DNA of 64,000 nucleotides, taken from positions 1 to 64,000 of the IMG/VR virus record IMGVR_UViG_3300028591_000169. One strand, 5' to 3'. The notes below the pieces were generated by a model. That model made no database searches. It saw only the letters and a list, made by a program, of their open reading frames with translations, and had not been told where the DNA came from. The position numbers were made by a program, and so were the translations under genes. Of this stretch, positions 1 to 64,000 are shown piece after piece. Numbering within the stretch: position 1 is the stretch's first letter; the number at the start of each line of letters is the position of its first letter. The stretch comes from a virus (lineage: Duplodnaviria > Caudoviricetes).

Positions 1-141
1 AGTGAGCCCCTGATGCTGACTCGCTGGAGGGAGTACGACCGGGAAACCTCAAAACCTTAATCCAGTTGAAAGCAGACAGACCACGGCGTAATTGCCCAGG
101 AGTGCACTAACAAGGGACGCGCCCTTTTATTTGATTTTGAT

Positions 142-573
142 ATGACAAACGCAGAACTTTTGGCCAAGATAAAGGCCGAGATTGAACGGCGATGGAAGGA
201 TTATCGCAACTCCGTAACTCCAGACCAACCGAAGTATAGAACACATTACTTTGTTGGAAAAGGTGAGGTTTGTGAAGAACTCCTTTCCTTCCTCGACACC
301 CTTGAAGAACCCAAGAAGGACTATAACCAACTCTACAAGGACATAGCAGAATCCGAATGGTTCAAGAAGTCCTATGTCGGCAAGTCGCTTGATGATGTGA
401 TTCCAGTTGAAGAACCCGTCTGCGAGGAGTTGAGGGGAGAAATAGAGAAATGTTGGAAAGATTGGTTGTCCCCATCTAATCAACCATCTGTTGAAGGTGT
501 ACTCCCTAAAAGTGAGTTTATGATGTACGCCCGCCACTTCGCCCAATGGGGTGCGGAACACTTAAAGAAATAA
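142..573 (+). CDS. Hypothetical phage protein (143 aa)
   Basis: First of a run of closely packed plus-strand ORFs; no recognisable motif. Confidence 0.7.
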   Translation: MTNAELLAKIKAEIERRWKDYRNSVTPDQPKYRTHYFVGKGEVCEELLSFLDTLEEPKKDYNQLYKDIAESEWFKKSYVGKSLDDVIPVEEPVCEELRGEIEKCWKDWLSPSNQPSVEGVLPKSEFMMYARHFAQWGAEHLKK

Positions 574-578
574 GAAAT

Positions 579-1130
579 ATGAAAGATTGTACTACTTGCA
601 AATACGGATACGAAGATGAACGATTGGGAATCCCGATGTGCCATCACCCTAAAAGATTTTCCAAGGACTGCGTTGACTTTAATATGCACGAAGAAAAAGA
701 AACCAAAGAATCGGAAAAGCACGTCCCGAATGACCTTGAAGAAGCCGTTAGAAAATACCAAGAAGGTGTACCTGTTGATACAACGATTCATTATTGTGGA
801 GCAGATGAGGATGTGTACTTTGCAAATCATATTGTAGATGCCTTTATCGCCGGAGCGAAATGGCAGAAGGAGCAGATGATGAAGGATGGAAATGTAATCT
901 TGTCCGAGGAGGACTTTGATGCAGAAAAGGAAAAGTCGGTGGAGTGGGGCTACAGTCTATGCAAAGAGCAGATGATGAAGGAGGCGATTCATTACGTTGT
1001 TCAAGACGATTTGGATTCTCACGGGGCGTCGTATAATATTCCTTTTATCCGTATAGGAATAGCCGCACTTAAACCAAAAGGTATTGGGGTAGGCGACAAG
1101 GTTCGCATTATCATCGTAAAGGAGGACTGA
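579..1130 (+). CDS. Hypothetical phage protein with N-terminal CxxC and duplicated KEQMMK segment
   Basis: ATG at 579 lies just after the previous stop; CTTC...CHH...C motif; GAGCAGATGATGAAGGA is repeated at 870-886 and 966-982. Confidence 0.7.
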   Translation: MKDCTTCKYGYEDERLGIPMCHHPKRFSKDCVDFNMHEEKETKESEKHVPNDLEEAVRKYQEGVPVDTTIHYCGADEDVYFANHIVDAFIAGAKWQKEQMMKDGNVILSEEDFDAEKEKSVEWGYSLCKEQMMKEAIHYVVQDDLDSHGASYNIPFIRIGIAALKPKGIGVGDKVRIIIVKED

Positions 1131-1132
1131 AT

Positions 1133-1393
1133 ATGGAAAATGAAAATGACATCCTGTCTAAAATTCCATCGGATATGCCAGCGGGACCATATCTTTTAGG
1201 TTATGCACAAGCAGTACATGACTTAAATAAAGATTGGGGTGCATTCCGCAGAGAGGCAGCGAAGGATATACTTGCTGGAATGATGGCACACCCAAGAGTC
1301 ACATACGGAGAGTTCACCGCTGAAGGTTTATGCAAGAATGCAATTTTATTTGCCGACGAACTCATCAAGCAACTCAAGGAGGGAGAGAAATGA
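1133..1393 (+). CDS. Hypothetical phage protein (86 aa)
   Basis: Packed ORF; the C-terminal RREAAKDILAGMMA...AILFADELIKQL pattern is common in small Bacteroidota phage proteins. Confidence 0.7.
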   Translation: MENENDILSKIPSDMPAGPYLLGYAQAVHDLNKDWGAFRREAAKDILAGMMAHPRVTYGEFTAEGLCKNAILFADELIKQLKEGEK

Positions 1394-1680
1394 GCAAATT
1401 TAATCTTGATAGACTCCGAGAGATAGCCGAGCCAAGAAAGATGACAAGAGCAGAAGAAATGGCCCTGGAAGCCTATCCGCGAGACGAAGATAGGGAATTA
1501 AACTACCGCCGAGCAAACTACCGAATTGCATACGAGCGTGGCTACAAACAAGCCGAGAAAGACATCCTTTCCATCGTCGAATCTCGCCTCTCCGAAATCA
1601 TCGGCGACGCACAACCGAAACCCGCACTACGGGCAGAATTGGAGGAACTGATTAAACGAATCACGGAGGCAAAGAAATGA
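1390..1680 (+). CDS. Hypothetical phage protein (96 aa)
   Basis: ATGA overlap with the upstream stop fixes the start at 1390. Confidence 0.7.
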   Translation: MSKFNLDRLREIAEPRKMTRAEEMALEAYPRDEDRELNYRRANYRIAYERGYKQAEKDILSIVESRLSEIIGDAQPKPALRAELEELIKRITEAKK

Positions 1681-1817
1681 TTGAAGAAATAGAAACCTAC
1701 GACATCAAAGACCAGTGCGGGAATGTTTATGGCAAGAGTGTTCCGACCAATCTGGAACTGATGAAGAAAATCAACGAGATAATCCGCTATTTGAACGAGA
1801 AGGAGGCAAAGAAATGA
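1677..1817 (+). CDS. Small hypothetical protein (46 aa, MIEEIETYDIKDQCG...)
   Basis: Not in the ORF track; ATGA overlaps at both ends. Confidence 0.55.
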   Translation: MIEEIETYDIKDQCGNVYGKSVPTNLELMKKINEIIRYLNEKEAKK

Positions 1818-1969
1818 AAAAAATATTTGAAGGAGAAGTTGTATCCAAAGGAGATGAAAAGTACATTTATGTTGAAAGTGAATTGGCGTGCTACACCCTT
1901 CCCTTTGAGGCAAAGGAAGGAGAAAAGGTTAGGATAACTTATGAATTGATACAAGATGGCAAAGACTAA
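1814..1969 (+). CDS. Small hypothetical protein (51 aa)
   Basis: ATGA overlap at 1814-1817; MKKIFEGEVV...KVRITYE. Confidence 0.6.
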   Translation: MKKIFEGEVVSKGDEKYIYVESELACYTLPFEAKEGEKVRITYELIQDGKD

Positions 1970-2138
1970 CTACCTTCTCTGCTCCGGCGAGGCTTGTCCC
2001 TTGCGAATGACCTGCCGGAGACATCAGGAATGGCTCAACAACGAGGATGACGAGGCAGACGAAATGGAACCAGCGTACAATTATAAGATTGGAAATTGTG
2101 AAAGATTCGACATCAATAACTACTATTACGGCGGTTGA
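1956..2138 (+). CDS. Small Cys-rich hypothetical protein (60 aa)
   Basis: CSGEACPLRMTCRRH...C pattern; overlaps the upstream gene. Confidence 0.6.
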   Translation: MAKTNYLLCSGEACPLRMTCRRHQEWLNNEDDEADEMEPAYNYKIGNCERFDINNYYYGG

Positions 2139-2298
2139 TGAACCGAAGGGATTCATTACATTCGGACCAAGAGATAGTTTTTATGCTTGTGTCCAAGTAT
2201 GTTATGTGCCTACCAATGAGCAGATTGCAAATATTCAAAAATATTTTGGGTGGGATTTTATTACTCCAGAAGAATTGAAACGGTACAATGAAGGCTGA
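2047..2298 (+). CDS. Small hypothetical protein (start uncertain)
   Basis: The C-terminal part (PTNEQIANIQKYFGWDF) looks coding and fills the gap between its neighbours. Confidence 0.45.
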   Translation: MTRQTKWNQRTIIRLEIVKDSTSITTITAVDEPKGFITFGPRDSFYACVQVCYVPTNEQIANIQKYFGWDFITPEELKRYNEG

Positions 2299-2746
2299 TT
2301 TGATTGAGAGATTGTCTTGGCAAGACATCAAGGAGATTGATGAAATTCTTTTTCAACTATGTAGTGATGACTTTTGCGATGAGGAAGAATATTATTCCAA
2401 AGTGATCACAAGGTTGAACAAGCAGAATAAAACACTGCCGGCTTGTAAGGATAGGTACAAAGAAATCCTTCCAATCGCTGAAAGTATTGTCGGTGAAAAA
2501 AACCGAAAGGAGCGAACATTTGAACTGACTGTTCTCCGATGTATGATTGCAAGCAGGTTGAAAGAAGAAGGATACACATTGACCAATATTGCAAAGGCAA
2601 TGGGTTATGATCATTCAACGATTATATTCTATTTCAAGAAAAAGGCAGACTTCTTTACTCTTCCGCTGATGTACGAAAGAGAAGTTAGGTGGTTCAAATT
2701 ATTCGAACAAGAATTAAATAAAAATACTGAACATGAGACCAACTGA
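2288..2746 (+). CDS. HTH protein resembling the DnaA C-terminal DNA-binding domain
   Basis: LRCMIASRLKEEGYTLTNIAKAMGYDHSTIIFY resembles the DnaA domain IV RDHSTV signature. Confidence 0.6.
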   Translation: MKADLIERLSWQDIKEIDEILFQLCSDDFCDEEEYYSKVITRLNKQNKTLPACKDRYKEILPIAESIVGEKNRKERTFELTVLRCMIASRLKEEGYTLTNIAKAMGYDHSTIIFYFKKKADFFTLPLMYEREVRWFKLFEQELNKNTEHETN

Positions 2747-2945
2747 AAGTACCGAAGGATCATTGTACTCCATAATGAGAAATATGGATATGAACACGAA
2801 ACTCGTTGTTCCGTATGAGCAATGGGCGATGGTAAGATCAATGGCTCATGGACTAAAAAAGGATTTTGGGGCCAAATTCAAGGTCCGACGAATGATGACA
2901 CCAAGGACAAAACTAAATTTCATTCTTGTAAAGAGAATTGAATAA
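2733..2945 (+). CDS. Small basic protein, possibly DNA-binding (70 aa)
   Basis: K/R-rich; converges on the integrase gene. Confidence 0.5.
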   Translation: MRPTESTEGSLYSIMRNMDMNTKLVVPYEQWAMVRSMAHGLKKDFGAKFKVRRMMTPRTKLNFILVKRIE

Positions 2946-2958
2946 TGTTCGTAATGTA

Positions 2959-4185
2959 TTAATTGCCATTAACATAATTGATAACTCTTCGATTAGCATC
3001 GTCGACAGCTTGCTGATTGAATTTGACATATATGAGGGTAGTCCTATTTCCCGAAGAATGCCCGAGCGCCTGTGAGATGACATCCAACGGGACACCCGCT
3101 TCATAGGCGAAGGTGGCCCAGCAATGGCGTGCGTAGTATGTGGAGATTCCCGGAATGACGGGCTTGACGGTTTTTATTAGTCGTGGTGTACCGAACAGGT
3201 CCTCGGGGTCCGGGACCATCTCCACCACTTCCTCGCCTATCATCTTCAGGTGGTCGTTCATTTCGTGGGCGAAACTTTTATAGTGTTTGCATCCATCCAT
3301 CGCCCTGAGGAGATAGTTCCTGCCCTTGTATCTTTTCAGGAGTTCCTCGGCTTCCGGTTCGATCCTGATCGAATACTTCTTGTGCGTCTTCTCGCGGATA
3401 TACTCGAACCTGCCGTTTATTATTTGTTTCTCAAGGCCAAGTAGCAGGTCCTTGGAGTTGATTCCGATGAGATAGAACATGAGGAGGAAGTAATCGCGGA
3501 ACATCGCGTTCCTTTCGGATGTCGGATAGTCGAGGAACTTTCTGAAGAGTTCCACCGATACGCTCCGTTTCCTTGTCGGTTCCTGCCTGATGGAGAAGTT
3601 CTGGAACGGATAGGAGGAGATCACGTTGGTGTGCAGTGCGTAGTTGCACACAGCCCGGAGACTCCGGAGATAGATTGCCCGACCATTCACCCCCTGAGTC
3701 TTTGATAGAAACTTTTCAAACTGATGCAACCATTTAAGGTTTATGTCTTCCATCTTCAATGTCTTACCTCCGAACGCAAGCACTTTCGAGAGAGTGGCAC
3801 GATAAATTTCCTTCGTCCCTTCCTTGATATCGGTCGCAAGATATTCCGAAAACAAATCTGAAACGAGATGAACTGGCTTAACGACTTTCTTTTCCGTTAT
3901 CGCTTGTTTGACCTGTGGCGCCGTCATTGAATCGAATCTATTGGAATCTATTGATAGATATGCAATAGATCTGTTAATGGAAGAAATCTTCTCAGTAAGC
4001 TTGGCGTTGATCGCGTCACAACCCACGACACGAATGACGTGACTTCCGTCCCATTCGTTCGGGGCTACACGAATTCCAGTAGGTATCGTTGCCGTAGTAC
4101 GGTTGTGGTATATAGTGATGACGATGCTCCCTTTCCCGTCCTTCGCCCTCCCGCGAAGATCCAGGTAAAATCTTGTCGTGGCCAT
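2959..4185 (-). CDS. int: Tyrosine recombinase / phage integrase, Bacteroidota type (408 aa)
   Basis: N-terminal arm-binding-like region (FYLDLR...ATIPTGIRV), SAM-like core, and catalytic region IGINSKDLL, REKT, YARHCWAT, QALGHS, TLIY. Start set at MATTRF (4185) downstream of a promoter box. Confidence 0.93.
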   Translation of the reverse strand: MATTRFYLDLRGRAKDGKGSIVITIYHNRTTATIPTGIRVAPNEWDGSHVIRVVGCDAINAKLTEKISSINRSIAYLSIDSNRFDSMTAPQVKQAITEKKVVKPVHLVSDLFSEYLATDIKEGTKEIYRATLSKVLAFGGKTLKMEDINLKWLHQFEKFLSKTQGVNGRAIYLRSLRAVCNYALHTNVISSYPFQNFSIRQEPTRKRSVSVELFRKFLDYPTSERNAMFRDYFLLMFYLIGINSKDLLLGLEKQIINGRFEYIREKTHKKYSIRIEPEAEELLKRYKGRNYLLRAMDGCKHYKSFAHEMNDHLKMIGEEVVEMVPDPEDLFGTPRLIKTVKPVIPGISTYYARHCWATFAYEAGVPLDVISQALGHSSGNRTTLIYVKFNQQAVDDANRRVINYVNGN

Positions 4186-4201
4186 ATTGGAATACTTTCC
4201 G

Positions 4202-4209
4202 CAAATATA
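4202..4209 (-). promoter_or_regulatory. Bacteroidota sigma-A -7 box (TATATTTG) upstream of the integrase
   Basis: Matches TAnnTTTG, 16 nt upstream of the ATG at 4185. Confidence 0.55.
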
Positions 4210-4217
4210 TAAATTTG

Positions 4218-4235
4218 TCTGCAAACAATTCTGCA
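4218..4235. repeat. Putative integrase arm-type sites, left pair (TCTGCAAA, ATTCTGCA)
   Basis: Same motif and orientation as the pair at 4435-4458, on the other side of the tRNA fragment. Confidence 0.5.
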
Positions 4236-4334
4236 TAGCGTCACATGAGCCTGGAACAGATGTACAAAAGAAAAAGTCTCGACAATTCAAGTAACAAGTT
4301 TGTTTCATTACTTGACTGTCAAGACTTTACGTTG

Positions 4335-4380
4335 TGGAGATAGTCGGATTCGAACCGGCGACCCCCTGCTTGCAAAGCAG
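4335..4380 (-). other. attP core: 3' half of tRNA-Ala(UGC), from anticodon arm to discriminator
   Basis: Minus strand reads CTGC-TTTGCAA-GCAG GGGGTC GCCGG-TTCGAAT-CCGAC TATCTCC A. No D arm or 5' acceptor strand lies upstream; the site is 150 nt from the int start. Confidence 0.85.
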
Positions 4381-4434
4381 TGGAGTTCTCCGCTTAATCA
4401 CATGACAGTCACATAAATACGAAACCGCAAAAAT

Positions 4435-4458
4435 CATTCTGCAAAACATTCTGCAAAA
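4435..4458. repeat. Tandem 12-bp direct repeat CATTCTGCAAAA x2, putative arm-type sites
   Basis: Exact tandem duplication about 55 nt from the att core. Confidence 0.6.
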
Positions 4459-4691
4459 TGTACTCGTTTTTAGAACAGCATAACGATGGTAGCTGGTGGT
4501 ACCATCCGGGATGCACTTACGAAACAGAAGGGAAAGCAAAACAGGGATTCAAAAAGATGTTTTGGTGGGATTTAGACAGACCGCACAAAATCATATCGCA
4601 TTCGATTCCTTTCCCTCAAGATATTTCTCGATGCACATTTGATATGGTGCATTTCAATTTTGCTGGTGGAAAATTTTTTACATTACAATAA
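4458..4691 (+). CDS. Hypothetical phage protein (77 aa)
   Basis: First ORF of the resumed plus-strand run. Confidence 0.55.
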   Translation: MYSFLEQHNDGSWWYHPGCTYETEGKAKQGFKKMFWWDLDRPHKIISHSIPFPQDISRCTFDMVHFNFAGGKFFTLQ

Positions 4692-4692
4692 A

Positions 4693-4872
4693 ATGAACGA
4701 CTTGATTTGGAAGAAGATTGTTCCCGGTAAGCAATATGATGAACAGATTCTGATGATCGATGTGACTCATCGCAATTATCCTAGAACTGGATTCGGTAAC
4801 CGCTGGATGGGAACAGCAACGCACTACATTCCTGTGAAATTGTTGGAGAACATCTTGGAATACGAGAAATGA
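4693..4872 (+). CDS. Hypothetical phage protein (59 aa)
   Basis: ATG 1 nt after the previous stop; ATGA overlap with the next gene. Confidence 0.55.
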   Translation: MNDLIWKKIVPGKQYDEQILMIDVTHRNYPRTGFGNRWMGTATHYIPVKLLENILEYEK

Positions 4873-5342
4873 ACTACGATCTGACAAACAAAGAGAACAG
4901 GAAACGTTTCATCAATCGATGCAATGCTCTCCTGAAGAATCAGCGGAACAATGTCTGTCTGATTGATGAGTCCAACAGAACTCTGAATCAGAACAGATAT
5001 ATCCATGTATTATGTAGGATACTTGCACAGGATGTCGGAGTTTCTGAGGAGTACGCCAAGCAGGTTTACTTCAAGGAACTGGCAAATCCGAATATCTTTA
5101 TCACCTGCACGAAGGATCCGATAACAAATGAGTTTATCAAGATTACTCGCAGTACCGCCGACCTCAACATCAACGAGATGAGAAAGGCAATTGACGGGTT
5201 TATCAGATGGGCCGCGGAAAACGGATATGTATTGCCTGAAGCTACGCTGAACGATGATGGTACGATGACATTCAATGATGACCAGAACAATGAAGCATTC
5301 CATCAGGCTGAGATTGAAACAAGTAAGGAGGAATGGATATAA
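4869..5342 (+). CDS. NinB-like recombination-associated protein
   Basis: RTLNQNRYIHVL...EYAKQVYFK...RSTADLNINEMRKAID matches the NinB pattern (R-S/T-x-x-QN ... STxxL). Confidence 0.7.
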   Translation: MNYDLTNKENRKRFINRCNALLKNQRNNVCLIDESNRTLNQNRYIHVLCRILAQDVGVSEEYAKQVYFKELANPNIFITCTKDPITNEFIKITRSTADLNINEMRKAIDGFIRWAAENGYVLPEATLNDDGTMTFNDDQNNEAFHQAEIETSKEEWI

Positions 5343-5488
5343 TGGATAATACATTGATTGGAATTGATGAGTTCGATGAATTGAGAGATAAGTTGGAACC
5401 CATCATTCTGCAATTCGCAGAAAGACATTTTCACGGTGTGTCGCTCAAGATTGAATTCGAATTTGGAACGGTGACGATAGAAGTATAA
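5342..5488 (+). CDS. Small hypothetical protein (48 aa, MDNTLIGIDEF...)
   Basis: TAATG overlap with the NinB-like stop; ends just before a terminator. Confidence 0.5.
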   Translation: MDNTLIGIDEFDELRDKLEPIILQFAERHFHGVSLKIEFEFGTVTIEV

Positions 5489-5489
5489 C

Positions 5490-5520
5490 AAAGGGGAGAT
5501 GCATCACTGCGTCTCCCTTT
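5490..5520. terminator. Probable (bidirectional) intrinsic terminator between convergent gene blocks
   Basis: AAAGGG(G)AGATGC-ATCACT-GCGTCTCCCTTT hairpin with A- and T-tracts. Confidence 0.6.
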
Positions 5521-5609
5521 CAACAAACTCTAAACACCAATTATGAACAATTCATTCGTAATAAAGATAGCGAATGGAATGTGTCTTTTGACGGATATAA
5601 GCGTTTCAC

Positions 5610-8600
5610 TTACAGGTCATAAAATTGCAGGCTATTCTGCGGATGAAGACCACGATAAATCGTTCGATGCATTGGAATAAGTGGAGAATCCCAGAACAAC
5701 TTATACGCCTTGCTATGCCCTTTATATCGTCCGGTTTGAAGAATCTTCGTATAATTCGAAGGTATCATCAACTGCGCCATATTCGTCACTCCTTCCCAAG
5801 TATTGACGCATGCAGCAGGAGATTTGAGGATATTGAACGCCTCTTGAATCATTTGCGGATTGATTATCATCTGAGATCCGATTTCGGATTCAAGGCGACG
5901 AGTCTGATAAAGAAGCTGATTGAACCACCAGGACTTCGCAAGATTATCATCATCGTCATCCGCTTTTTTCTTCACGTCTTTTAAGATTGCGAATGCAGCG
6001 CAGACACTTACAAACTGTCCAACTTCAACTGCGAAACGCATTAGGTTCGCTTGCTCCCTGGGATCAAGATTCTTATAGCTGGTAACAATATCAAACTGTC
6101 CACGCCTAAGGTCTTTGACCAGTTGTGAAAAGAATCTACCGGCAGTTGTATAGAACCCCTCCTCCCATTCTTCAACATCGAAGTTATAATTCAGAGAACT
6201 GTATCTTCTATTAAGCGACGGCTTGATCCACTTTCGGAACATCAAACCAATTCTACCCCACGCATAAGCCTGTGCAGCGCAACGGTCTTCATAATTGTAA
6301 ATACCGTTCATTCGCTGGTTGATGGATTTAGCTTTGTTTGTGAATTTCATAACATCAACATTATCGTCAAAGGCGGTTCCGTCGGCTTTTTTAATACCGG
6401 GCTTTGTCACAAGTCTGCTTACCCCATTCTTATCCGTAACAACTTCCTGTGAATCCCAGAGACTGATTGGATTATTATCCTTGTCTCTTAAACCATACGC
6501 TTCGCTAAGAGCAAGAACAGCACGATTTTGAATCCAAAGTTCGCCAGCGTTATTAATGACATATAACGAATTCGAATTGAGTAATCTTGCAAATCTCGAC
6601 TTGGCATACTCCTGGCTACGAACATCACTTTCAAAATCCTGCATGGTATTGAATTTCTCCATGAACAGCGCAAGCTTTGAATGCTTAACGGGCTGTCCGA
6701 CATCGCCAAGGAAATCAGGGAGTGCAGACCAGAAAATAGAATCTGCTTTCGCGAGGTTCTTTACGGAGAAAAACTGACCCGCGATAGACTCTATTCGATT
6801 CATTGCCGATGCCGTCATTACGTTGCTTATACCGGAAAGTATATTCAGCGCAAACTGATTGAGCGCTGTTACTTCGTTTGATAGATTTGCAAGCATTCCA
6901 ACATCCATTCCAAGTATTTCTCCTTCGTCCTTCATGTATCTGGAATAAACCTGGGAGCTGAACCAATCATTCATTCTTCTTACGATGTTGGTAGCCTCTC
7001 CGGATTTGGTCAGATCCGTCTCGACGGTAATGCCAAAAGCCTGAAGAACATTGACAAGCGGTTTTGTTCCGGCTCTTTGGAGAACGGGGCGTTCATTTAT
7101 TTTTTCACGCACAAGTTCGAGAAGACCAACGACATTGTTCATTGCGCTGAAATTGCAGGACATATTAGCATACATCAGCATGGACGAAGTAACATCCTCG
7201 GAGATATCGTCAAGACTTTCTCCGTCTTTCGAATTAACGAACATGATAGGAAGAATCTCGACCTGTTTACCGGTAAAGTCCATTAGGACGGTCTTCTTGA
7301 CACCTTCATCCTGACCCTCAATTTCTCCACGACCATCAGTTTCCGGGTTATCACTGCGACGTTTTACCTTATCACGAAGAGCCTCTTTGGTCTCACGAAT
7401 GACACCATTGATGGAATCCTGACCCTTCAAACGTTCAATGAAATCCTTTCTGACGCGGACAATATTCAACTCGGTTGTTGAACCCTTTGGGAGTTTGGCA
7501 TCAAGTTCGCGCTTGATGGACATGACTTCCTTGTAATAGTTCTTACGAGCTATATCAAGGCGTTCTGCCTGGTCTGTGGATATGTACTTTCCTGTCTTAT
7601 GCCCATTCGGGTCCCTGGCAAACATAAAGGAAGTGTCGGTTATTCCGCTTCGCTTTAATTTCAAATAAGCGGCATCAAGACGTTTCTTGTATTCAATGGT
7701 CTCGAGCCGTGCGGCACTTCTTGCCTTTTTTGCCGTTGCGTCAAGCATACGAAGCATCATGTCGCCAGACTCAGCCATAGAATCAAGCCATCTATCGAAT
7801 ACCGTGATATCCTTTTCTGCTTGTTCAAGAAGCTCTTCCGCAGTAATAATGTCACCTTTTTTCTTACCGTTCCAAGTTCCAAAAGGAATTTCTAAACCTT
7901 CACCGACAAACCGTTTTACAAAAGAAACCAGAATAGGATTCTTCAGTTGCTCATAAGCAGCTGTCAAGCTTCCAATCATATATGTCGCCTGATTCAGAAT
8001 ATCCTTACGCTCTTGGTTCGGCTTGATAACGCCGGCGAATTCCGCTCTTGCAATAGCGTCGATTGATATGCGATAAGATTCAATGAAGTCTTTGATATTC
8101 TTCAGCGATTTTGCCCGTTGTTCGAGAGGAAGGTTTCCATTATCGCGAAGTTCCATAATAACCGATTCGGCTTTTTCGAGCTGCGTAAGTGTAGCGTCTA
8201 CAAAGTCATAGATACCAAGTTCATATTCTTCATCCTGGAATCTGGCATAAAGCGAAGATGTAAGGCTTTTATCGAAAGTCTTATCATAATCAGTATCGCG
8301 AGCAGATAGAATCTTAAACCGACGAACATTCGTTTCAATGATATCGTGAAGAAGATCCTGCTGTTTGGCAATGCGACCGCGAAGATTATTGAATTCTGGC
8401 GTATCGGTTTCCTGATTGAACTCAATAGTGGTTTCTCCGGTCATTTCGTCTTCGAGTTGACTTGTTATCGGAGAGCGCTTCGCATCCCTGATATAAGAAG
8501 AAATCTCATCTTCTCCGATCTTGGAGATAATCTCATTAAACTGGTCCCTGATTCTGGATACAAGTCCGGAAATACTAGCAATCTCGGGGCTCGAGCCAGA

Positions 8601-9479
8601 ATCGTCGAGAACATAATCCGCAATAAGCTTACCAATTGCAGCTTCAATGACAGACGCTTCGTCATCACGAAAATCATCAGGCAGGCTCATGTATCCCTCT
8701 TCGCCAAGGATGCTTTCCGCCATACCTCTTTTAGACAAGGCGCTGCGAAGCCGATTCATCAGTGGCGTATCAAGTATAGTGGCAAACGTTATGATGGACA
8801 TTTCTTCCGGCATATAGACAAGGCCAGTCCTTCCATTAGCCTTACGTACCAATGCTTGAAGATTCTCTGCGATATAGACAGCTGCATCATATTCGTCAAT
8901 TCCGTTCTCCGCCATCTTATCCATTATGATATCGATGACATCTTCTTTGATGCCGATGCGCTTCATGGCATTATCAAGACGAGAGACAAGAATCTGTTTC
9001 CTGGAAATGCGCGAAGCTTTCTCCCGGTTCTCCGGGTTATTTTCAACGAGTTTAACCTGAACGATATCATTACCTTCATTATCCTCATATAATTCGGTCA
9101 ACGCAACAAACTCGTCGTGAAGAGAGGAATTATATTTCATGGCGCGTTTCTCAGCATCAAGAACATTTTCTCTCGTAGCGGGAACCGGTTGATATGCATC
9201 AATTTCTTTAGAAGCAAAAGAGCGACGAACTCTTACGCCAAGAAGCGGAGCAAGTTCTGGAATAGACTTCAATGAACGAAACGTATATTCGCCGTTCTCG
9301 TCACGAGAAAGCTCTTCTTCATGCTCATCAATAAAGTCTGCGCTTCTTACGCGAAGATAGATTTCGCGAGCATTCTTATAACCGACAGCCTTTTTGAGGT
9401 CAGCGAACAACTGACTATTCACGAGTTCGCCGGTCTTCCTCGATCTTACTTGCGGATAGATTGTACAGTAGGCACCCAT
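5610..9479 (-). CDS. Large virion cargo (ejected) protein of the crAss RNAP cluster (1289 aa)
   Basis: Directly downstream of the virion RNAP; crAss-like N-terminus (CTIYPQVRS...SQLFADL); largely helical. Confidence 0.75.
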   Translation of the reverse strand: MGAYCTIYPQVRSRKTGELVNSQLFADLKKAVGYKNAREIYLRVRSADFIDEHEEELSRDENGEYTFRSLKSIPELAPLLGVRVRRSFASKEIDAYQPVPATRENVLDAEKRAMKYNSSLHDEFVALTELYEDNEGNDIVQVKLVENNPENREKASRISRKQILVSRLDNAMKRIGIKEDVIDIIMDKMAENGIDEYDAAVYIAENLQALVRKANGRTGLVYMPEEMSIITFATILDTPLMNRLRSALSKRGMAESILGEEGYMSLPDDFRDDEASVIEAAIGKLIADYVLDDSGSSPEIASISGLVSRIRDQFNEIISKIGEDEISSYIRDAKRSPITSQLEDEMTGETTIEFNQETDTPEFNNLRGRIAKQQDLLHDIIETNVRRFKILSARDTDYDKTFDKSLTSSLYARFQDEEYELGIYDFVDATLTQLEKAESVIMELRDNGNLPLEQRAKSLKNIKDFIESYRISIDAIARAEFAGVIKPNQERKDILNQATYMIGSLTAAYEQLKNPILVSFVKRFVGEGLEIPFGTWNGKKKGDIITAEELLEQAEKDITVFDRWLDSMAESGDMMLRMLDATAKKARSAARLETIEYKKRLDAAYLKLKRSGITDTSFMFARDPNGHKTGKYISTDQAERLDIARKNYYKEVMSIKRELDAKLPKGSTTELNIVRVRKDFIERLKGQDSINGVIRETKEALRDKVKRRSDNPETDGRGEIEGQDEGVKKTVLMDFTGKQVEILPIMFVNSKDGESLDDISEDVTSSMLMYANMSCNFSAMNNVVGLLELVREKINERPVLQRAGTKPLVNVLQAFGITVETDLTKSGEATNIVRRMNDWFSSQVYSRYMKDEGEILGMDVGMLANLSNEVTALNQFALNILSGISNVMTASAMNRIESIAGQFFSVKNLAKADSIFWSALPDFLGDVGQPVKHSKLALFMEKFNTMQDFESDVRSQEYAKSRFARLLNSNSLYVINNAGELWIQNRAVLALSEAYGLRDKDNNPISLWDSQEVVTDKNGVSRLVTKPGIKKADGTAFDDNVDVMKFTNKAKSINQRMNGIYNYEDRCAAQAYAWGRIGLMFRKWIKPSLNRRYSSLNYNFDVEEWEEGFYTTAGRFFSQLVKDLRRGQFDIVTSYKNLDPREQANLMRFAVEVGQFVSVCAAFAILKDVKKKADDDDDNLAKSWWFNQLLYQTRRLESEIGSQMIINPQMIQEAFNILKSPAACVNTWEGVTNMAQLMIPSNYTKILQTGRYKGHSKAYKLFWDSPLIPMHRTIYRGLHPQNSLQFYDL

Positions 9480-9482
9480 AGA

Positions 9483-12400
9483 TTATTTACAGATAGGTTG
9501 GTTATTATCATCAAGCCAAGTGATAAGGCCATTCATATTATATGGCACTTTGCTGGTAATGTTAACTTCCAGATTAAGACCACTTGCAACGGCGAGGGCT
9601 TGCTTCCCGTTTGGAGTTTTCGCCTTAAGCAAATCGTGATGTTGACTTTCGCCCTTCAGGGTAAACGAAAGATTTTCGGTAATCCTTACGCCGTCCTTCG
9701 TATATAGTTTCGCCTTTGGCCACGCATCGACGCTGGGGCTATTGGCATCGAACGGTATAACAACGAAGAATCTTTCTTCAGTAACCTTGTCTCCGTCGGA
9801 ATTATAGATATCTATTCCATACTTGGATGAAAGCACAGGAACATCAATGACATGGATATTACTTCTGACAATAGTTCCATTAACTATTTTCAGCGGACGG
9901 ATTTCATCGGGATTACCGCCAAGTATATCATTTGTATCGACAAGGAAATCACCGTCGCGTTCGCCTTCATTATCACCTTCTTCATTAACATCGGTATCGG
10001 CAATCTTTTCGACCATTTCTCGAAGATTTTCAATCTGCTTGACGAGCTCCTTATACAGTTTCGGATTATCGCTTTCAGTAATATCACCAAAAATGCCTTC
10101 GGAAGGAAGGACAACGCGCTTGTATTCGCCACTCTCGAGCGCCTTGATAATATCATTGATCTCATCGTTGATAACTTTCCTGAACTGGGCGACAGTCATA
10201 CCATTCATTCCGACGGTAGAAATAGGGAATGCATTCACGAGACCACGAATAGAATCGGGACCGGAATCAGGATATGAAAGGAAACGAAGTCCGCCATATT
10301 TCTTGGCATATTTCGTGGCGAATGCAACCCTGTTCATTCCGGATTTTCTTTCTGGATTATCAGGGAAGAGATAAATCGTCTTCTTGTCTTTCGCTGCAAT
10401 AGAGCGTGTCCAGGGATTCATTGCGGTAAGGAACGGACCATCTTCCTTGTCGTAGATGCGACCATCCTTCTTTGCCTTTGTGGAGTCAAGGTTGGAAAGG
10501 AATGCATCCTTATCGGAGACGGCCTTACCTTTATCACCCTGAACCTTATAGTCGGAAGTAGGATGAATCTCGAGCGAATAGCCAAGTTTAATTGCGGCTC
10601 TTGCGGATGCAAGCGCAACGCCGGGCTGAGCCGTCGATACGACTTTCGAAACAAAGATACCTCTGTCTTTCAGGGCTTTATATACACGAAGCACATAACC
10701 ATCAAGGTCATCCTGTGTCGTATACTTGGACAGTGTATTCATTCTGGAACCAGTAAGGTTCAGAACAATTGACTTATTGGTGCGACGGCTAAGCTTCCTT
10801 GCAATTTCGTTTGCAATATCATAAGCGTTGGTAGGATCATAACGAACGGAAGCCAACCTTGTCTCGGGGGCAACCTGTTTCACCATTTTACCAAGTTGGC
10901 CAGACTCATTATCCGTTATACAGATCGTGTAAGTTCCAAACTCCTGAGCGCATGCAGCTTCTTCAGCCGCAATGGTTCCATTTTGGGATACAGAGTCTAA
11001 AATCTTGAATTTGTCTTTGGACTTATTTCCACCTTTCTTCTCCTTCTCTACCTGCTGCTTAGACTTGGCAGTTTCCTTCGACTTCCCAGAAGACTTGTTT
11101 GATTTAAGCCAAGAAGCTCGGGCATCCTTAAACTTCTTGCTCTTGGCAATGGACGGATATTCGCTTAATGCTTCCTTGTATCCTGCGTCAGTAAAGAAAT
11201 ACGTCTTGAAACCCTTGTAAGTCTCGGTATCATCAGGTGCTTCGTTTGGCTCTTCGGAAGAATTACCGGAAGTTGAAGACTTCCTGCGAGCCTCATCATA
11301 ATTCTTTTTCTCCTGATTTGATTTCTTCTTTCCCTTCTTGCCGCGAATGGCGGCTGCCACCATATCCTGGTCAAAAGCGCTAAGCATAGACAGCCCGCTT
11401 TCTTTTGCGGAGTATTCAACAGACTTATCTTTCCAACCAAGCGGAGTGGTCCTTGCGTAAGTAGACACGCCGTTGACATCATCTTCGGCTACCTTTATAT
11501 AATAGTAATATTCAATACCATCCTTGGTTTTGTTCGTAATCAAGAAAGCGTTTCTCGGAGCATCGGATTCGGGATCAGGGAAATACCACTGCATGGCATC
11601 CTGATGGGCTTCATCCATTTTGCTATAATGCTTTATCTTCAGGCTGTCGGCTGCGACACCATTAACAATCCAGTTGTCGGGCCTGCGATTAGCAGGCGGA
11701 ACGGTCTCGCAAAAATGATAGTCATAAAGATTATTGCGAACGAATTGCTGCTCAAATCTTGAGCTATCGATAACCCTCGGATTCGCTTGCATATCGTCCA
11801 GCATCTCGGCATAACCAGAGAAAAGAAGACGCGCTTCAGCGGGGGCGAGATGGGCAAACGTTCCATTTCCGAATCTGAACCCATTACGGAAATAGCAATA
11901 CTTAAACAGGTCGAGGGCCAGTTCGCGAAGCTCCATGTTAGGATTTCCATTCTCGTCTTTCGCATAGAACAACTGCTGCCACACAGCAGATATTTCGTCT
12001 CGAACTTCGGGAAGCATTGTCCCATCATAATCAAGCGAGATAAACGGGTCCTCATCCGACTCAAGCGCAGAGTAAAGCCTCAACCTGCGGAACAGAAGAG
12101 AATTGGAAATACTCTCGTAATTTGATACAATCTCCGCCGCTTCTTCCGGGAAGATATTCAGATAGTAATTACGGGATTCCTCAAAGGACATTCCGTCCTT
12201 GCACATACAGTCATAAGAAGACTCGATATAATTATACAGCGCGAACAGGACATTCTTAACGTTCGTGACGGTTGCCCTGCCACCATAGTATTTCTTGATA
12301 ATATCCTTGAGTTGCTTTCTGAAATTCGGATCGCCAATTCCCGGATAATACTGTTCAAGTTCACGGAATGCGCCGACAACGCCATAAGTTATATACGCCT

Positions 12401-15400
12401 GGGCGAGAGGGTTCTTCGCGCCAAGGACCTCATCCAGCGAAGCGTCTTGTTCATAGCTATACTGAACGACCTGTCTCCAGTTTTCGAAAGTAGGATCGTT
12501 GTTTTCCGACTCCTCGAATAACTCGTAGTTAAGAAGACGGACAAGATTATTTTCGATTGGTCCATGTGGTCTCGTTCCGCCAGAATCGCCACGGGCAAGC
12601 GAGGAAAGCATACGAAGCTTTTCACCAATTTCTTCGAGATAAAGGAAAACGCCAAGAGCGGTCTGGCAATATTCCTGAAGTTCAGGAGTCATGTCGTTGA
12701 ACTTATCACCAGCCATTATCGCGGCCTTCATTTGCTCAAGACCACCAGGAAGTTCCTGAAGAAGTTCAATCTGCTCTCTCTTTTCGTAATAATCACCGAA
12801 ATCACCGGTATCAGTATAGTGACGAATGGAAGGAATGTTCAGGAATAGCGCGACTTCTTCCATCGTATAGCCAAGCTGAAGCATCAGCGAGACAACAGGG
12901 GCAGTGCGGAGATTGATATTCATCACCGCAAGCATAGGATCTTTCGAGTTATCAGCGGCAGCACCAACGGATGTACCTATATAACGCGAAATATATTGCA
13001 GCGCACTCTTGGGGTTCTTGGCGATATCAGCATTCGCAGCAGCCAATTCAGAAAGTTCAACCGTAACATCGTGAAGGCTTTCCAGCTGGCGCCCATTTAT
13101 AATCGCCCCAGTCCCGGGAACTAATCCAACATCCGTATGCTGAAGTATTGCCTGCATTGCCTCTGCGTTCGCAAAGACGGAAATCATCTGTTTACCATCA
13201 TTGTTCCTGGTTTCCTGGGCAATTCGTGATGCGATATCGGCGGGGCCATCATAATCTGCATATCTTCCCTTCGGAGTCAATTTCTCAATCTCGTTCTTGA
13301 TTTTCTTGAACGGGCCCGTATCACCAGCGGCAAGAGACATGGTAGAAACAGCTCTACCGGTAAGCATGCCGAACATTACATTAATGAGCGCATTGTCAAT
13401 AGCACCATTGGATTGCTTTCGGATATCCTTACTGGGGTCAAACTCGACATATTTAAGCAAGGCGCCACCGGGTCGGAGATATCTGTGCTTATTTATCTCT
13501 TTGTATTCATAAAACGGCATCGGCTTTCCTTCCGGAGCATTGCTCCTGCGATATTTATTTTCGAAATACGGCTTATCCCTCTCCTCGTGATAGAATTTCT
13601 TGAAGTCATAATCCGCAAGCTCAGTACCAGCGGCTTCGGCTTCCTTCATGAAATTCTTGAACGCCCCGTGTATGGCTGCGAAGTCATACCATTTATCGCA
13701 GTATTCCTTATAATCCTGATAAGCTTTATCCTCCCAGTTGTCAATCATTTCCTGGACCTCAAATGTCGGGAAGATAGTCGGGACCTTATCATTATCAAAG
13801 TCAGAGTCCTGCAAGAGAACGCTATCGATAGCAGTCACGATCGTGTCGCCAAGAATAGGAGGAAGGAATCCAACGACCTTTAGCGGAAGAACGAAGTTTT
13901 TAAACTGCGTGGGAATACGGACGCCTATTGCATACATAAGACGCGGAGACTCCTTGGAAACTTTTTCAAAATCAAGGATGCCGTTTTCGTCAGTACACTT
14001 GTCAATGATGGGTTTTGACCATGCAGGAAGGAGGCAGTCGATAGATTTATATCTGATTGGCCTACCATTCTCGTCACGTTCAAATTCAATCTTCAGGTCA
14101 TTTGCGACACCAAAAGCAGACATTGATACAAGCGACTTGCCCGGAGCAGTTACCCTTGATACGGCATTTTTCACGATACTGTTCAAGAACTCGGAAGACA
14201 TGTTCAGCGTGGCAAGGTCGCACAGGGGAATGACGAAGTTTCCATATTCATCAAGAGAAAATGCACGTTCAAGATATACGGAATTACGGGACGAATTGCG
14301 ACATGCTTGCTGAAGTTTCTCAGAAAGCTTTTTCTTGTCGGCGAACGTTCCGGTAACATCCTCGTATTCACGAAGGATTTTCTCTGTCATCAATCGATTA
14401 TACAATGCGATGATTTCATAACGAGTTAAATCTCCGATTCCATAAACAGGATACAGGGCTTTTTCATAAGTCATATTTCCGTCTGCATCACGAACCGGGA
14501 ATGTGTCCAGAAGGTCTGCCGCGATAAGCTTCTGCAACTGGACACCGATTGGAATTTTGTCATCAAAACCGGTATCGGGATTCTGAGCGACGATGCCCCA
14601 GAGACTGAGAGGTATCTGATGGACAAGGCTCATGCCGCCGGTAGCCTCACGATACCGTTCCATCTCTTCCCGAATCCTATCTATAATCTCTTCTTTGGAA
14701 GCCGACTCAACATCAATGTCGCCGAAGTTCACGGCGCCATTCTGACCAGCCTTGACTCCGGAAGTGAAGATAATCGCATCAACGCGCTCTTCGTCCATAA
14801 ATTCAGAAAAAGCGATAAGCGCATTTGACTTTCCAAGTCTCGTCGCTGAAGCCTGAACAAGAGCCGCCGTCATTATCTGCTCGGATAATTTATGTTGGAC
14901 AGGCATCAAACGCACTTCGTCACTACCTTCATCAATGGGGATAAGACCACTAAGGAAAGGTTTCAGAGCGGTACGCACAATGTAGCTGTCTCCGGGTTGC
15001 TGCTTTCCGGAGGCAATCCGATCAAGTGCACGATCGAGATCATCGCCTTTCTTCATCTCGCCCATGGCATACATGATTGCCTTCATCGAGTCAAAAGAAC
15101 GAATCGCCTGACCATCGGTATATTTTATCTTCTTAGGGACGAGCGCTCCGGTTTCCTTGTCTTTATCGTAAAGGAACGAGTCATGTGTCTCTTGGTCTAT
15201 GATTCCATTTTCAAGCGCATCGTCATAAAGCATCTTCAGGTCATCCCAAGAAGGCGAGGGAATCTGCGGATCATCAATGTATATGACGTGCTCAACGATA
15301 TCATCCTCTTCGAGCTCTTTGTCTTCTGCAATACCATGGCGCTCGCGATACCAGTTGAGAAAATCCTCGTTATAGATATCGAGATGGTCAAGCGGAACAA

Positions 15401-18400
15401 TGGACTGTTTACTCCGCTTCTGTTCATTATCTGAACCCTTATTATAGGCGGAATAATATGCGGCATCACCATTAAGGATTTCGTTGATGCCCATTTGAAA
15501 AACGCTCTGGTCAACGATAAACCCATTAATCCTGGCCTCGCCTACCTCGTTTTTCCGCATCTCGTAAAAAGCCGGATTCTCTTCCTTGAACTTCTCGACC
15601 ATGGATTTCTTGACAACAGCAACAAGATGGTCAAGCATATCATCAAGGTCCGCAAACTGACTCGTCACTTCTCCAGTAACGTACATTTCCAGAAGCTTCT
15701 GAACGGAATAATCGTCAAGATGCGAAGGGTCAAGATGGGAAACAATATCGGAATCGTTTAGAATAGGAAACGTACAGAACCTATTCTTGTTGTCCCGGAA
15801 TGTTTTAGGAAGATGCGCATCGGAAGAATTGTCCGTCATGCGCTCGAGCTCCTTCAGTATCTGTTCCCTTATTGCGTCATCTCTGATATCGTCACCAACG
15901 TCGGTGAAACGTATATATGCCATTCTTCCGGAATCGGATGGAAGCGGTATCGGATACCATGTGCCCTGGGCATTAAGATATTCAACCTTGTCGGGGTCCT
16001 GATGATACATGGACCAGAGCATATTCAGACGGTCTGTCTGTGTAAGGTCCTTCTGTTCCGTCTTGTCGCGCTTACCCGTATCCACGTTCAGGATAGTGAC
16101 ATAGCTTATACCACTTCCGGTTATTCCGGACTCTCCATACGCAAGCGCCTCGAGAACATGATTCCTATAATGGATTTTACCATCTTCTGTTTTGTAGGAG
16201 TATCTCGGGTCCTTACCAAACTTCTTTTCGATATACTCGCGTGTGGTAAGATTGACGCGTTTACCGGCTTTCTTGGATTTCGATACGGAAAATTTCTTTC
16301 CCTGAAGCCCGACGATCAGATCGTCAAGAACGGACGGAAGGACATAGGAATAACGGACCTTTCCGTTTTCCCGCTTACTTGCTTCAACTGCGCCCCTGTC
16401 GGCAAGCGTAAGAACCTTGGCAATCTTCGTATAGCTCGACATTGCCCGGTTATCGGAAGACAGATGTTCGTATTCATTAAGAAGGTCGCCGGTTGTCTCG
16501 TAACCATTACCCTTCATAAGTTCAAGGGCATGATGGGCTTCAGCCCAAAGGACGCCGAGGTTATTGTTCTGCCTAATGACACCACGCCGAACGTCGCGGG
16601 CTGCAATTACGCGTATATCAGAAGGAGTAATGACAAACCCCATAGCCGTAAGAACGGCATGCAGGTCATTAATCAAATCAGGGTTTTCCTTCAGCAGTTC
16701 CCGGACTTCGGAAGGACCAGCTGTAAACAGTTTCGAAACGGGATTATTATACCTGTCGAATTCCACATATTTCTCAAGGACAGAGATGGCTTTGTCGATG
16801 TTTCTCTCGTCAAGCTCTCTGTCGTTATATATGGACATACCCCTGTTTGATGGAATACCGGAAGCAATCTGCCTCTTTGCAGAAGTCATTATACTGTCAA
16901 CCGTATTCCCGGAATTGATGATATTCAGGCGGTTCTTCGAAAAGTCCCTCGGATTATCCTCATCCTTTTTCAGGATGCCAAGTTGCTGCGTATACCTACG
17001 GATAGAACGGAATAGCTGGGACTTCAGTTTACTGTCCTGGGAAATTTGCTGGCGAATATAGGATATCCACGGATAATCCTTCTCCATGTATTCCAGCATC
17101 AGGTCCATCTCCCTGCTGGTAGTTACGCCCTGCATCTCCTGGATAAGGGTGTTTATGACCTGCATTACAGGAACGGTATATTCAGTTCCGAATCTCGTCC
17201 TGCGTTTTCCAAGCGGACACCTGTAGAGCATATGGCGGACCTGCGCAGACATTTTATCCCAGTTACTTGTTGTATCATACTCGTACATCCAGGTTTCCTT
17301 GTACTGGTTTTCAATGCCACTGACGTCTCCTTCCTCTTCGCCTTCACTGTTCTCCTCGTCATTCTTGCGGTCGTTCTTCCTGTCAACAGTAAGGTCGAGA
17401 TGGATATCTATATGAACATGTTCAGATGTCTCAAGTTCGCGACACGCCTCCTCTCGAAGAACCGGGAAATTATCGACAACCTTCTTTACCTGGTCTCGAT
17501 ACCATGCAAGATTCTTCTTGATGAAATTTTTCGAGGTGTCGGGGAAGGCAGCGCGTAATGCATCAATGAACCCGGCGTCGCTCGTATCGGCAAGAGATGC
17601 AAGGTCTGCAAACTTCTGCTGTATTTCTTCGAAGATAGCCTGCGGGCCTATCTCCCTTAACGCGGACATCCTGTCGTAGGAATCGAGCTTTTCCTGGATC
17701 TCGCCGAGTTCACGCTCATAAGATGCAAGCGCCGTCTCCCAAGAAACACTCGGAGTCGTGCTGACATCCATGCCAAACTGGAGGCCAAGTTTGTTTACGA
17801 GACCAACAATCTCTTTCAGGACAGCGCTGCTTGGATTATATGCCCTGGCAAATGCCGCCCTGTTATACTGGACAACATCAGCGACTGTATTGATTTTATT
17901 ATCCGTAATGAACTTCGTTGCCCTCACGGAAAGTTCAAGGTCGGACAATTCTGTATTCAGAAGACGCTGCTTTGCATCCTGCGTTTCGACAACACCGGCA
18001 GATTCAAGATATTTACTCTTATCCTTCTCCTCGATAGCTTTGTTTAATTCAGCCCTTCGCTCTGCAAGTTCATTCAGCTTACCCTCGTGTTCTTTGGAAA
18101 GAATTCTATCGAACCAGTCAACGATTTCAGAAATACGCTCCATCCGCTCGGTAGAACTGAATTCCTCCGCCGCTTTTTTACGATAAACCTCGGTTATGCC
18201 ATCATCAGAGATACCGTAATTATCACGCAACACACGTTTTGCCTGCTGCAACTCGTAGTTCATGATGTCCACGTTCTTGTTCCCAGAACGCCTGTTTTTC
18301 TTTTCGTAATCCATAATTGCCTGGAGACGCTCTCTGGCAGATAATCCAAATGCATCTTCAGCAACGGCATCACTTGCATAAACCAAGTCTACGGCAAGCG

Positions 18401-18779
18401 CCTTGAATAGTCTGAAGTCTTCAGCGGTAGCCCCACTTGTAGTCAAGTCGATTGTGTGACTTCTGCGATTAATTGCAATGTTAATTCCGAGACGGTTGCC
18501 AAGATCGACAAGGGATTTCGGTAATTCCTTACCATCAAGTAGTTGTTCAAAATCCACCTTCGGCAAGGCGATGTGCATATTATCAGCACCACGGATTTCA
18601 GAATAAAGATTACGAAGCGTATCAATATCGGGAACGGATTCGAGATCGACATTTGGATTACCATTAGCCATCTCACGCTCCTGCCAGATACCTACCATAT
18701 TCTTGACACTGGCTAAAGTTTCGCTCTTGAGGTCGGAGTGTAACTTGATAATAGCCGGATGAACAATAAGACAAGGCAT
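9483..18779 (-). CDS. Virion-packaged DNA-dependent RNA polymerase, crAss type (3098 aa)
   Basis: GVRIPTQ...LKVVGFLP...DSDFDNDK; the catalytic DFDxD motif is at 13788-13802. Size and position are as in crAss-like phages. Confidence 0.92.
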   Translation of the reverse strand: MPCLIVHPAIIKLHSDLKSETLASVKNMVGIWQEREMANGNPNVDLESVPDIDTLRNLYSEIRGADNMHIALPKVDFEQLLDGKELPKSLVDLGNRLGINIAINRRSHTIDLTTSGATAEDFRLFKALAVDLVYASDAVAEDAFGLSARERLQAIMDYEKKNRRSGNKNVDIMNYELQQAKRVLRDNYGISDDGITEVYRKKAAEEFSSTERMERISEIVDWFDRILSKEHEGKLNELAERRAELNKAIEEKDKSKYLESAGVVETQDAKQRLLNTELSDLELSVRATKFITDNKINTVADVVQYNRAAFARAYNPSSAVLKEIVGLVNKLGLQFGMDVSTTPSVSWETALASYERELGEIQEKLDSYDRMSALREIGPQAIFEEIQQKFADLASLADTSDAGFIDALRAAFPDTSKNFIKKNLAWYRDQVKKVVDNFPVLREEACRELETSEHVHIDIHLDLTVDRKNDRKNDEENSEGEEEGDVSGIENQYKETWMYEYDTTSNWDKMSAQVRHMLYRCPLGKRRTRFGTEYTVPVMQVINTLIQEMQGVTTSREMDLMLEYMEKDYPWISYIRQQISQDSKLKSQLFRSIRRYTQQLGILKKDEDNPRDFSKNRLNIINSGNTVDSIMTSAKRQIASGIPSNRGMSIYNDRELDERNIDKAISVLEKYVEFDRYNNPVSKLFTAGPSEVRELLKENPDLINDLHAVLTAMGFVITPSDIRVIAARDVRRGVIRQNNNLGVLWAEAHHALELMKGNGYETTGDLLNEYEHLSSDNRAMSSYTKIAKVLTLADRGAVEASKRENGKVRYSYVLPSVLDDLIVGLQGKKFSVSKSKKAGKRVNLTTREYIEKKFGKDPRYSYKTEDGKIHYRNHVLEALAYGESGITGSGISYVTILNVDTGKRDKTEQKDLTQTDRLNMLWSMYHQDPDKVEYLNAQGTWYPIPLPSDSGRMAYIRFTDVGDDIRDDAIREQILKELERMTDNSSDAHLPKTFRDNKNRFCTFPILNDSDIVSHLDPSHLDDYSVQKLLEMYVTGEVTSQFADLDDMLDHLVAVVKKSMVEKFKEENPAFYEMRKNEVGEARINGFIVDQSVFQMGINEILNGDAAYYSAYNKGSDNEQKRSKQSIVPLDHLDIYNEDFLNWYRERHGIAEDKELEEDDIVEHVIYIDDPQIPSPSWDDLKMLYDDALENGIIDQETHDSFLYDKDKETGALVPKKIKYTDGQAIRSFDSMKAIMYAMGEMKKGDDLDRALDRIASGKQQPGDSYIVRTALKPFLSGLIPIDEGSDEVRLMPVQHKLSEQIMTAALVQASATRLGKSNALIAFSEFMDEERVDAIIFTSGVKAGQNGAVNFGDIDVESASKEEIIDRIREEMERYREATGGMSLVHQIPLSLWGIVAQNPDTGFDDKIPIGVQLQKLIAADLLDTFPVRDADGNMTYEKALYPVYGIGDLTRYEIIALYNRLMTEKILREYEDVTGTFADKKKLSEKLQQACRNSSRNSVYLERAFSLDEYGNFVIPLCDLATLNMSSEFLNSIVKNAVSRVTAPGKSLVSMSAFGVANDLKIEFERDENGRPIRYKSIDCLLPAWSKPIIDKCTDENGILDFEKVSKESPRLMYAIGVRIPTQFKNFVLPLKVVGFLPPILGDTIVTAIDSVLLQDSDFDNDKVPTIFPTFEVQEMIDNWEDKAYQDYKEYCDKWYDFAAIHGAFKNFMKEAEAAGTELADYDFKKFYHEERDKPYFENKYRRSNAPEGKPMPFYEYKEINKHRYLRPGGALLKYVEFDPSKDIRKQSNGAIDNALINVMFGMLTGRAVSTMSLAAGDTGPFKKIKNEIEKLTPKGRYADYDGPADIASRIAQETRNNDGKQMISVFANAEAMQAILQHTDVGLVPGTGAIINGRQLESLHDVTVELSELAAANADIAKNPKSALQYISRYIGTSVGAAADNSKDPMLAVMNINLRTAPVVSLMLQLGYTMEEVALFLNIPSIRHYTDTGDFGDYYEKREQIELLQELPGGLEQMKAAIMAGDKFNDMTPELQEYCQTALGVFLYLEEIGEKLRMLSSLARGDSGGTRPHGPIENNLVRLLNYELFEESENNDPTFENWRQVVQYSYEQDASLDEVLGAKNPLAQAYITYGVVGAFRELEQYYPGIGDPNFRKQLKDIIKKYYGGRATVTNVKNVLFALYNYIESSYDCMCKDGMSFEESRNYYLNIFPEEAAEIVSNYESISNSLLFRRLRLYSALESDEDPFISLDYDGTMLPEVRDEISAVWQQLFYAKDENGNPNMELRELALDLFKYCYFRNGFRFGNGTFAHLAPAEARLLFSGYAEMLDDMQANPRVIDSSRFEQQFVRNNLYDYHFCETVPPANRRPDNWIVNGVAADSLKIKHYSKMDEAHQDAMQWYFPDPESDAPRNAFLITNKTKDGIEYYYYIKVAEDDVNGVSTYARTTPLGWKDKSVEYSAKESGLSMLSAFDQDMVAAAIRGKKGKKKSNQEKKNYDEARRKSSTSGNSSEEPNEAPDDTETYKGFKTYFFTDAGYKEALSEYPSIAKSKKFKDARASWLKSNKSSGKSKETAKSKQQVEKEKKGGNKSKDKFKILDSVSQNGTIAAEEAACAQEFGTYTICITDNESGQLGKMVKQVAPETRLASVRYDPTNAYDIANEIARKLSRRTNKSIVLNLTGSRMNTLSKYTTQDDLDGYVLRVYKALKDRGIFVSKVVSTAQPGVALASARAAIKLGYSLEIHPTSDYKVQGDKGKAVSDKDAFLSNLDSTKAKKDGRIYDKEDGPFLTAMNPWTRSIAAKDKKTIYLFPDNPERKSGMNRVAFATKYAKKYGGLRFLSYPDSGPDSIRGLVNAFPISTVGMNGMTVAQFRKVINDEINDIIKALESGEYKRVVLPSEGIFGDITESDNPKLYKELVKQIENLREMVEKIADTDVNEEGDNEGERDGDFLVDTNDILGGNPDEIRPLKIVNGTIVRSNIHVIDVPVLSSKYGIDIYNSDGDKVTEERFFVVIPFDANSPSVDAWPKAKLYTKDGVRITENLSFTLKGESQHHDLLKAKTPNGKQALAVASGLNLEVNITSKVPYNMNGLITWLDDNNQPICK

Positions 18780-18804
18780 ACTAATTCAGTTTTTAATCTG
18801 AAGC

Positions 18805-18812
18805 GAAAGGTA
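18805..18812 (-). promoter_or_regulatory. Near-consensus host -7 box (TACCTTTC) upstream of the RNAP gene
   Basis: One mismatch to TAnnTTTG, in the 79-nt intergenic gap. Confidence 0.35.
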
Positions 18813-18858
18813 CATATTTAAGACAATCGGTTTACAACTGCAATTGATTTATTTGCCG

Positions 18859-21800
18859 CTAAATACCGATACACTTTCTTGCGTGATATTTCTCCATTTC
18901 GGAGAACTTATTCCAATCTTGATCCGAATAAGCTTCTCTCCGCAATCTTGTGAATTCATCATTGCTATCAAGCACATCGGCAAATGGACGATAAGTGGTC
19001 CCGAGCTTATATAAATCAGCATCAGTAAACGACTTATTCGCCATAAATACCTTTCCATCAACGGAGCCGCTATGTACGGGATGAAAGCCAAAGGCTTTAT
19101 AAAAATCAACGTTATCAGAAGTTGAGCCTATTATCATAGGAACCTCGCTTTCGGAAGCGGTACGTATCAGGGCGGAATAATCACTTCCTCCGGCGGGAAG
19201 GGCGCGAACCACGACAAAGACCCCAGAATTCTCGTCGCGAACGCCAAACAAGGATGACTCCGTTCCTGAATTATACTCGTAAAGATTATTCGAATTTACG
19301 AAGCGCCTCATCCCAATAAGCGAAGAATACCGGTCATTGGCTGCTACAAGTTGAGAAAGCGAAAGATACTTCCCTGGACCAGTAAACCTTCCCTTGGTAG
19401 GAACAAGATTACCATCATTGAAAAGAGTCCAATCGTAGGCGTAATTATAGTTTTCTTCGACAGTCGGTATCTTGGTCGACATGGCCACACCATCGACGGA
19501 GGCGCCAGAGGCAATCCGTTTCGCTTTTTCAAATTCCTCGCCAGTCTTGAATGTAACCTTGCCGGTTTCCTGCAATTCGACCTGCCTGTCCACGACAGAC
19601 ATTAGCTTATCCTTCAGGTCGGTATAATATGAGCCAGTCTTCTTTTTGAATAAAGACTTGAGTTTGTTAGCTATGAAGCTGACTATCCGCGCAAAGACAC
19701 TTGGTTTCTTATTGTCAATCTCCTCGGGAGTTTTGACTTCCTTGGCAAGCTTCTGGAGTTTCGGATTACTGAAAAACTCGGCAATGAATTCAAACGGATT
19801 CTCGAATGCATACGCAGACTCGTATGCGCCAAGTACGCGAGAAAGACGCTTGTTACCAATACTGTCCTGGAGATAGTTCATTTCGGACTTTATGTCCTCA
19901 TACAAATTCCTGTCATACCGCAAGGCAACAACAGTGAATGCATGGACTATCTCATGCATAAGCGTCTGATATCCAAGCGAGTCTTTACCAATAACGATAG
20001 AATCGGTAAATATACTTTGAGCCTCATTGAAACGGAACTTGTTTGTTCCAATGGTTGAACCGCCGCGAGAAGACTTCGCGCCGGTAAGGTCAGCAAGCTC
20101 AACAAGGACGTCATCATAAAAACTAATTCCAGAAATCTTATCAAGAAATTCAGAATACTGCGGGGCATGTTTCTTCAGATGTTCGATAGCCTGCCTAACG
20201 GTATGGATCTTCTTCATCTTTTCGACTTCGCGCTGTCTCGAGCGGAAATTCGAATCAGCCTCCTGTTCGAATTCGTCTTCATTGTCGGGCTCCTCGTCTT
20301 TTGCCCCTTCCTGCCCCTTCTCGATTTCTTTCCTCGCCTCATTGACGCGTTCAGCCTCGGCGGATTTCTTTCTGGTCGTTTTCTTGGACTTTTCGCTCTT
20401 CAATTCATTCTTGAATTTAGCGAGCTCGTCTGCGGTCATAAACCTTCCGCCATTATCTGTAATGACAAAACCCTCGTCTTTGTTCTTGGTGAAGTCTTTA
20501 AGAAGAACTCTATCGCCGATACGCCCATCGCCAGTAGTGCTATTACCATACTTATCGGCAATGATTGCAATGGCGCGAGCTGTGCGAACAAAATCCCTGG
20601 CATCCTTAAAGCCAAGTTTCTTGATTTCGGCATCAATAGATTTCGTTGAAGTAATTGGACTAAACCATTTCCCGGAGCCAATCTTTGCTTCGCCGGTAGA
20701 AAGATTAAATTGAATCTCCCTTCCGCCAATCTCCATGGTTGCAATCTTTTCGGAACCCTTGCCTTTGGTCTTTCTGTTCGTCACCTTAACAGTTCCCCTG
20801 CCGGAACCAGCGGCGGGATGAGCGGGGCGCAAGAACTTCTTCTGAGCAACAGACCAGTAATCCATGATATAGGACGGCATGCTCAAATCGAAATCCTTAA
20901 CGTCGGTCAACAACATTTTGGCGTCAACAAGTTCGCGAATTCTTTCGGATAGCTCGTCGGATTCTTCGCTAAAATGAGCCGGACTTATCTGCGCAATGGG
21001 GCCCTTGTGGATTTCGCCGGATTCGGTCTCGAATTCAAGGTCATTCATCGCGTCGATAATCTGTTCGCGAAGCGTATATTCGCTGCCATCTGGTTTTGTC
21101 TTGCCGCGAACAATCATGACGGGGTTATCTTCACCGCTATCTTCATAGTGGGTGTTGATTACCATCACAACGTCATCATTGGTGAACCACCCCTGGTGCT
21201 CAGCACACAGTTCCTTTATAAAGAATTGTGTCTTAATCTTTCCCTTCGAACGGAAATATAGCAAGTTCTGGAGCGAGTTCAGCGAAGACTCGGTTTTAGA
21301 CGCCCAGGCCCAAAGCTTGAAAAGTCGAATCTTTTCTTTCTCGTTGCTGTTTGTAACGGCTGCAACAATCTTATCGATAGCGTCGCTTACACGCTTTCCG
21401 AATCCGGATGCAATGACCTCAGGATTATTCAAATCGAGCGTATCATTGTTTACATTCTGCGTATACAGCATGACCGGAATAAACTTATTCTTTCCGGAGG
21501 GAACAAGGAGATAGGCAAAGCCGGGCTTTATCTGGTTACTGGCGCCCATTCTGAATTGAACCTGGCTTATGTCGACTGAATTATTGCTGAAATAGTATTC
21601 CTGACCACCCTTTTCGTCGTTTACGAACATGATCACAGGCTCCTTGAGACCATCAAATCCAGGAATCTCGTCAATTGGAACGTTGCTTTCGGTAGTTACA
21701 AAGCCGGAGTCCTGCTTTTCGCGAAGATGATTAACATACTTCTCGGAAATCCACATACCATCAGCATTCTTCTTGCTGCCAGTTTCAAGATATTCTGTCT

Positions 21801-24800
21801 TGATAAGTTCCTTTAATTCTGCAAGACCGGAATACGTCTCTCCTCCTTCAACTTCTTCCGGAAGTGTTCCGATCTTTATATTAGAATCGCCAGCAAGAAT
21901 ATAGACGGGACCGTCTTCGTTTTCCATACCGAAATGCAGCTCGGAATCTTCGGGAAGACTTTTCAAAACTTCCGCGACAGCCTGACCATCAGAACCAAGC
22001 ATTGCCATATCCATGTTCGGAGCAATGAACTTGTGCGGATTAGTCTTCTTGCCGGCGTCCTTACCTTCTTTCTTCTTGGTCTCGGGCTTTGGCTTCGACG
22101 GCTTTGTCTTATTCCCGATAGGAAGGAACTGAGCTATTTTCTGCGGGAAATTCACATTCAATGGTGTCCAACCTCCGGCTGGAACATTATTGCCGTTAAG
22201 CCATTCGGTAAGACCAAGACCTTCTTCATTCTGAAGTTTGGCGACGTCTTCTGGATCTATCTCGTTTCCCTTCATGTCGTAGGCAACGGGAAGCATGTAT
22301 TCCCTACCGCCCTTCTGCATAACAGCTCCCGGATAATACAGATAGATAATGCCAGTCGCGGGTACGCCGTCGAAATAGACATCTGCCTTGTCAAGGTTAA
22401 CCTTCAATATGTTTGCGCCACCAAGAACATCGTGGCCCATCCTTGCGTTTTTCTTGAGGTCGTTACAGATTTCTTCAAACTTCTTCTGAGTGAGCGTATT
22501 ACCGGTTGTCTTGAACTTGGTATTACCCTCTCCTGGCTCTTCCTGCTGTCCTGGTTTTTTCTTGGAGATAGTACGCTGTTTGAATTTACCGTATGTCTTA
22601 AGTTTTTTAGCCGCCGCCTCAACAGCTTCGTCCATAAGCGCGACGGCTTTTTCGCCGGCAATACCCGGAGCAATATCCTTGGCAGAATGTTTCGAAGTCA
22701 GGTCAAATGCGGTATCGGAATTATGCATGAAATATTTCCATGCGGCAAGAGCCTGCTTGATATCTTCTTCTGTGGCACCAGATTTTTCGGCGATTTCCCT
22801 AACGTGCTTTTCGAGCGCCTTGTCAATATCGCGAACCTTCAGGTATTCATCGGCAACCTTGTTTCCTCTGTCAGCTTCTCTCTTGATATCAGCAAGCGTT
22901 TCGTTCGGGACGTCTCCGAGTTCATCCATAGCATTGACAAACTCGGATAACTTTTCAGTTGTAGAAAGCGTCTGAACAGCTTTGACAGCTTGGGATATAC
23001 GCCGCAGTTCTTCCTGCTGACGGCGAATTCTTGTCATACGCTTCTGAATTAACTCCGGGTCATTGGAAAGCATGGAAATATTATCAATATACTTTCCGCG
23101 CTCCTTCATGTCATATATGCCATCACCGGCATCTTTCAGTGCAACTTCGAGCTCGGACTTGTTTGTCGTGTCCTTCTTGTCCTTGTACTTATTCTTTAGC
23201 CAAGTGAAGTATGCTGGAGAACCGATGATGTCATAATCTGTCAGGTCCTTCGTTTGGTCCGCATGCGAAGTTCTATAAGCAGAGAGCATCGCGCTGGTTT
23301 CCGGATGCGCGAGTATGTCCTTAAGATCGTGCTCAATTTCGTTAAGATGGGTGGTCTGCCACGTCATTTCGGCGATTTGTGCGTCAGGCAGCATGTTCCC
23401 ATACACAGTCTTTATGTCATCAGCCACCTTAATGTAATCATCAAGCTGACGCTTCATCTTCTCGACATTCTTATTTATGAGATTTCTCATGCCGGAAGTC
23501 GTCATTTTCTGAACATCGTCGCTAGCCGGGAACAGCTTTTTTATCTGCTCAATCGTATCATCGGAAACAGTGCTGAATGAATCAATAATGTCTATGAAAT
23601 CCTGCAATCTTCCAGCTCTCTCAAACATCATCGCGTCATTAACGAGCTGCGCATGATCGGCTTTCTTGTATAAGTTCTGGTCACCTTGCTTGACAGCGCT
23701 TTCCTTAATGGAGTCAAAATGCGCATTCCCGATCTTGCCATAATAATAATTCAGAAAACTCGGGGATGAAAGTTTGTTATTAAGATTCTCGACAAGCTTA
23801 TTCCTGCGATCATACATGTCGTTCTGCTCGCGAATAGGTGACCAGATACCACCTTCCATTGTGAGTTTCGGAGTGCGCTTTCCGTTTTCATTCACCTTGA
23901 CAGATATAGAAGGAAGACCCAAGAAGCCCATGAAGCCACCAGCGAATCCCTCCACCCAGTCATCCTTGTTAAGCCAAGACTGACGCATTCCCTCCTTGGC
24001 GGCATCGAGCCACGAAACGGTATCAGCAACAGCAATAGGGTCATAAAGCCTCTCCATGAATTCAGTCGTATCTCCCATGGCTTTTGCCTTGGCGGTTGCG
24101 CTAAAGAATGACTGATTCATTTCTTCCTGCATTTCGACAAGGACATTCCTAGAACCGGCACCAACCTTACCAAGGAAATCCGTGAACTTCGTGCCCTTTG
24201 ACGCGTACCTGGTCGCTTTTATAAGTTCTTCCGGGGTTTTCGCGGCGCCCTTGAGCGCAGCATTCTCAGTGACTTTCTTGATGCCCTTTACGAGATTTCT
24301 GTCGATAGCATATCCACCAAGCATGGCCTTGCCCCATTGAATCATATCACCGGCGGTCAAAAGCGGAACGTTCAGCGCAAAGATTGTATTTGCGACCATC
24401 GCCTTGTCATGGGCTATCTGCTCTTTAAGGTCATAGTAATTCTCGTCGACCAGCGCCTTCTGCTCGTCGTAATATGCCTTACCTTCCGGAGTATTGATAT
24501 CAAGACCGTTCTTATCCATCGTTCTCTGGATGCGACGGATTGCCTTAGCTCGCTCCATGTCCAAATCACCGTACATGTCTTCCAATGACTTTTCGAATTC
24601 AGACACACCGTTCAGGGCCTCAATACGAGCTTCACCAGTACCGGCGAGAAGACCACCGGCAATCTGTAGGCCAAGTTCATAGTTTTTCAACTGCTTCGCA
24701 CTTTCGGCAAGCGCTTTGACGGCAGCTTCTTTTTCAAGACTTGTAGAGCCTTTCGCCAAGATTTCTACAACTTCACTGGCACTCTTGCCTTCAAGACCGA

Positions 24801-25608
24801 GCTCCGCGGCAAGACCCTTGAACGCATCACGCGCTTCTTTTGCGCCGGTTAATTTACCAAGAACATTAACTGATGCCTTAGCCCCGACAACAGCGCCAAT
24901 AGTAAAACCGGCATTCTTGATGAGGGTATCACCAATAAAATTCGCGGTGAACATATTTTCCCACCACGGACGGTTACGCTCTTCAGACGTCTGGTTGTTC
25001 CTGAATATTTCCTCTGATTTCTCATTGATCCCCTGGAGATAAGCAGAAACAGGATTACTGACAAGCGCATTCAGGAAGTCGCGCCCGGAATGAATATTCC
25101 CGCTCGAAGACTCAACTGCGAGATTAATGATTCCAGCAGGAAGTCCAACCCAGGAATCAGCAGCAGTTGTGGCGGCGAGAATTCCCATCTTAGCAATGGA
25201 GTTTCCATATACACCAAGCGTTGACTGCTGACGAGCACGAGCATCTTCAATGTCGTTGAGTTGAGACGGGCTGGTAAACCGCCTGTCAAAACGCGATTCG
25301 CCAAAACCAACCGACGCGGCTTCAAGACCGATATCTTCAGATGGATTGGTCTCGAGATACCCCTGATACTGCGACTGCATCCGCTCGTTTCGGGAAGGCG
25401 TCCAATTAAGCATCTGATTAAGAAGCTCACCCTCCTCGTCTATTTCGCGCATTCTCTGCCTGAACCGTTTGGCGGGTTCGTCTTCATATCGCCCGAATCG
25501 CGGATCTCCGGTTTCACGAAGATCGTTAAGCCTGTTTGCAAGTCCCGGGTTCGGAGCGATAGCGGATTCAAAAGTCAATCCACGGAGTCCCTGTTCTGTA
25601 TTTGCCAT
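18859..25608 (-). CDS. Large virion cargo / polyvalent protein (2249 aa) with zincin HExxH motif and GNAT-like C-terminus
   Basis: Upstream member of the RNAP cluster; TLMHEIVHA at 19942-19956; NVDFYKAFGF near 19080-19110. Confidence 0.75.
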   Translation of the reverse strand: MANTEQGLRGLTFESAIAPNPGLANRLNDLRETGDPRFGRYEDEPAKRFRQRMREIDEEGELLNQMLNWTPSRNERMQSQYQGYLETNPSEDIGLEAASVGFGESRFDRRFTSPSQLNDIEDARARQQSTLGVYGNSIAKMGILAATTAADSWVGLPAGIINLAVESSSGNIHSGRDFLNALVSNPVSAYLQGINEKSEEIFRNNQTSEERNRPWWENMFTANFIGDTLIKNAGFTIGAVVGAKASVNVLGKLTGAKEARDAFKGLAAELGLEGKSASEVVEILAKGSTSLEKEAAVKALAESAKQLKNYELGLQIAGGLLAGTGEARIEALNGVSEFEKSLEDMYGDLDMERAKAIRRIQRTMDKNGLDINTPEGKAYYDEQKALVDENYYDLKEQIAHDKAMVANTIFALNVPLLTAGDMIQWGKAMLGGYAIDRNLVKGIKKVTENAALKGAAKTPEELIKATRYASKGTKFTDFLGKVGAGSRNVLVEMQEEMNQSFFSATAKAKAMGDTTEFMERLYDPIAVADTVSWLDAAKEGMRQSWLNKDDWVEGFAGGFMGFLGLPSISVKVNENGKRTPKLTMEGGIWSPIREQNDMYDRRNKLVENLNNKLSSPSFLNYYYGKIGNAHFDSIKESAVKQGDQNLYKKADHAQLVNDAMMFERAGRLQDFIDIIDSFSTVSDDTIEQIKKLFPASDDVQKMTTSGMRNLINKNVEKMKRQLDDYIKVADDIKTVYGNMLPDAQIAEMTWQTTHLNEIEHDLKDILAHPETSAMLSAYRTSHADQTKDLTDYDIIGSPAYFTWLKNKYKDKKDTTNKSELEVALKDAGDGIYDMKERGKYIDNISMLSNDPELIQKRMTRIRRQQEELRRISQAVKAVQTLSTTEKLSEFVNAMDELGDVPNETLADIKREADRGNKVADEYLKVRDIDKALEKHVREIAEKSGATEEDIKQALAAWKYFMHNSDTAFDLTSKHSAKDIAPGIAGEKAVALMDEAVEAAAKKLKTYGKFKQRTISKKKPGQQEEPGEGNTKFKTTGNTLTQKKFEEICNDLKKNARMGHDVLGGANILKVNLDKADVYFDGVPATGIIYLYYPGAVMQKGGREYMLPVAYDMKGNEIDPEDVAKLQNEEGLGLTEWLNGNNVPAGGWTPLNVNFPQKIAQFLPIGNKTKPSKPKPETKKKEGKDAGKKTNPHKFIAPNMDMAMLGSDGQAVAEVLKSLPEDSELHFGMENEDGPVYILAGDSNIKIGTLPEEVEGGETYSGLAELKELIKTEYLETGSKKNADGMWISEKYVNHLREKQDSGFVTTESNVPIDEIPGFDGLKEPVIMFVNDEKGGQEYYFSNNSVDISQVQFRMGASNQIKPGFAYLLVPSGKNKFIPVMLYTQNVNNDTLDLNNPEVIASGFGKRVSDAIDKIVAAVTNSNEKEKIRLFKLWAWASKTESSLNSLQNLLYFRSKGKIKTQFFIKELCAEHQGWFTNDDVVMVINTHYEDSGEDNPVMIVRGKTKPDGSEYTLREQIIDAMNDLEFETESGEIHKGPIAQISPAHFSEESDELSERIRELVDAKMLLTDVKDFDLSMPSYIMDYWSVAQKKFLRPAHPAAGSGRGTVKVTNRKTKGKGSEKIATMEIGGREIQFNLSTGEAKIGSGKWFSPITSTKSIDAEIKKLGFKDARDFVRTARAIAIIADKYGNSTTGDGRIGDRVLLKDFTKNKDEGFVITDNGGRFMTADELAKFKNELKSEKSKKTTRKKSAEAERVNEARKEIEKGQEGAKDEEPDNEDEFEQEADSNFRSRQREVEKMKKIHTVRQAIEHLKKHAPQYSEFLDKISGISFYDDVLVELADLTGAKSSRGGSTIGTNKFRFNEAQSIFTDSIVIGKDSLGYQTLMHEIVHAFTVVALRYDRNLYEDIKSEMNYLQDSIGNKRLSRVLGAYESAYAFENPFEFIAEFFSNPKLQKLAKEVKTPEEIDNKKPSVFARIVSFIANKLKSLFKKKTGSYYTDLKDKLMSVVDRQVELQETGKVTFKTGEEFEKAKRIASGASVDGVAMSTKIPTVEENYNYAYDWTLFNDGNLVPTKGRFTGPGKYLSLSQLVAANDRYSSLIGMRRFVNSNNLYEYNSGTESSLFGVRDENSGVFVVVRALPAGGSDYSALIRTASESEVPMIIGSTSDNVDFYKAFGFHPVHSGSVDGKVFMANKSFTDADLYKLGTTYRPFADVLDSNDEFTRLRREAYSDQDWNKFSEMEKYHARKCIGI

Positions 25609-25613
25609 ATCAA

Positions 25614-27581
25614 TTATTCAATATAATATTCGTCCTCATCATCATAATCATAGCCGGAAGTATCCATATTGTCTCCACCGGATTTAGCCGACCAACCCTC
25701 CTTGTATGGATTAGGAGACCAAGGCGTATTTGCGCTGTCAAACAAACCAAGAGCAAATGACCTGACCAATGCATTATAAACCGCACGGTCTACATTGTTC
25801 CCGTTTTTCACCATCGGTCCGTAGTTTTGCATAAGGATGTCTGCGAAGTAACGAAGATCGATAGTGTCTCCATAGGTGGTCATTGATGCAATAAGATTAT
25901 CTATCTTATTCTGTTCCTCCTGCGGAACGCCATCCGGGAGTGCGGAGTCAAACATGTGCTGGAGTTGCGCCGCATTAACATAGGCGGTTGTTCCATACAA
26001 CACGGTCTTCGGATCAAGATAAACCATTCTATCATTATACTTGCCGACATCCTGCGAATTATCAGAAGCGTCTCTCTGTACTACGATTTTCCCGGTTCTC
26101 GCATCAAAGCCAATGAGAAGATTGTCGGATTCAAGAAGAGCCTTGAGTTCGCTTGCCTTTACAGCCGATCCGTCAGAATATTTCGCAACACTCTCGGCTA
26201 CCTTGGCATTTCTCTTGCCTGACAATTCTCCTATATTCGGCTTGAAGACTGTACGCGCGATGTTCGAAGTGGCAGAAGGAAGTACACTAAACTGATAAAT
26301 ATGTTCATTGCTAACGGACTTGTCAATATCACTCTTTAGTTGCGCAAGAACCGGGTCAAGATCGGTCTTTGTAATATAATTATCTTTCCCGCCGCTTAGC
26401 TCACCAAAGTACTTACTGTCAACCAAAACATCAAGCGCCTGGTCCACTGCGTCAACGAATGAGCCGTCTTCATTATAAAAACCACTCGTCTTCTTTAATT
26501 CATTCAGCGTATTTAATGCCTCATAGACCTTGTTTTTATCTTCGAACTCGTTGTATCCATTCTTGTCGGAAGGTCCTCTGAGAGAATTTCCGCGATGCCT
26601 GATAATGTTCGGAGCGTATACGGAATTGCCATTACCGGAACCACCCTTCGCGGCAGCTTTAACCCTTGCAACATCAAGATTGTGCTTATATCGCATGTCT
26701 TCGAGATCAATCTTCTGCTGCTGCGCCCAATCAAGATCCTGCAAGAATTGGACGTCGGATTTGCCAATTGCACTGGAAAGACCTTTCTTTCCATAATCAA
26801 TAAGCCTATCGAATTCGGACTTGTCGACCTTGCCAAACGCTCCGGTAGAATTAAGATTCGAAGAAAGGACACTGGCGAGAATAGAAGACGCTGGATCAAG
26901 TTTATCCAAAAGTCGCGTATCGCCATTATATGCAGCTCTGACAGCAAGCGTTGCCGCCTCAACCTGACCACTTGTAAATCCTTCTTTTTTCAGGATAGGA
27001 ATATATCCCTTGAGCTGAGGATATTTGTCAAGAATCTCTGGATTGTTAAGCATCTCATCCATTCTGGCCTTTGCATCTGCGGCAACCTCGCCGGCAAATG
27101 CAGTTCCACTATATGAATAATAATCCCTGCCAAACCTATCGTTCGCAAGAAACTTGTCGAGGGCTGCGGTTCCAGGGTCTTCTGCCATAACCATATCAGG
27201 ATGCTCGTGCTTTGTCTTCCAATATTCATTGCTCAAATCCTGACGGGCCTTGATAGCGGTTCCAAGTCTTGTTATATCACTGGCGTATCCGGCCCTGGCC
27301 AATGCAAGGTCGCGCCTTGTTCCGGCATTGTATCCGCGCTCCCATAAATTATTCTGAAGGTTAGTGAGCTTCTCGGTATAAGAATCATACATTCTCCTCG
27401 CTTCAGAATCATCTGGCTCTCGCATGATATATTGGCGAAGAGCCTCGGTCTCTGCAACTAAAGTATCATAAGAGTCCTGTGCTGCATTATGAGCCTCAAC
27501 GGTCTGCATAATGGGCTTAGCCAACTCATCATATGTATACGGCTGAAAATAAGAGCCGCTTGTAACTAAAAACTTAGGCAT
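25614..27581 (-). CDS. Virion cargo protein (655 aa)
   Basis: crAss-like N-terminus (VTSGSYFQPYTYDELAKP); lies between the muzzle and the RNAP cluster. Confidence 0.7.
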   Translation of the reverse strand: MPKFLVTSGSYFQPYTYDELAKPIMQTVEAHNAAQDSYDTLVAETEALRQYIMREPDDSEARRMYDSYTEKLTNLQNNLWERGYNAGTRRDLALARAGYASDITRLGTAIKARQDLSNEYWKTKHEHPDMVMAEDPGTAALDKFLANDRFGRDYYSYSGTAFAGEVAADAKARMDEMLNNPEILDKYPQLKGYIPILKKEGFTSGQVEAATLAVRAAYNGDTRLLDKLDPASSILASVLSSNLNSTGAFGKVDKSEFDRLIDYGKKGLSSAIGKSDVQFLQDLDWAQQQKIDLEDMRYKHNLDVARVKAAAKGGSGNGNSVYAPNIIRHRGNSLRGPSDKNGYNEFEDKNKVYEALNTLNELKKTSGFYNEDGSFVDAVDQALDVLVDSKYFGELSGGKDNYITKTDLDPVLAQLKSDIDKSVSNEHIYQFSVLPSATSNIARTVFKPNIGELSGKRNAKVAESVAKYSDGSAVKASELKALLESDNLLIGFDARTGKIVVQRDASDNSQDVGKYNDRMVYLDPKTVLYGTTAYVNAAQLQHMFDSALPDGVPQEEQNKIDNLIASMTTYGDTIDLRYFADILMQNYGPMVKNGNNVDRAVYNALVRSFALGLFDSANTPWSPNPYKEGWSAKSGGDNMDTSGYDYDDEDEYYIE

Positions 27582-27586
27582 ATCTT

Positions 27587-30430
27587 TTAGTTATTTTTCT
27601 TCTTGAACGGGACTAACGGTCTGAAAGTGAGATCCAACCCTTTATTATATCCCATGAAAGGATCGCTGCTATACTTAGGGACAGAACCAACATTAAATGC
27701 AGGAACAGGTTTTAATGCAGTTGCGGTGGTTACTTTGGCTTCGGTATTTTTTTCTGGAATCGTGGATATCGCCTCCATTCTACCAGTTAATGGATTATAA
27801 AATATACCGCCATTAACACCCGTTCTATAACCAAGGAATGCCGGATTCGTATTAATCTGGTTCATGGCAAAATTCTCTTGCCCTATTCCAGAAAGAGCCT
27901 GTAGACCATTGCTGATCTGATTACTGATAGAATTATATTTATCTCCCTCTGCTTCATAATTAAGCCTTTGAACCATCAGGTCGTTTTGTGTGTTCCGAAC
28001 CGCAGCGTCATTAAGTGCTTGCTTTCTTGCGGCATCAACCGTGTAATCAAACTGAGCCCGTTGCGCTTCCGCCTGATTATTAGCAGCCGTTACAGCATTC
28101 CGTCTCTGATTATTCGCCTCCCACGCCTGGATGAACCCAGTGCCAAGATTACCAGTAGTATTGTTATCAGCAGCAAGGATTGCAGCAGCAGAAGACGGAC
28201 CAAGACCAGAATTACGCAAAGCACGATTGGTAGCATTGCCCTGTGCGATCTGGGCATTAGCTATCATATTCTGATCAATGGGGTTATATACCTGATTCTG
28301 AAGATTAATCCTTCCTTCAGGCAACTGCGGGTTGATGTGCGGGACCGTATATCTATCGGGCTGCTGAAATACATTGTACAAACCAAGCAGGCCAGAGCCG
28401 ATAGCCCCGGCATAACGAGGCCGGGTAGGAAGAAGATTGTTGGGATCAGAAGTCGACTTGTCATCTTCTGCTGCGGAAGATGTAATATCAGAAATCGGAT
28501 GAGGAGTTATTTTTAATCCATCAGGACGAGTATTTATTACCTGATTAGGAAAATTATAGCCAGCAGGACCATCCGCATATACATAAGACGGAGCGAGCAC
28601 TTCCGAAGAATGGTTCTCATCATTTATCACAAATGCATTATGAATCCCATCTTGATTGCTTGTCGCAACACCACTGACAGACGGAGATGATGGCGCATCT
28701 GCAAAAACATAAGATGGTTCCAGGATAGTGTTCGAACGAAGAATACCGGAACCGATAGCGCCATTACCAATAGTAAAAACAGGAGGCACAACATCGGATG
28801 TTCCAAGCGTCATCGGGAAATTACGAAGAACCCCATAGCTAAAAGGAGATTTATATCCTCCTGGCCAAAAAAGATTTCCGCCATTAGCGAGAATTCTATG
28901 TTTTGCATTATCGTGCTTTTCCTCCTCAACAGCATGCACACCATATCCGATACCGCTACCAACAATAGGCATCTTATACTGCCACTCGCCATGATTCCAC
29001 CATTTATTCTTGGCGCTCTTGGCTTTCTCGAGTTCTTTTGCAGCAACTTCTGCCGCTGCTTTAACCTCATCGGTGGCACCCTCTGCCGCAGCCAACGCGG
29101 ACTTCTCCTTATAAATCTTCTCAAGTCCGGCTATCTCTTCCTCAAGAGCGGCCCGGTTATACATCGGTCCACCGGTAAATGCACCAATGGTCTTATTAGC
29201 TGCCTCAACTTGAGCACGAGTTGTCTTCGCTGATGCTTTCAGTGCGTCGACATCCGCCCTTGCTGATCTCGCCTCAAGTTCTGCAAGCGTTTGCTGGAGT
29301 GCTTTGTTATTAGGATCTGCGGCAAGATTAGCTCTTGCAATCTTTACTTCATCTGCAATAGCATTCGCGGTATTTCTAGCTGCGCTTGAGGCGGCTTTCG
29401 CTTCATCTACGACGGCGCGTGCCTCCTGAAGCATTGTCTTTCTACCAGAAGCCTCAACGAGTTTACCGGGTGCATTCTTAATCGCATTACCTATCTTTTT
29501 CAAGCCACGCCATACACTTCTTCCAATCGGGCCAGTGACTCTACCAGCCTGTCGCATGAGCGGAGAACCAAATGCCTGAGTCGCATCTTCCGGAATTAAG
29601 AAACTGGCAACTTTCCCAACAGTTGAATTATCCCACCATTCCTGTGCATCATCAATAGCCCGTACAACTTTATTGTCAGAACCAAGAGCCATTTCAAGAA
29701 GCGAAGGGACCTCTGGTGCCACATAATTGTCGCCATAATTCAGGTTGTCAAAAGAAAAAACCTCTCGTCCACCGCCGCCTACAGAAGAACCTTGCGGTTT
29801 AACACCCGGATCTCCGGGGACAACTCGACCTGGAGTGCCATCACCAAATACGCGAAGAAATCCACCATTAGCCATCATTGGCATTCCTTCTGTCGGAATA
29901 GATTCAGCAGGCCCCATCATCTGTTCAGGAGAAGCTTCCATCGGTGCCTGTTCCGGAGCAATCTGTTCCTGTTCTCCCTGAGCAAGCATCGCTTCCAACT
30001 GGTCAAGTTCTTCCGGTGAAAGCTGAGCCAGCTCATCTTCCAAGTCTCTCTGTTCCTTCGCTTGCTTCTGACTTTCCTGAGCATCTGCAAGTCTACCAAG
30101 AAGAGCTTCAAGACCGTTACGAGAAATCGGATCAAGCGGTCTCTCCTCTGCCTCTGAGAACAAATCATCGGCTATCTTGGAATACAGCTTTCCTGTATAC
30201 TTCTTCGGAAGATTGTTGTCTACAAGAAACTGTTCCTCGGCTTCAATGTTATCGGAGTAAACATAGTCCTTGTACACCGGTTCACCTTCTTCAAGGAGAT
30301 TCGGATTGCCTTCAGGGTCAACTCCAATCTGAACGCCACCGTTGGGGTTCTCCTCGTGGGAACCGCCCTCGTTGACTCTCAGATAATCTTTCGGCGCAAA
30401 ATATCCGCCATGGGTATCAAACTTCGACAT
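27587..30430 (-). CDS. Virion cargo protein (947 aa)
   Basis: NEGGSHEENPNGGVQIG...EEGE motif typical of crAss cargo proteins; hydrophobic GAIGSGLLGLYNVF segment. Confidence 0.75.
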   Translation of the reverse strand: MSKFDTHGGYFAPKDYLRVNEGGSHEENPNGGVQIGVDPEGNPNLLEEGEPVYKDYVYSDNIEAEEQFLVDNNLPKKYTGKLYSKIADDLFSEAEERPLDPISRNGLEALLGRLADAQESQKQAKEQRDLEDELAQLSPEELDQLEAMLAQGEQEQIAPEQAPMEASPEQMMGPAESIPTEGMPMMANGGFLRVFGDGTPGRVVPGDPGVKPQGSSVGGGGREVFSFDNLNYGDNYVAPEVPSLLEMALGSDNKVVRAIDDAQEWWDNSTVGKVASFLIPEDATQAFGSPLMRQAGRVTGPIGRSVWRGLKKIGNAIKNAPGKLVEASGRKTMLQEARAVVDEAKAASSAARNTANAIADEVKIARANLAADPNNKALQQTLAELEARSARADVDALKASAKTTRAQVEAANKTIGAFTGGPMYNRAALEEEIAGLEKIYKEKSALAAAEGATDEVKAAAEVAAKELEKAKSAKNKWWNHGEWQYKMPIVGSGIGYGVHAVEEEKHDNAKHRILANGGNLFWPGGYKSPFSYGVLRNFPMTLGTSDVVPPVFTIGNGAIGSGILRSNTILEPSYVFADAPSSPSVSGVATSNQDGIHNAFVINDENHSSEVLAPSYVYADGPAGYNFPNQVINTRPDGLKITPHPISDITSSAAEDDKSTSDPNNLLPTRPRYAGAIGSGLLGLYNVFQQPDRYTVPHINPQLPEGRINLQNQVYNPIDQNMIANAQIAQGNATNRALRNSGLGPSSAAAILAADNNTTGNLGTGFIQAWEANNQRRNAVTAANNQAEAQRAQFDYTVDAARKQALNDAAVRNTQNDLMVQRLNYEAEGDKYNSISNQISNGLQALSGIGQENFAMNQINTNPAFLGYRTGVNGGIFYNPLTGRMEAISTIPEKNTEAKVTTATALKPVPAFNVGSVPKYSSDPFMGYNKGLDLTFRPLVPFKKKNN

Positions 30431-30433
30431 ATC

Positions 30434-31264
30434 TTATTTAACTTTTACTCGATAAACACATCCACCATTTGTCATTATTCGCTGGACATTGGAAGGTTTC
30501 CTTTCTCTCTGAACCGCTTTCTGTCCAAGAACCTTGTCAGCATATTCCTTGATGCTCTGCTGTCTTCTGATCGGACCGCCATTGGCAACGGCATTGACCG
30601 CATTCTGCCTATGGATGTTGTCTCCAATCCGCTCGTGAGCTGCTGCAAAGTTCTGCCGTGAAGCGTCAGCAGCAAAGTCGGAATCAATCTGCAATGTCTC
30701 CTGCCTTGTCTTTGCTGCGGAGTTTCCAGTAAGAACTCCGCCAAGACCAGTACCGAGACCGATAACACCTCCAGCCAACGCACCCCAAGGTCCACCAATT
30801 TGCAATCCGGTCATTGCCCCGGACAGCGTTGAAGTCGCAACAGAACCTACCTGCTGACCAGTAGTCATTCCGCGGATATCCTGATAATTGAACTGCGGAT
30901 TGAAATTGGTCTGAGCATAGTCATTCGCAAGCTGATCATAGTTGTTATAATTGATATTACCGGCATTACGGAGATCAGCAATCTGATTCTCCTGCATCGT
31001 GGTGTCACGAATCTGAGCATCTTTGAATGCATTTGACAGAAGAGTTGTTGCGCCAGTAAGACCAGCAACAATGCCACCGGCAACAGCCTGGCCTTGCTGT
31101 GCGCGAAGGGCAGAATCCTCGGCATTATACTGATCTTCACGCCCATACCAAGAATCATTATCATTGGCTGCGTAAGCCTCAGCTAATTGCGCTCGCCTTC
31201 TTGCCGCGTCTTGATACGACCCGACAAAAGACTGATTGTACATATTATCCCACCAAGTTGCCAT
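30434..31264 (-). CDS. Small cargo / ejection protein with glycine-zipper hydrophobic segments (276 aa)
   Basis: LSGAMTGLQIGGPWGALAGGVIGLGTGLGGVL and GGIVAGLTGA segments. Confidence 0.7.
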   Translation of the reverse strand: MATWWDNMYNQSFVGSYQDAARRRAQLAEAYAANDNDSWYGREDQYNAEDSALRAQQGQAVAGGIVAGLTGATTLLSNAFKDAQIRDTTMQENQIADLRNAGNINYNNYDQLANDYAQTNFNPQFNYQDIRGMTTGQQVGSVATSTLSGAMTGLQIGGPWGALAGGVIGLGTGLGGVLTGNSAAKTRQETLQIDSDFAADASRQNFAAAHERIGDNIHRQNAVNAVANGGPIRRQQSIKEYADKVLGQKAVQRERKPSNVQRIMTNGGCVYRVKVK

Positions 31265-34200
31265 TATTCAAAATATTTAACAACTATATCATGTAACTGC
31301 ATCAGGTACTTACCGTCAACATCGTTCTTGCGGAAAAGCAGGTTAATCCAAGGATTACGAATTCGGTCCATACCATGCTTGTTCGTTCCTTCCTTCAGAG
31401 CTCTCGGGATAACCAGTCTCCAGATGCGGAACTTCTTACGGACATCATCACGATTAAACTGTTCGTGAGCAAACAGCGTAAAGCCGGTATCCTGATATTC
31501 ATCCCAGACCTTGAAGTCCGTGAATGTCTCCCACTCCTTATAGGTGTCATCGATGTCTCCATTGATGAGTTCAGTTTCGGAAACAATGGGCTCGGCATTG
31601 TCGTCAAGCACTTCGAAGAAGTCTGCCCTGTAATCAATGTTCGTCCAAATCTTGTCACCGAACGGATCAGGAGTGACGCGATACTGTGTCCAGTAATCGT
31701 ACTGCTTCCCGAAGAAGTTACAATATAAGCCCTCGTTCTGAAGCCAGAGTTTATTGTCCCGGAACGACACGAGTCGGTCTTCGACATTCGTGATCATCGG
31801 GACCTCCCGATAATCGAAGAAACTGGTGAATGCACCGAGCGTTTCATTGTAAACGAGACAAGGCTTATCGTCATTCTTGCGGACAAGATAGATATCCGAG
31901 TGAACCTTATCGTAATACGATACAATATTATTGAATTTGCTCGGAGCCCAAGGCTCAATATTGTTTATCTCGCGGAACCAAGCACCGAATCCGAGACGCG
32001 TGGACAGATTGTCAATGGCCTGACCATTGAATGAGCAGAATGCCTTGTTGATATTATCAACGAAATACAATGCATTCTTGCCTTCGATGATAGACCACTT
32101 GTTCACGCAGCCGTACTTGTTCGTGATATAACGTTTGCCGTCAACCTTGCCAGAGTTCGCAATCTCAACAGGAACTCCATCCTGCGTGGAAAGCTGGGTT
32201 CTGGAGTTGAACAGAATCTCGGATATGCCGCGATCCTGGAAAGCGATTATACTATTGCCCATTCTGCGAAGGGCTCTGCAAATACCTTTGTCGCCATCAA
32301 GCTTCAGCGTGCTTGCAAGTGTAACATGAGACCATTCGTCAATGTCTTCAGAGTCGTGCTTTTCAAGCGACCATGTAATGGAAGAGCGATAAGAATCGAG
32401 ATTGAAATCAGAATCCAGATCCCGCTGCACAATGAAATTATTGTGCTGGGAATAGACCGGATTAATCTGCCCGAACTTCTCGGCATCAATGGACGCCAAA
32501 TGACTCACGCCACGCTGCAAGTCAGTTCTTCCGTCAATGTTCACATGTGTCTCGATCATAACAGATGTGATGTCGACGACATTGTTAACAGCACCGGTAG
32601 AATACGGCTTTGTTTTCAGACAGTCCCATCTCTGGAAATAAGTATCACCCTGGTTTCCAATCAAGATATCGCTGATGCCGTCGGCGGTCATATCGGATAC
32701 AAGATGTTGAGGACCGGCTATGATAAAGCGATTGTTCTGAACAGCAGACTCCGTCGTCCCTCCGTATCTGGTGTCATCATCGAACGGGTAATATATTTCC
32801 CCGATGTACAGATAACTATCGTCTTCACCAATCGTTCTCGCCGTATTCGTGATAGGATTACCAGAAAGCGCAAATGTCCCCTGGTTAACGGAATAATCCT
32901 TGAAAGGATAAAACGCATCTTCGCTCTTCTTCGCCCAAGGAAGAACACAGCCAGTAATATCAGAAGTACGAGTAGGCAGTATTACGGATTCATTCACATG
33001 ACTTGAAAAACGGGGCAAGATTGTCTGGACATATCCATTCAGAATATTCGTCGGAAGGCTCATGACAAGATGCGGACTTGACGAATAAGTTATCTGAACA
33101 GGGATGTCGGAGAACATCGTATTCTCCTGATTATCATCAACAATGATAAAATCCTGATCATCAGCGGTAGCGAATGAACCAGAAGAATAAAGTATCGGAT
33201 AACGAAGCTTGGACGGCATCGAAAGCGATTCGTTCACAACGCCGTCATAATATCTCGTCTCACCACCGACCTTAAGACCAACATACTGGCTTGAAGTATA
33301 ATTGAAAAGCCTAACGGACTCCAGGTCATAAGTATTGTTCGTCACATTGAGGTTATTATACCATGTGACATTAGAATACTTTAAGTTGGCAAATGTCTTG
33401 GAATGAAGCTCAGAATATGTCTCATCAACCTGAGTGAAACTTCCATCCTGATTCTGATCATTGGAAACAAATGTCGTAATGCTTCCCGGATGGTGCCACA
33501 TGTGCAACCAATAACGACGAATGCTTCCATCGCGGATATAATCAATAGAATCCCAAAGCCGCCTGTTCTTTGTAGAATGATGGAACTCGGGAGCATCATC
33601 GGATTCATTTCGCTCGGTAATACCATATTCCCTCCACAGTGGCCAAGAAAGAATTCCGTTCGGAACACCGAATTTCTGATTAACAAGGTTTTCGCCAACC
33701 AATTTACCGGGAGAAGCATCAACGGTGTAATCAGATATTACGCTAGATATTTTAGCCACGCCAACTATACGAAGCTTGTACTTATCGGCGTTATCAAGAA
33801 GCATCGCCTCATGGTCAAATTCGGGCGAGTTAAGCGTGATTGTATTCTCGTCGATGAACATCAAATGCTTCTTATAATATGAAGGAGCATAATCCGGCGA
33901 AGAAGAAACATCAACATCTGACACAGAGTACCATCTATCAGTCTGTCCGCGCCTGATATTAAGAGCAGCCCTAGAATCAGTATTAGCGACAAGACCGGTA
34001 TTATATTGGAAAAAATAGTCAGTTTCCATATTGTCGTGCGTTGCAACGCACCACTGATAGAAAAGACCATCTTGATCAAGCGGAACTATATACTGAGATG
34101 GAATAGAATATTCAAGCAACTTGGAAGCTATACAATTATGGAGATGATTCTTTGTATCATTTCCACGATATTTCCCATAATCGCAAGTTGTCGTATAAAT

Positions 34201-37200
34201 TGTAATTGCGAAATTGCCGGAAGGAACAGTATATGTTCTCGATATGTCCTTTTGAATTCCAAGAGGAGACCATCGCAAAATTTCAGAAGCAAGTTCCTGT
34301 AACGCAAGTACGAATTGCTGCGAATAAAAATCGTAATTGTTTAATTCACTAATCGCCTCAGGGGTAAAGGAGATTAATTTTGCAGTAACAAGAATAAAAC
34401 TCCCATAATTTTGGTATACCGCACCTCGCGTTGCGATCTTATACAGTATAACGAAATAATCGAAATCAAGCCCGCTGTCAAAAACTTCGTCATACGAAGA
34501 ATTGTCAGAGCCATAATTTTTTATACGATAATATGGATTCGGATCTTCATCGGTAGTCCAGTAGTTACACTGGATCTCACCGGTAGACACGGTAGACTTG
34601 TTGATCGGCTGGAAATGCTTCCACGCATAATCAGACTGCCTAGGACGGCTTATCCAAGAAGACGAGGAGTAAGTGCGATTCTTAAATCTGTCCCAAACAT
34701 TGAAAACCGTAGGGTTAATGATGCCCTGAGCCTTTACGGATCTGTCGGCATTCGTGGCCTCAGCAATCATAAGATTTGCCGTAGTAAAGCCAATTTCTTT
34801 AATGAAAGAAACCAGCTGTGCCGGGAGCGAACACTCGACAACCACACGATGAATCTTGTTCCCATCTATGACAGGATACTTATCGTTTACCTTGTCGCCA
34901 ATCCAGAAGGCTTCGGTCATCGTTCCGTCGCCACGCCTGAAGCTTAAACCAAAACGATATTTTTCACCGCCCTTGAATGTTGTAATCTTGGACGATGAAT
35001 CTACCAGCTGGCTATTGTAGACATAGTTTTCTCCGGAATCATATGGAATGTCTGGCTTATTAGTGCTACCGTCGGAATACACGAATCGGATACAATCATT
35101 CGCAAATCCCTTCTCGACATCGGCGAACATCGTCGCCTTTATGATTGTCTCAAGATCGTTGTAATATTCTTTTCCTACAGACTGAATATCGCCAAGGAAC
35201 AACGTCTGATCCTTGTGCGTAAGTGTAGAAGCTCTTACAAACTGGCTTCCAAGATAAAGAAGACGCGAAGAATCTATAGACACAAGATGAGAATTGTCAT
35301 CAATGACAATAACCTCGCCCACATTCGTTGTCCCATCAAATACGATATACGATACAGTCTTCCCGTCAAGCGCACTACGGAACACGGAATAAATTCTGAA
35401 GTGATCGAACCTTGTGTCAAGATTGGAAAGACGAAGCGTAACAGCATTCATGTTCGTACCGTCAGCAGAACCACCGGTATTAACAGGAGACAGGTAAATC
35501 AAATCGGAAATCCAAACGTATCCGGACTCCTGACCATGCTTGTTATAATAGGTCATGAGATACTGGACAACGCCATTCGCTCTTGTATTTCCGGAATTGC
35601 TCTTCGATACATCTACCTCAACGCCAAAATTGACGCTTCTATTTGAATCGAAGTAAGTACCATCTGCCCACCTTACTCTTTCTTCAGATCCTGATTCAGC
35701 CATGAAATTCATGAAACGAAGCGGATGAATGCCGTCCACCCAGTATATCTTCTGGATGTCTTCAGTCTCGTAATAGACAACGGACTCAATAGGATGGTCA
35801 AGAGAGAACCCGAGATTCCCGGAGAAGAGCATGTCCGCCTTGAAGGAATCGCCATCGTAATCTATCCTGTAGATATAATCGACAGATTCTTTCTCTTCCG
35901 TATCTTGATCGATATCAGAACCGCTGTTCACGACAGTAACGGTGCATCTGGCATTAACGGTAGGATTATCCTTCGCACGAACCGTTATGACAGCGACACC
36001 AACCGCAAGCGCCTGAATGTGTCCGTCTTCTCCGACAGATACAATGCTCGTATCAGACGAGGACCACAAGGACATCTCGGCGGCGATAGTCCGATGGCCA
36101 TCCTCGTAAGTGACGGTGGCAACAAGATTGCGGGAGGTTCCGACCTGCATTCTTACATTGCTGCTGGACAGACTTATCGACCTGACATTCAATTCAGGAT
36201 GATTCGGGTTCGTGGACGGGATATCCGACTCGTCGTCAAACACGGCAACGGTTACAACATCCTTAATGACACCACCGTCAACCGACGCGGTAATGGTAGT
36301 GTACCCGGCGCTGATACCGGTGACATTACCATTCGCATCGACAATCGCTATAGACGAGTCCTGACTTGTCCAAGTCACGGTCTTATCAGTAGCATTACTC
36401 GGAGTGATACTTGCCGTCAGTTTTGCGGAAGTATTCTTTACGAGGTTAAGGCTCTTCGGAGAAACAGAAAGATTAGTCACCTGGATGTAACCCCCGACAG
36501 AAACCTGACAGGTGTCTGTATATCCACCGTCTACCGTAGTTACTGTGACGAGCGCATTACCCTTGCCAACACCGACAACATTGCCATTCTGGTCAACGGT
36601 AACGATATCAGAATTCGAACTCGACCAAGATACATCCTGAATATATGCGCCGTTCGGATAAATGGTGTAACCAAGATGCGCCTTGGCTCCGACGCCAAGA
36701 CTGAGCGTATTCCTGTCAAGCTTGATTCCGGTAACAGCCTTATTGATGGGCACGAGATAATCCGTCGGGTCTTCAACGACGTGAACGGTCAGAAGTCTCG
36801 TTACGTTCGGAAATTCCTCACAATAGACATTGTAGTATATGACGCCGTCAGGAACATCAGCATTAGCACGGATGTATATACGATACTTTCCGTTCTCGGT
36901 TGTATCGCTGAAAACGGAGACATTCGCGGTAGTGGTTCCATCAAGTCTCTGAACTTTGATGCGCCCGCCAACATCGCCATTGGAATTCTTTCCGAAAGCA
37001 AGAACGACTCCATCCGCTCCGCCCTTCTGGACAACCTTGACGTTCTCGGATAATTCTATCTCGACAACATCAGTAGGCTCGGGATTGACAGGAGAAATAT
37101 ATTTCTCGTAGTAACCGCCAAGGACCTCGACCCAGACCGGATAATAGATATACGGATTGGACTTGAGGTAAAAGGTAACCGGGACGATGCCGTAATCATA

Positions 37201-38097
37201 GCCGCGGGCTATACGGACAAAATCTTTCTCTGAATTGATAAAGGATACGACTCTTGTCTCAGGAATAATCCAGCCTATATCCGTCGTATGGTCTTCAATC
37301 TGTTCGAATTCGTCATTGTCGTAAACGACTAAACTCGTCTTGAACGGATTCTTCCTTATCGCTGTAGATTCGTAAATCGAAATATCGTCGTTATAATAGA
37401 ACTCGATGCTGTCATTTCCACAAACAAGCCGAAGACCTTCATCTTCTGTTTTCTGATTGACGACATGGACGGTGCAGGTTGCGATGCCGAATTCCGGGTA
37501 TGTAGGATTGTAGACCTTTATATGATATGTACCGGCAGAGTGAGCCTTGAACCATGTTATCGTATTCGTTCCTCCAAACTCCTGCTTGTATTCAAGCGTG
37601 AGTTTATTTACGGACTGCTCGTCAGGAACGAATTCCCAACGACCACGATAGTTCTGTGACTTGACGAGTTCGCTCTTGTAATCGCCACCCATACCCCTTG
37701 CGCGGACGCAGAACAGCTGGTTCTTCTGAACCGTTACTTCTTCCGGCGCAAGAAAGATAGTATAAGGGATGTGATAGTTTTCTCCAGGAACCTCGTCATT
37801 GGCAACGACATTGACATTCAATATCGCATATTTACTGCGATCTACAACCGAATAGACACGAACAGTAGTAGAACCGGCGGATACACCTTTGATAGTTATA
37901 ACCGTATCATAGTAATCCTTATACTTGGCTACGGAACCGCCAACATAGCGAACGACATCCTTGTCTTCGACTATGACCTCGACGACACTCTTGTCTACAG
38001 CGCCGGTATCAGTAATTACTTCGGCCTTGATCTGGGCCTGTTCATTTTTATTGACAACGACGCTGTATTTTGATAACCGTATGCTTGCAATGGACAT
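31264..38097 (-). CDS. Muzzle / tail stabilisation protein, main part, with N-terminal Ig-like array (2277 aa)
   Basis: From 35883 downward it shows crAss muzzle motifs (GNLGFSLDHPIE...QKIYWVDG, KGGEKYRFG, QGDTYFQRWDCLKT, ANSGKVDGKRY, DRIRNPW). Big_2-like repeats precede this. Confidence 0.88.
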   Translation of the reverse strand: MSIASIRLSKYSVVVNKNEQAQIKAEVITDTGAVDKSVVEVIVEDKDVVRYVGGSVAKYKDYYDTVITIKGVSAGSTTVRVYSVVDRSKYAILNVNVVANDEVPGENYHIPYTIFLAPEEVTVQKNQLFCVRARGMGGDYKSELVKSQNYRGRWEFVPDEQSVNKLTLEYKQEFGGTNTITWFKAHSAGTYHIKVYNPTYPEFGIATCTVHVVNQKTEDEGLRLVCGNDSIEFYYNDDISIYESTAIRKNPFKTSLVVYDNDEFEQIEDHTTDIGWIIPETRVVSFINSEKDFVRIARGYDYGIVPVTFYLKSNPYIYYPVWVEVLGGYYEKYISPVNPEPTDVVEIELSENVKVVQKGGADGVVLAFGKNSNGDVGGRIKVQRLDGTTTANVSVFSDTTENGKYRIYIRANADVPDGVIYYNVYCEEFPNVTRLLTVHVVEDPTDYLVPINKAVTGIKLDRNTLSLGVGAKAHLGYTIYPNGAYIQDVSWSSSNSDIVTVDQNGNVVGVGKGNALVTVTTVDGGYTDTCQVSVGGYIQVTNLSVSPKSLNLVKNTSAKLTASITPSNATDKTVTWTSQDSSIAIVDANGNVTGISAGYTTITASVDGGVIKDVVTVAVFDDESDIPSTNPNHPELNVRSISLSSSNVRMQVGTSRNLVATVTYEDGHRTIAAEMSLWSSSDTSIVSVGEDGHIQALAVGVAVITVRAKDNPTVNARCTVTVVNSGSDIDQDTEEKESVDYIYRIDYDGDSFKADMLFSGNLGFSLDHPIESVVYYETEDIQKIYWVDGIHPLRFMNFMAESGSEERVRWADGTYFDSNRSVNFGVEVDVSKSNSGNTRANGVVQYLMTYYNKHGQESGYVWISDLIYLSPVNTGGSADGTNMNAVTLRLSNLDTRFDHFRIYSVFRSALDGKTVSYIVFDGTTNVGEVIVIDDNSHLVSIDSSRLLYLGSQFVRASTLTHKDQTLFLGDIQSVGKEYYNDLETIIKATMFADVEKGFANDCIRFVYSDGSTNKPDIPYDSGENYVYNSQLVDSSSKITTFKGGEKYRFGLSFRRGDGTMTEAFWIGDKVNDKYPVIDGNKIHRVVVECSLPAQLVSFIKEIGFTTANLMIAEATNADRSVKAQGIINPTVFNVWDRFKNRTYSSSSWISRPRQSDYAWKHFQPINKSTVSTGEIQCNYWTTDEDPNPYYRIKNYGSDNSSYDEVFDSGLDFDYFVILYKIATRGAVYQNYGSFILVTAKLISFTPEAISELNNYDFYSQQFVLALQELASEILRWSPLGIQKDISRTYTVPSGNFAITIYTTTCDYGKYRGNDTKNHLHNCIASKLLEYSIPSQYIVPLDQDGLFYQWCVATHDNMETDYFFQYNTGLVANTDSRAALNIRRGQTDRWYSVSDVDVSSSPDYAPSYYKKHLMFIDENTITLNSPEFDHEAMLLDNADKYKLRIVGVAKISSVISDYTVDASPGKLVGENLVNQKFGVPNGILSWPLWREYGITERNESDDAPEFHHSTKNRRLWDSIDYIRDGSIRRYWLHMWHHPGSITTFVSNDQNQDGSFTQVDETYSELHSKTFANLKYSNVTWYNNLNVTNNTYDLESVRLFNYTSSQYVGLKVGGETRYYDGVVNESLSMPSKLRYPILYSSGSFATADDQDFIIVDDNQENTMFSDIPVQITYSSSPHLVMSLPTNILNGYVQTILPRFSSHVNESVILPTRTSDITGCVLPWAKKSEDAFYPFKDYSVNQGTFALSGNPITNTARTIGEDDSYLYIGEIYYPFDDDTRYGGTTESAVQNNRFIIAGPQHLVSDMTADGISDILIGNQGDTYFQRWDCLKTKPYSTGAVNNVVDITSVMIETHVNIDGRTDLQRGVSHLASIDAEKFGQINPVYSQHNNFIVQRDLDSDFNLDSYRSSITWSLEKHDSEDIDEWSHVTLASTLKLDGDKGICRALRRMGNSIIAFQDRGISEILFNSRTQLSTQDGVPVEIANSGKVDGKRYITNKYGCVNKWSIIEGKNALYFVDNINKAFCSFNGQAIDNLSTRLGFGAWFREINNIEPWAPSKFNNIVSYYDKVHSDIYLVRKNDDKPCLVYNETLGAFTSFFDYREVPMITNVEDRLVSFRDNKLWLQNEGLYCNFFGKQYDYWTQYRVTPDPFGDKIWTNIDYRADFFEVLDDNAEPIVSETELINGDIDDTYKEWETFTDFKVWDEYQDTGFTLFAHEQFNRDDVRKKFRIWRLVIPRALKEGTNKHGMDRIRNPWINLLFRKNDVDGKYLMQLHDIVVKYFE

Positions 38098-38109
38098 ATG
38101 TCTAATCTT

Positions 38110-38379
38110 TTATTCGCCAGTATTCGTCTTCACTGCATCGTCGTGAAGGAAAAGGATGATGTGATTCTTCAGAACATTCCAGCCGACAACTTTACCAGGA
38201 AGTTCCGGAAGCGGAATCTCCTTAGTCCCGCGCTCGTTGGTCACAGATAGAAGAGTGTCGTGATCGCGGGCAATGATGCGGATATTATGATTCTCATACG
38301 CAGAAGACTCGCCTGCCTTTGAAATGGACAGGTCGCGGTTCATGCCTTTGTTCTGTAAGACGAATGCCTTCTGTTTCAT
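38110..38379 (-). CDS. N-terminal fragment of the muzzle protein (89 aa)
   Basis: KGMNRDLSISK...NIRIIARDHDTLLSVTNERG...GWNVLKNHIILF is the usual crAss muzzle N-terminus; it is in frame with the next ORF. Confidence 0.8.
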   Translation of the reverse strand: MKQKAFVLQNKGMNRDLSISKAGESSAYENHNIRIIARDHDTLLSVTNERGTKEIPLPELPGKVVGWNVLKNHIILFLHDDAVKTNTGE

Positions 38380-38382
38380 ACC

Positions 38383-39120
38383 CTAATGTCTTTTCCAGTA
38401 TTCCTTTGCACCGTTGTCGAAGAACGCCTTCCAGTGCTGGTTGTTTCTCGGAAGCAAGGTCTTGAACGAATTGAACAGCGTTTCCGCCTTGTCGAGATCG
38501 AGACGGGAGAATTCATTCTGGGCATCACCAACGGACCAGCAATATTCCTGCTGCGCATTGGCGAACACCTGCTGCGATATCTTCCCCATATCGAACTGGA
38601 TAGTGAACCACTGTAGTTTAATGTAGTTCTCAAGTCCGCGAAGGAAAGACGCGTTGTCGGGAAGAAGCGGATAGCCCTCCTCGTCAACAGCGAAACCGCG
38701 ATATGCAACTTCGACATCAACATCCTTCGTGGAGGTGAAGATGACCATTCCCTGCGTCTTATAAGTGAGTTCACCCGTGAGCAAAGCATCCGGCTTGATA
38801 TCGGACATATGAAACGAATGACCGGAATAGCGATAGACCGGACCGAAGAATCCGGGCTTTCGGCAACAGTCGAGCCAGCGTTTTGCGTGCTGACGACCAG
38901 CCATTCTTACCTGGATCATCTCAACGAAATCACAGGGCAACTGACCGCGCCAATTATGGACATCAACGATTGCCGTCTTCTCGTCATACAGCGCCGGAGT
39001 CCCCATCAGCTCGATGAAGTCAATTGCATATTCGACGGCAGTCTCGAAAGGGATGTCTCGCATCATCGGATGACGCATCACCCTGTCAAGGATTCTTCGT
39101 ATGTTGGTTGTCTGGTTCAT
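38383..39120 (-). CDS. Tail ring / tubular protein (245 aa)
   Basis: Position immediately before the muzzle; GQLPCDF and YCWSVGDAQ motifs. Confidence 0.7.
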   Translation of the reverse strand: MNQTTNIRRILDRVMRHPMMRDIPFETAVEYAIDFIELMGTPALYDEKTAIVDVHNWRGQLPCDFVEMIQVRMAGRQHAKRWLDCCRKPGFFGPVYRYSGHSFHMSDIKPDALLTGELTYKTQGMVIFTSTKDVDVEVAYRGFAVDEEGYPLLPDNASFLRGLENYIKLQWFTIQFDMGKISQQVFANAQQEYCWSVGDAQNEFSRLDLDKAETLFNSFKTLLPRNNQHWKAFFDNGAKEYWKRH

Positions 39121-39575
39121 ATCATTTCTTTTCCATATTCAATCGGAACCCACGGACAGTCATAAGACCGATACAGTTCCTTCATCTTCTTAAACAGTCT
39201 TCGGTTCGCGACGAAGCCGTAGCATCTCAAGTTTTTGTTCTTGTCCCTTCTTGGAAGATAGGTAATGCTGAACGCTTCCGGCTCTCCATCAAAATGTCCT
39301 TTTTCCCAGTTGAAGCCTCCGTATCCGACAAACTTGTCTCCACGATACTGCGGGCTTTTCCGTATCGTCACCGCTGCAACCGTTCCCAATCCGCACGGAA
39401 GGTCTACGGCACCTTCCTTTTTCAAATCTTCAGCGAGCAGACTGCAATATTCCTTGACGATAGCCGTATATGTATGTAGGTTTACCGGTTCATTCTTTCT
39501 CGTCCTTCTGACATACACTTCGTAGCCGTCGGTCATGTCAGGATATCTTGCCTGTCCGCTGAATGCCAATCTCAT
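39117..39575 (-). CDS. IHF/HU-like protein of the crAss tail module
   Basis: AEDLKKEGAVDLPCGLGTV (HU/IHF core pattern), in the conserved position between ring genes. Confidence 0.6.
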   Translation of the reverse strand: MRLAFSGQARYPDMTDGYEVYVRRTRKNEPVNLHTYTAIVKEYCSLLAEDLKKEGAVDLPCGLGTVAAVTIRKSPQYRGDKFVGYGGFNWEKGHFDGEPEAFSITYLPRRDKNKNLRCYGFVANRRLFKKMKELYRSYDCPWVPIEYGKEMI

Positions 39576-40330
39576 TCTTCAGCCTCCTGTCTCGGTTTGT
39601 AAGTGCTGTTCTCGACAGGTCTCGGATGTCTCTGCTGCGTTACAGCCGCGTCAGCCAGTCCATCCTTCGCATCGTTCTGCTTGTCTTCCGGTGCATATCT
39701 GGAACCCATCATCTCCTGAACGGTGAGTTCAATGCAGGAAGGAATAAGCGCACTCTCAAGCGGGAACTTCATCTCAAGGATATTGCACTTGCCGCTCCCA
39801 TCACCGTCACAGGACAACTCCGCCGCCTTTCTCGGGTCGGAAAATACAGCAGTCATTCTGACCTTTTCCAGATACATGAACTGGGGATGGTTGCCGGTTA
39901 TGTACAGGTGCCCGTCATTGCTCTTGGCGGCATAGATGATATTCTTCAACCACTTATTGTATCCGACATACGGCATTCTCTCCGGCGGAATGAAAGTCAC
40001 GGTGGACTGAATCATATCGCTGATAGTAGAGAGCGTCGTGTTGGAGACATTGATGGTGTCTGGAATTTCCTCGATGGAATGAAGCCAAAGACCAGTGCAT
40101 CCAGACGGTAGCATCTCCGTCGGCTCAAGCGTAAGGCAAATGTCCTGAAGGTTCTCGTCAGACATCGGAGTGAATGTCTGGTTGCGCGAGTTCTTGTACT
40201 TCCGCTCGAGCAACAGATTCCGAATATGCGATGCGAAGAAGATGACATGCTCCTCGGTGAAGTGCGCATCATCTGCCTTTTCCTTGAGTAAATCGAGGAC
40301 CGCATATGTGATTTCTCCAAATGTAGCCAT
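39572..40330 (-). CDS. Tail ring protein (252 aa)
   Basis: Synteny; TFIPPERMPYVGYNKW and AVFSDP...FPLE motifs. Confidence 0.7.
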   Translation of the reverse strand: MATFGEITYAVLDLLKEKADDAHFTEEHVIFFASHIRNLLLERKYKNSRNQTFTPMSDENLQDICLTLEPTEMLPSGCTGLWLHSIEEIPDTINVSNTTLSTISDMIQSTVTFIPPERMPYVGYNKWLKNIIYAAKSNDGHLYITGNHPQFMYLEKVRMTAVFSDPRKAAELSCDGDGSGKCNILEMKFPLESALIPSCIELTVQEMMGSRYAPEDKQNDAKDGLADAAVTQQRHPRPVENSTYKPRQEAEE

Positions 40331-40331
40331 A

Positions 40332-40718
40332 CTAAATTACTCTTATGTAATCGTCCTGAGTATATCTATCCTTGTTCGGAATAGCATTACCATTCTCGTC
40401 AACCGCATAGTCCTCCGTAATCCTATTCTTAAGCACGCCCATATATTCGTTACGACCAATCGTAACCTTGTTCGTGCAGAACACGGAATAAGGAAGCAGA
40501 CATCCACCATTGGAGAACAGTTTACGCAACGCGTTATCTACTGCGCTATAATCTTCCTCGGAGAAGAACCGGTGCGTGCTGTCAACGAAATCGATAAGAA
40601 ACAGGTAAAGCATGAAGCGGGACATCATTCCCGGCTTGATGTATCCTGTGTTCTTCAGGATATCGAAATATTTGGTTGTCGTATCAAGGGCCCTACCCTC
40701 GTCAATTACCTGTAACAT
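40332..40718 (-). CDS. Tail hub / fibre-docking protein, small (128 aa)
   Basis: Synteny; YFDILKNTGY and LRITED-like C-terminus. Confidence 0.55.
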   Translation of the reverse strand: MLQVIDEGRALDTTTKYFDILKNTGYIKPGMMSRFMLYLFLIDFVDSTHRFFSEEDYSAVDNALRKLFSNGGCLLPYSVFCTNKVTIGRNEYMGVLKNRITEDYAVDENGNAIPNKDRYTQDDYIRVI

Positions 40719-40725
40719 AATTCAA

Positions 40726-41340
40726 CTATCTACAACCACAACCAGAAGGACGAGCGCTTGTCTGAACAAACGGATTGTCGGGAGAAAGAAGGAACTTGTC
40801 CCAAAGGTCGGAAACGAGGTTCCAGTCACAAGTGGACAGGGCCATCTTCAGCGCCTCCCAGAGAACGGCGAAGTGTTCGAAGCCCGTAAGATCCGGGCAG
40901 GGATTACAGCCGTTGAACAGAGAGTTCACATAGGACATCCCTGTATTATAGAACGCCTTCCAGTCGAGAATGGCGCCAATCTTCACCTGATCGTCGTATC
41001 CGCATGGATAGTTAGGAATAGAATGAGGGAGTGTTCCGTCACAGTTGACGATGACATAGAACAGGCCATTCCTAAAAGTGGATGTCCCCATATTCATTCT
41101 TCCAAGCGCAGACTCGGCAACAGAAAGGCGGACAGCCCTTACCTTGTTGTCGTCATTCGTATTCTCATAGATGCAGACAGCCTTGCTGGACGGCATTGAA
41201 GCGGCATTCGCATTCTTATAATATTCGAGATATACCGACTTGATATACATGTTCTTGTAGATATCGACACGCTCTATCTCGCAGTCAATCAGAAGGCAAC
41301 TGTAATCATCGGATATTCGCAGCTCGTTGAAAGTAACCAT
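40726..41340 (-). CDS. Tail hub / fibre-docking protein (204 aa)
   Basis: MVTFNELRI start and CGC end, as in crAss hub proteins. Confidence 0.6.
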   Translation of the reverse strand: MVTFNELRISDDYSCLLIDCEIERVDIYKNMYIKSVYLEYYKNANAASMPSSKAVCIYENTNDDNKVRAVRLSVAESALGRMNMGTSTFRNGLFYVIVNCDGTLPHSIPNYPCGYDDQVKIGAILDWKAFYNTGMSYVNSLFNGCNPCPDLTGFEHFAVLWEALKMALSTCDWNLVSDLWDKFLLSPDNPFVQTSARPSGCGCR

Positions 41341-41356
41341 AACACATTTATTTGTC

Positions 41357-41364
41357 CAAATGTA
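41357..41364 (-). promoter_or_regulatory. Host -7 box TACATTTG upstream of the tail hub operon
   Basis: Exact TAnnTTTG, 16 nt before the ATG at 41340. Confidence 0.55.
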
Positions 41365-41402
41365 AAAAGAAAAGGAGAGTGGATTTCAACCCAAACTCCT
41401 TT
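41365..41402 (-). terminator. Intrinsic terminator after the GT-like gene
   Basis: AAGGAG...CTCCTT stem followed by TTCTTTTT on the minus strand. Confidence 0.55.
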
Positions 41403-41427
41403 ACTTACATAGAATAAAGATGTTGCT

Positions 41428-42171
41428 TTACAAGCCGTAATGTTCGCGAAGGATAGACTCCATTTCTGGCTTCCATCCCCTGAAGGAATTGGATATCCAA
41501 ATCTTCTTTTCTATCATATCCTTCAAAGTTTCCATATCTTCTTTCCGCTCCCATACCTTATACTGATAATCATTCGGCTCCTCTTCAATTACAACATAGT
41601 CAGAATCAGCAAAATAAGTATTGAAGTACAACTGTTCAACAACGCGGCTCTTGGTATCACAGTCATACTCGTCATAGATGTCAAACAACTTATCCCACTC
41701 GTACCATACAGGCAGGTGACAAACCCAGTTCATCGTGGGAAGTCTACGACCCATCAAGATTTTCTTCGTTCTGTAATTGTCTACAACCCATGCATTTGCA
41801 GAAGTGAACGAACCTTCTATCTGCATTTTTCTGACCTTCGGCTTCTTGACATCTTCCAGCGTGAAATCCCTCACTGCGTAAATATCATCACAGGTATATA
41901 TGAATCCATCCGTTTTTGGATAGGCGTTGAATACCGTCCTGAACTTATTCACATGATCGATATGCGCCCAGTAGTTTCCTTTCCCAGGCCACTTGACCCT
42001 CGGGCAGTTGATGAAGGTTATGTCATCACCGGTATCGACTATCGGATGATAATCCCCGACAACAACTATTTTGAATTCTTCCTTGAAATGCTTCCTCCAC
42101 CCGGCAACTGCGAGTTCGAGTTCCGTACCCTGTGCGTCCTTGGCGAGATACGGTATAACTACGAGTACCAT
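41428..42171 (-). CDS. GT-A fold / Stealth-like glycosyl- or phosphoglycosyl-transferase-like protein (247 aa)
   Basis: VVIPY...ELELAV...IVVVGD...GFIYTCDDIY...CHLP resembles the ELRYSLRS / FILMNDD pattern. Confidence 0.5.
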   Translation of the reverse strand: MVLVVIPYLAKDAQGTELELAVAGWRKHFKEEFKIVVVGDYHPIVDTGDDITFINCPRVKWPGKGNYWAHIDHVNKFRTVFNAYPKTDGFIYTCDDIYAVRDFTLEDVKKPKVRKMQIEGSFTSANAWVVDNYRTKKILMGRRLPTMNWVCHLPVWYEWDKLFDIYDEYDCDTKSRVVEQLYFNTYFADSDYVVIEEEPNDYQYKVWERKEDMETLKDMIEKKIWISNSFRGWKPEMESILREHYGL

Positions 42172-42180
42172 CTCTTCTAT

Positions 42181-42209
42181 AAAAGAAGGGGCGAGATCTC
42201 TCCCGCCCC
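42181..42209 (-). terminator. Intrinsic terminator after the auxiliary capsid gene
   Basis: GGGGCGGGA-GAGA-TCTCGCCCC: 9-bp stem with a GNRA loop, then TTCTTTT. Confidence 0.8.
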
Positions 42210-42242
42210 AGTCATCATATTATGTTACGTTAACCCTTTCGA

Positions 42243-43247
42243 TTAGGAAGAGGCGACGCCAGCCATCGCAGCGGCGAGGGCATCGTAGATGCCATCCGCA
42301 TCGCTGGTGGCCTGGGAACCGGAACCGGAGACCTCGCAAGCGAACTGAATCATTCGCGGGCTCTTCTGGACGTTCTCGGCGGAACCCTGCCAGAAATACT
42401 CGACGGAGACCAGGTCGTACTTCTTGGTCAGGTCGACGAGCGGAGTCGGCTCATAGTTCATCGGATACGCATAACCGCGCTTGTCATCGCCACGCTCGCC
42501 CATGGTGAACGCCTCGAGATCGGCGATGCCATAGACGCTGGGGATAACGGTGTAGCCACTAACATCACTGTCGGCAACGGTGTCGGTGCCCCAAGCGATG
42601 TCGTCGAGGTTGCCGTCGTGCAGGACGAAAGCTACGGAGAACGGATACTGCTCGTTGCTCTTCAGGCCACGGCGATACGATTGGGGAGTCTCCACGAGGA
42701 CGACACCGGCAGCGGCACCAGTGGCAGAACCAGCCTTGGCGATAGCCGGAGTGACTTCGGAGCCGTTGCTGAACACGCGGGCAATCGGGAAGTCGCGCTT
42801 CGGCAGGACAAGGGCGATAGCCTCAGCAAGAGCCTTGTGGAAGGCGGTGGCATTGGCAGTGTTGGTGGAGTTACCGACGACGGTGGCGACAACGCGGAAC
42901 GTGTCGTTCATGTCGTAGGAACCGACCTGATGGAAAGTGATGATGCAGGACAGGGTCTTGCCGACGAGATTCGCAAGGGTGACCTTGGTGGTATCGATGG
43001 CAAGCGTATGCTTCTTCAGCTTGATGTCCATGTCCGCAGCGGCAGTTTTCTTCAGGCTGACGATGTTCTTCGGATAAATAATATCCGTGCGAGTGAGCTG
43101 ACCGTCACCGTTGAAATACTTGAAGAAAACCTCGCCAGTAGCAGCGGTGCCCATCGCCAGCTCCCCAGCGGAATCAGGCTCACCGGAAGCAAGGAAATCC
43201 TTCACAACATAAAGGTTGCGAGTCTGGTAAGTGTTGAAATTTGCCAT
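42243..43247 (-). CDS. Auxiliary capsid / decoration protein (334 aa)
   Basis: NQTRNLYV-like start and EAFTMGERGD motif; strongly biased codon usage; crAss synteny. Confidence 0.75.
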   Translation of the reverse strand: MANFNTYQTRNLYVVKDFLASGEPDSAGELAMGTAATGEVFFKYFNGDGQLTRTDIIYPKNIVSLKKTAAADMDIKLKKHTLAIDTTKVTLANLVGKTLSCIITFHQVGSYDMNDTFRVVATVVGNSTNTANATAFHKALAEAIALVLPKRDFPIARVFSNGSEVTPAIAKAGSATGAAAGVVLVETPQSYRRGLKSNEQYPFSVAFVLHDGNLDDIAWGTDTVADSDVSGYTVIPSVYGIADLEAFTMGERGDDKRGYAYPMNYEPTPLVDLTKKYDLVSVEYFWQGSAENVQKSPRMIQFACEVSGSGSQATSDADGIYDALAAAMAGVASS

Positions 43248-43279
43248 AAGCTTATGAGTTATTTATTGGTTTCGATTAG

Positions 43280-43969
43280 TTAGGAAAGCCAAACTGCCTT
43301 GGCCCTTCTGACAGCCTCCTCGAGAATCGCCTGATGGAGATGCTCGTTGAGCTTGCAGGTCTTGGCCTCGCTTTCGCCTTCGATGGTAAGTCCGTCTTCC
43401 AAGTCACACAGGATGATAGGTTCAGGTTTCTTGATGTACCGCACCGTATACTTCCCGATCTCGTAGTCGCTGACGAGTTCGGAGTATCGGGAAGAATACA
43501 GGCTGCTTCCAATTTCATCGGATGCACCGTAGGCAAGACGGAGAACCTTTTCGGTATTCTGCTTCCTGAACGGGTTGCGGTATGTACGCCAAAATTCGTC
43601 CTGTGTCACCGGAGTCACAATCGCCGATTTCTCGCCGCAACCATCCACGGATATCTTGCACATCTCGAGCGTAATGAACAGGAGGTCTTCGGGCAGTTCG
43701 TACACCTTTGAATTGTCTACGATCTTGGGAGCATCGGAAGCGACATTGCAGTCTTCCTGACAGACAAGATTGGCGAGATAACTCGTCAGCTCCTCGGTCT
43801 CCTCGAAAGAATGCTTGATGCTTCCGTTGTACAGACCAATGACGACAGCGAACTCAGCTTCGGTAAGAAAAACACTCTTTTCATAGGAGTTATGACCGGG
43901 AGCCTGATTGCTGGTTATGTTCTGGTACAATAGGTCAAACCCGTTCTCCCATTCTTCGCAGTTCTTCAT
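43280..43969 (-). CDS. Ring / head-tail connector protein (229 aa)
   Basis: FDLLYQNITSNQAPG...YEKSVFLT and YIKKPEPIIL...HQAILEEAV motifs. Confidence 0.75.
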   Translation of the reverse strand: MKNCEEWENGFDLLYQNITSNQAPGHNSYEKSVFLTEAEFAVVIGLYNGSIKHSFEETEELTSYLANLVCQEDCNVASDAPKIVDNSKVYELPEDLLFITLEMCKISVDGCGEKSAIVTPVTQDEFWRTYRNPFRKQNTEKVLRLAYGASDEIGSSLYSSRYSELVSDYEIGKYTVRYIKKPEPIILCDLEDGLTIEGESEAKTCKLNEHLHQAILEEAVRRAKAVWLS

Positions 43970-44877
43970 TTGGCATTACGGTTCTTTCCGACCTCGCTCT
44001 CGAGGATGAACTTGATATCCTGATGGGACGGAAGGTTAAGATACTTGGCGGCGATGGACAGCGTCGGGTCTTCACCCATATCGCACAGCGGGGAATTGTC
44101 GGACTTCAAATAGTAGTGGTCGCCACGCTTTGAAAGAACGCCGATTTCCGTACCGCGACGGATGAGGACCTTGGCGTGAAGGAGAGGATCGGTAATCTGA
44201 GCGAGGAACTTCTTCGGGTCGTTTTCGATGAGCGAACTGATACGGGACTTGAGGAACACAGCCTTCTCGTTTGGCGAGTAAGGGCGGGCGTCAAGAAGTT
44301 CGACGAGGACACGCATGGTGTCAAGGTCGTTCTCGACTTTCATGAATTCCTTGTAGCTCTGCATCTTCGCATCCATCTTGGCGGTCTCGATGGAGTCTTC
44401 CTCGTTTTCACGGACCAGTTCGAACTGATAAGTGTTCTTAGGTCTGTCGATGCGCTCCTGAACAGAAGGGGCGATAAGGTCGCTGTTGGCAAGAAGAACC
44501 TTATACTTGATGTAATCCTCGGGATCAGCGAGGTTCAAGTGCAGGCCCTCCTTCGCATTGTCGATGCGGACCTTGTAGTCGTCCCAGAAGTTGTTCTCCT
44601 TCTTATAGACGGACAGAGCGTTGTAGTCAAGGCCAAGGGCTTCTTCAAGGAAATCCTTCTCCGCGTCAGTAAGCACATTCTTGTACTTGCCGGTGGAACG
44701 GAGAACAGGAACCACGAACACGGAATAAGCACCGTCAACACGGGAGCCGTAGGCAACATGGCTTTTCTCGAGCCCGTTGTCCTTCGGGACCCATCTGACA
44801 TAGATGCGTTCGTTCCGCAGCGGATTGACCTTGACTTCGCTCATTTCTTCTTTAGCTTTTGCAGTTTTTCTTTCCAT
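43966..44877 (-). CDS. Conserved crAss protein downstream of MCP (303 aa)
   Basis: Synteny; LNLADPEDYIKYKVLLAN motif. Confidence 0.7.
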   Translation of the reverse strand: MERKTAKAKEEMSEVKVNPLRNERIYVRWVPKDNGLEKSHVAYGSRVDGAYSVFVVPVLRSTGKYKNVLTDAEKDFLEEALGLDYNALSVYKKENNFWDDYKVRIDNAKEGLHLNLADPEDYIKYKVLLANSDLIAPSVQERIDRPKNTYQFELVRENEEDSIETAKMDAKMQSYKEFMKVENDLDTMRVLVELLDARPYSPNEKAVFLKSRISSLIENDPKKFLAQITDPLLHAKVLIRRGTEIGVLSKRGDHYYLKSDNSPLCDMGEDPTLSIAAKYLNLPSHQDIKFILESEVGKNRNAK

Positions 44878-44902
44878 AATTATCTTCTCCTATTGTTACA
44901 GA

Positions 44903-46435
44903 TTAAGCCTGAAGGATAGCGGGGATGAGGGAGACGCAACGGGTCGGATCGAGAACGACCAGACCGAGCGTAGCCTTGTAGTGGACCACCGCGGAATCCT
45001 CGTCGTAGGAAGCGAAGTTGTTGTTCGTCTCGCCCGTGAACGGGTTGGCGAACGGACCCCACTGATAACCACGAAGTTCCGGCATGCCCTTCACCACGCA
45101 CTTCTGCACATTCGGCTGGTCCTCGTCACCGGCATAGAAGATGTCGTAACGATAGGACTCGGCAGTACCGCCCAGCGGATGCATGATCTTGTTGGTCTGG
45201 AGATCGTCCTTGCTGGAATCGATCATGACGGTGACCTCAAGACCGTTGGAAGAAACCCACTTCGTGACCTGAAGGTCGGCGATGGTAGCGGCGTTGCCGT
45301 TTGTGAAGTTGGTCTCCGGGCCCTTGGTGATGTAGGACGGGGCGGAAGCAGAATAGATAGGCATCCAGCCAGACATCTCACGCTTCGCGGCCTTGGAGAA
45401 CTGATCGGCACCATGCTCACCGGTACGAACGACGAACTTGCGGTTCTTGAAGTCCAGACGACCAGCGGAAAGACCCATCAGGGCATCCGTCATGAGGTCG
45501 ATGGAGAACTTGTTGTAATACATCATGTTACCCTGAGCCTGCTGCTGGCGGAAGCCGAAGCCCTGCTCATTAGGCAGACCGGAGATACCGAAGTTGGAAA
45601 TCTCACCATTCTCGAAGCGGGTGGAGACACCGCGGTCAAGAGCATTGTTCTTGTACTCGGCCCAGGTCTTCTCGATTTCCCAAGTCACGTTGTAAATCCA
45701 GCGATCAACAGTGGTGCGCTGAATCTTGCCGTTGACTTCCTTGGTGATAGGGATGCGGCAGGCGAGACGCTTACCGAGTTCACGACCACCGATCTTGTGC
45801 TGAAGACGGACGCGGCTCCAACCCTGACGCATGGAAACGGGGGCGGAGAAGCGGACATCACCGACCTTGCGGGAGAAGTCCTTCTCGATAGGAGCGTAAG
45901 CCCAGCTGAAGCGCTCACCGGCAAGCAGACGCTCGACGGGAATACCGTTGGCCATGTGAGCACCGAACGGCTCGACAAGATAAACGGTGTTGGTGCCTTC
46001 GGCGTGACCAGCCTCCTTCACGATAACGGGATAATCTTCGTTGTAGTTGCCCCACAGAACTTCGCCGAGAGCAAACCAGTCGGTCTGGAAAACGAGATAG
46101 AAAGGTTCGAAGCCGACGCCGACATTGTCGGTGCTGATGCTCGGATCAACCTTGGTGCCGTCACAACGACGGGCTTCGACGAGCGGGATAGCCCGGCGGG
46201 AGTTGGACGCGATGTTCCAGAAGAGATCGGAGTCGTCGTCGTACTGACGCACGGGAACCTCGCGGGACAGATAGGTGTCGAGAGTCGGAAGCTGCATCTG
46301 ACTCATGAGGACAACCATGATGTCACTGGCCATCTGAGGGTTGGAGCGGAAGATGTTATAAAGGTGATTGTCCTTCGTAACGGTTCCGCGCCAAGCGGTG
46401 ATACCAGTCATAGCGTTTGTTAAAGGTCCTGGCAT
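44903..46435 (-). CDS. Major capsid protein (510 aa)
   Basis: TAWRGTVTKDNHL start, GERFSWAY, FVVRTGEHG and DPTRCVSLIPAIL end; highly biased codons. Confidence 0.9.
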   Translation of the reverse strand: MPGPLTNAMTGITAWRGTVTKDNHLYNIFRSNPQMASDIMVVLMSQMQLPTLDTYLSREVPVRQYDDDSDLFWNIASNSRRAIPLVEARRCDGTKVDPSISTDNVGVGFEPFYLVFQTDWFALGEVLWGNYNEDYPVIVKEAGHAEGTNTVYLVEPFGAHMANGIPVERLLAGERFSWAYAPIEKDFSRKVGDVRFSAPVSMRQGWSRVRLQHKIGGRELGKRLACRIPITKEVNGKIQRTTVDRWIYNVTWEIEKTWAEYKNNALDRGVSTRFENGEISNFGISGLPNEQGFGFRQQQAQGNMMYYNKFSIDLMTDALMGLSAGRLDFKNRKFVVRTGEHGADQFSKAAKREMSGWMPIYSASAPSYITKGPETNFTNGNAATIADLQVTKWVSSNGLEVTVMIDSSKDDLQTNKIMHPLGGTAESYRYDIFYAGDEDQPNVQKCVVKGMPELRGYQWGPFANPFTGETNNNFASYDEDSAVVHYKATLGLVVLDPTRCVSLIPAILQA

Positions 46436-46485
46436 AATGCTATAAAGTTTGGTTAAACAAAAGTTTTTCTAATGGCCTCCGGCTT

Positions 46486-47628
46486 CTATCCCATGTCCAC
46501 TTTCCATCCACCATCCAGCAGGTTCTCATTGCTGATACCCGTGCCGGACATGTACTTCAGTGAACCATCGGAATCGAAAGCCGAAGAGTTAATCTTTCTT
46601 TCAAGTTCACGGATGCCCTTGTTCTTCTCGGCGATTACCTGCTGTTTGGACAGACCGCTGAAATCCTTTCCGCCGTTGGTCAGGACGAACCACATCCCGA
46701 TCTGCTTGAGGAATTCCATCGGATTCTCCTTCTGGAACTTCTGAACCTGCGTGAGCAACTGACCCGTATCAGGGTCCTTGTACACCGGTTTAGATACTGC
46801 ATCGAAAACGCTCTGTCTCGTCTTCTTGTCCAGTTTGGTTTCGCCAAGAACAATGTCATCTTCAAGAATCATCTTACGGAACTTCGCCTCATCCTGCTGA
46901 CGAGCCTTCTTCATGTTCTCAGTCTTTTCCTTCGCTTCCTTCTGGATCTTGTCATAGCCATTCTGATAGAAGGTACGCAGGGCCTCAAGAGCATCTTTCG
47001 CATCCTCGATGTCGCTTCCGGACTTGAAGGACTTCTCCACTTCCTTCGTTGCCTTTTCCTGCGAATAGCCACGGTTGAGAAGGTCGTTGAAGATAAGCTG
47101 CTTACGCAGGTTCTCTCCCTGTTCGCCCTCGTCGGAAATCGCTTCATCGTTCACGGAGCCGAGATAGGCGAGCGTCTGCTCGTACATCTTCACCGTGTCA
47201 GGAGCGACTCCGTTCCCAAGAGCCTGGTCAATCCTTTTCTGCCTTTCGTCCATCTTGGACTGAATGGCCTTTTCGAAGAGCTCGCCGAATGCTTCCGGCG
47301 TAGTGACCGAAGATAATTCTTCGTCGCTGAACTCGGGAAAGATGCCATCATTCTTCAGAGCAGTGGCTATGGAAGAATAGATGGATGGAGAAGAACCATC
47401 ACCCTGGGGACTGATGGCATTTTCCTCGTGTTCCTCTTCCTGACCTACTTTCTCCGAAGAACTTTCGTTCTCCTCGGTCGGCGTTTCTTTCTGTTCCTGT
47501 TCTTCCTCCGCAGGTTCTTCATTAATTTCCTGCAAAGGTTTCGTCTCATCAAAGAGCTTCTCGGCTTCCTCCGGAGAGAGAAGTCCGCTTGCAAAATCAA
47601 AAGTAAATTCTTCCATTTTGTTCTCCAT
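46486..47628 (-). CDS. Probable scaffolding / capsid assembly protein (380 aa)
   Basis: Acidic N-terminus and coiled coils, directly upstream of MCP. Confidence 0.65.
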   Translation of the reverse strand: MENKMEEFTFDFASGLLSPEEAEKLFDETKPLQEINEEPAEEEQEQKETPTEENESSSEKVGQEEEHEENAISPQGDGSSPSIYSSIATALKNDGIFPEFSDEELSSVTTPEAFGELFEKAIQSKMDERQKRIDQALGNGVAPDTVKMYEQTLAYLGSVNDEAISDEGEQGENLRKQLIFNDLLNRGYSQEKATKEVEKSFKSGSDIEDAKDALEALRTFYQNGYDKIQKEAKEKTENMKKARQQDEAKFRKMILEDDIVLGETKLDKKTRQSVFDAVSKPVYKDPDTGQLLTQVQKFQKENPMEFLKQIGMWFVLTNGGKDFSGLSKQQVIAEKNKGIRELERKINSSAFDSDGSLKYMSGTGISNENLLDGGWKVDMG

Positions 47629-47638
47629 TTGGTTTGCA

Positions 47639-47646
47639 CAAATTTA
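47639..47646 (-). promoter_or_regulatory. Host -7 box TAAATTTG upstream of the scaffold-MCP operon
   Basis: Exact TAnnTTTG in the intergenic gap. Confidence 0.5.
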
Positions 47647-47661
47647 TCGAAAGGCGATAAT

Positions 47662-47698
47662 GAAATTACCGCCATAAGCATTTCGCTTGGCGGTAATT
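47662..47698 (-). terminator. Strong hairpin, probable terminator after the nuclease gene
   Basis: AATTACCGCC...GGCGGTAATT 10-bp inverted repeat. Confidence 0.5.
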
Positions 47699-47728
47699 AA
47701 GAATGTTATTTATTGTAAAATGAATCAG

Positions 47729-48110
47729 TTACATCCGAACGATTTCAACAGTTATTCCGTGAACAGCCTGCATCAGTTTCCACTTAAGACGAAATCCTTC
47801 TGTCAGAGGGGCCGTCTTCCCTTTTACATCAACCACGTGCTCCTTGCCTGTTTTCGTCTCAACATACACAAAATCAGCAAGATAGTGAGTCGCCTTCTGA
47901 ATAGAATACTTGACCTGCTTGGTCTTCGTCTTCAGCTGGACAGTCCGTTCTCCCCATACGGCAGGAATGATCTCATACGGCACCTGCATACGAAGGTTGG
48001 ATATCTCGCCGTTCTCCTGTAACTGTTTCAGATACAAGTAATAATTTCCTTCCTTAGTCGAGATGAATTTAATTCCATCATAGACAATCGGCTTATTATG
48101 ATACTTGCCC
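47729..48110 (-). CDS. DUF1064-like PD-(D/E)xK nuclease
   Basis: KYHNKP..YDGIKF.S..E...LRMQVPYE...YLADFVY...VVDVKG. Start placed at MGKYHN, downstream of TAACTTTG (48136-48143). Confidence 0.75.
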
Positions 48111-48140
48111 ATAGGAAATAACAATAAATAGCTTGCAAAG

Positions 48141-49361
48141 TTATTCAAGTATCTTATTGAGATTCCATCCGCTAGGGACACCACTCGGTGAATCAGCTTC
48201 CCATATTTCTGAGTCCTTAGGCACGGTTATATAGCCCCAACTCGCGACGCCATATAGCCAATTCCCAGTGCTCGTAGGTGTTTTAGTTTTAACATGACAT
48301 TCAATAGAGTGAATACTAGAACATCCATAAAACATTCTTGCAGCTGAGTTATTAGAAAATGATTCAGCCAAAATCTTCGGAGCCGTATGTAGACTTGTAC
48401 ATCCTTCAAACATGCCATAATATGCTTCGTTATTGACTTGCTTGGCTTTTAATTCCTTGGGTCCCCACTTGAGATTTGTACAATTCTTAAACATTTCCTT
48501 ATAACAACCATTAAAGGCATAATCAGAGTTAAGATTAGGCACTTCCGTCAAACCAGTGCATCCCTCAAACATACCGTGATAACAATAAGAACGAGCATAC
48601 TTGGCAGGGAGCGTAGGTACATATGTAATGTGAGTGCAACCAGCAAACATTTTGGCATAAGCCATGGCATCCAAATCCTTTAACGGCAAAACAAGTCTTT
48701 TGTCATTACGAAAATATAAGTATTGTCCAACGCCATGAAATAGTTTTGCAAATGTACATGATTCGGTGCTAAAAGAGTTATGACTTACTAAAAAATCTTC
48801 GCCGCAAATAAGTGACATAATATTACCATATACATATACAGCTTTATTCGTCTTAAAATACGACGCATAATACTCGTCATCATAATCTTCTCCGTATGAT
48901 TTATTTTTTCCTCGTATATAAAGCTTTTCGCCAGTGTTAAGTGTTGCAAGCAAAGTTTCATCTTCACTAGATTTTTTTGTTGTCCAGTTTATACAATCAG
49001 TTGAGACCTCAATTGTTCTATTGACTTCATATTCATCCTCTTCATCATCTTCATATGTTTCAGCAACAAAATAAACAGGTGTCGAATCTCCGACTGCTTC
49101 AAATGTAAGATATTCTTTCTGGGCAACGGCATCTAAGATATCATCTGCCGTAAGAGATTCGGGTTTGTTCTTAATATAATCAGGCGCATTCGGGTCACTC
49201 TGTTCCCAATCGGCCTGTGGGAAATCGACAGGAGAATCGCCTCCAGAAATATTAACCCATTCCCCATTCTGGAATTTCTTTAGCTCGGTCCCATTAAGCC
49301 ACAGATCGTTCTCATTCGGAGCACCGGGGCTCTCGACTATTCGTTCAATTACTTTTTTCAT
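48141..49361 (-). CDS. Virion fibre / receptor-binding-like protein with BspA-like leucine-rich repeats
   Basis: Short fibre-type N-terminus (QADWEQSDPNAPDYIKNKP) and about six repeats of Y..MF.GCT.L...P.L. Confidence 0.65.
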   Translation of the reverse strand: MKKVIERIVESPGAPNENDLWLNGTELKKFQNGEWVNISGGDSPVDFPQADWEQSDPNAPDYIKNKPESLTADDILDAVAQKEYLTFEAVGDSTPVYFVAETYEDDEEDEYEVNRTIEVSTDCINWTTKKSSEDETLLATLNTGEKLYIRGKNKSYGEDYDDEYYASYFKTNKAVYVYGNIMSLICGEDFLVSHNSFSTESCTFAKLFHGVGQYLYFRNDKRLVLPLKDLDAMAYAKMFAGCTHITYVPTLPAKYARSYCYHGMFEGCTGLTEVPNLNSDYAFNGCYKEMFKNCTNLKWGPKELKAKQVNNEAYYGMFEGCTSLHTAPKILAESFSNNSAARMFYGCSSIHSIECHVKTKTPTSTGNWLYGVASWGYITVPKDSEIWEADSPSGVPSGWNLNKILE

Positions 49362-49371
49362 GTTATTCAAA

Positions 49372-49818
49372 TTATTTAATGATTTTTAGAATAGGCAACC
49401 AGTATTTTCTAAATATCCATAGAAGGCTTAGAATAAGACCAGCAAGAAGCCACCAGAAAGAGTTAATCTTCATCTTCTGACCGATTGTCAACTCGCGCTC
49501 GACCTTCTTTTCTATGGTAGTCGTATCATGAACTTCGCGGATGCTTATGCTGTCACGCCAGCGATCACGGAAGACATATCTGTCTTTGTACTTCTCAATA
49601 TAGACCGTATCGCCTTTCAACCATTCACGGATGTAAATAGAATCGCGTGTAATCAGCGTATCACGATGATGGACATCTTGATAGACATACTCCACCTTTA
49701 TCTTTTCTGCGATCTCAGGGGAACAACCGGGGAGAGCCTGAAACGAACACAATAAAATAAACACTAATAAAATACTAATGCCTCTCCCCGGCTTCCCTAA
49801 GTGCAGGCTATTGTCCAT
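49372..49818 (-). CDS. Spanin-like lipoprotein (possible unimolecular spanin)
   Basis: Hydrophobic N-terminus ending in ALPGC, beta-rich middle (DTLITRDSIYIRE), C-terminal TM helix; lies in the lysis cassette. Confidence 0.6.
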   Translation of the reverse strand: MDNSLHLGKPGRGISILLVFILLCSFQALPGCSPEIAEKIKVEYVYQDVHHRDTLITRDSIYIREWLKGDTVYIEKYKDRYVFRDRWRDSISIREVHDTTTIEKKVERELTIGQKMKINSFWWLLAGLILSLLWIFRKYWLPILKIIK

Positions 49819-49919
49819 CCTTCAAAACCTAAATTGACAGATGCAAATTCGTATGCGGCGGCGTAATCTTCGTATGGCCCGAAGCATCTCTCATCACTTG
49901 TAATCACCCAGTAGTTCAT
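49797..49919 (-). CDS. Mini-ORF (40 aa, MNYWVITSDERCFGPY...)
   Basis: ATGA overlap with the HNH gene stop; not in the ORF track. Confidence 0.4.
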   Translation of the reverse strand: MNYWVITSDERCFGPYEDYAAAYEFASVNLGFEGWTIACT

Positions 49920-50464
49920 GCCATCACAGAAGAATAAAACGCAAAACCATATCCGCCAGTAGTCTTCATCTTATTATTACAACAACGAGATATACTTGAC
50001 GAATTCAACCCAGTCTTCCTTGCGGCTTCTCTTGCAGAGCCATAAATTTCAACAAGATTGCCTAAAGAGTCATATTGCGCGACAGCCTTCCTACTCGGAT
50101 AAGTTGCTCTTAAAGTTTCGACTGAACGAGAATGCGTTGTCCCATAAAGCAGATTATCGCGGACACTACACCACTCAAGATTATCTACGCTATTATTCTT
50201 TCTATCGTGATCAAGATGATTGACCTGAGGAAGATTATCGGTATTATCCAAAAAAGCATCGGCAACCAAACGATGTATATAAAACAATTTTCGTTTCCCC
50301 TCTCCATCGCACAAGGCAATGGAAAGATATCCATGGCCATTATCATTAGGAACGAGATTCCTAATATGATTACCGCCATTGTACCGAAGGCTTCTTATAT
50401 TACCAAGACTACTAATCTGGTATTTACCTTCGTATCCAACTATATCTTTCCAAATCTCGCTCAC
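49916..50464 (-). CDS. NUMOD4-HNH homing endonuclease with C-terminal NUMOD1/IENR1-like domain
   Basis: EIWKDIVGYEGKYQISSLGNIRS, YIHRLVADAF, QVNHLDHDRKNNSVDNLEW, SAREAARKTG...ISRCC. Confidence 0.92.
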   Translation of the reverse strand: MSEIWKDIVGYEGKYQISSLGNIRSLRYNGGNHIRNLVPNDNGHGYLSIALCDGEGKRKLFYIHRLVADAFLDNTDNLPQVNHLDHDRKNNSVDNLEWCSVRDNLLYGTTHSRSVETLRATYPSRKAVAQYDSLGNLVEIYGSAREAARKTGLNSSSISRCCNNKMKTTGGYGFAFYSSVMA

Positions 50465-50898
50465 CTTACAATAAGATTCTTCGTTTCACATCTCTGGCTT
50501 CCTGTAGAAGAATACAATCCGATATGTACCCACTTTGTTCTTCCTTGTGTCTCAAATAGAACCTGATCAAATTTGATTCTGTTTTTAATGAGCCAATCTT
50601 TTACAAACTTTCCGAACTCGTCAATTTTACCATTAGTGGGCTGAATATCGACAGCATATCCAAGACGGTGAGCCGATGTAGAAACGCCTCCGACAGCACG
50701 ATTCAGGGCATCACACCTATACCCAGAAGTAACCTTAAGCGGACTACCCCAGGCAATACGAAGCGGCTCCAATATCTTGCTTGTGAGCTCCGTCAAGTGT
50801 TCAACAACGGAGAAGGACGGAAAATTATCTATCCTTCTACTCGTAGCAACATCGGACGAGCATAGCTCCTTCAGCGAGAAATACTTGAAATCAGCCAT
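50461..50898 (-). CDS. Endolysin, peptidase M15 (D-Ala-D-Ala carboxypeptidase-like)
   Basis: VTSGYRCDALNRAVGGVSTSAHRLGYAVD...WVHIG. Confidence 0.9.
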   Translation of the reverse strand: MADFKYFSLKELCSSDVATSRRIDNFPSFSVVEHLTELTSKILEPLRIAWGSPLKVTSGYRCDALNRAVGGVSTSAHRLGYAVDIQPTNGKIDEFGKFVKDWLIKNRIKFDQVLFETQGRTKWVHIGLYSSTGSQRCETKNLIVR

Positions 50899-51344
50899 TA
50901 CTCCTCCGCTTTCGTGAACTGGCCCTTGTCATTGCGGGCCTGATTGGATGCATTGATGCTTCTCCGGCTCGGGACCACATCGGGGCGAATCTCGCGGACT
51001 GCATCACGAAGTTCTTCATTTTCTTTCCGCAACCGGCTGTTCTCATCGCGGAGCTCCGCCACCTCTTTTTTTAACGCTTCGTTTTCATCCTTGACCGCAG
51101 AGACATCTTCACGCAAGTCCTTGATGTCGTCCTTCAGGCTGTTGATGGTAGACTGATAGACTTCATCAATCATCTTGCGGATATTCTCGATCTGGGCATT
51201 CTTGGCCTCCTCGACGGTCTTGTCGGCTTCAGCCTTACCCTGCTTGACGCGTGACTTCACTGTCAGTATCCTGACGAGCCAGCCACCAGCAATGATGACG
51301 GCTATGATGTCAACGATAATTCTAAAGATGTCCAACTTTTCCAT
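50898..51344 (-). CDS. Holin-like membrane protein with coiled coil
   Basis: Single N-terminal TM helix and long coiled coil, immediately upstream of the endolysin. Confidence 0.55.
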   Translation of the reverse strand: MEKLDIFRIIVDIIAVIIAGGWLVRILTVKSRVKQGKAEADKTVEEAKNAQIENIRKMIDEVYQSTINSLKDDIKDLREDVSAVKDENEALKKEVAELRDENSRLRKENEELRDAVREIRPDVVPSRRSINASNQARNDKGQFTKAEE

Positions 51345-51361
51345 ATAGAACAGTTTTAATG

Positions 51362-51778
51362 TTATTCTTCAAGTATCCCGCAGTCAACAAGGATGGCGAT
51401 CTGCTCGAGGTTGATTTCCTCGCCCTGGATAGAAGCGACGAACTTGTCCATTTTCACAGACTTAATTGACACTTCCATTTCAGTCTCATCCATTTTCTCA
51501 AGGATAAGATTGGTTTCATCAACCGCCTTGAGGTAATCGTCATGGCCTTCGATGGGCTGCTTTTTCTTGCGAAGTTCAATTACGGCATTGCGTTCTTCCT
51601 TCCAGTCCTCCTGAAACTTCATGACAAGCTCCTGCTTGTCTGCCTCAACATCCTTGACAATCTTGCGGAGTGCGAGATAGTTCATAAGAATGCCACCCTT
51701 GACATCAGAATCGGGAATCTTGCACAGTTTGATACCAGCAAGAATGTCCACGAGCGCTTTGATTTCGAAATACTTCAT
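51362..51778 (-). CDS. Hypothetical protein, possible fibre chaperone (138 aa)
   Basis: Helical protein located after the fibre genes. Confidence 0.55.
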   Translation of the reverse strand: MKYFEIKALVDILAGIKLCKIPDSDVKGGILMNYLALRKIVKDVEADKQELVMKFQEDWKEERNAVIELRKKKQPIEGHDDYLKAVDETNLILEKMDETEMEVSIKSVKMDKFVASIQGEEINLEQIAILVDCGILEE

Positions 51779-51783
51779 ATAAC

Positions 51784-51993
51784 TTACTTTATTCCACCGT
51801 TTTCTTTTATGGTCTTTTCGATAGACTTTGCAGCGCGATAAATGACATAACCGTTAGCCACGAAAAGAAGACCGGCAATGACATCAAGAATGTGTTTTGT
51901 TTCAACAGCCCAAACTGCGGCACATGTAACGACAGTCATAAGACCATAAATAAACAGAGCTCCGACGAGCAAAAACATTTTAGATGATTTCAT
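51784..51993 (-). CDS. Small two-TM membrane protein (69 aa)
   Basis: Two hydrophobic helices and a basic C-terminus. Confidence 0.55.
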   Translation of the reverse strand: MKSSKMFLLVGALFIYGLMTVVTCAAVWAVETKHILDVIAGLLFVANGYVIYRAAKSIEKTIKENGGIK

Positions 51994-52004
51994 ATCTCAG
52001 ATAA

Positions 52005-53294
52005 TTAACTTGCCGTAAATGTGAATGTGCCGAACCTTCTATTATTACCAGGAGTCGCAGTAACATCAAGTTGTATCGTATAACTCTGGCCGCTGATAAA
52101 TGAAGGAATATTTTCAAAGTCATTGCCTTCTCCGCAGGTCATTGTTACGGACACGGAAGAAGCGTTAGTAGGAACCAAAACGGGTTTTTGACAAGAGTCG
52201 ACCGCAGAACCGCCAACAAGTATATTTGCAGTAAGAGTACCGGAACCACGTTCAGTAGTTCCAAGTCTCTCAACATCAAATGTGGCAGTCACAACATTAT
52301 TACTACATGTTGCACCAGAAGGCGTAAGAACAAGGCCAGTGACGCTGGTAATAAGATTCACATTCACTCCGATAGCGCCAGGTAAAGCAATAGGAGTATA
52401 ACTGGAAAGGATACTGTCTGAGCAGTCGATCCAATACTGAGAAAGATCCTGCGTACCAAGTCTGTCAAGAGCAATGCCGCTAGAAGATGAAGACCTGAGA
52501 AGGACGATAGTTGCAGTAAGACCAGTCTGCGCACTTGTCCAAGGAGAAGCTGTCGGATGATTACTATAAACCAATTTGGTCATATCAACCATCCATGTTC
52601 CGCTCGTATAGGAATTCTGATAATACAAAGGGCGAGGAGCATGATTGGGATCATCTTCGAAACCAAGAGCGGTAATATATCCGTCAATGATTATGCACGG
52701 ATACATTTCGGCCAACGCCGCCTGCTTATTCTCGCTGGCAATCAGAATATCAGACAAGTCGACACCGGTTTGATTTGATTCGGAATATCCGACTGTGATC
52801 CCGGTAATCCCGTTTACGGAATCATAGTAACCAGTAATAGTCCCAGCAGAATTAAAGGAGGCGTAAGGATTAGGAACGGCATTAGAACTGTATCCGTCCC
52901 AGTCATGAAAACGGAATGCTTCTCCCTGAGAAAAGCCACGAGGCGGAAGATATGTGAAATCAGAATCGTGGATATTATCCCAAGTAGCGGTGTCTTGCGT
53001 AATTTGTACATCAGACAACTGAAGTCCGTAATAGATACCGGCATTATTGTCTATTACAGTTCCTTTGCGCATTGCATCAGTAAGAATACCAAGATATGGG
53101 ACCTTTGTGTTTCCGCTCATGGTATAATACCGAATAGGCTTATACTTTGCCCACTTGTTTATATTGGAACTCCGTTCAAGATTCCCGATATCATTGCTGT
53201 TGTCGGGCAGAACAACCTGTGCGTCATTGATACTGATACCGGTATCCGGATTGGTACTGGTATCGATATATATCCGTGTTGATGTATGTGCCAT
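52005..53294 (-). CDS. Putative distal fibre / adhesin subunit (429 aa)
   Basis: Follows the tail fibre; INKWAKYKPIR N-terminal motif; beta-rich C-terminus. Confidence 0.5.
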   Translation of the reverse strand: MAHTSTRIYIDTSTNPDTGISINDAQVVLPDNSNDIGNLERSSNINKWAKYKPIRYYTMSGNTKVPYLGILTDAMRKGTVIDNNAGIYYGLQLSDVQITQDTATWDNIHDSDFTYLPPRGFSQGEAFRFHDWDGYSSNAVPNPYASFNSAGTITGYYDSVNGITGITVGYSESNQTGVDLSDILIASENKQAALAEMYPCIIIDGYITALGFEDDPNHAPRPLYYQNSYTSGTWMVDMTKLVYSNHPTASPWTSAQTGLTATIVLLRSSSSSGIALDRLGTQDLSQYWIDCSDSILSSYTPIALPGAIGVNVNLITSVTGLVLTPSGATCSNNVVTATFDVERLGTTERGSGTLTANILVGGSAVDSCQKPVLVPTNASSVSVTMTCGEGNDFENIPSFISGQSYTIQLDVTATPGNNRRFGTFTFTAS

Positions 53295-53316
53295 AGTTAT
53301 TCGTCCTTTATGTTAA

Positions 53317-55443
53317 TTACTGAGTTCCACCAGCCGCAATCCAACCGTCGGCATACAGATTACCATTGACGTGCAGGGCGCCATTGTCGTATGTGAGCGT
53401 AACGCCGCCAATTGTAACGCTTGTAGAGAAATCTGCATCAACGCCATAGACATCAGAGAATCGCTTCGAAGAACTACCAAGCGCGGAGGTATTGTTAGAT
53501 GCCGGTAACAGATCTACGGAACTAAGCGTAACATCGTTGGTAGAGAAAGTCTTTGCGCCGGTAATGGTCTGCGTTGTTCCCTTCGTAACGTATATATCTG
53601 AAAGGTTCTTGATGAAATGACCTATAGTACCGCTGGAATAAGACGCGCTGTCATCATATCCAATATGGGCTGCATTAGTAGGGATATTGAAACTTGCAGT
53701 CCCAGAGGCGGGATTGTAATTCCCAGCAGTGAACGCACCGGCGGCAAGAGAAAGCTGATAAATATCGATATCAACATTCCCGGATGTACCAATCGACGTC
53801 CCGTTTACGGAAACGCCGGTAATTGTGCCAATGTTACTCGTCTTCGAATTCCAATTGGAAATATCAGATGAGGTTATACCATAAGCGGCATCATCATCAG
53901 TCATGACAGTGCCAAGATCAACAAGACCAGAAGAACCGACAACTGCACCATTCATCCTGATACCAGTTATCGTTCCTACATTTGAAGTCTTGCTGTTCCA
54001 GTTAGTAATATCAGACGATGTAATTCCATAAGCGGCAGAAGCTGCAAATACAGGATCCGTTTCAACTGAAGGAGTATCACCTCCGCCAACAGGGGCGATA
54101 ATATCGTAAGACGTTCCGCCAGTTCCACCAATTCTGATAGTGGCAACACGAACGCCCTGAGAAGCAGGGAGAAGATTGCTGATTTCAACGGAACCGCCAG
54201 CTGCATTCCATCTCGAAATATCGCTCGTGGTAATGCCATACGCGGGGCTCGCGGTAAAAATCGGATCGATTTCAGAGACGGGTCCACTTCCCGCAACCGA
54301 AAGCACGCCATTGGTAATGCTTAATCCACTACCTACGATAATGCCACCCGGAGTAGAAGTTGTTGCATACTTAAGCGATATCTGCCCACTTGTAATATCA
54401 ATACCAGCGCCAGGAGTATAAGAACCGCCACCTCCGCCAGAGCCACCAGAGCCGATACCGCCAGCAGCGATCCAGCCATCAGCATAAACATTTCCAATGA
54501 AATGCCAAGCCTCATTGATGTTATCCCATTCTACAAGAGACTTCGAACTTGACAACTGGAACGACTGGATACCGGTAAGGGCCTGAGCTTCAGAAGTAGC
54601 ACGAACGGGCGTAGTACCGATATAGCCGGAAACGCCACCGCCGCCTCCACCTGTAACAAGTTTAGCCACCCACTTGGAAGCGGAAGAACTATAGACGAGG
54701 CTGTCTCCGTCCTGAACGGCACTACCGTCAGCACGAAGAACTTTCAAACCGTCATTCTTTACGTCAAGAAGTTGACGGAGATAACTCGAGCCACCGGGAC
54801 CGGTACCTCCGGGGACAACAACATACGCTCTACCTTCGCCATCAAGTCGAACAGCATAGTCATTACTGCCGGTTTCCTGATAGCCAAGGAACATTCCACC
54901 AAGCCTATCAGATGTAGCGGGCTGAAGATTGAATGTACTCGTAACAGACAGTGTACCATCAGGTAATATATCGAGACCGCCACCAACACGGATACCGCCT
55001 AGACGAGAAGCCGTAGCGGTAGGCAGTTCATACTGAGAAGAATCACCAGGATCACCTTTTGGACCCTGTGGCCCAGTAGGACCAGCAGGACCCTGAGGAC
55101 CGGCAGCACCATTGGCACCAGCAGGACCAGTTGCGCCAGTTGCACCGGTGTCGCCTTTCTGTCCCTTCAGTGACGCAAGGAAATCAGATTCAGTCCCAGT
55201 ATGGCCTTCGTCAAGCCAAATCTGATAAGCGGACTTGCCATCCTGCCCGGATGCGATATCTTCAGGAAGATAGTCATGGATGAGTTTCCGAACACCAATC
55301 TTCTTGTTGATGCCCTCCTGAACGATGGCGACAATCTCGTCACCGTCAAGTTCATGAGCAACAGGAAGGTCCGTGTCGCGAACTCCCATTGTGGCGAGCT
55401 GCTTGCGGATTTCCTCAATCTGTGCTTTGGTAAAGTATTTCAT
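53317..55443 (-). CDS. Tail fibre protein with collagen-like segment (708 aa)
   Basis: About 13 GXY triplets at 55047-55170; GKSAYQIW..GHTGTE.DFL motif; repeated AT...GGI.VG, AYGITSSDI..WN and GN.YADGWIAAGG modules. Confidence 0.85.
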   Translation of the reverse strand: MKYFTKAQIEEIRKQLATMGVRDTDLPVAHELDGDEIVAIVQEGINKKIGVRKLIHDYLPEDIASGQDGKSAYQIWLDEGHTGTESDFLASLKGQKGDTGATGATGPAGANGAAGPQGPAGPTGPQGPKGDPGDSSQYELPTATASRLGGIRVGGGLDILPDGTLSVTSTFNLQPATSDRLGGMFLGYQETGSNDYAVRLDGEGRAYVVVPGGTGPGGSSYLRQLLDVKNDGLKVLRADGSAVQDGDSLVYSSSASKWVAKLVTGGGGGGVSGYIGTTPVRATSEAQALTGIQSFQLSSSKSLVEWDNINEAWHFIGNVYADGWIAAGGIGSGGSGGGGGSYTPGAGIDITSGQISLKYATTSTPGGIIVGSGLSITNGVLSVAGSGPVSEIDPIFTASPAYGITTSDISRWNAAGGSVEISNLLPASQGVRVATIRIGGTGGTSYDIIAPVGGGDTPSVETDPVFAASAAYGITSSDITNWNSKTSNVGTITGIRMNGAVVGSSGLVDLGTVMTDDDAAYGITSSDISNWNSKTSNIGTITGVSVNGTSIGTSGNVDIDIYQLSLAAGAFTAGNYNPASGTASFNIPTNAAHIGYDDSASYSSGTIGHFIKNLSDIYVTKGTTQTITGAKTFSTNDVTLSSVDLLPASNNTSALGSSSKRFSDVYGVDADFSTSVTIGGVTLTYDNGALHVNGNLYADGWIAAGGTQ

Positions 55444-55450
55444 ATCTTAT

Positions 55451-57895
55451 CTATTTCTTTGTTCCTGTTCCTCTTGTCCGTGCGATTTGCTTCTGGGCCT
55501 CGATCTTTTTAAGCTCGATTTCCTTCTTATCTTTTCGCTCGTCATCCTTGGCTCGTAACTCTCTATCGAACTGTCTGATAGATTCAGCAAGTTTCTCTCT
55601 TTCGATATCAAGTTTTTCATGGACTAACTGTTCATCGTTTTCCTCTGCATAAATACCAAGACGGAGATACTCGGCCTGGGAGTTGATTTCCGCAACACGG
55701 ATCTTGGTCTCATTGTCACGCTGGTTGATCGTATCCTTCTGCTGCATCTCAGCCATCTTAGCCTGCTGGTCAGCCTGAATCTTCTGCTGCTCGATCTGCA
55801 TCTGCTGCTGCTGGGCTTCCTGTTGCTGCTGCTGAATATCTTTCTCGGATTTCTCCAGAATTCGCACTTTCTCCTGCATGGAAGTGGAAGAATACATGCG
55901 AAGGAGTGCAGAGAATCGCGCACCATTCTGTGCCATCGCCTGCGCAATGGTCTCAATCTGGGATGACAGTTTTTGCGTATCCTGAGAGTTGTCAACCACG
56001 AGACCATAATCGGACTCGCAGAACTCGTCGCCGTCTATCTCCATAATCTTACGGGAGTAGTCGGAAAGGATATACTGGAACTTCTTGCTCCTTCCACGGA
56101 GAGCCGCCTTCGCATATTCGATGAAGCACTCGATGACGCGCCGTTTCGTGTCATCGTGCTTCTGGAAAAGCCAGTCCGTGATATAGGAGGACTGAAGGAC
56201 GGCACGCTCGATGCCGCCAACCGTTTCTCGGTTATAAGTATTGCCCTCCCGCTGACGATTGATACCAACCAGATCTGACATGGAATCTTTGGTCCACTGG
56301 AGCAGTTCAATGTAATTCTGGATTGACTGGCCCCAGTCGGCATCGATATATCCCTTGCTCGCATTGTTCAGACCACCAGCAAGTTTACCGGTAGCCGCGC
56401 CCTTGTTGCCTTCATTGAAGGAGTCCTTGATGAGAACCTTGTTGGACCGGGCGAAGTAAAGCCACTTCTCAACCTCCCAGTTCTTTGGCTTCATAGCGAG
56501 GTCCATCTCGAGCAACTTGCCCCAGTTCGTGGCAATAAGGTCCACGAGTTTCGCATGGATGGCGTCGTACATGTAATTATACGGCTTCATCATGTCTATC
56601 AGGGAATACGGCTTGGACTCATTGAGGTTGTAGATAGTGCCGACGATACCGAAGTGGCATCTAGACGGATTGGAAATTGAATTATGCTGGACAAGACAGG
56701 GACGCATTCCAACATAAATATCCTCGCCGATCTTCGTGCCTTCCCACGCTTCGTTCACCCAGAGCACCGTAGCTTCCTCTCCGGCATCTTTGTCAGGGAT
56801 ATAGGTCTCGGGATAGAAATCGAAGACTTCCTCGCCGGTTACGGGGTCGAAGGACTTGACCTTGTATATCTTTCTCTTGGATTTCCACCAGACATGGATG
56901 ACGCGGACATTTCCGGCGACATCATACGGAAGAAGGTCGGAACCTATCGTTCCGCTCAGTTCCGGGAACGCATCGTAGACGAACTCGAGATTATTTCCCT
57001 CGACCCAGATGCCGTTCTCACCGGTAATTCTACCGACGAAAGGATACGCATCATTGATAGCGCCCTCGGCTGTAGTAGGAGATGCCCCTCCGAATTCCGG
57101 AAGGTCATCGGAAAGTTTCTTGATATCGCTCGGGCTCAGCTCATCATAATAGAGCTCGACGATCTTTCCGCGAGAAATGTAGTCTTCGTATATAATGACA
57201 TCCGCATCCTCGACACGATTGGAATAACCGCTGCCGAAGATGCGAAGTTTGATGGGGTTGAGCCGTTTCAGGAACGGTTCTCCACCCGCAATGCCGCACT
57301 GATATATCTCACTGCCAAGACAAGCGTCAACAAAACCATCATTGAAAGTCTGTTTGAAATTGAGCTCCTTGGAGTAATGATGGATGAGTTCGTTCGCACG
57401 AATCTCACGCAGGTCCTGCCAGTTATAGTCGTAGTATTCCTGGCCTTCCTGAATCTGCTTCTGAGCCTGCTGATCATCTATGGACTGGTCTTCGACGATA
57501 CCCTGCACCATCTGGAAAAACTCCTGCTTCTTGTCTTCCTCTATCTGAGAGATGGAATAAGGGTTGGTGACGATGACATGCCAGTCGAAAACGCGTGCGG
57601 CTTCTTCACCACGGAGCGTGTTTATCTTGGAGTTGATGATCGGATAATGCTGAATCTTGTCCGGAATGAACGCAGAAGCGATGTTCCCAGGATTCAGCAC
57701 TGCGGCTATGTCCTCCATGTGAATGACGCCATTCAGCAAATCGTAGTTGATTTTCATGCTGACGGCGCTTTTTCTCACCGGAGAGTAATTGAAATATGTC
57801 CTATTACATCCCCAGTCAATACACTGACGGCGCCATTTCTCGCCTTTCGACTTGAATGGCAACTTCTGATTGGGGAATGTTGCTCCTAAATCCAT
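55451..57895 (-). CDS. Portal protein (814 aa)
   Basis: FPNQKLPFKSK..KWR start, IQHYPIINSKINTLRGEE, GINRQREG...ETVGGIERA; directly after TerL. Confidence 0.9.
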   Translation of the reverse strand: MDLGATFPNQKLPFKSKGEKWRRQCIDWGCNRTYFNYSPVRKSAVSMKINYDLLNGVIHMEDIAAVLNPGNIASAFIPDKIQHYPIINSKINTLRGEEAARVFDWHVIVTNPYSISQIEEDKKQEFFQMVQGIVEDQSIDDQQAQKQIQEGQEYYDYNWQDLREIRANELIHHYSKELNFKQTFNDGFVDACLGSEIYQCGIAGGEPFLKRLNPIKLRIFGSGYSNRVEDADVIIYEDYISRGKIVELYYDELSPSDIKKLSDDLPEFGGASPTTAEGAINDAYPFVGRITGENGIWVEGNNLEFVYDAFPELSGTIGSDLLPYDVAGNVRVIHVWWKSKRKIYKVKSFDPVTGEEVFDFYPETYIPDKDAGEEATVLWVNEAWEGTKIGEDIYVGMRPCLVQHNSISNPSRCHFGIVGTIYNLNESKPYSLIDMMKPYNYMYDAIHAKLVDLIATNWGKLLEMDLAMKPKNWEVEKWLYFARSNKVLIKDSFNEGNKGAATGKLAGGLNNASKGYIDADWGQSIQNYIELLQWTKDSMSDLVGINRQREGNTYNRETVGGIERAVLQSSYITDWLFQKHDDTKRRVIECFIEYAKAALRGRSKKFQYILSDYSRKIMEIDGDEFCESDYGLVVDNSQDTQKLSSQIETIAQAMAQNGARFSALLRMYSSTSMQEKVRILEKSEKDIQQQQQEAQQQQMQIEQQKIQADQQAKMAEMQQKDTINQRDNETKIRVAEINSQAEYLRLGIYAEENDEQLVHEKLDIEREKLAESIRQFDRELRAKDDERKDKKEIELKKIEAQKQIARTRGTGTKK

Positions 57896-57964
57896 AAATC
57901 TGCACAGTTTACATGGCGAATTTATTCTTTAATCCACCACGAACTACACAGATAAATGAAACGC

Positions 57965-60217
57965 TTACAGGTCGAAAGCTGATTTATATTGCGGGCCCAA
58001 CTTCTCAAGATGTCGTTTCCAGTCCTTGTCGAAGAAATCGTCATCTGATACTTCGTCGAAAGTCTGTTCGTTGGCGCTCGGCGACCCGCCATACAAGACG
58101 ATGAAGTGTTCCCGATATAGCATCACTTGTGCAAGAGCGGAAACACGGTCCGTATTGACTTCTGGGGCATATGAAATCAGTTCCTGGAGAAGCGCACGGT
58201 TACGAAGTCGATACAGTTGCGGGACTTCCTCCTGATGGATTTCGCCTCGTTCGTCCTTTACATCGACGGTATATGTCTTGTTCAGCCAGTCTTTGATGAG
58301 TCCGTTTGCGAAGAAGTTGACTCCGGCGTTGACGGTGACTCCCTTAATTGCGGAACCGAACATACTATATTTGACCAGTTGCCTTTCGCGAAGATAATCA
58401 GGACAGTCTGCAAGCATCCAAGTGCATCTCTTCGTTGCAAAATACGAGAACAAGCCCTTCTTATTTGACTCGTACAGACAAGTAGCGTTATAGAATATAC
58501 AGAGCAGCCTTACTATCTCATAATTGTCATTTGCGAATGGTTTACGTCCAGTATATTCCGCGACTATGGAATCCGTAAACAAGTCAAAGACGAAGCATGA
58601 GAACAAAGATGATGATTCCGCCTGATCATTATCAACCGGGTCAACACCTATGATATACCGATGTGTCGGAATTGTTCCAGAACAAGGCATCTCAAATATT
58701 TCTAGCGCACCCTGCTCGGTATTGTCTACGGGCCATTTCCTGATAGGAACATCATCTGTAGCCCGGAACTGCACGTTGCCGCCAACATCCACGAGCGTTC
58801 CGACATACACATCATCATAAGCGCGAGGGTCCATATCCAGTTGCCGTAGACGCTCATTGAGCATCACTACGGGGAAGAAGTTCGACTTTACCTTCAAGAT
58901 CGCTTCCGCGGGTGTGATAGGCATCTGGGCTATACGGGAGAGAAGAGAAGCGGCATCGCCACCCTGCTTTACCATGTATCGCTCCATTAGTATTTCCATC
59001 AGGGCGGCAACGACATCGGAGTTTCCGTCCTTGTCCATGCATCCAGCGCGAGAGATATACGACGGGAAGAAATAGGCGAACTTCTGCGTTCCCTTGCCGG
59101 TCTTGTCATACACGTTGTCGAGGGCGTATACCTCATAAGCGTCCGGATTGTACAGCATCGTCTTGATACCGGAAAAATCTGACTCTTTGTCACCAGCAGT
59201 ACCAACAGCTATCAACTGCGCGAATACGTTGGAACCTTCCTTCACGGAATCTCGCACATTGTTCCAGACTTCCTTGAAGTTCTTATACGAACCCATCTCC
59301 TCAAAATAGATAAAGCCACGCTTGCCTCGGATCTTTCCCTCGTCGTCTTTTACGGACAACGCCATGACGGAGTTTAATGATCCTTTTATGTTTCCGTTGC
59401 TGTTCTTGTAGCCCATTGTCCATATCATCTCCGCCTGAGAGCGCTTTACCATCAACCTCGGGAATTCCGTGTTGGCGGCGCAGAAGTCGACCATCGGAGT
59501 GAACTTCGATAGCGTTCCGTCCTTTTCTGCAAGATATTCCTTCAGGTAGGCGGTAAGAATTGTGGTGACGCGGCGCTTGTTCTCGCCATTCTCGCCAAGG
59601 AGAAGATTGTGCGTCATATCGCTTGCGGTGGAGAAAGACTTGGAACATCCTCTTCGCGCGAGTTCCATGCAGTGCAAACTTCGCATTCGCGCCTGATCAC
59701 GATAATGATAACGATAATATATACCTTCCCAGAAATCCGGAAAATCCTCAACGCGAAGATAGATGCCAGAGGTGCCAGACTTCCTGTTCAGCATTATGGG
59801 CGAATAATTCAGGAAGTAATACAGCAAGCCTGGAATCCATTCGCCGTCAGACTCGCGGATATATCCGTCCCTGCATCGTCTCACTTCTTCATTGAACCAC
59901 TTACCAAACTCGCTATTAGGATTTGAATTCGGCTTGAGAAAAGTGTAGCATCCATTCTCCTGATAGAACTTCGCAGCAGGGCGGAAATAATCCATATCCT
60001 CCAGGATGTGCGGATGCGTGATATCAACAATGATTCTGCCTTTATCATCTCTTGGTAAATCTTTTGCCATTGGCCTATCCTCGCGTATCATGTACTTGAG
60101 CATCGGCACAGTATCAATGAAGTCCAAGAATTGCTCCTGCACCTCCGACGGAAAAGACTCCAACCATTCTGTCGTGATTGGAGTCTGAAACTTATTTGTT
60201 GGAATTATGACACTCAT
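57965..60217 (-). CDS. terL: Terminase large subunit (750 aa)
   Basis: ARRGCSKS (Walker A-like), FIYFEEMG (Walker B), [18 protein letters not shown] nuclease motif, NTDRVSAL. Confidence 0.93.
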
Positions 60218-60648
60218 AGCCCTGTGCTACCGAAACCTCCACTACCCCTTTCCGTTTCATCAAGATCATCAATTTCAACCCATTCAACTCTCTCATATTT
60301 GGAAACGATAAGTTGTGCTATCCTATCTCCGTTATTGATTGTAAACGGCTCTGTAGAAAGATTGACAAGTATAACTCCGATGTTACCACGGTAATCAGCA
60401 TCAATGGTTCCAGGCGTATTTAAAACAGTAATCCCGTGTTTTGCAGCGAGTCCGCTTCTCGGTCTTACCTGTGCTTCGAAACCACGAGGGAGAGCAATCG
60501 ACAAATCAGTCATCACGACTTTCCTTTCGAGACTTCGAAGAGTTACCGGCTCGTCCAGAACAGCACGCAAATCCATTCCGGCAGATTGCTCGGTAGCGTA
60601 TTGCGGAGTTTCAATGTTCTTGCCGAGTTTCTTTAACTTAACTTGCAT
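60214..60648 (-). CDS. dut: Trimeric dUTPase
   Basis: [39 protein letters not shown]. Confidence 0.97.
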
Positions 60649-60667
60649 ATTATCAATTACTTATGCG

Positions 60668-61213
60668 CTAAACGTCCTCACCAACCGCTTTGGATGCGTT
60701 GCCTCTTGCTTTGTCATCTGTTTCAAAGTCTTTTGCCAGTTCCTTTTCGGCTTCGATAAGCGCCTTGGCTAATTCCGGGACCTGCTTAAGTGCAGCAGTC
60801 ATAGTGGAAACCTGATAAATGGGTCTGTCGTTCTTATCAAGGGCAAATAAGTCGAACTCGTTGAAGAACTTGCGGAGCTGCTCGATACCCTTACGCATAC
60901 TTTCAAGAAGGATGGAGGCGGTGGTAACAGCCTGCTTACGATAAACAGTCATCGCCTCCTTCAGAAGTTCGGAAGGTTCCCAGTCCTTGCCGAGCCCTTC
61001 CTGGGCCTTGATCTCTGACGACCGCGCATCGTCATCCACGAGATACATGTACGAACTTCGCGGGTCGCACATGAACCACAGATAGGAAATCTGCTTCCAG
61101 AATTCCTCCTTCTTTTTTGACTTATCCTTCTGGAATAGCTCACGGATTGGCCTGACAAGGAGAGCCTCGTCAGCAATCTTGAACTCCATTCCGTCAAATT
61201 CAATCAGTTTCAT
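60668..61213 (-). CDS. Conserved crAss protein upstream of TerL (small terminase candidate)
   Basis: LWFMCDPRSSY motif; synteny. Confidence 0.6.
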   Translation of the reverse strand: MKLIEFDGMEFKIADEALLVRPIRELFQKDKSKKKEEFWKQISYLWFMCDPRSSYMYLVDDDARSSEIKAQEGLGKDWEPSELLKEAMTVYRKQAVTTASILLESMRKGIEQLRKFFNEFDLFALDKNDRPIYQVSTMTAALKQVPELAKALIEAEKELAKDFETDDKARGNASKAVGEDV

Positions 61214-61400
61214 GTAATTGCTTTCTTATGGCTTCGTCAAACATCTGCAAAAGTCTTTCTCCGCCTATGAATCCGGGCGCAACCTCCCACAACCCGTCAC
61301 CAATCTTCCTCGGATACTTAGTTGCAGAGAAAACTTGTTTTGCCGCTTCTTCTATCTGCTCAATAGTTAAAGAATTATATCCCTTGGGGCACATTTGCAT
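61200..61400 (-). CDS. Small hypothetical protein (66 aa)
   Basis: Overlap-coupled with both neighbours. Confidence 0.5.
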   Translation of the reverse strand: MQMCPKGYNSLTIEQIEEAAKQVFSATKYPRKIGDGLWEVAPGFIGGERLLQMFDEAIRKQLHETD

Positions 61401-61542
61401 TATAGATTTCCATCAACTCCTGTGCAAACAAAGAACACTCGCGAGAAACTTCAATATATAATTCTTGCGGGATCTCGTCTTTGTAGTCCGTAATCAAATC
61501 CCATATCCTGAAGATATGGCTTGCCGCTTCGCTATATTTCAT
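61375..61542 (-). CDS. Small hypothetical protein (55 aa, MKYSEAASHIFRIW...)
   Basis: ATGA overlap with the upstream stop; fills a gap in the ORF track. Confidence 0.45.
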   Translation of the reverse strand: MKYSEAASHIFRIWDLITDYKDEIPQELYIEVSRECSLFAQELMEIYNANVPQGI

Positions 61543-61811
61543 CGTTCGCTCTTGTTATATTCACCCTCTCGCTTATCATAGCAATCCTTCTTCGCGGATA
61601 TCGAAGATTTCATCGGAGCAGCAGAAGAAGAAATGGTAGTCGGCGCAAGGCAAAATGTTTTCAACGGGTCTAAGACAACAGCGCCATAAGAAGAAGCAGA
61701 AATAATCTTCCTTAAACTGACAACTTCATTGGAAAGCCGAATGTTATCGTCAATAAGGTCATCAATCCTCTTCTCCATTTCACTGTAGGAGTCCTCCTTC
61801 GTCGACTTCAT
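61539..61811 (-). CDS. Hypothetical protein (90 aa)
   Basis: Probable start MKSTKED; N-terminal coiled coil. Confidence 0.45.
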   Translation of the reverse strand: MKSTKEDSYSEMEKRIDDLIDDNIRLSNEVVSLRKIISASSYGAVVLDPLKTFCLAPTTISSSAAPMKSSISAKKDCYDKREGEYNKSER

Positions 61812-62184
61812 AATCTTCAACGATATATTCAATGTCACGATCCTGAATGAAAAGATAGTCGATGCCATCAATCGTTATCTTCGGAATCTCATATGCCCAC
61901 TTCAAGTCATCGGACTGAACATTCTCGGCTTCATCAATCTTACCGGGCCTATGCTGTGCGAGTGCATACCTGCTGAAGTTAATCTTAACGACATCACCTT
62001 CCTTGACATCGCGGACAGTACCGCCGACAGAATACACGACCTGATACGGGTTGAGCGCTCCGTCAAGTTTTCTCGTGTCAATGATGAGACTGCCCTCGGA
62101 AGTATACTGCTGGCCAACATACTTCCTTGCGGTGGTAATGACGCCCGTAAAAAGCGGACGAACTTTCTTAATCTTGAATGCCAT
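61780..62184 (-). CDS. GroES-like co-chaperonin
   Basis: KVRPLFTGVIT...QVVYSVGGTVRDVKEGDVV...YLFIQDRDI resembles the Cpn10 pattern. Confidence 0.7.
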   Translation of the reverse strand: MAFKIKKVRPLFTGVITTARKYVGQQYTSEGSLIIDTRKLDGALNPYQVVYSVGGTVRDVKEGDVVKINFSRYALAQHRPGKIDEAENVQSDDLKWAYEIPKITIDGIDYLFIQDRDIEYIVEDYEVDEGGLLQ

Positions 62185-62312
62185 AATTAAATTCTGTTAA
62201 AAAGTGCCGGTGCGGATAGTGTATTTTTGTATAGCTCTTACAGTATGGATCCGTTTCCCCCGCTTCGGTAATTCGCATCAGCGTTTTTCCGGCACTGTTG
62301 TTAATAAAAATA

Positions 62313-62436
62313 GGACAAGGTGGAATTTGAATCCACACGTCCTTCCGAGACTATTATTGGTCATTGAAGTCATCTCAATGTAGGGGTTACTCCTATTTAA
62401 GACCATTCTTTAGCATATCCAATCTGCCTCTTGCCC
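62313..62436 (-). ncRNA. tRNA-like RNA with expanded, branched anticodon arm (non-canonical)
   Basis: Acceptor GGGCAAG/CTTGTCC; D-like arm GCA-GATTGGATA-TGC; T arm GTGGA-TTCAAAT-TCCAC; variable hairpin GTCT/GGAC; 38-nt loop inside a TGGTC/GACCA stem. Confidence 0.6.
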
Positions 62437-62438
62437 TA

Positions 62439-62900
62439 TTACTTTTTCGGAATGACCTGTCGGGCTGATTTCTTTCCATCCTGCCCGACAAGCCAGACGC
62501 GTTCATACATTTCTTTTCCTCGTTTCTTCTTCAGTGGAGGAGGAGTCTCACCGGAGAGGATGGCAGCAGCCGTGGATTCGATGTCACTCTGTGTTCTCCT
62601 GCTCCGGTAAGAGCTCCTGGGAGCCATTTCTATTTGCTGCGACACATTGGCTCTCCACTTCAGATAGTTGCTGTAAACCGGTCCAATCCTTCCAATGAAT
62701 GGAATGTGCCTCACCTTGACATATTCTTCGAACTTGTCCTTCGAGAATATCTTCCTCGGATTATCGAAGGGAAGAGACCTCGCATCGGCAAAAACAACCT
62801 CAAAAAAGGATGCGAGGATTCTCTTCACTTCTTCCTCAGATACATCATGGCGTGAGGATATCTTCCTGTATCTCTCGTATTCCTTACGGTTCCTACCCAT
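62439..62900 (-). CDS. IHF/HU-like DNA-binding protein
   Basis: KISSRHDVSEEEVKRILASFF...HIPFIGRI is an HU-like helix pair plus beta-strand; probable start MGRNRK. Confidence 0.6.
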   Translation of the reverse strand: MGRNRKEYERYRKISSRHDVSEEEVKRILASFFEVVFADARSLPFDNPRKIFSKDKFEEYVKVRHIPFIGRIGPVYSNYLKWRANVSQQIEMAPRSSYRSRRTQSDIESTAAAILSGETPPPLKKKRGKEMYERVWLVGQDGKKSARQVIPKK

Positions 62901-63288
62901 TGTTGATGGGATTGGACTTGGACGACCAGTCAAAAACGATGCACAACATGAACCTCGGGTCTTCCGTCATGTGCGGAATATAGACGCTGTTGATATGCCC
63001 GTCGACCAGAAACTCGGAAGAACGAAGCTTTCCGAGAATCATCTGGAAATGAGCCTGCGACATACCGAGCGATTCGCGCATATCCTTTCTCGAGTTCTGG
63101 GACCAAAGCACTTCGCGAAGAACTTCTGGATCCGGAATGCTCTCCTTCAGCTTGAAATACTGGATTAGTATCCGAGCCGCAACATCCTTCTCTCGTGAAG
63201 ACAGTTTCAGCGATGGGAAGAATTCAAGAAGCGCACGAAAGAATGAGGTTTCTGTGCATTTCTGTGCTATGAAGTTATTCGGCTTCAT
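62893..63288 (-). CDS. Winged-HTH (MarR-like) protein
   Basis: LSSREKDVAARIL...RKDMRESLGMSQAHFQMILGKL. Confidence 0.6.
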   Translation of the reverse strand: MKPNNFIAQKCTETSFFRALLEFFPSLKLSSREKDVAARILIQYFKLKESIPDPEVLREVLWSQNSRKDMRESLGMSQAHFQMILGKLRSSEFLVDGHINSVYIPHMTEDPRFMLCIVFDWSSKSNPINNG

Positions 63289-63586
63289 CGGGTTTCTCCT
63301 CGGATTGCGCCTGGTTCATCGCCTTGTCAAAGGAATACAGAGCGTCTTCGATGTGCTTGCTGGTCCACTCGACGAACTTGTCGTTGTACATCTCGGGATG
63401 CTCCATCACCTTGAACAACATGCTCAAGAAGAACGAAGTGTAATCGAAATCGCGATTGTTCAGAGCTTCCATCGCCTTCTGATATTCGGCGACGAGCTTC
63501 TGATACTGGAGGTGCAGTTCGCCGAATCTCTTGGCGAGTTCATCATAGGACAATTTGGGCTGTCCGGGTTTTTTCTTTTCTTCCAT
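63275..63586 (-). CDS. Hypothetical coiled-coil protein (103 aa)
   Basis: KLSYDEL start; coupled to the next gene. Confidence 0.65.
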   Translation of the reverse strand: MEEKKKPGQPKLSYDELAKRFGELHLQYQKLVAEYQKAMEALNNRDFDYTSFFLSMLFKVMEHPEMYNDKFVEWTSKHIEDALYSFDKAMNQAQSEEKPDEAE

Positions 63587-63610
63587 AGTCTTACTCTTTA
63601 GAATGATATG

Positions 63611-64000
63611 TTATTTTCTTTTCTTAAGTCTTCGTTTCAGTTTCATGGCTCCACTTCCTCTGGAGAGGGCCCAGTCGAACCATCGTTCGAATTCTTCGTC
63701 TGGTACTGCAACATAGTCGTTGATGCCGAATACTCTGAGATAAGATATTCCCATCTTTCCAGCCAGGTGGTAAAGTACTGTTCCGTATCTTTTGAAATCG
63801 TTATATCCAATTCGTTTGGCAAAATCGAAACCGAATCCGTGAACTCTCTCTCTTCGTTGTCCGAGACGGTTGAGGCGCAGAAAGGCTTGGCGTCCGATGG
63901 AAGCGTGGTAGTCACTTCTAAATCGGCAATATGCCTCATCTGCATCCAGGCATCGAATTCGTCCATAGAAGATTTGTCCATCTCGCCTTACAATTTGTTC
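63611..64000 (-). CDS. Hypothetical protein, 5'-truncated by the window end
   Basis: A frame open from 64000 to TAA at 63611-63613 reads ...GRQAFLRLNRLG...FERWFDWALSRGSGAMKLKRRLKKRK. It looks more protein-like than the listed 63643-63981 ORF. Confidence 0.55.
   Translation of the reverse strand, partial: EQIVRRDGQIFYGRIRCLDADEAYCRFRSDYHASIGRQAFLRLNRLGQRRERVHGFGFDFAKRIGYNDFKRYGTVLYHLAGKMGISYLRVFGINDYVAVPDEEFERWFDWALSRGSGAMKLKRRLKKRK

Follow-up and report, generated by a model that had tools for sequence, protein, structure and literature searches.

A probable integration module in a crAss-like phage: a tyrosine integrase gene adjoining an attP site with a tRNA-Ala core

Background

Here we describe a tyrosine integrase gene and an adjoining phage attachment site on the genome of a rumen-type crAss-like phage, and we consider it likely that the phage is temperate, or at least integration-competent, with this locus as its integration module. 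The DNA analyzed, referred to as the window, comprises 64,000 nucleotides (positions 1 to 64,000 of IMG/VR record IMGVR_UViG_3300028591_000169). Very probably, this branch of a phage group regarded as "non-integrating" does integrate. Integration by this particular phage, the point at which the strands would cross and the way in which lysogeny would be maintained are inferred.

crAss-like phages are the best-known abundant phages of the gut, and their long persistence is mostly explained without integration, by a carrier state, phase variation or a phage-plasmid form. An earlier, sequence-only reading of this DNA overrated the novelty of an integrating member: for some crAss-like phages, integrases or lysogeny modules are already on record. 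Such modules are credited to Yutin et al. in PMC7511551 and PMC9980608 and to Fujimoto 2020 in PMC8776839, and PMC13503771 reports them directly. In the epsilon group of crAss-like phages repressors were found and no integrase (PMC11054128), and the main text of Yutin 2021 leaves integrases unmentioned. The anatomy of attP, attB, attL and attR is given in none of the five PMC texts named in this paragraph. Integration in other crAss-like phages was already suspected in earlier papers, and the present locus is a well-resolved further case.

The locus makes classical integration among crAss-like phages testable in a specific case. Its attP is defined, as is a candidate attB (the last tRNA of the 16S-Ile-Ala unit of rumen Bacteroidales), its arm sites are predicted, and both junctions are visible in a related prophage. 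Strict virulence of such phages is not safe to assume, for example when they serve as markers or in phage work.

Results

The carrier is a crAss-like phage

A virion RNA polymerase, a crAss-type major capsid protein (MCP) and a portal had been reported on the same molecule as the integrase, and the database matches bear this out.

44903..60217, (-), structural and packaging genes of crAss type: MCP 44903-46435, portal 55451-57895, TerL 57965-60217

TerL, portal and MCP match PHROGs 6681, 6547 and 11589 at E values of 6e-96, 2e-131 and 7e-65, respectively, and the best named matches of TerL are crAss001 / Kehishuvirus at 58 % identity. The product of a 2249-aa open reading frame at 18859-25608 is 28-31 % identical (E 8e-70) to proteins annotated as an RNA polymerase subunit in Kehishuvirus and crAssBcn phages. 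All four lie on one molecule with int and attP. Judged by these best-hit identities, we are dealing with a genuine crAss-like phage. The record is a linear, incomplete contig with a CheckV completeness of 82 %.

The integrase retains its domains and catalytic residues

2959..4185, (-), tyrosine integrase gene, 408 aa: coding 2962-4185, stop codon 2959-2961

The list of open reading frames gives a frame at 2959-4308 (-) in the window. Because the N-terminus MATT[RK]FYLD is shared by all homologues in the alignment, we place the start at the ATG at 4185 and not at 4308. Pfam recognizes three domains, in the order N-terminal arm-binding (Arm-DNA-bind_5, 28.2 bits, above its cut-off), SAM-like core-binding (Phage_int_SAM_5) and catalytic (Phage_integrase, PF00589). 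The catalytic match reaches 25.7 bits, slightly short of the 27.1 set as its cut-off, and is confined to residues 392-432 of the long open reading frame. PHROG 1 'integrase' is matched at E 9e-26 over 300 residues, and similarity to solved recombinases is limited to box II (XerA 4a8e, E 1e-4).

The claim of a complete tyrosine integrase with its catalytic residues in order holds, with the start moved. R264, K266 (REKT box), R353, H376 and Y386 form the catalytic set in order and are invariant in the 44 homologues compared, which are 55-94 % identical to the integrase. The first His of box II (HxxR) is replaced by Tyr (Y350) across the whole family; integrated copies share this trait, and so does BS-TP2, an isolated temperate phage of Bacteroides. 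From its sequence, the integrase appears intact.

The attachment site carries the 3′ part of a host tRNA-Ala

4334..4380, (-), attP core: 3′ part of tRNA-Ala(UGC), with anticodon-stem position 28, T arm, acceptor strand, A73 and one further base

The 3′ tRNA half noticed beside int could be assigned: the core matches exactly, over 47-49 nt from anticodon stem to discriminator, the 3′ part of genuine tRNA-Ala(UGC) at 39 metagenome loci. Phage tRNA-Ala genes are also matched by the core in blastn. No complete tRNA in the window is reported by ARAGORN, and because the half is partial it is called neither by ARAGORN nor by Rfam, whose sole match (13.9 bits) is to the tmRNA clan.

The tRNA-Ala target gene is preceded by 16S and tRNA-Ile in all 8 of the 8 loci checked, making attB the last gene of a 16S-tRNA-Ile-tRNA-Ala unit with no 23S downstream. 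The 5′ half of the host gene has a GGGGGTATAGCTCAG... end, and the host genes carry a hairpin of their own where the phage site has its spacer hairpins. We propose that the target is the tRNA-Ala of this unit in uncultured rumen Bacteroidales. Searching for host tRNA genes with the core, as had been advised, succeeded in metagenomes but not in genomes: core patterns of 44, 46 and 31 nt are absent from the 518 (401 + 81 + 36) Bacteroidales genomes sampled, in a search validated on the metagenome-assembled genome (MAG) G001. With one mismatch allowed, the core occurs only in G452 and G454, relatives of G001 and G042. The likely host is a rumen Bacteroidales with a small genome, akin to these four. 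Within IMG/VR, only three further records carry this attP.

The site had been read as an unrecombined attP, and this is supported by the phage genes on either side of it, a NinB homologue on one flank and small open reading frames (142-2945) on the other; int is antisense to its neighbors.

4458..5342, (+), rightward phage operon beginning at the P-arm edge; its last gene is a NinB/Orf recombination mediator, 4869-5342

Candidate arm sites and regulatory elements flank the core

4216..4235, (-), P′ arm: TGCAGAAT 4228-4235 and TGCAGACA 4216-4223 in tandem, candidate arm-type sites for the integrase
4436..4455, (-), P arm: TGCAGAAT as a direct repeat, 4436-4443 and 4448-4455, likewise candidate arm-type sites
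4202..4225, (-), probable Bacteroidota-type promoter of int: TTTG 4222-4225 and TATATTTG 4202-4209, 17 nt upstream of the ATG
4257..4331, (-), hairpin spacer on the tRNA 3′ side: palindrome CTTGAC-T-GTCAAG 4311-4323, and a stem CAAGTAAC/GTTACTTG, then a run of T
4381..4433, (-), P-arm spacer: conserved block with direct ATGTGA repeats

The 64-kb window has five copies of TGCAGAAT, three of them within 230 nt around the core, on both of its sides. A repeat pair equivalent to that of the P′ arm was found in every relative examined, and the P-arm repeats are conserved in relatives. These repeats may well be the arm-type binding sites of the integrase. The P′ repeats overlap the predicted int promoter. 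The promoter box announced beside int is legible at 4202-4209 and conserved in relatives, and a promoter role is attributed to it because the Bacteroidota consensus is known to be TTTG / TAnnTTTG. The spacer hairpins are likely to act as a terminator for the restored tRNA. The P-arm spacer block, kept in the window and in L072, L073, L002 and L235 and missing from L074 and L071, is possibly a site for an accessory protein.

Relatives carry the module with other tRNA cores

The module stands at the same position in three genomes complete by terminal repeats (DTR), G437, G438 and G439, of which G437 is collinear with the record at 89-94 % nucleotide identity, and likewise in ENA assemblies (96.6-96.9 kb) of independent origin. 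Divergence of TerL mostly goes along with that of the integrase, with TerL/integrase identities of 95/90, 86/81, 80/57 and 77/55 % among relatives; for G439 the integrase is 71 % and TerL 59 % identical.

Other real tRNA-Ala alleles occur in the attP cores of relatives, and their differences are paired changes that preserve the stems (A28-T42 in L074; an AGGGG/CCCCT T stem in L071-L073). In L075 the core is a tRNA-Val half and in L076 a tRNA-Pro half. The flanking repeat pairs are kept in every one of these sites, the Val and Pro versions included. Because the cores track host tRNA alleles, switch tRNA species and keep both pairing and arm repeats, ongoing use is implied. The relatives of crAss size are all in free form. 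Short contigs with integrases 81-91 % identical are attP forms or end at or near the core, and such ends show only that core k-mers recur in the sample.

A related crAss-like prophage is assembled as inserted at tRNA-Val

Cellular homologues were found by a profile scan of genome contigs; a scan of the same kind of contigs with the single protein gave no close integrase relative. At 25 of 34 loci in Bacteroidales genomes, a whole tRNA is followed on the same strand, after 160-320 nt, by an integrase homologue of 31-57 % identity. This is the geometry expected from the earlier proposal that the order 3′ tRNA half, then int, restores the host tRNA. As carriers of crAss prophages, 35 genomes with integrases of 24-40 % identity were considered and rejected; a crAss MCP occurs in 0 of the 35, and their integrases belong to other elements.

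Bacteroidales MAG G001 holds a related crAss-like prophage with both junctions, at tRNA-Val. Contig C5 runs from bacterial genes through tRNA-Val and int (57 % identical) into phage genes including MCP (73 %) and TerL (71 %). Contig C19 runs from the portal (70 %) through a NinB homologue (C19:943-1407), which adjoins attR in this integrated relative, to an exact 52-nt repeat of the tRNA-Val 3′ part and a terminator that is conserved in related bacteria. G001 contains exactly two copies of the 52-nt core. The prophage is split over the two contigs and its gene order differs; a 163-nt repeat across attR is unexplained, and synteny of the attB flanks in relatives could be demonstrated only for the tRNA and its terminator.

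For the tRNA-Ala group, neither attL nor attR was found: 0 of 79 metagenomic tRNA-Ala loci have this integrase downstream, and at L190, the sole locus holding it, the tRNA is partial and the arrangement resembles an attP. In IMG/VR no whole tRNA-Ala of these alleles was found, and no record is an attL. True lysogeny, as the sequence-only reading had it, is backed by the G001 prophage with its attL and attR, but not by an insertion in the tRNA-Ala group or by a recognizable repressor or excisionase. Its caveat that prophage copies might exist nowhere is answered by the same relative at tRNA-Val, but not by a copy from the tRNA-Ala group.

Lysogeny functions near int

2288..2746, (+), 152-aa phage HTH protein near int; HTH_38, TetR_N and HTH_3 matches weak, below cut-off

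A protein atlas groups this product with viral HTH_38 / DnaA-C-like clusters, and on such similarity it is a candidate regulator only. Searches for a repressor, an S24 peptidase or an excisionase were negative or below threshold; HTH_3, S24 and HTH_17 gave no match above cut-off in this record and four relatives, a result that divergent proteins could escape. The open reading frames neighboring int match no informative family. A conserved one of 70 aa at 2733-2945 is, like the HTH protein, a candidate for a repressor or directionality factor.

Discussion

We favor a heterobivalent integrase whose N-terminal arm domain would bind the paired TGCAGAAT repeats on either side of the core, while its core-binding and catalytic domains would bind the 47-nt tRNA-Ala core. 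The circularized phage genome would recombine with the host tRNA-Ala(UGC) gene where the two are identical, and the phage-borne 3′ half would replace that of the host, so that attL, immediately upstream of int, keeps an intact tRNA. The 3′ half displaced from the host gene would come to lie at attR, beside the NinB operon.

The module could instead be a conserved leftover or seldom used, with a lytic, carrier or plasmid-like life as in other crAss-like phages and negligible integration in nature. We hold this to be improbable. It would fit the recovery of all crAss-size relatives as free genomes, the missing attL and attR of the tRNA-Ala group in the 79 metagenome loci and IMG/VR, and the lack of a recognized repressor or excisionase. 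However, the catalytic residues are invariant although the protein diverges to 55 % identity, the attP cores follow host tRNA alleles and move from one tRNA species to another with stem pairing and arm repeats preserved, and G001 holds a related prophage flanked by both junctions.

Much less probable still is a recombinase acting on the phage genome itself. In the episomal P1 prophage, Cre/lox serves multimer resolution or maintenance, and a similar role here would dispense with chromosomal integration. The prototypic crAssphage has been proposed to be a phage-plasmid (PMC10983915), and an integrated copy of the present species was found neither at the metagenome tRNA-Ala loci nor in IMG/VR. 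Such a role, however, does not explain why the site should be identical over 47 nt to a host tRNA 3′ part and track host alleles; the arm-binding domain and arm repeats are typical of integrases, and homologues of the integrase are found at tRNA junctions. A chimeric assembly, or a small integrative element of foreign origin carried into this single contig, is hardly credible: the gene is antisense to its neighbors and the record linear and incomplete, but three terminal-repeat-complete relatives and the ENA assemblies, with the module at the same place, refute it, there is one tRNA fragment only and no flanking att pair, and TerL and integrase mostly diverge in parallel.

Beyond integration competence, we give about even credence to a wider reading in which a whole clade of rumen crAss-like phages is truly temperate, with an int-attP cassette that is mobile and retargetable, having switched between tRNA-Ala, tRNA-Val and tRNA-Pro, tracked alleles and crossed between phages whose TerL is 59 % identical (G439). 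In the same reading, the cassette with the tRNA-Ala core would enter the end of a 16S-tRNA-Ile-tRNA-Ala unit that is highly transcribed and unlinked from 23S, a site found once per rRNA operon.

Comparison with known systems

The integrases of lambda, P4 and P22 type are heterobivalent, act on a POP′ attP and include users of tRNA gene targets. The present integrase shares with the lambda type an arm-binding N-terminus and core-binding and catalytic domains, and its attP shares arm repeats on either side, a core formed by the 3′ part of a tRNA that restores the gene, and an adjoining int. It differs from that type in the Tyr in place of the first His of box II and in that no Xis or repressor was recognized.

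By their virion genes, the nearest cultured relatives are crAss001 / Kehishuvirus and crAssBcn (Steigviridae), with matching MCP and portal families and genomes of ~98-100 kb, as here. The int-attP module is present in this clade, whereas crAss001 reportedly has no lysogeny genes (PMC7511551, PMC8375218). A 2026 catalogue finds integrase modules to be rare in Steigviridae (PMC13503771).

By its integrase, the module resembles BS-TP2, Bacuni_F1/F2/F4 and integrated elements of Bacteroidales, whose integrases belong to the same family at 35-40 % full-length identity, with the same three Pfam domains and Y350. These integrases of temperate Bacteroides phages and chromosomal elements all lie just downstream of tRNA genes. 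Their carriers are phages of ~30-60 kb or islands, with a crAss MCP in 0 of 35 genomes, whereas the carrier here is a crAss-like phage of ~98 kb.

Gene content and relatives of the phage

By its gene content we classify the phage as crAss-like. Its MCP, portal and TerL fall into crAss PHROGs, with crAss001/Kehishuvirus as the top named TerL matches (58%), and a 2249-aa ORF matches the crAss001/Kehishuvirus RNA-polymerase subunit. The IMG/VR source record, of which the window spans bases 1-64,000, is linear, with 79,413 bases and a CheckV completeness of 82%; the portion absent from it is the replication module. Three IMG/VR relatives, G437 (98,613 bases), G438 (99,880 bases) and G439 (94,278 bases), have direct terminal repeats and are rated 100% complete by CheckV, and two more, G440 and G542, likewise carry an integrase and a crAss TerL; across all five the integrase is 55-90% and the TerL 59-95% identical to those of the window. 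G437 is collinear with the record (89-94% nucleotide identity), window 1953-5579 aligning with G437 4614-8198, and the same synteny recurs in independent ENA assemblies of 96.6-96.9 kb. A chimeric origin of the int-attP module is ruled out by these complete relatives, the collinear G437 and the ENA assemblies. The sequence-only reading of a crAss-like phage with an intact integrase and attP is confirmed as an observation and supported as an interpretation.

In G437 the DnaB-like helicase (G437:84548-86809, L242:4548-6809) contains an intein with Hint and LAGLIDADG homing endonuclease domains, and a free-standing LAGLIDADG gene follows. Beyond the window end, the record encodes a 1993-aa protein with BspA-type leucine-rich repeats (record 70220-76201, L070:6220-12201) and a 313-aa collagen-repeat protein (record 76803-77744, L070:12803-13744), both likely host-recognition proteins.

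Integrase and attachment site

The integration region contains the following features:
2288-2746: HTH protein, 152 aa, candidate regulator only
2733-2945, plus strand: 70-aa ORF abutting the int 3′ end on the opposite strand
2959-4308, minus strand: integrase ORF, a single open frame, start reassigned to the ATG at 4185
4216-4223: TGCAGACA, degenerate fourth copy of the arm repeat
4257-4331: hairpins after the tRNA end
4334-4380, minus strand: 3′ part of tRNA-Ala(UGC), attP core

The N-terminus MATT[RK]FYLD is common to all of the more than 300 integrase homologues and, because it corresponds to the ATG at 4185, the protein has 408 residues. It matches PHROG 1 'integrase' (E 9e-26) and, in Pfam, Arm-DNA-bind_5, Phage_int_SAM_5 and Phage_integrase; the Phage_integrase score is narrowly below the cut-off (25.7 against 27.1 bits). 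Box II aligns to archaeal XerA (4a8e). Across 44 aligned homologues with 55-94% identity, R264, K266, T267, R353, H354, H376 and Y386 do not vary. Every family member has Tyr (Y350) in place of the first His of HxxR; since Y350 is also present in the integrase of BS-TP2, an isolated temperate Bacteroides phage, and in demonstrably integrated copies, it is a family trait and no defect. A probable Bacteroidota-type promoter (TTTG ... TATATTTG) lies 17 nt ahead of the ATG and overlaps the P′ repeat pair. Both the complete tyrosine integrase and the promoter box of its own that had been read from the sequence are therefore borne out.

The octamer TGCAGAAT has five copies in the 64-kb window, three of them at 4228-4235, 4436-4443 and 4448-4455, and a repeat pair stands on either side of the core in every relative despite diverged surrounding DNA. 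Given that the integrase also has an arm-binding domain, these pairs make up a lambda-type POP′ anatomy, and the integrase is predicted to bind the arm repeats.

ARAGORN found no whole tRNA within the window, and blastn matches 4330-4380 to tRNA-Ala genes. A degenerate pattern requiring part of the D arm and the phage-borne 3′ half matched 79 loci in public metagenomes, 65 of which are tRNA-Ala(UGC) genes sharing the unusual T arm (GCCGG / CCGAC) of the phage copy. In 39 of the 65, 47-49 nt match window 4380->4334 without mismatch, from anticodon-stem position 28 to the base past the discriminator, upholding the assignment of the tRNA 3′ half as attP; the remaining 26 have an A28-T42 allele, exactly the one that L074, a relative, has in its attP. 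Relatives L071, L072 and L073 have yet another, third T stem (AGGGG / CCCCT) in their attP, and it too exists in real tRNA-Ala genes (L216, L228). More distant relatives have, at the same place, a tRNA-Val half (L075) or a tRNA-Pro(UGG) half (L076). Where the attP alleles differ, the changed bases come in pairs that face each other in a stem, and every allele reproduces a real tRNA-Ala gene, the pattern expected if the fragment regularly joins a working tRNA; we take the tRNA half to be the real attP core. In L075 (2625-3000) the tRNA-Val half is inverted relative to int, unlike all other examined relatives.

Target gene and host

All eight attB loci examined have the 16S rRNA 3′ end, tRNA-Ile and then tRNA-Ala (L177, L180, L171, L179, L192, L232, L234 and L185; the arrangement is also present in L243 and L244), with a terminator hairpin and protein genes next. 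In the eight loci, up to 13 kb of downstream sequence showed no 23S rRNA; therefore the phage target is the final gene in a 16S-Ile-Ala unit unlinked from 23S, and rumen Bacteroidales with this attB seem to have such units.

The attB contigs encode Gram-negative-type proteins, and a conserved ATPase of one contig shares 59-62% identity with its homologues in G001, an uncultured Bacteroidales MAG, and in G042, versus 46-51% in 39 other Bacteroidales genomes. The attP core is absent from 518 sampled Bacteroidales genomes; a one-mismatch core, again beside tRNA-Ile, is present in G452 and G454, relatives of G001/G042. From the ATPase kinship and this core, the probable host is a small-genome lineage of uncultured Bacteroidales close to the one carrying the related prophage.

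Five further loci (L202, L214, L223, L167 and L222) have a same-allele tRNA-Ala without the usual terminator and other direct repeats downstream, for example TTACGCACCA twice, or TTTACGCAGAA / TTTACGCATAA. A search with the window's protein detected no similar integrase there, and these loci are probably junctions of other integrative elements sharing attB.

Integrated relatives

A profile scan of species-representative genomes revealed 53 integrase loci in Bacteroidales genomes. Among 34 loci scanned, 25 have a complete tRNA (Val, Leu, Asp, Arg, Met, Ser, Pro, Tyr or Glu) 160-320 nt upstream on the same strand, which indicates that this family inserts at tRNA genes. Most are elements other than crAss-like phages: a crAss MCP was found in 0 of 35 genomes.

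The element closest to the window is crAss-like and resides in G001. Its contig C5 runs from bacterial genes (PhoH, Mur ligase, alpha-2-macroglobulin) through tRNA-Val(UAC) and an integrase (57% identical) into phage genes, including DNA polymerase A, TerL (71%) and MCP (73%), up to the contig end. Contig C19 has the portal (70%), homologues of window ORFs 5610-9479 and 9483-18779, and a homologue of NinB, whose counterpart in the window adjoins attP. Beside this NinB homologue, a 52-nt stretch repeats the tRNA-Val 3′ part exactly and precedes a terminator hairpin conserved downstream of tRNA-Val in related bacteria. This tRNA-Val core has exactly two copies in the MAG, and they are an attL/attR pair; as the usual assemblers finish with k-mers longer than 52 nt, the junctions probably derive from real reads.

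A 163-nt direct repeat, 95% identical (G001:C19:554-716 and 1649-1811, L068), flanks attR: one copy lies in what is taken for host DNA, the other within the prophage. It may be left over from a previous insertion, or it may represent a small repeat element. Compared against window 47729-60217, TerL abuts a homologue of window 47729-48112 (G001:C5:23188-25797), and the portal is on the other contig, beside the homologue of window 5610-9479 (G001:C19:6332-12372); either the relative has a gene order unlike that of the window, or rearrangement has affected the contigs of the MAG.

Extent of the evidence for lysogeny

A prophage copy with both junctions thus exists for a crAss-like relative at tRNA-Val; for the tRNA-Ala group, searches of species genomes, JGI metagenome contigs and IMG/VR yielded no inserted copy. 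Where short contigs encode close integrases, they either have the attP form or stop at the core or close to it. Three k=31 Logan contigs from different runs (L006, L235 and the contig of P0010) end within or just past the tRNA core upstream of int, as expected if core k-mers occur in a second context per sample, either the host tRNA-Ala or junctions. No repressor, S24 peptidase or excisionase passed any threshold. The 70-aa ORF, whose position is conserved in relatives L002, L006, L235 and L236, matches no family and is a candidate directionality factor or regulator. Therefore, of the true lysogeny proposed from the int-attP module, integration competence is well supported and stable, inducible lysogeny less so.

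Comparison with known systems

Lysogeny genes in some crAss-like phages are already in the literature. Two papers note integrases in a larger subset of these phages (PMC9980608, citing Yutin 2021) and a temperate crAss-like phage (PMC8776839, citing Fujimoto 2020). Integrase, excisionase and repressor modules are enriched in Intestiviridae and the Zeta group and rare in Steigviridae (PMC13503771, 2026), and in the epsilon group repressors were found and integrase was not (PMC11054128). The locus adds a fully resolved int-attP anatomy in a Kehishuvirus-related clade, attP alleles that track host tRNA alleles and retarget among tRNAs, and an attB located last in an unlinked 16S operon.

In L074/G439 the integrase is 71% identical with the same tRNA-Ala target, yet TerL only 59%, whereas G542 and G440 have TerL at 77-80%, integrase at 55-57% and a different tRNA target. 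This mismatch hints that the int-attP cassette is exchanged between crAss-like phages.

The mechanism proposed here is identical to the textbook mechanism of tRNA-targeting heterobivalent integrases. With the lambda-type POP′ site the window shares a core flanked by repeat pairs and an integrase arm-binding domain, and temperate Bacteroides phages and Bacteroidales islands use integrases of the same family.

Follow-up and report, generated by a model that had tools for sequence, protein, structure and literature searches.

The muzzle of this crAss-like phage is probably composed of two polypeptides encoded by adjacent, translationally coupled genes, an 89-aa chain that would supply blade 1 of the propeller in trans and a 2277-aa chain on which an array of Ig-like domains would form a free N-terminal arm. 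In crassviruses, a dominant gut phage group, the muzzle acts as the conserved gatekeeper of the tail tip, and to our knowledge it has so far been treated as a single chain. A literature search found no published description of a split muzzle. Both Ig-decorated virion proteins and a podophage nozzle propeller that is completed by a second chain are known already, and what appears to be new, from the comparative data below, is a widespread split-muzzle variant in Crassvirales.

Genetic context and structure of the muzzle locus

The stretch of DNA analysed (the window) covers 64 kb of an IMG/VR virus record of 79.4 kb, and the genome at hand is ~82% complete. The gene content of the window is crAss-like, with genes for ring protein 1, muzzle and cargo protein 1, and giant ORFs lie further downstream. 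The gene for ring protein 1 ends 3 nt upstream of the start of the 89-aa ORF, so that the muzzle directly follows ring protein 1 in the tail module, and a cargo protein 1 domain is encoded downstream. The features of the locus are as follows.

38383..39120, minus strand: ring protein 1 gene (Pfam CrAss_Ring_1, PF24228, E 1e-60)
38113..38379, minus strand: ORF of 89 aa for the muzzle N-terminal fragment (Pfam crAss_MUZ; gp44, 7qok; also in a 92%-identical phage)
38110..38112, minus strand: TAA stop of the N-fragment ORF, kept in L001/L016
38098..38109, minus strand: 12-nt spacer AAG ATT AGA CAT with an A-rich start context, resembling other operon starts
38095..38097, minus strand: ATG of the 2277-aa ORF; M[S/A]IAS[I/V]RLS is the start of each of the 13 full-length variants (clusters P0001 and P0002)
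35890..38097, minus strand: insertion of 736 aa, predicted to form about seven Ig-like beta-sandwich domains in tandem (AF2 model, Foldseek)
35929..36729, minus strand: three Big_2 repeats at the C-terminal end of the Ig array (Pfam PF02368, E about 1e-38; PHROG 215 and 341)
31267..35889, minus strand: muzzle core, comprising blade 2 onward, IG1/IG2, the crass domain and the C-terminal blades (gp44, Pfam)

The first-pass annotation had described the junction as one ochre codon and four sense codons dividing a shared frame, and the letters at 38379-38095 on the minus strand, read back as ...GGC GAA TAA AAG ATT AGA CAT ATG TCC, agree with that description. The 89-aa ORF (38379..38110, minus strand) and the 2277-aa ORF (38097..31264, minus strand) are separated by 12 nt, and the 282 nt from start to start (38379-38097) correspond to 94 codons, which places the two ORFs in the same frame. 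Translation through both muzzle ORFs meets one stop, the TAA.

The product of the small ORF had been taken for a muzzle N-terminus, and this identification was upheld by a match to positions 7-84 of Pfam crAss_MUZ (PF25731; E 2e-19, 69.7 bits against a cut-off of 27) and by alignment to residues 11-85 of gp44 of PhicrAss001 (E 3e-15). As IG1 (163-292) has been placed between blades 2 and 3 (Bayfield et al. 2023, PMC10172136), gp44 residues 1-85 should correspond approximately to blade 1, and the break would fall in the loop between blades 1 and 2. The columns that are invariant in the split fragments (e.g. GM.RD, N.N.RI, DT, T.ERG and GWNVL) recur in the unsplit muzzle N-termini of relatives. 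After the last strand, the split N-fragments mostly have LF-L-H and the unsplit muzzles LF-T-H (alignment A2), and in this alignment LF-L-H is a small sequence signature accompanying the split state.

The 2277-aa product aligns to gp44 residues 87-1370 (E 6e-158) beginning at its own residue 737. As the alignment resumes only there, 736 residues have been inserted exactly at the break, between the equivalents of gp44 residues 85 and 87, in keeping with the earlier proposal that the Ig insertion begins right at the break. This product also matches Pfam crAss_MUZ (E 7e-186, 621 bits, cut-off 27) and crAss_MUZ_C (PF25729; 29.1 bits, cut-off 27), and the crAss_MUZ profile is covered at positions 7-85, 80-320, 403-619 and 612-1224. 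Thus, two adjacent genes each encode part of one propeller (gp44 residues 11-85 and 87-1370), and no single ORF encodes all seven blades, a conserved TAA following residue 89. By homology the locus is a member of the crAss_MUZ family, but its predicted architecture is one of two genes.

The AF2 model of the insert (pLDDT 71.7) is all-beta, with about seven beta-sandwich domains at approximately residues 1-98, 109-224, 232-325, 346-441, 457-535, 542-620 and 638-723, the first beta-strand starting at residue 3 and the last extending to residue 723. Foldseek searches with this model returned tandem Ig arrays, including titin, Nup210, S-layer and phage Ig-decorated proteins, and the insert also matches PHROG 215 and 341, which are Ig-domain structural proteins. 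No Pfam family was found over the first 450 aa of the insert.

Stop-codon usage and read-through

A muzzle of two chains has to be weighed against read-through of the TAA, programmed or suppressor-mediated, which would yield a single functional muzzle of ~2371 aa in which the Ig array would form a closed loop joining blade 1 to blade 2. The shared frame is compatible with this, as only the TAA and four sense codons lie between the ORFs and there is no further stop. Fused relatives (see below) also show that a loop topology is viable, at least for inserts of up to ~480 aa. However, of the three stops, all of which occur in the genome, TAA is the commonest, terminating 27 of 51 long ORFs. The phage uses the standard genetic code, and with table 11 no other large ORF is interrupted.

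ARAGORN, run both with and without intron mode, detected no tRNA in the ~82% of the genome covered by the search, and a suppressor tRNA could lie in the remaining ~18%. A tRNA-like RNA is present at 62313-62436, which would favour read-through, but this locus was not called by ARAGORN in either mode and had no Rfam tRNA match, and nothing ties it to the decoding of TAA. The predicted fold of the 121 nt around the stop, which has the context TAA-A, was not significant (z -0.05). Hence neither a suppressor tRNA or codon reassignment nor a stimulatory RNA structure or context was identified in the sequence at hand.

The arrangement at the junction is also that of an ordinary operon boundary. Gaps at most junctions of the operon are -4 to +12 nt with A-rich sequence before the ATG, the muzzle junction is alike, and the start context of the 2277-aa ORF resembles others, e.g. 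the one upstream of 27587-30430. Of the 19 junctions between adjacent genes in the operon, 5 keep the frame, where 1 in 3 is expected by chance, so the shared frame of the muzzle ORFs is within chance expectation. Furthermore, one base change would be enough to fuse the ORFs, but none of the listed variants has such a change. Read-through as the route to the functional muzzle is therefore very unlikely, although some read-through product may be made alongside the two chains.

Two other ways of joining the parts were considered and rejected. Intein-like trans-splicing is contradicted by the lack of Cys, Ser or Thr plus His-Asn residues at the junction and of an intein-sized domain, and an intron by the insert being coding, in frame and under purifying selection.

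Conservation and selection at the junction

An independent 98.6-kb IMG/VR contig (L001/L016) shares 92-93% DNA identity with the window over 8-9 kb, and the TAA, spacer and ATG in it are identical. Compared with L016, the small ORF has 12 synonymous and no non-synonymous differences (100% aa identity; dN/dS 0). For the large ORF, dN/dS against L001/L016 is 0.03-0.04 in the insert and 0.008-0.03 in the muzzle core.

The 90% identity cluster of the small ORF has 23 members. Among the 15 listed, 13 are 89 aa long and two stop at 84-85 aa, and the listed variants occur on dozens of ENA, Logan and JGI contigs. Amino acid variation in the small ORF is concentrated in the last 8 residues, and the position of the stop is kept nonetheless. 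The full-length variants of the large ORF (two clusters, n=13) are 2247-2278 aa long and all start with MSIAS or MAIAS. A fused form of ~2370 aa was not found in a protein search spanning 1252-3985 aa. The lengths of the longest contigs listed for small-ORF members agree with those listed for large-ORF members, indicating that the two ORFs lie on the same contigs and are co-inherited, and both parts are under selection (dN/dS 0 and 0.008-0.04).

A scan of IMG/VR and the JGI metagenomes for the junction pattern, with NNN at the stop, recovered one relative only, which was already known, and a blastn search of GenBank phages with the junction region found no match. The crAss phages in GenBank recovered by protein searches are all <60% identical in the N-fragment, and the listed GenBank protein matches are annotated as products of stabilization, virion-structural or hypothetical protein genes.

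These data bear on whether the 89-aa ORF might be a dispensable remnant, blade 1 being either unnecessary to the large chain or replaced in it by an Ig domain. In favour of this, two muzzle ORFs, P0274 (1529 aa) and P0314 (1541 aa), have neither the N-fragment nor an insert. However, the 12 synonymous and no non-synonymous differences from L016 are not what a remnant would show, the columns that are invariant in split fragments are also found in the unsplit N-termini of relatives, and the fragment is kept beside the large ORF on the same contigs. It is thus highly unlikely that the small ORF is dispensable.

An error in sequencing or assembly, or a nonsense mutation that inactivated the gene recently, has in its favour only the in-frame stop and the existence of broken copies such as P0130, with a large ORF truncated to 866 aa in one assembly, but it is for practical purposes refuted by the conservation data, the same stop being present in the independent 98.6-kb contig and on dozens of ENA, Logan and JGI contigs, with strong purifying selection on both ORFs and neither the relaxed selection nor the sporadic occurrence of a pseudogene or artefact. 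The first-pass annotation had argued that the break is not a random error and had proposed examining the stop in relatives; the junction kept in a 92%-identical phage, with strong purifying selection on both sides, and the 89-aa length of 13 of the 15 listed small-ORF variants bear that argument out.

The truncated copy P0130 belongs to cluster 1 and lies on a 98.8-kb contig. Its 866-aa large ORF has a divergent tail, which is probably due to a frameshift or assembly error.

Recurrence of the split in related muzzles

Short muzzle N-fragments, found among proteins of 48-156 aa, form 56 clusters with 52-99% identity to the N-fragment of the window. In 40 of the 56 clusters the protein ends 5-14 residues past the HIILF strand, and the tails differ. 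An N-fragment subgroup of 116-125 aa has a loop insertion of ~35 aa. This insertion, which lies in blade 1 and includes an LRITED.ELR-like motif, was seen in L005/L022, P0167, P0171, P0172, P0175, P0176, P0186 and P0189, a subgroup that comprises both unsplit and split forms, the latter being those of 116-125 aa.

The large partner shows the corresponding arrangement. The N-fragment is missing from 14 clusters of the 120 closest muzzle proteins; these have M[A/S/E] directly at an insert of 316-743 aa, and the first domains of the inserts vary among the 14. Split pairs of other lineages include P0157 with P0216, which share an 8016-bp contig, and P0180, P0192, P0207, P0208, P0209, P0211, P0225, P0230, P0279, P0285 and P0311 are further examples of proteins from split pairs. 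About 90 of the 120 are single chains with no insert. However, at least seven single-chain muzzles (P0277, P0287, P0301, P0305, P0315, P0222 and P0308) carry an insert of 128-482 aa at the same site, and as fused muzzles with inserts exist, the insert does not force the split. In these proteins, large inserts and the split are strongly but not obligatorily associated.

The single-chain proteins with an insert in the blade 1/blade 2 loop also include P0331, and the inserts are Big_2-like, unrelated or of low complexity. On the predicted blade boundaries, this loop accepts insertions generally and is a hotspot for them.

When a tree is drawn from the C-terminal 380 aa, eight split forms group as one clade (support 100), two more form a pair and the others are five scattered rows, and ~7 changes of state are needed on this tree. 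However, the muzzle gene is mosaic (31264-38097 compared with P0002 and P0132), and some of the changes may therefore be cassette transfers rather than fresh fissions. Near-identical phages that differ only in the crass domain likewise mark the muzzle gene as a recombination hotspot.

A profile scan for muzzle N-termini in IMG/VR (20 loci) and GTDB genomes (2 loci) found no further split locus.

The P0274 (1529 aa) and P0314 (1541 aa) proteins, which have neither N-fragment nor insert, start ~14-21 residues into the core, within blade 2, and form a clade with support of 99. They may represent a second type of split at a slightly later position, or their starts may be mis-called. A search for P0274 in IMG/VR found no match.

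Proposed assembly of the muzzle

Two alternatives had been put forward for the break, a separate chain completing the propeller in trans or a single chain made by read-through. Of these, the first is well supported by comparative sequence data, namely the conserved stop and start, purifying selection and the recurrence of the split with many different inserts, while no positive support was obtained for the second. We infer that the two chains are translated separately and assemble in trans, and that the Ig array acts as an arm.

According to this proposal, coupled translation would give the two chains in roughly equimolar amounts, and the small chain, blade 1, would dock into the propeller in trans. 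The second chain, of 2277 aa, would consist of about seven Ig-like domains in line, followed by blade 2 and the rest of the muzzle. The loop that joins blades 1 and 2 would be both the place where the array was acquired and the precise site of the gene fission. The array is rod-like with its ends far apart, and so is a poor fit as a closed loop; fission would free its N-terminus to give a free N-terminal arm. As the muzzle is hexameric, six Ig arms would be displayed at the tail tip, where they would probably serve in adhesion to glycans on the host or in its surroundings.

More speculatively, fission between blades 1 and 2 could be a selected and repeatedly evolved (or transferred) way to mount long Ig arms, with the 83-89-aa (or 116-125-aa) blade as a natural complementation fragment, a suggestion that we regard as possible rather than likely. 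If it is true, a whole clade of crAss-like phages would have six exchangeable N-terminal muzzle arms as a host-range or adhesion module.

A divided muzzle has practical consequences, in that gene callers and annotators will mislabel the 89-aa ORF as an orphan and its large neighbour as a giant Ig protein. It would also provide a natural example of a beta-propeller blade contributed by a separate chain, and it points to an exchangeable Ig-arm module at the site of contact with the host, which would bear on host range.

Comparison with known systems

The muzzle of PhicrAss001, gp44 (PDB 7QOK), is a hexamer with a ring-joining domain, a seven-bladed propeller and a crass domain, and with IG1 (163-292) between blades 2 and 3 and IG2 inside blade 3 (Bayfield et al. 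2023, PMC10172136). The muzzle described here resembles gp44 in its homology over the whole length, in its domain plan and in the position of the gene after that for ring protein 1. However, gp44 is one chain of 1371 aa, whereas in the present muzzle the coding sequence is interrupted after blade 1, with 736 aa of Ig-like sequence at the interruption. Variation in muzzle length due to insertions in the crass and IG2 regions has been noted previously, but neither an insertion between blades 1 and 2 nor a split was reported (PMC10172136).

An in-frame stop inside a structural gene is a feature shared with the recoded crAss-like phages. Some crAss-like phages reassign TAG or TGA with the help of suppressor tRNAs. 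In contrast, the muzzle locus in the window has a single TAA rather than many TAG or TGA codons, TAA is the genome's principal stop, and the search of ~82% of the genome gave no suppressor tRNA. More distant IMG/VR relatives (L007, L008 and L026) have many in-frame stops in their muzzle genes when translated with table 11, as is expected of stop-recoded lineages, and by this measure the phage in the window is unlike them.

[quoted passage not shown] There, one chain contributes strands that blades 1 and 2 of its partner lack, and one chain bears a long extended element and an Ig-like domain (PMC13730344). The A1002 cryo-EM structure thus shows that completion of a propeller in trans works in the podophage nozzle class. 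However, the complementing strands in A1002 are the C-terminal end of a 620-aa fibre-docking protein, whereas here the small chain is predicted to be one blade alone and the array is on the large chain.

The three Big_2 repeats and the further Ig-like domains are similar to the Ig (Big_2) decoration of other phage proteins. Ig-like decoration domains are thought to confer weak adhesion to carbohydrates and are usually located at the C-terminal end of the protein that carries them. In contrast, the array in this muzzle is predicted to be N-terminal and to have arisen by gene fission inside a propeller.

Follow-up and report, generated by a model that had tools for sequence, protein, structure and literature searches.

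The 64,000-nt window (the whole stretch of DNA analyzed here) is the start of a 79.4-kb IMG/VR virus record whose completeness is rated at 82%, and the source phage has the look of a crAss-like phage. Every gene in the window is coded on the minus strand. Several of the encoded proteins are 2000-3100 aa long, and genes for a dUTPase and a large terminase (PHROG 6681, E=6e-96) are also present. ORFs cover 96% of the phage genome under the standard code, and there is thus no sign of stop-codon recoding. The region is present in sheep, bovine, and other animal gut metagenome runs from 15 studies. No canonical tRNA was found in the record; its sole match to the tRNA family RF00005 lies at 4335-4402 (minus strand), scores 21 bits, which is under the cut-off, and corresponds to a tRNA-Ala-like 3' part, similar fragments of which are at 48347-48419 in G004 (IMGVR_UViG_3300037453_000171; terminase 86% identical) and at 63584-63646 in G008.

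The locus of interest lies between two small ORFs, for which Pfam and PHROGs yielded no function. The upstream ORF (62439-62933, minus strand) codes for a 164-aa protein with no family match, and the downstream ORF (61780-62184, minus strand) codes for a 134-aa protein with a weak match to a head-morphogenesis PHROG. Between them, and also on the minus strand, are a 124-nt tRNA-like RNA gene (62313-62436; GGGCAAG...CTTGTCC), a T-rich trailer (62301-62312; TATTTTTATTAA), and a further intergenic element, element B (62197-62298). An earlier reading of the letters alone (the sequence-only reading) had the coordinates of the RNA right, and the element sits on the minus strand, reading from 62436 down to 62313; in its own numbering, position i is window coordinate 62437 - i. 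Also as proposed in that reading, the TAA of the upstream ORF ends 2 nt before G1, and a T-tract (TATTTTTATT) begins directly past C124.

The outer parts of the RNA are those of a tRNA, and the acceptor stem with G3-U70, the D arm with GG, the T arm with a TTCAAAT loop, and the variable hairpin that had been described for it are all present. The acceptor stem has 7 bp, formed by GGGCAAG (62430-62436) and CTTGTCC (62313-62319), with pair G3-U70 in the window. The D arm (62412-62428) has GGCA and TGCT on either side of GATTGGATA, includes A14, GG, and A21, and has base-pair probabilities of 0.74-0.80 in ViennaRNA. The 5-bp T arm (62320-62336), GTGGA-TTCAAAT-TCCAC, includes pair A53-U61 and has pair probabilities of 0.96-0.98, and the 4-bp variable-arm hairpin (62339-62351) is GTCT-CGGAA-GGAC. 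An acceptor stem, a T arm with a TTCRANY loop, and a D loop with GG are canonical tRNA features; the departures that had been listed, namely A8, A53-U61, U73, extra linker bases, and no encoded CCA, are likewise seen.

The RNA lacks the canonical anticodon arm, with its 7-nt loop, 5-bp stem, and one-nt join to the D stem. In its place is a 48-nt domain (62358-62405) in which a 5-bp TGGTC/GACCA stem surrounds 38 nt, and this stem is set off by 6-nt linkers on each side, AAAGAA (62406-62411) and ATAATA (62352-62357). The enclosed 38 nt are, in order, TTAAA, the hairpin TAGG-AGTAACC-CCTA, a single C, and the hairpin ATTGA-GATGACT-TCAAT. The central stem and the first inner hairpin stand as first drawn, and the second is shorter than the 6 bp (CATTGA/TCAATG) claimed for it: the final G of TCAATG already serves as the first base of GACCA, which leaves this hairpin with 5 bp (ATTGA/TCAAT). 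ViennaRNA favors another central fold, a helix of positions 34-40 with 59-65 plus the first hairpin, at -32.9 kcal/mol versus -29.1 for the three-way junction (a difference of 3.8); given this energetic preference, the branched drawing is plausible, short of demonstrated.

Standard annotation overlooks the gene completely. ARAGORN at its defaults, with or without introns, reports 0 genes at the element, and a "tRNA-SeC(tca)" with a 31-nt intron is called at the 80% threshold only; since an 85% threshold with long introns allowed gives 70 "tRNAs" in the phage genome, a call at comparable laxity carries little weight. Rfam returns no match at the gathering score, nor at E<=10 for tRNA (RF00005), tmRNA, Y RNA, or a ribozyme, and matches to bxd_4 and SMAD5-AS1 at lax E values are noise. 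The window has a single site, the element itself, at which a 7-bp acceptor stem adjoins a 5-bp T stem bearing a TTCRANY loop, compared with an expectation of 0.04 per dinucleotide shuffle (such a site arose in 6 of 150 shuffles).

Searches for further copies were mostly blank. The element has no blastn match in the INPHARED phage collection, exact-pattern scans of IMG/VR (T arm or anticodon domain) gave just one other contig, and the one match in a genome-contig scan, in a coding region of an Anaerolineaceae MAG, was dismissed as chance; no donor or host copy was found in any of these three scans. Extra variants were also sought by way of a spurious antisense ORF, for which no database protein was found. 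A covariance model built from the element (R1) and run on 20 related phage records scores the element at 157 bits, its sole strong match, and otherwise gives weak matches to ordinary tRNAs, such as the tRNA-Leu(UAA) of G002 (20.6 bits).

To follow the gene across relatives, 40-odd syntenic loci were gathered with the downstream 134-aa protein as anchor, and one element-bearing contig, L021, was added from a metagenome pattern scan. Three arrangements are seen. The two genes abut in state A (L003-L005, L020, L034, L035, and L073); a 100-110-nt spacer element, element B, is present alone in state B (L010-L019, L027, L033, L071, and L072); and element B is accompanied by the tRNA-like RNA, right behind the stop codon, in state C (window, L002, L021, and L028-L032). 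The inserted module is ~138 nt long and consists of TA, the RNA, and TATTTTTATTAA, the trailer being present in every copy that has the element and missing from the others; a duplication of TAA is possible at the module junctions. L021 has the module and L027 and L033 are without it, with anchor proteins that are 98.5-99% identical, and G003, a complete relative with a 95% identical terminase, also is without it. One DNA contig (run X2) skips the entire 254-nt spacer. This patchy presence among near-identical phages points to an accessory module, which would be spread or lost by recombination between conserved flanks.

Two other features of these loci are of note. A perfect hairpin, GTCGGGC...GCCCGAC (62455-62490, minus strand), lies within the final 25 codons of the upstream ORF and is conserved at the nucleotide level among the closer relatives in states A, B, and C. 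In L020, a GIY-YIG/NUMOD homing-endonuclease-like gene (L020:2475-3179), missing from the window, is located between a 181-aa gene and the dUTPase gene.

In these related rumen phage contigs the tRNA-like RNA has four distinct sequences (window, L002, L021, and L028-L032), which differ at nine columns (own positions 3, 87, 89, 95, 97, 100, 109, 111, and 122). Positions 4-86, comprising the D arm and the entire 48-nt anticodon domain with its two flanking linkers, are invariant in 4/4 variants, although short divergence time or recombination could account in part for the invariance of the central domain. The 34 proposed pairs hold in every variant (100% of cells), and 6/6 stem changes are compensatory, over three base pairs. 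At pair 3:70 the window and L028 have G-U, L002 has G-C, and L021 has A-U; because this pair varies, the alanine identity that had been read into G3-U70 is rejected. The variable arm of L021 and L028-L032 is GCCA-CGGAA-TGGC, with two pairs altered on both sides and pairing kept (87:97 from U-A to C-G; 89:95 from U-G to A-U). The T loop is TTCGATT in L021 and L028, with changes at 57 (A to G, still a purine) and 59 only, leaving the conserved positions T54, T55, C56, and A58 unchanged. The chance that seven random substitutions preserve all pairs is P=0.016, and P=0.00018 with at least 5 of the seven in stems. The RNA is the best-conserved segment of its neighborhood in a comparison of the window with L021: it keeps 94.4% identity, compared with 85-90% in the upstream ORF, 81% in element B, and 71% in the downstream ORF.

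The compensatory changes and conservation together rule out chance and argue strongly against a decaying pseudogene, and from these alignments the RNA is judged to be a real gene maintained by selection, with the caveat that the copies compared are all closely related (94% identity or more). The sequence-only reading would have taken a lack of compensatory changes as the sign of a decayed tRNA pseudogene; with three compensatory pairs over four variants this sign is missing, and the covariation bears out its view of a genuine tRNA-shaped RNA, neither noise nor a decayed pseudogene. Nor does any relative show the same tRNA without the insert, as would be seen if an ordinary tRNA had suffered a one-off insertion. 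A related possibility is a neutral remnant, in which a tRNA gene from another phage was disabled by a small insertion and now hitch-hikes between conserved flanks. The element is dispensable, in that many close relatives are without it, it departs from tRNA rules in many ways, it has no promoter of its own, and its copies are all closely related, as such a remnant would be. However, stem substitutions that are all compensatory, T-loop changes that spare the conserved positions, conservation above that of the coding sequence on both sides, and the persistence of allele groups V1/V2 and V3/V4 in lineages whose neighboring protein is just 78% identical make this reading very unlikely.

Element B is a separate intergenic element with invariant ends, a clamp AGTGCCGG...CCGGCACT and a helix GCGG...CCGC, around a fast-changing centre, followed by TTTTT. 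It is older than the insertion of the tRNA-like RNA. Its consensus fold shows no covariation; a terminator interrupted by a large insert and an independent small RNA are both possible. Antitermination of element B by the RNA was considered and rejected, there being no complement to the AGTGCCGG clamp in the RNA.

In L021 the TAA is lost through a 1-nt deletion, and the upstream ORF enters the RNA for 19 codons (L021:9975-10060) and ends at a TAG within the RNA's loop; in L028-L032 the upstream stop is TAG, and its G is nucleotide 1 of the RNA (L028:520-560). Such an arrangement is compatible with a cis-acting 3' element of the upstream mRNA, either an RNase P/RNase Z target or a fold before a U-tract, that sets or protects the 3' end and separates two operons. 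The start 2 nt past the stop codon, the overlap by stop codon or ORF in L028 and L021, the U-tract after the RNA followed by a second clamp-plus-U-tract element, and the lack of an own promoter are all in keeping with this role. Yet some relatives do with nothing but element B and others lack a spacer, an invariant 48-nt domain and a conserved variable arm are superfluous for a processing signal, and the RNA is not called by a terminator scan, and we regard a cis-acting role as most unlikely.

With a fixed 38-nt branched insert replacing the anticodon loop, codon reading is improbable, and to judge from its structure the RNA probably does not read codons. Removal of a small intron had been thought conceivable, and an intron-bearing decoding tRNA of the Lak type, from which host or phage activity removes a 31-33-nt insert, has to be weighed as an alternative; its product would be either a UGA reader with the loop UUUCAAU or a class II tRNA-Leu(UAA) with the loop CUUAAAU, the insert in the latter case following position 38. 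Removal of 31 nt gives the loop UUUCAAU, with anticodon UCA, and removal of 33 nt gives CUUAAAU (Leu-UAA); both excisions leave loops of 7 nt that have U33 and, at position 37, a purine or A, and given loops this tidy, a cut-and-join pathway remains conceivable. The body is of class II, and the phage tRNAs nearest to it are Leu types. Against this, the Leu reading requires a shifted 4-bp stem with an A-A mismatch. The discriminator base is A73 in Leu tRNAs and G73 in Ser/Sec tRNAs, and the U73 of the RNA is unsuited to either. Descent from tRNA-Leu(UAA) is only weakly indicated by the R1 match in G002 and by alignments, in which Leu(taa/caa/tag) tRNAs lead the list for variant 4, a likeness due in part to shared class II length.

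Nor are the joined forms readily called as tRNAs. In silico deletions of 24-35 nt at every offset give no ARAGORN call at the default or at 95%; calls come only at 90%, where different cuts yield different isotypes (SeC, Phe, Leu, Ile, Cys, Lys, or Stop). No bulge-helix-bulge is present around the insert; a script finds such motifs at background level (5 versus 3.6 in shuffles), and none of them uses the anticodon stem. The splicing endonuclease (PF01974), RtcB (PF01139), and RNA ligase (PF09414) are absent from the 82%-complete record, as is a CCA-adding enzyme, and because the record is incomplete, a phage-encoded enzyme could lie in the remaining part. A self-splicing group I intron is rejected, since the insert is 31-38 nt long versus a core of ~200 nt or more, and there is no RF00028 or other Rfam match; the insert is likewise far below group II size, with no ribozyme family match.

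Codon use shows no need for a reader of Leu-UAA or UGA: TTA makes up 5.8% of Leu codons in the phage genome, and TGA is an ordinary stop in 6/41 ORFs, with no gene having an in-frame TGA. A suppressor tRNA of the kind found in recoded phages (anticodon CUA, UCA, or UUA) is rejected because UCA arises only after a hypothetical 31-nt excision and the genome reads in the standard code, and ochre suppression because the loop cannot be read so as to give both U33 and a UUA anticodon. Contigs from RNA data (X3, one sheep-gut library) cover 62251-62829 at low depth and show the unspliced form only, which counts weakly against splicing, as they extend beyond the 3' end of the RNA and could be DNA or read-through. 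Taken together, these points make an intron-bearing decoding tRNA unlikely, though it is the leading alternative.

Unusual tRNA-like genes are also seen elsewhere among these phages, as an RF00005 run over 19 related phage records indicates. In the complete genomes G001 and G002, whose anchor proteins are ~41% identical to that of the window, a 113-nt tRNA is first in a normal tRNA array (G002, L023:230-342; G001, L024:217-329). Its body scores well against RF00005 (50 bits in G002 and 45 bits in G001), and 46 nt take the place of the loop and the last stem pair, amounting to ~37 extra nt; the added part folds as a long hairpin, in which G001 and G002 differ by a compensatory A:T to G:C change. 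Its isotype is ambiguous, with Asn-GUU-like and Arg-UCU-like heptamers both present. A high-scoring tRNA body with a 37-nt insert is in line with the intron-bearing alternative.

G004 has several such genes. A 91-nt tRNA-like gene (L057:756-846) encodes its CCA and is good in the acceptor and T arm, and its anticodon arm is a ~12-bp hairpin with a GAAA cap; with this capped hairpin and no anticodon, the RNA cannot decode. In the same phage, the anticodon loop of a tRNA-Met(CAU) (L057:145-700; ~24945-25500) is split by a group-I-like intron (RF00028 at 41.5 bits, below the cut-off of 50), and an intact orthologue of this tRNA is present in G003 (L058:248-323, 58 bits). A peripheral loop of the intron hosts a 104-nt tRNA-like element (L057:264-367, RF00005 at 30.8 bits), which carries a 32-nt anticodon-loop insert of its own. 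As R1 finds no homologue in the 20 records it was run on, these odd tRNA-like genes are parallel cases and not one sequence family, and a shared rule of an insert after position 38 (window RNA, G001/G002, and G004) was rejected because the registers disagree. The complete relative G009 has a further aberrant case, a 70-nt tRNA-like gene (L061:138-207, RF00005 at 38.9 bits) whose long anticodon stem is closed by a 6-nt loop.

Among published systems, the Lak megaphages of Prevotella have "enigmatic" tRNA introns, anticodon-loop inserts whose mechanism is unexplained (Devoto et al. 2019, Nat Microbiol, PMC6784885). These inserts have the same sequence across cohorts, are polymorphic in presence, and are missed by bacterial tRNA finders (PMC6784885). 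Conserved and at the same place in the loop as the insert here, they are consistent with the intron-bearing alternative. The likeness extends to the phages, which are gut Bacteroidales phages in both cases, to a non-group-I insert behind an intact-looking 5' part of the anticodon loop, and to the fixity of the insert, which here is identical in four variants from several studies. However, the Lak tRNAs are otherwise good, one example having a 93-nt insert, whereas the insert here is 31-33 nt and the body breaks tRNA rules (6-nt linkers, A8, A53-U61, and U73) and has no defined isotype. It is also the whole gene that is polymorphic here and the insert in Lak, and the phage is crAss-like and not a megaphage. 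The introns of archaeal and eukaryal pre-tRNAs are similar as short inserts in the anticodon loop of a cloverleaf, but here there is no bulge-helix-bulge and no endonuclease in the record, and the phage type implies a bacterial host.

Other RNAs combine tRNA-like parts with different central modules. tmRNA is similar in having the acceptor and T arm of a tRNA but no normal anticodon arm; as had been noted, the RNA at 124 nt is too short to be one, and it has no pseudoknots and no tag reading frame, with nothing called by ARAGORN -m or Rfam. YrlA-type Y RNAs of bacteria and phages are tRNA mimics bound by Ro60/Rsr (Chen et al. 2014, PMC4201824). Both RNAs occur in phages and have acceptor, T, and D features plus an extra module, which in YrlA is protein docking, and there is a loose similarity of the UGGUC stem here to the GGUCCGA Ro contact site. 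The RNA differs in ending in its acceptor stem and not in a docking helix, and assignment as a Y RNA/YrlA is rejected given the lack of an Rfam match at E<=10, of a TROVE gene in the record, and of a GNCGAA motif. Phage tRNAs are also proposed to evade or absorb tRNA-targeting defenses, including host anticodon nucleases (PMC10264068; PMC11555353). Like the RNA here, these are tRNA-type genes that phages carry as accessories and whose anticodon loops are altered, but they are working tRNAs with point changes, whereas the RNA described here has a 38-nt loop and is probably non-decoding.

The structure of the RNA, the selection on it, and its patchy accessory distribution are plain from these comparisons, and the reading we favor, with moderate confidence, is an accessory tRNA-derived RNA of a rumen crAss-like phage that acts as a non-decoding tRNA mimic on a putative target. 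A non-decoding mimic or decoy was among the options raised in the sequence-only reading, and of these it agrees best with the data. The parts retained for processing or binding proteins would be the acceptor/T-arm helix, the elbow of D loop and T loop, and the long variable arm, and the anticodon arm would have been rebuilt as a fixed 48-nt domain that the 6-nt linkers hold away from the core. No promoter of its own was found for the RNA, and it is therefore likely to be transcribed together with the upstream genes. Host tRNA-processing enzymes could then excise it, with RNase P cutting at G1, followed by 3' trimming and CCA addition, and the processed RNA would resemble a tRNA but take no part in decoding. 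Its invariant central domain would provide a specific working surface, for example to bait or block a host factor involved in handling or attacking tRNAs; neither a partner protein nor a target of the RNA was found, and a role against tRNA-directed host defenses is a guess.

A broader form of this proposal is that Crassvirales and other gut Bacteroidales phages carry a class of RNAs in which the upper half of a tRNA is kept and an anticodon heptamer that looks intact (here CUUAAAU) is locked beside a fixed structured insert, making baits that are bound but not normally processed by host anticodon-targeting nucleases or tRNA-modifying enzymes. We consider this speculative and distinctly unlikely as it stands; if true, the RNA would be an RNA-based anti-defense device, and the same explanation would apply to the "enigmatic introns" of Lak phages.

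The short length of the module and the natural occurrence of near-identical phages with and without it make this locus a convenient test case. If the RNA is spliced, it would point to an unrecognized route of tRNA splicing in bacteria or their phages; if it is unspliced, it would belong to a family of tRNA mimics whose candidate targets are processing enzymes, defense nucleases, and RNA chaperones. Together with the published Lak cases, the insert-bearing genes of these crAss-like phages suggest that gut and rumen Bacteroidales phages repeatedly keep tRNA-shaped RNAs with rebuilt anticodon arms.
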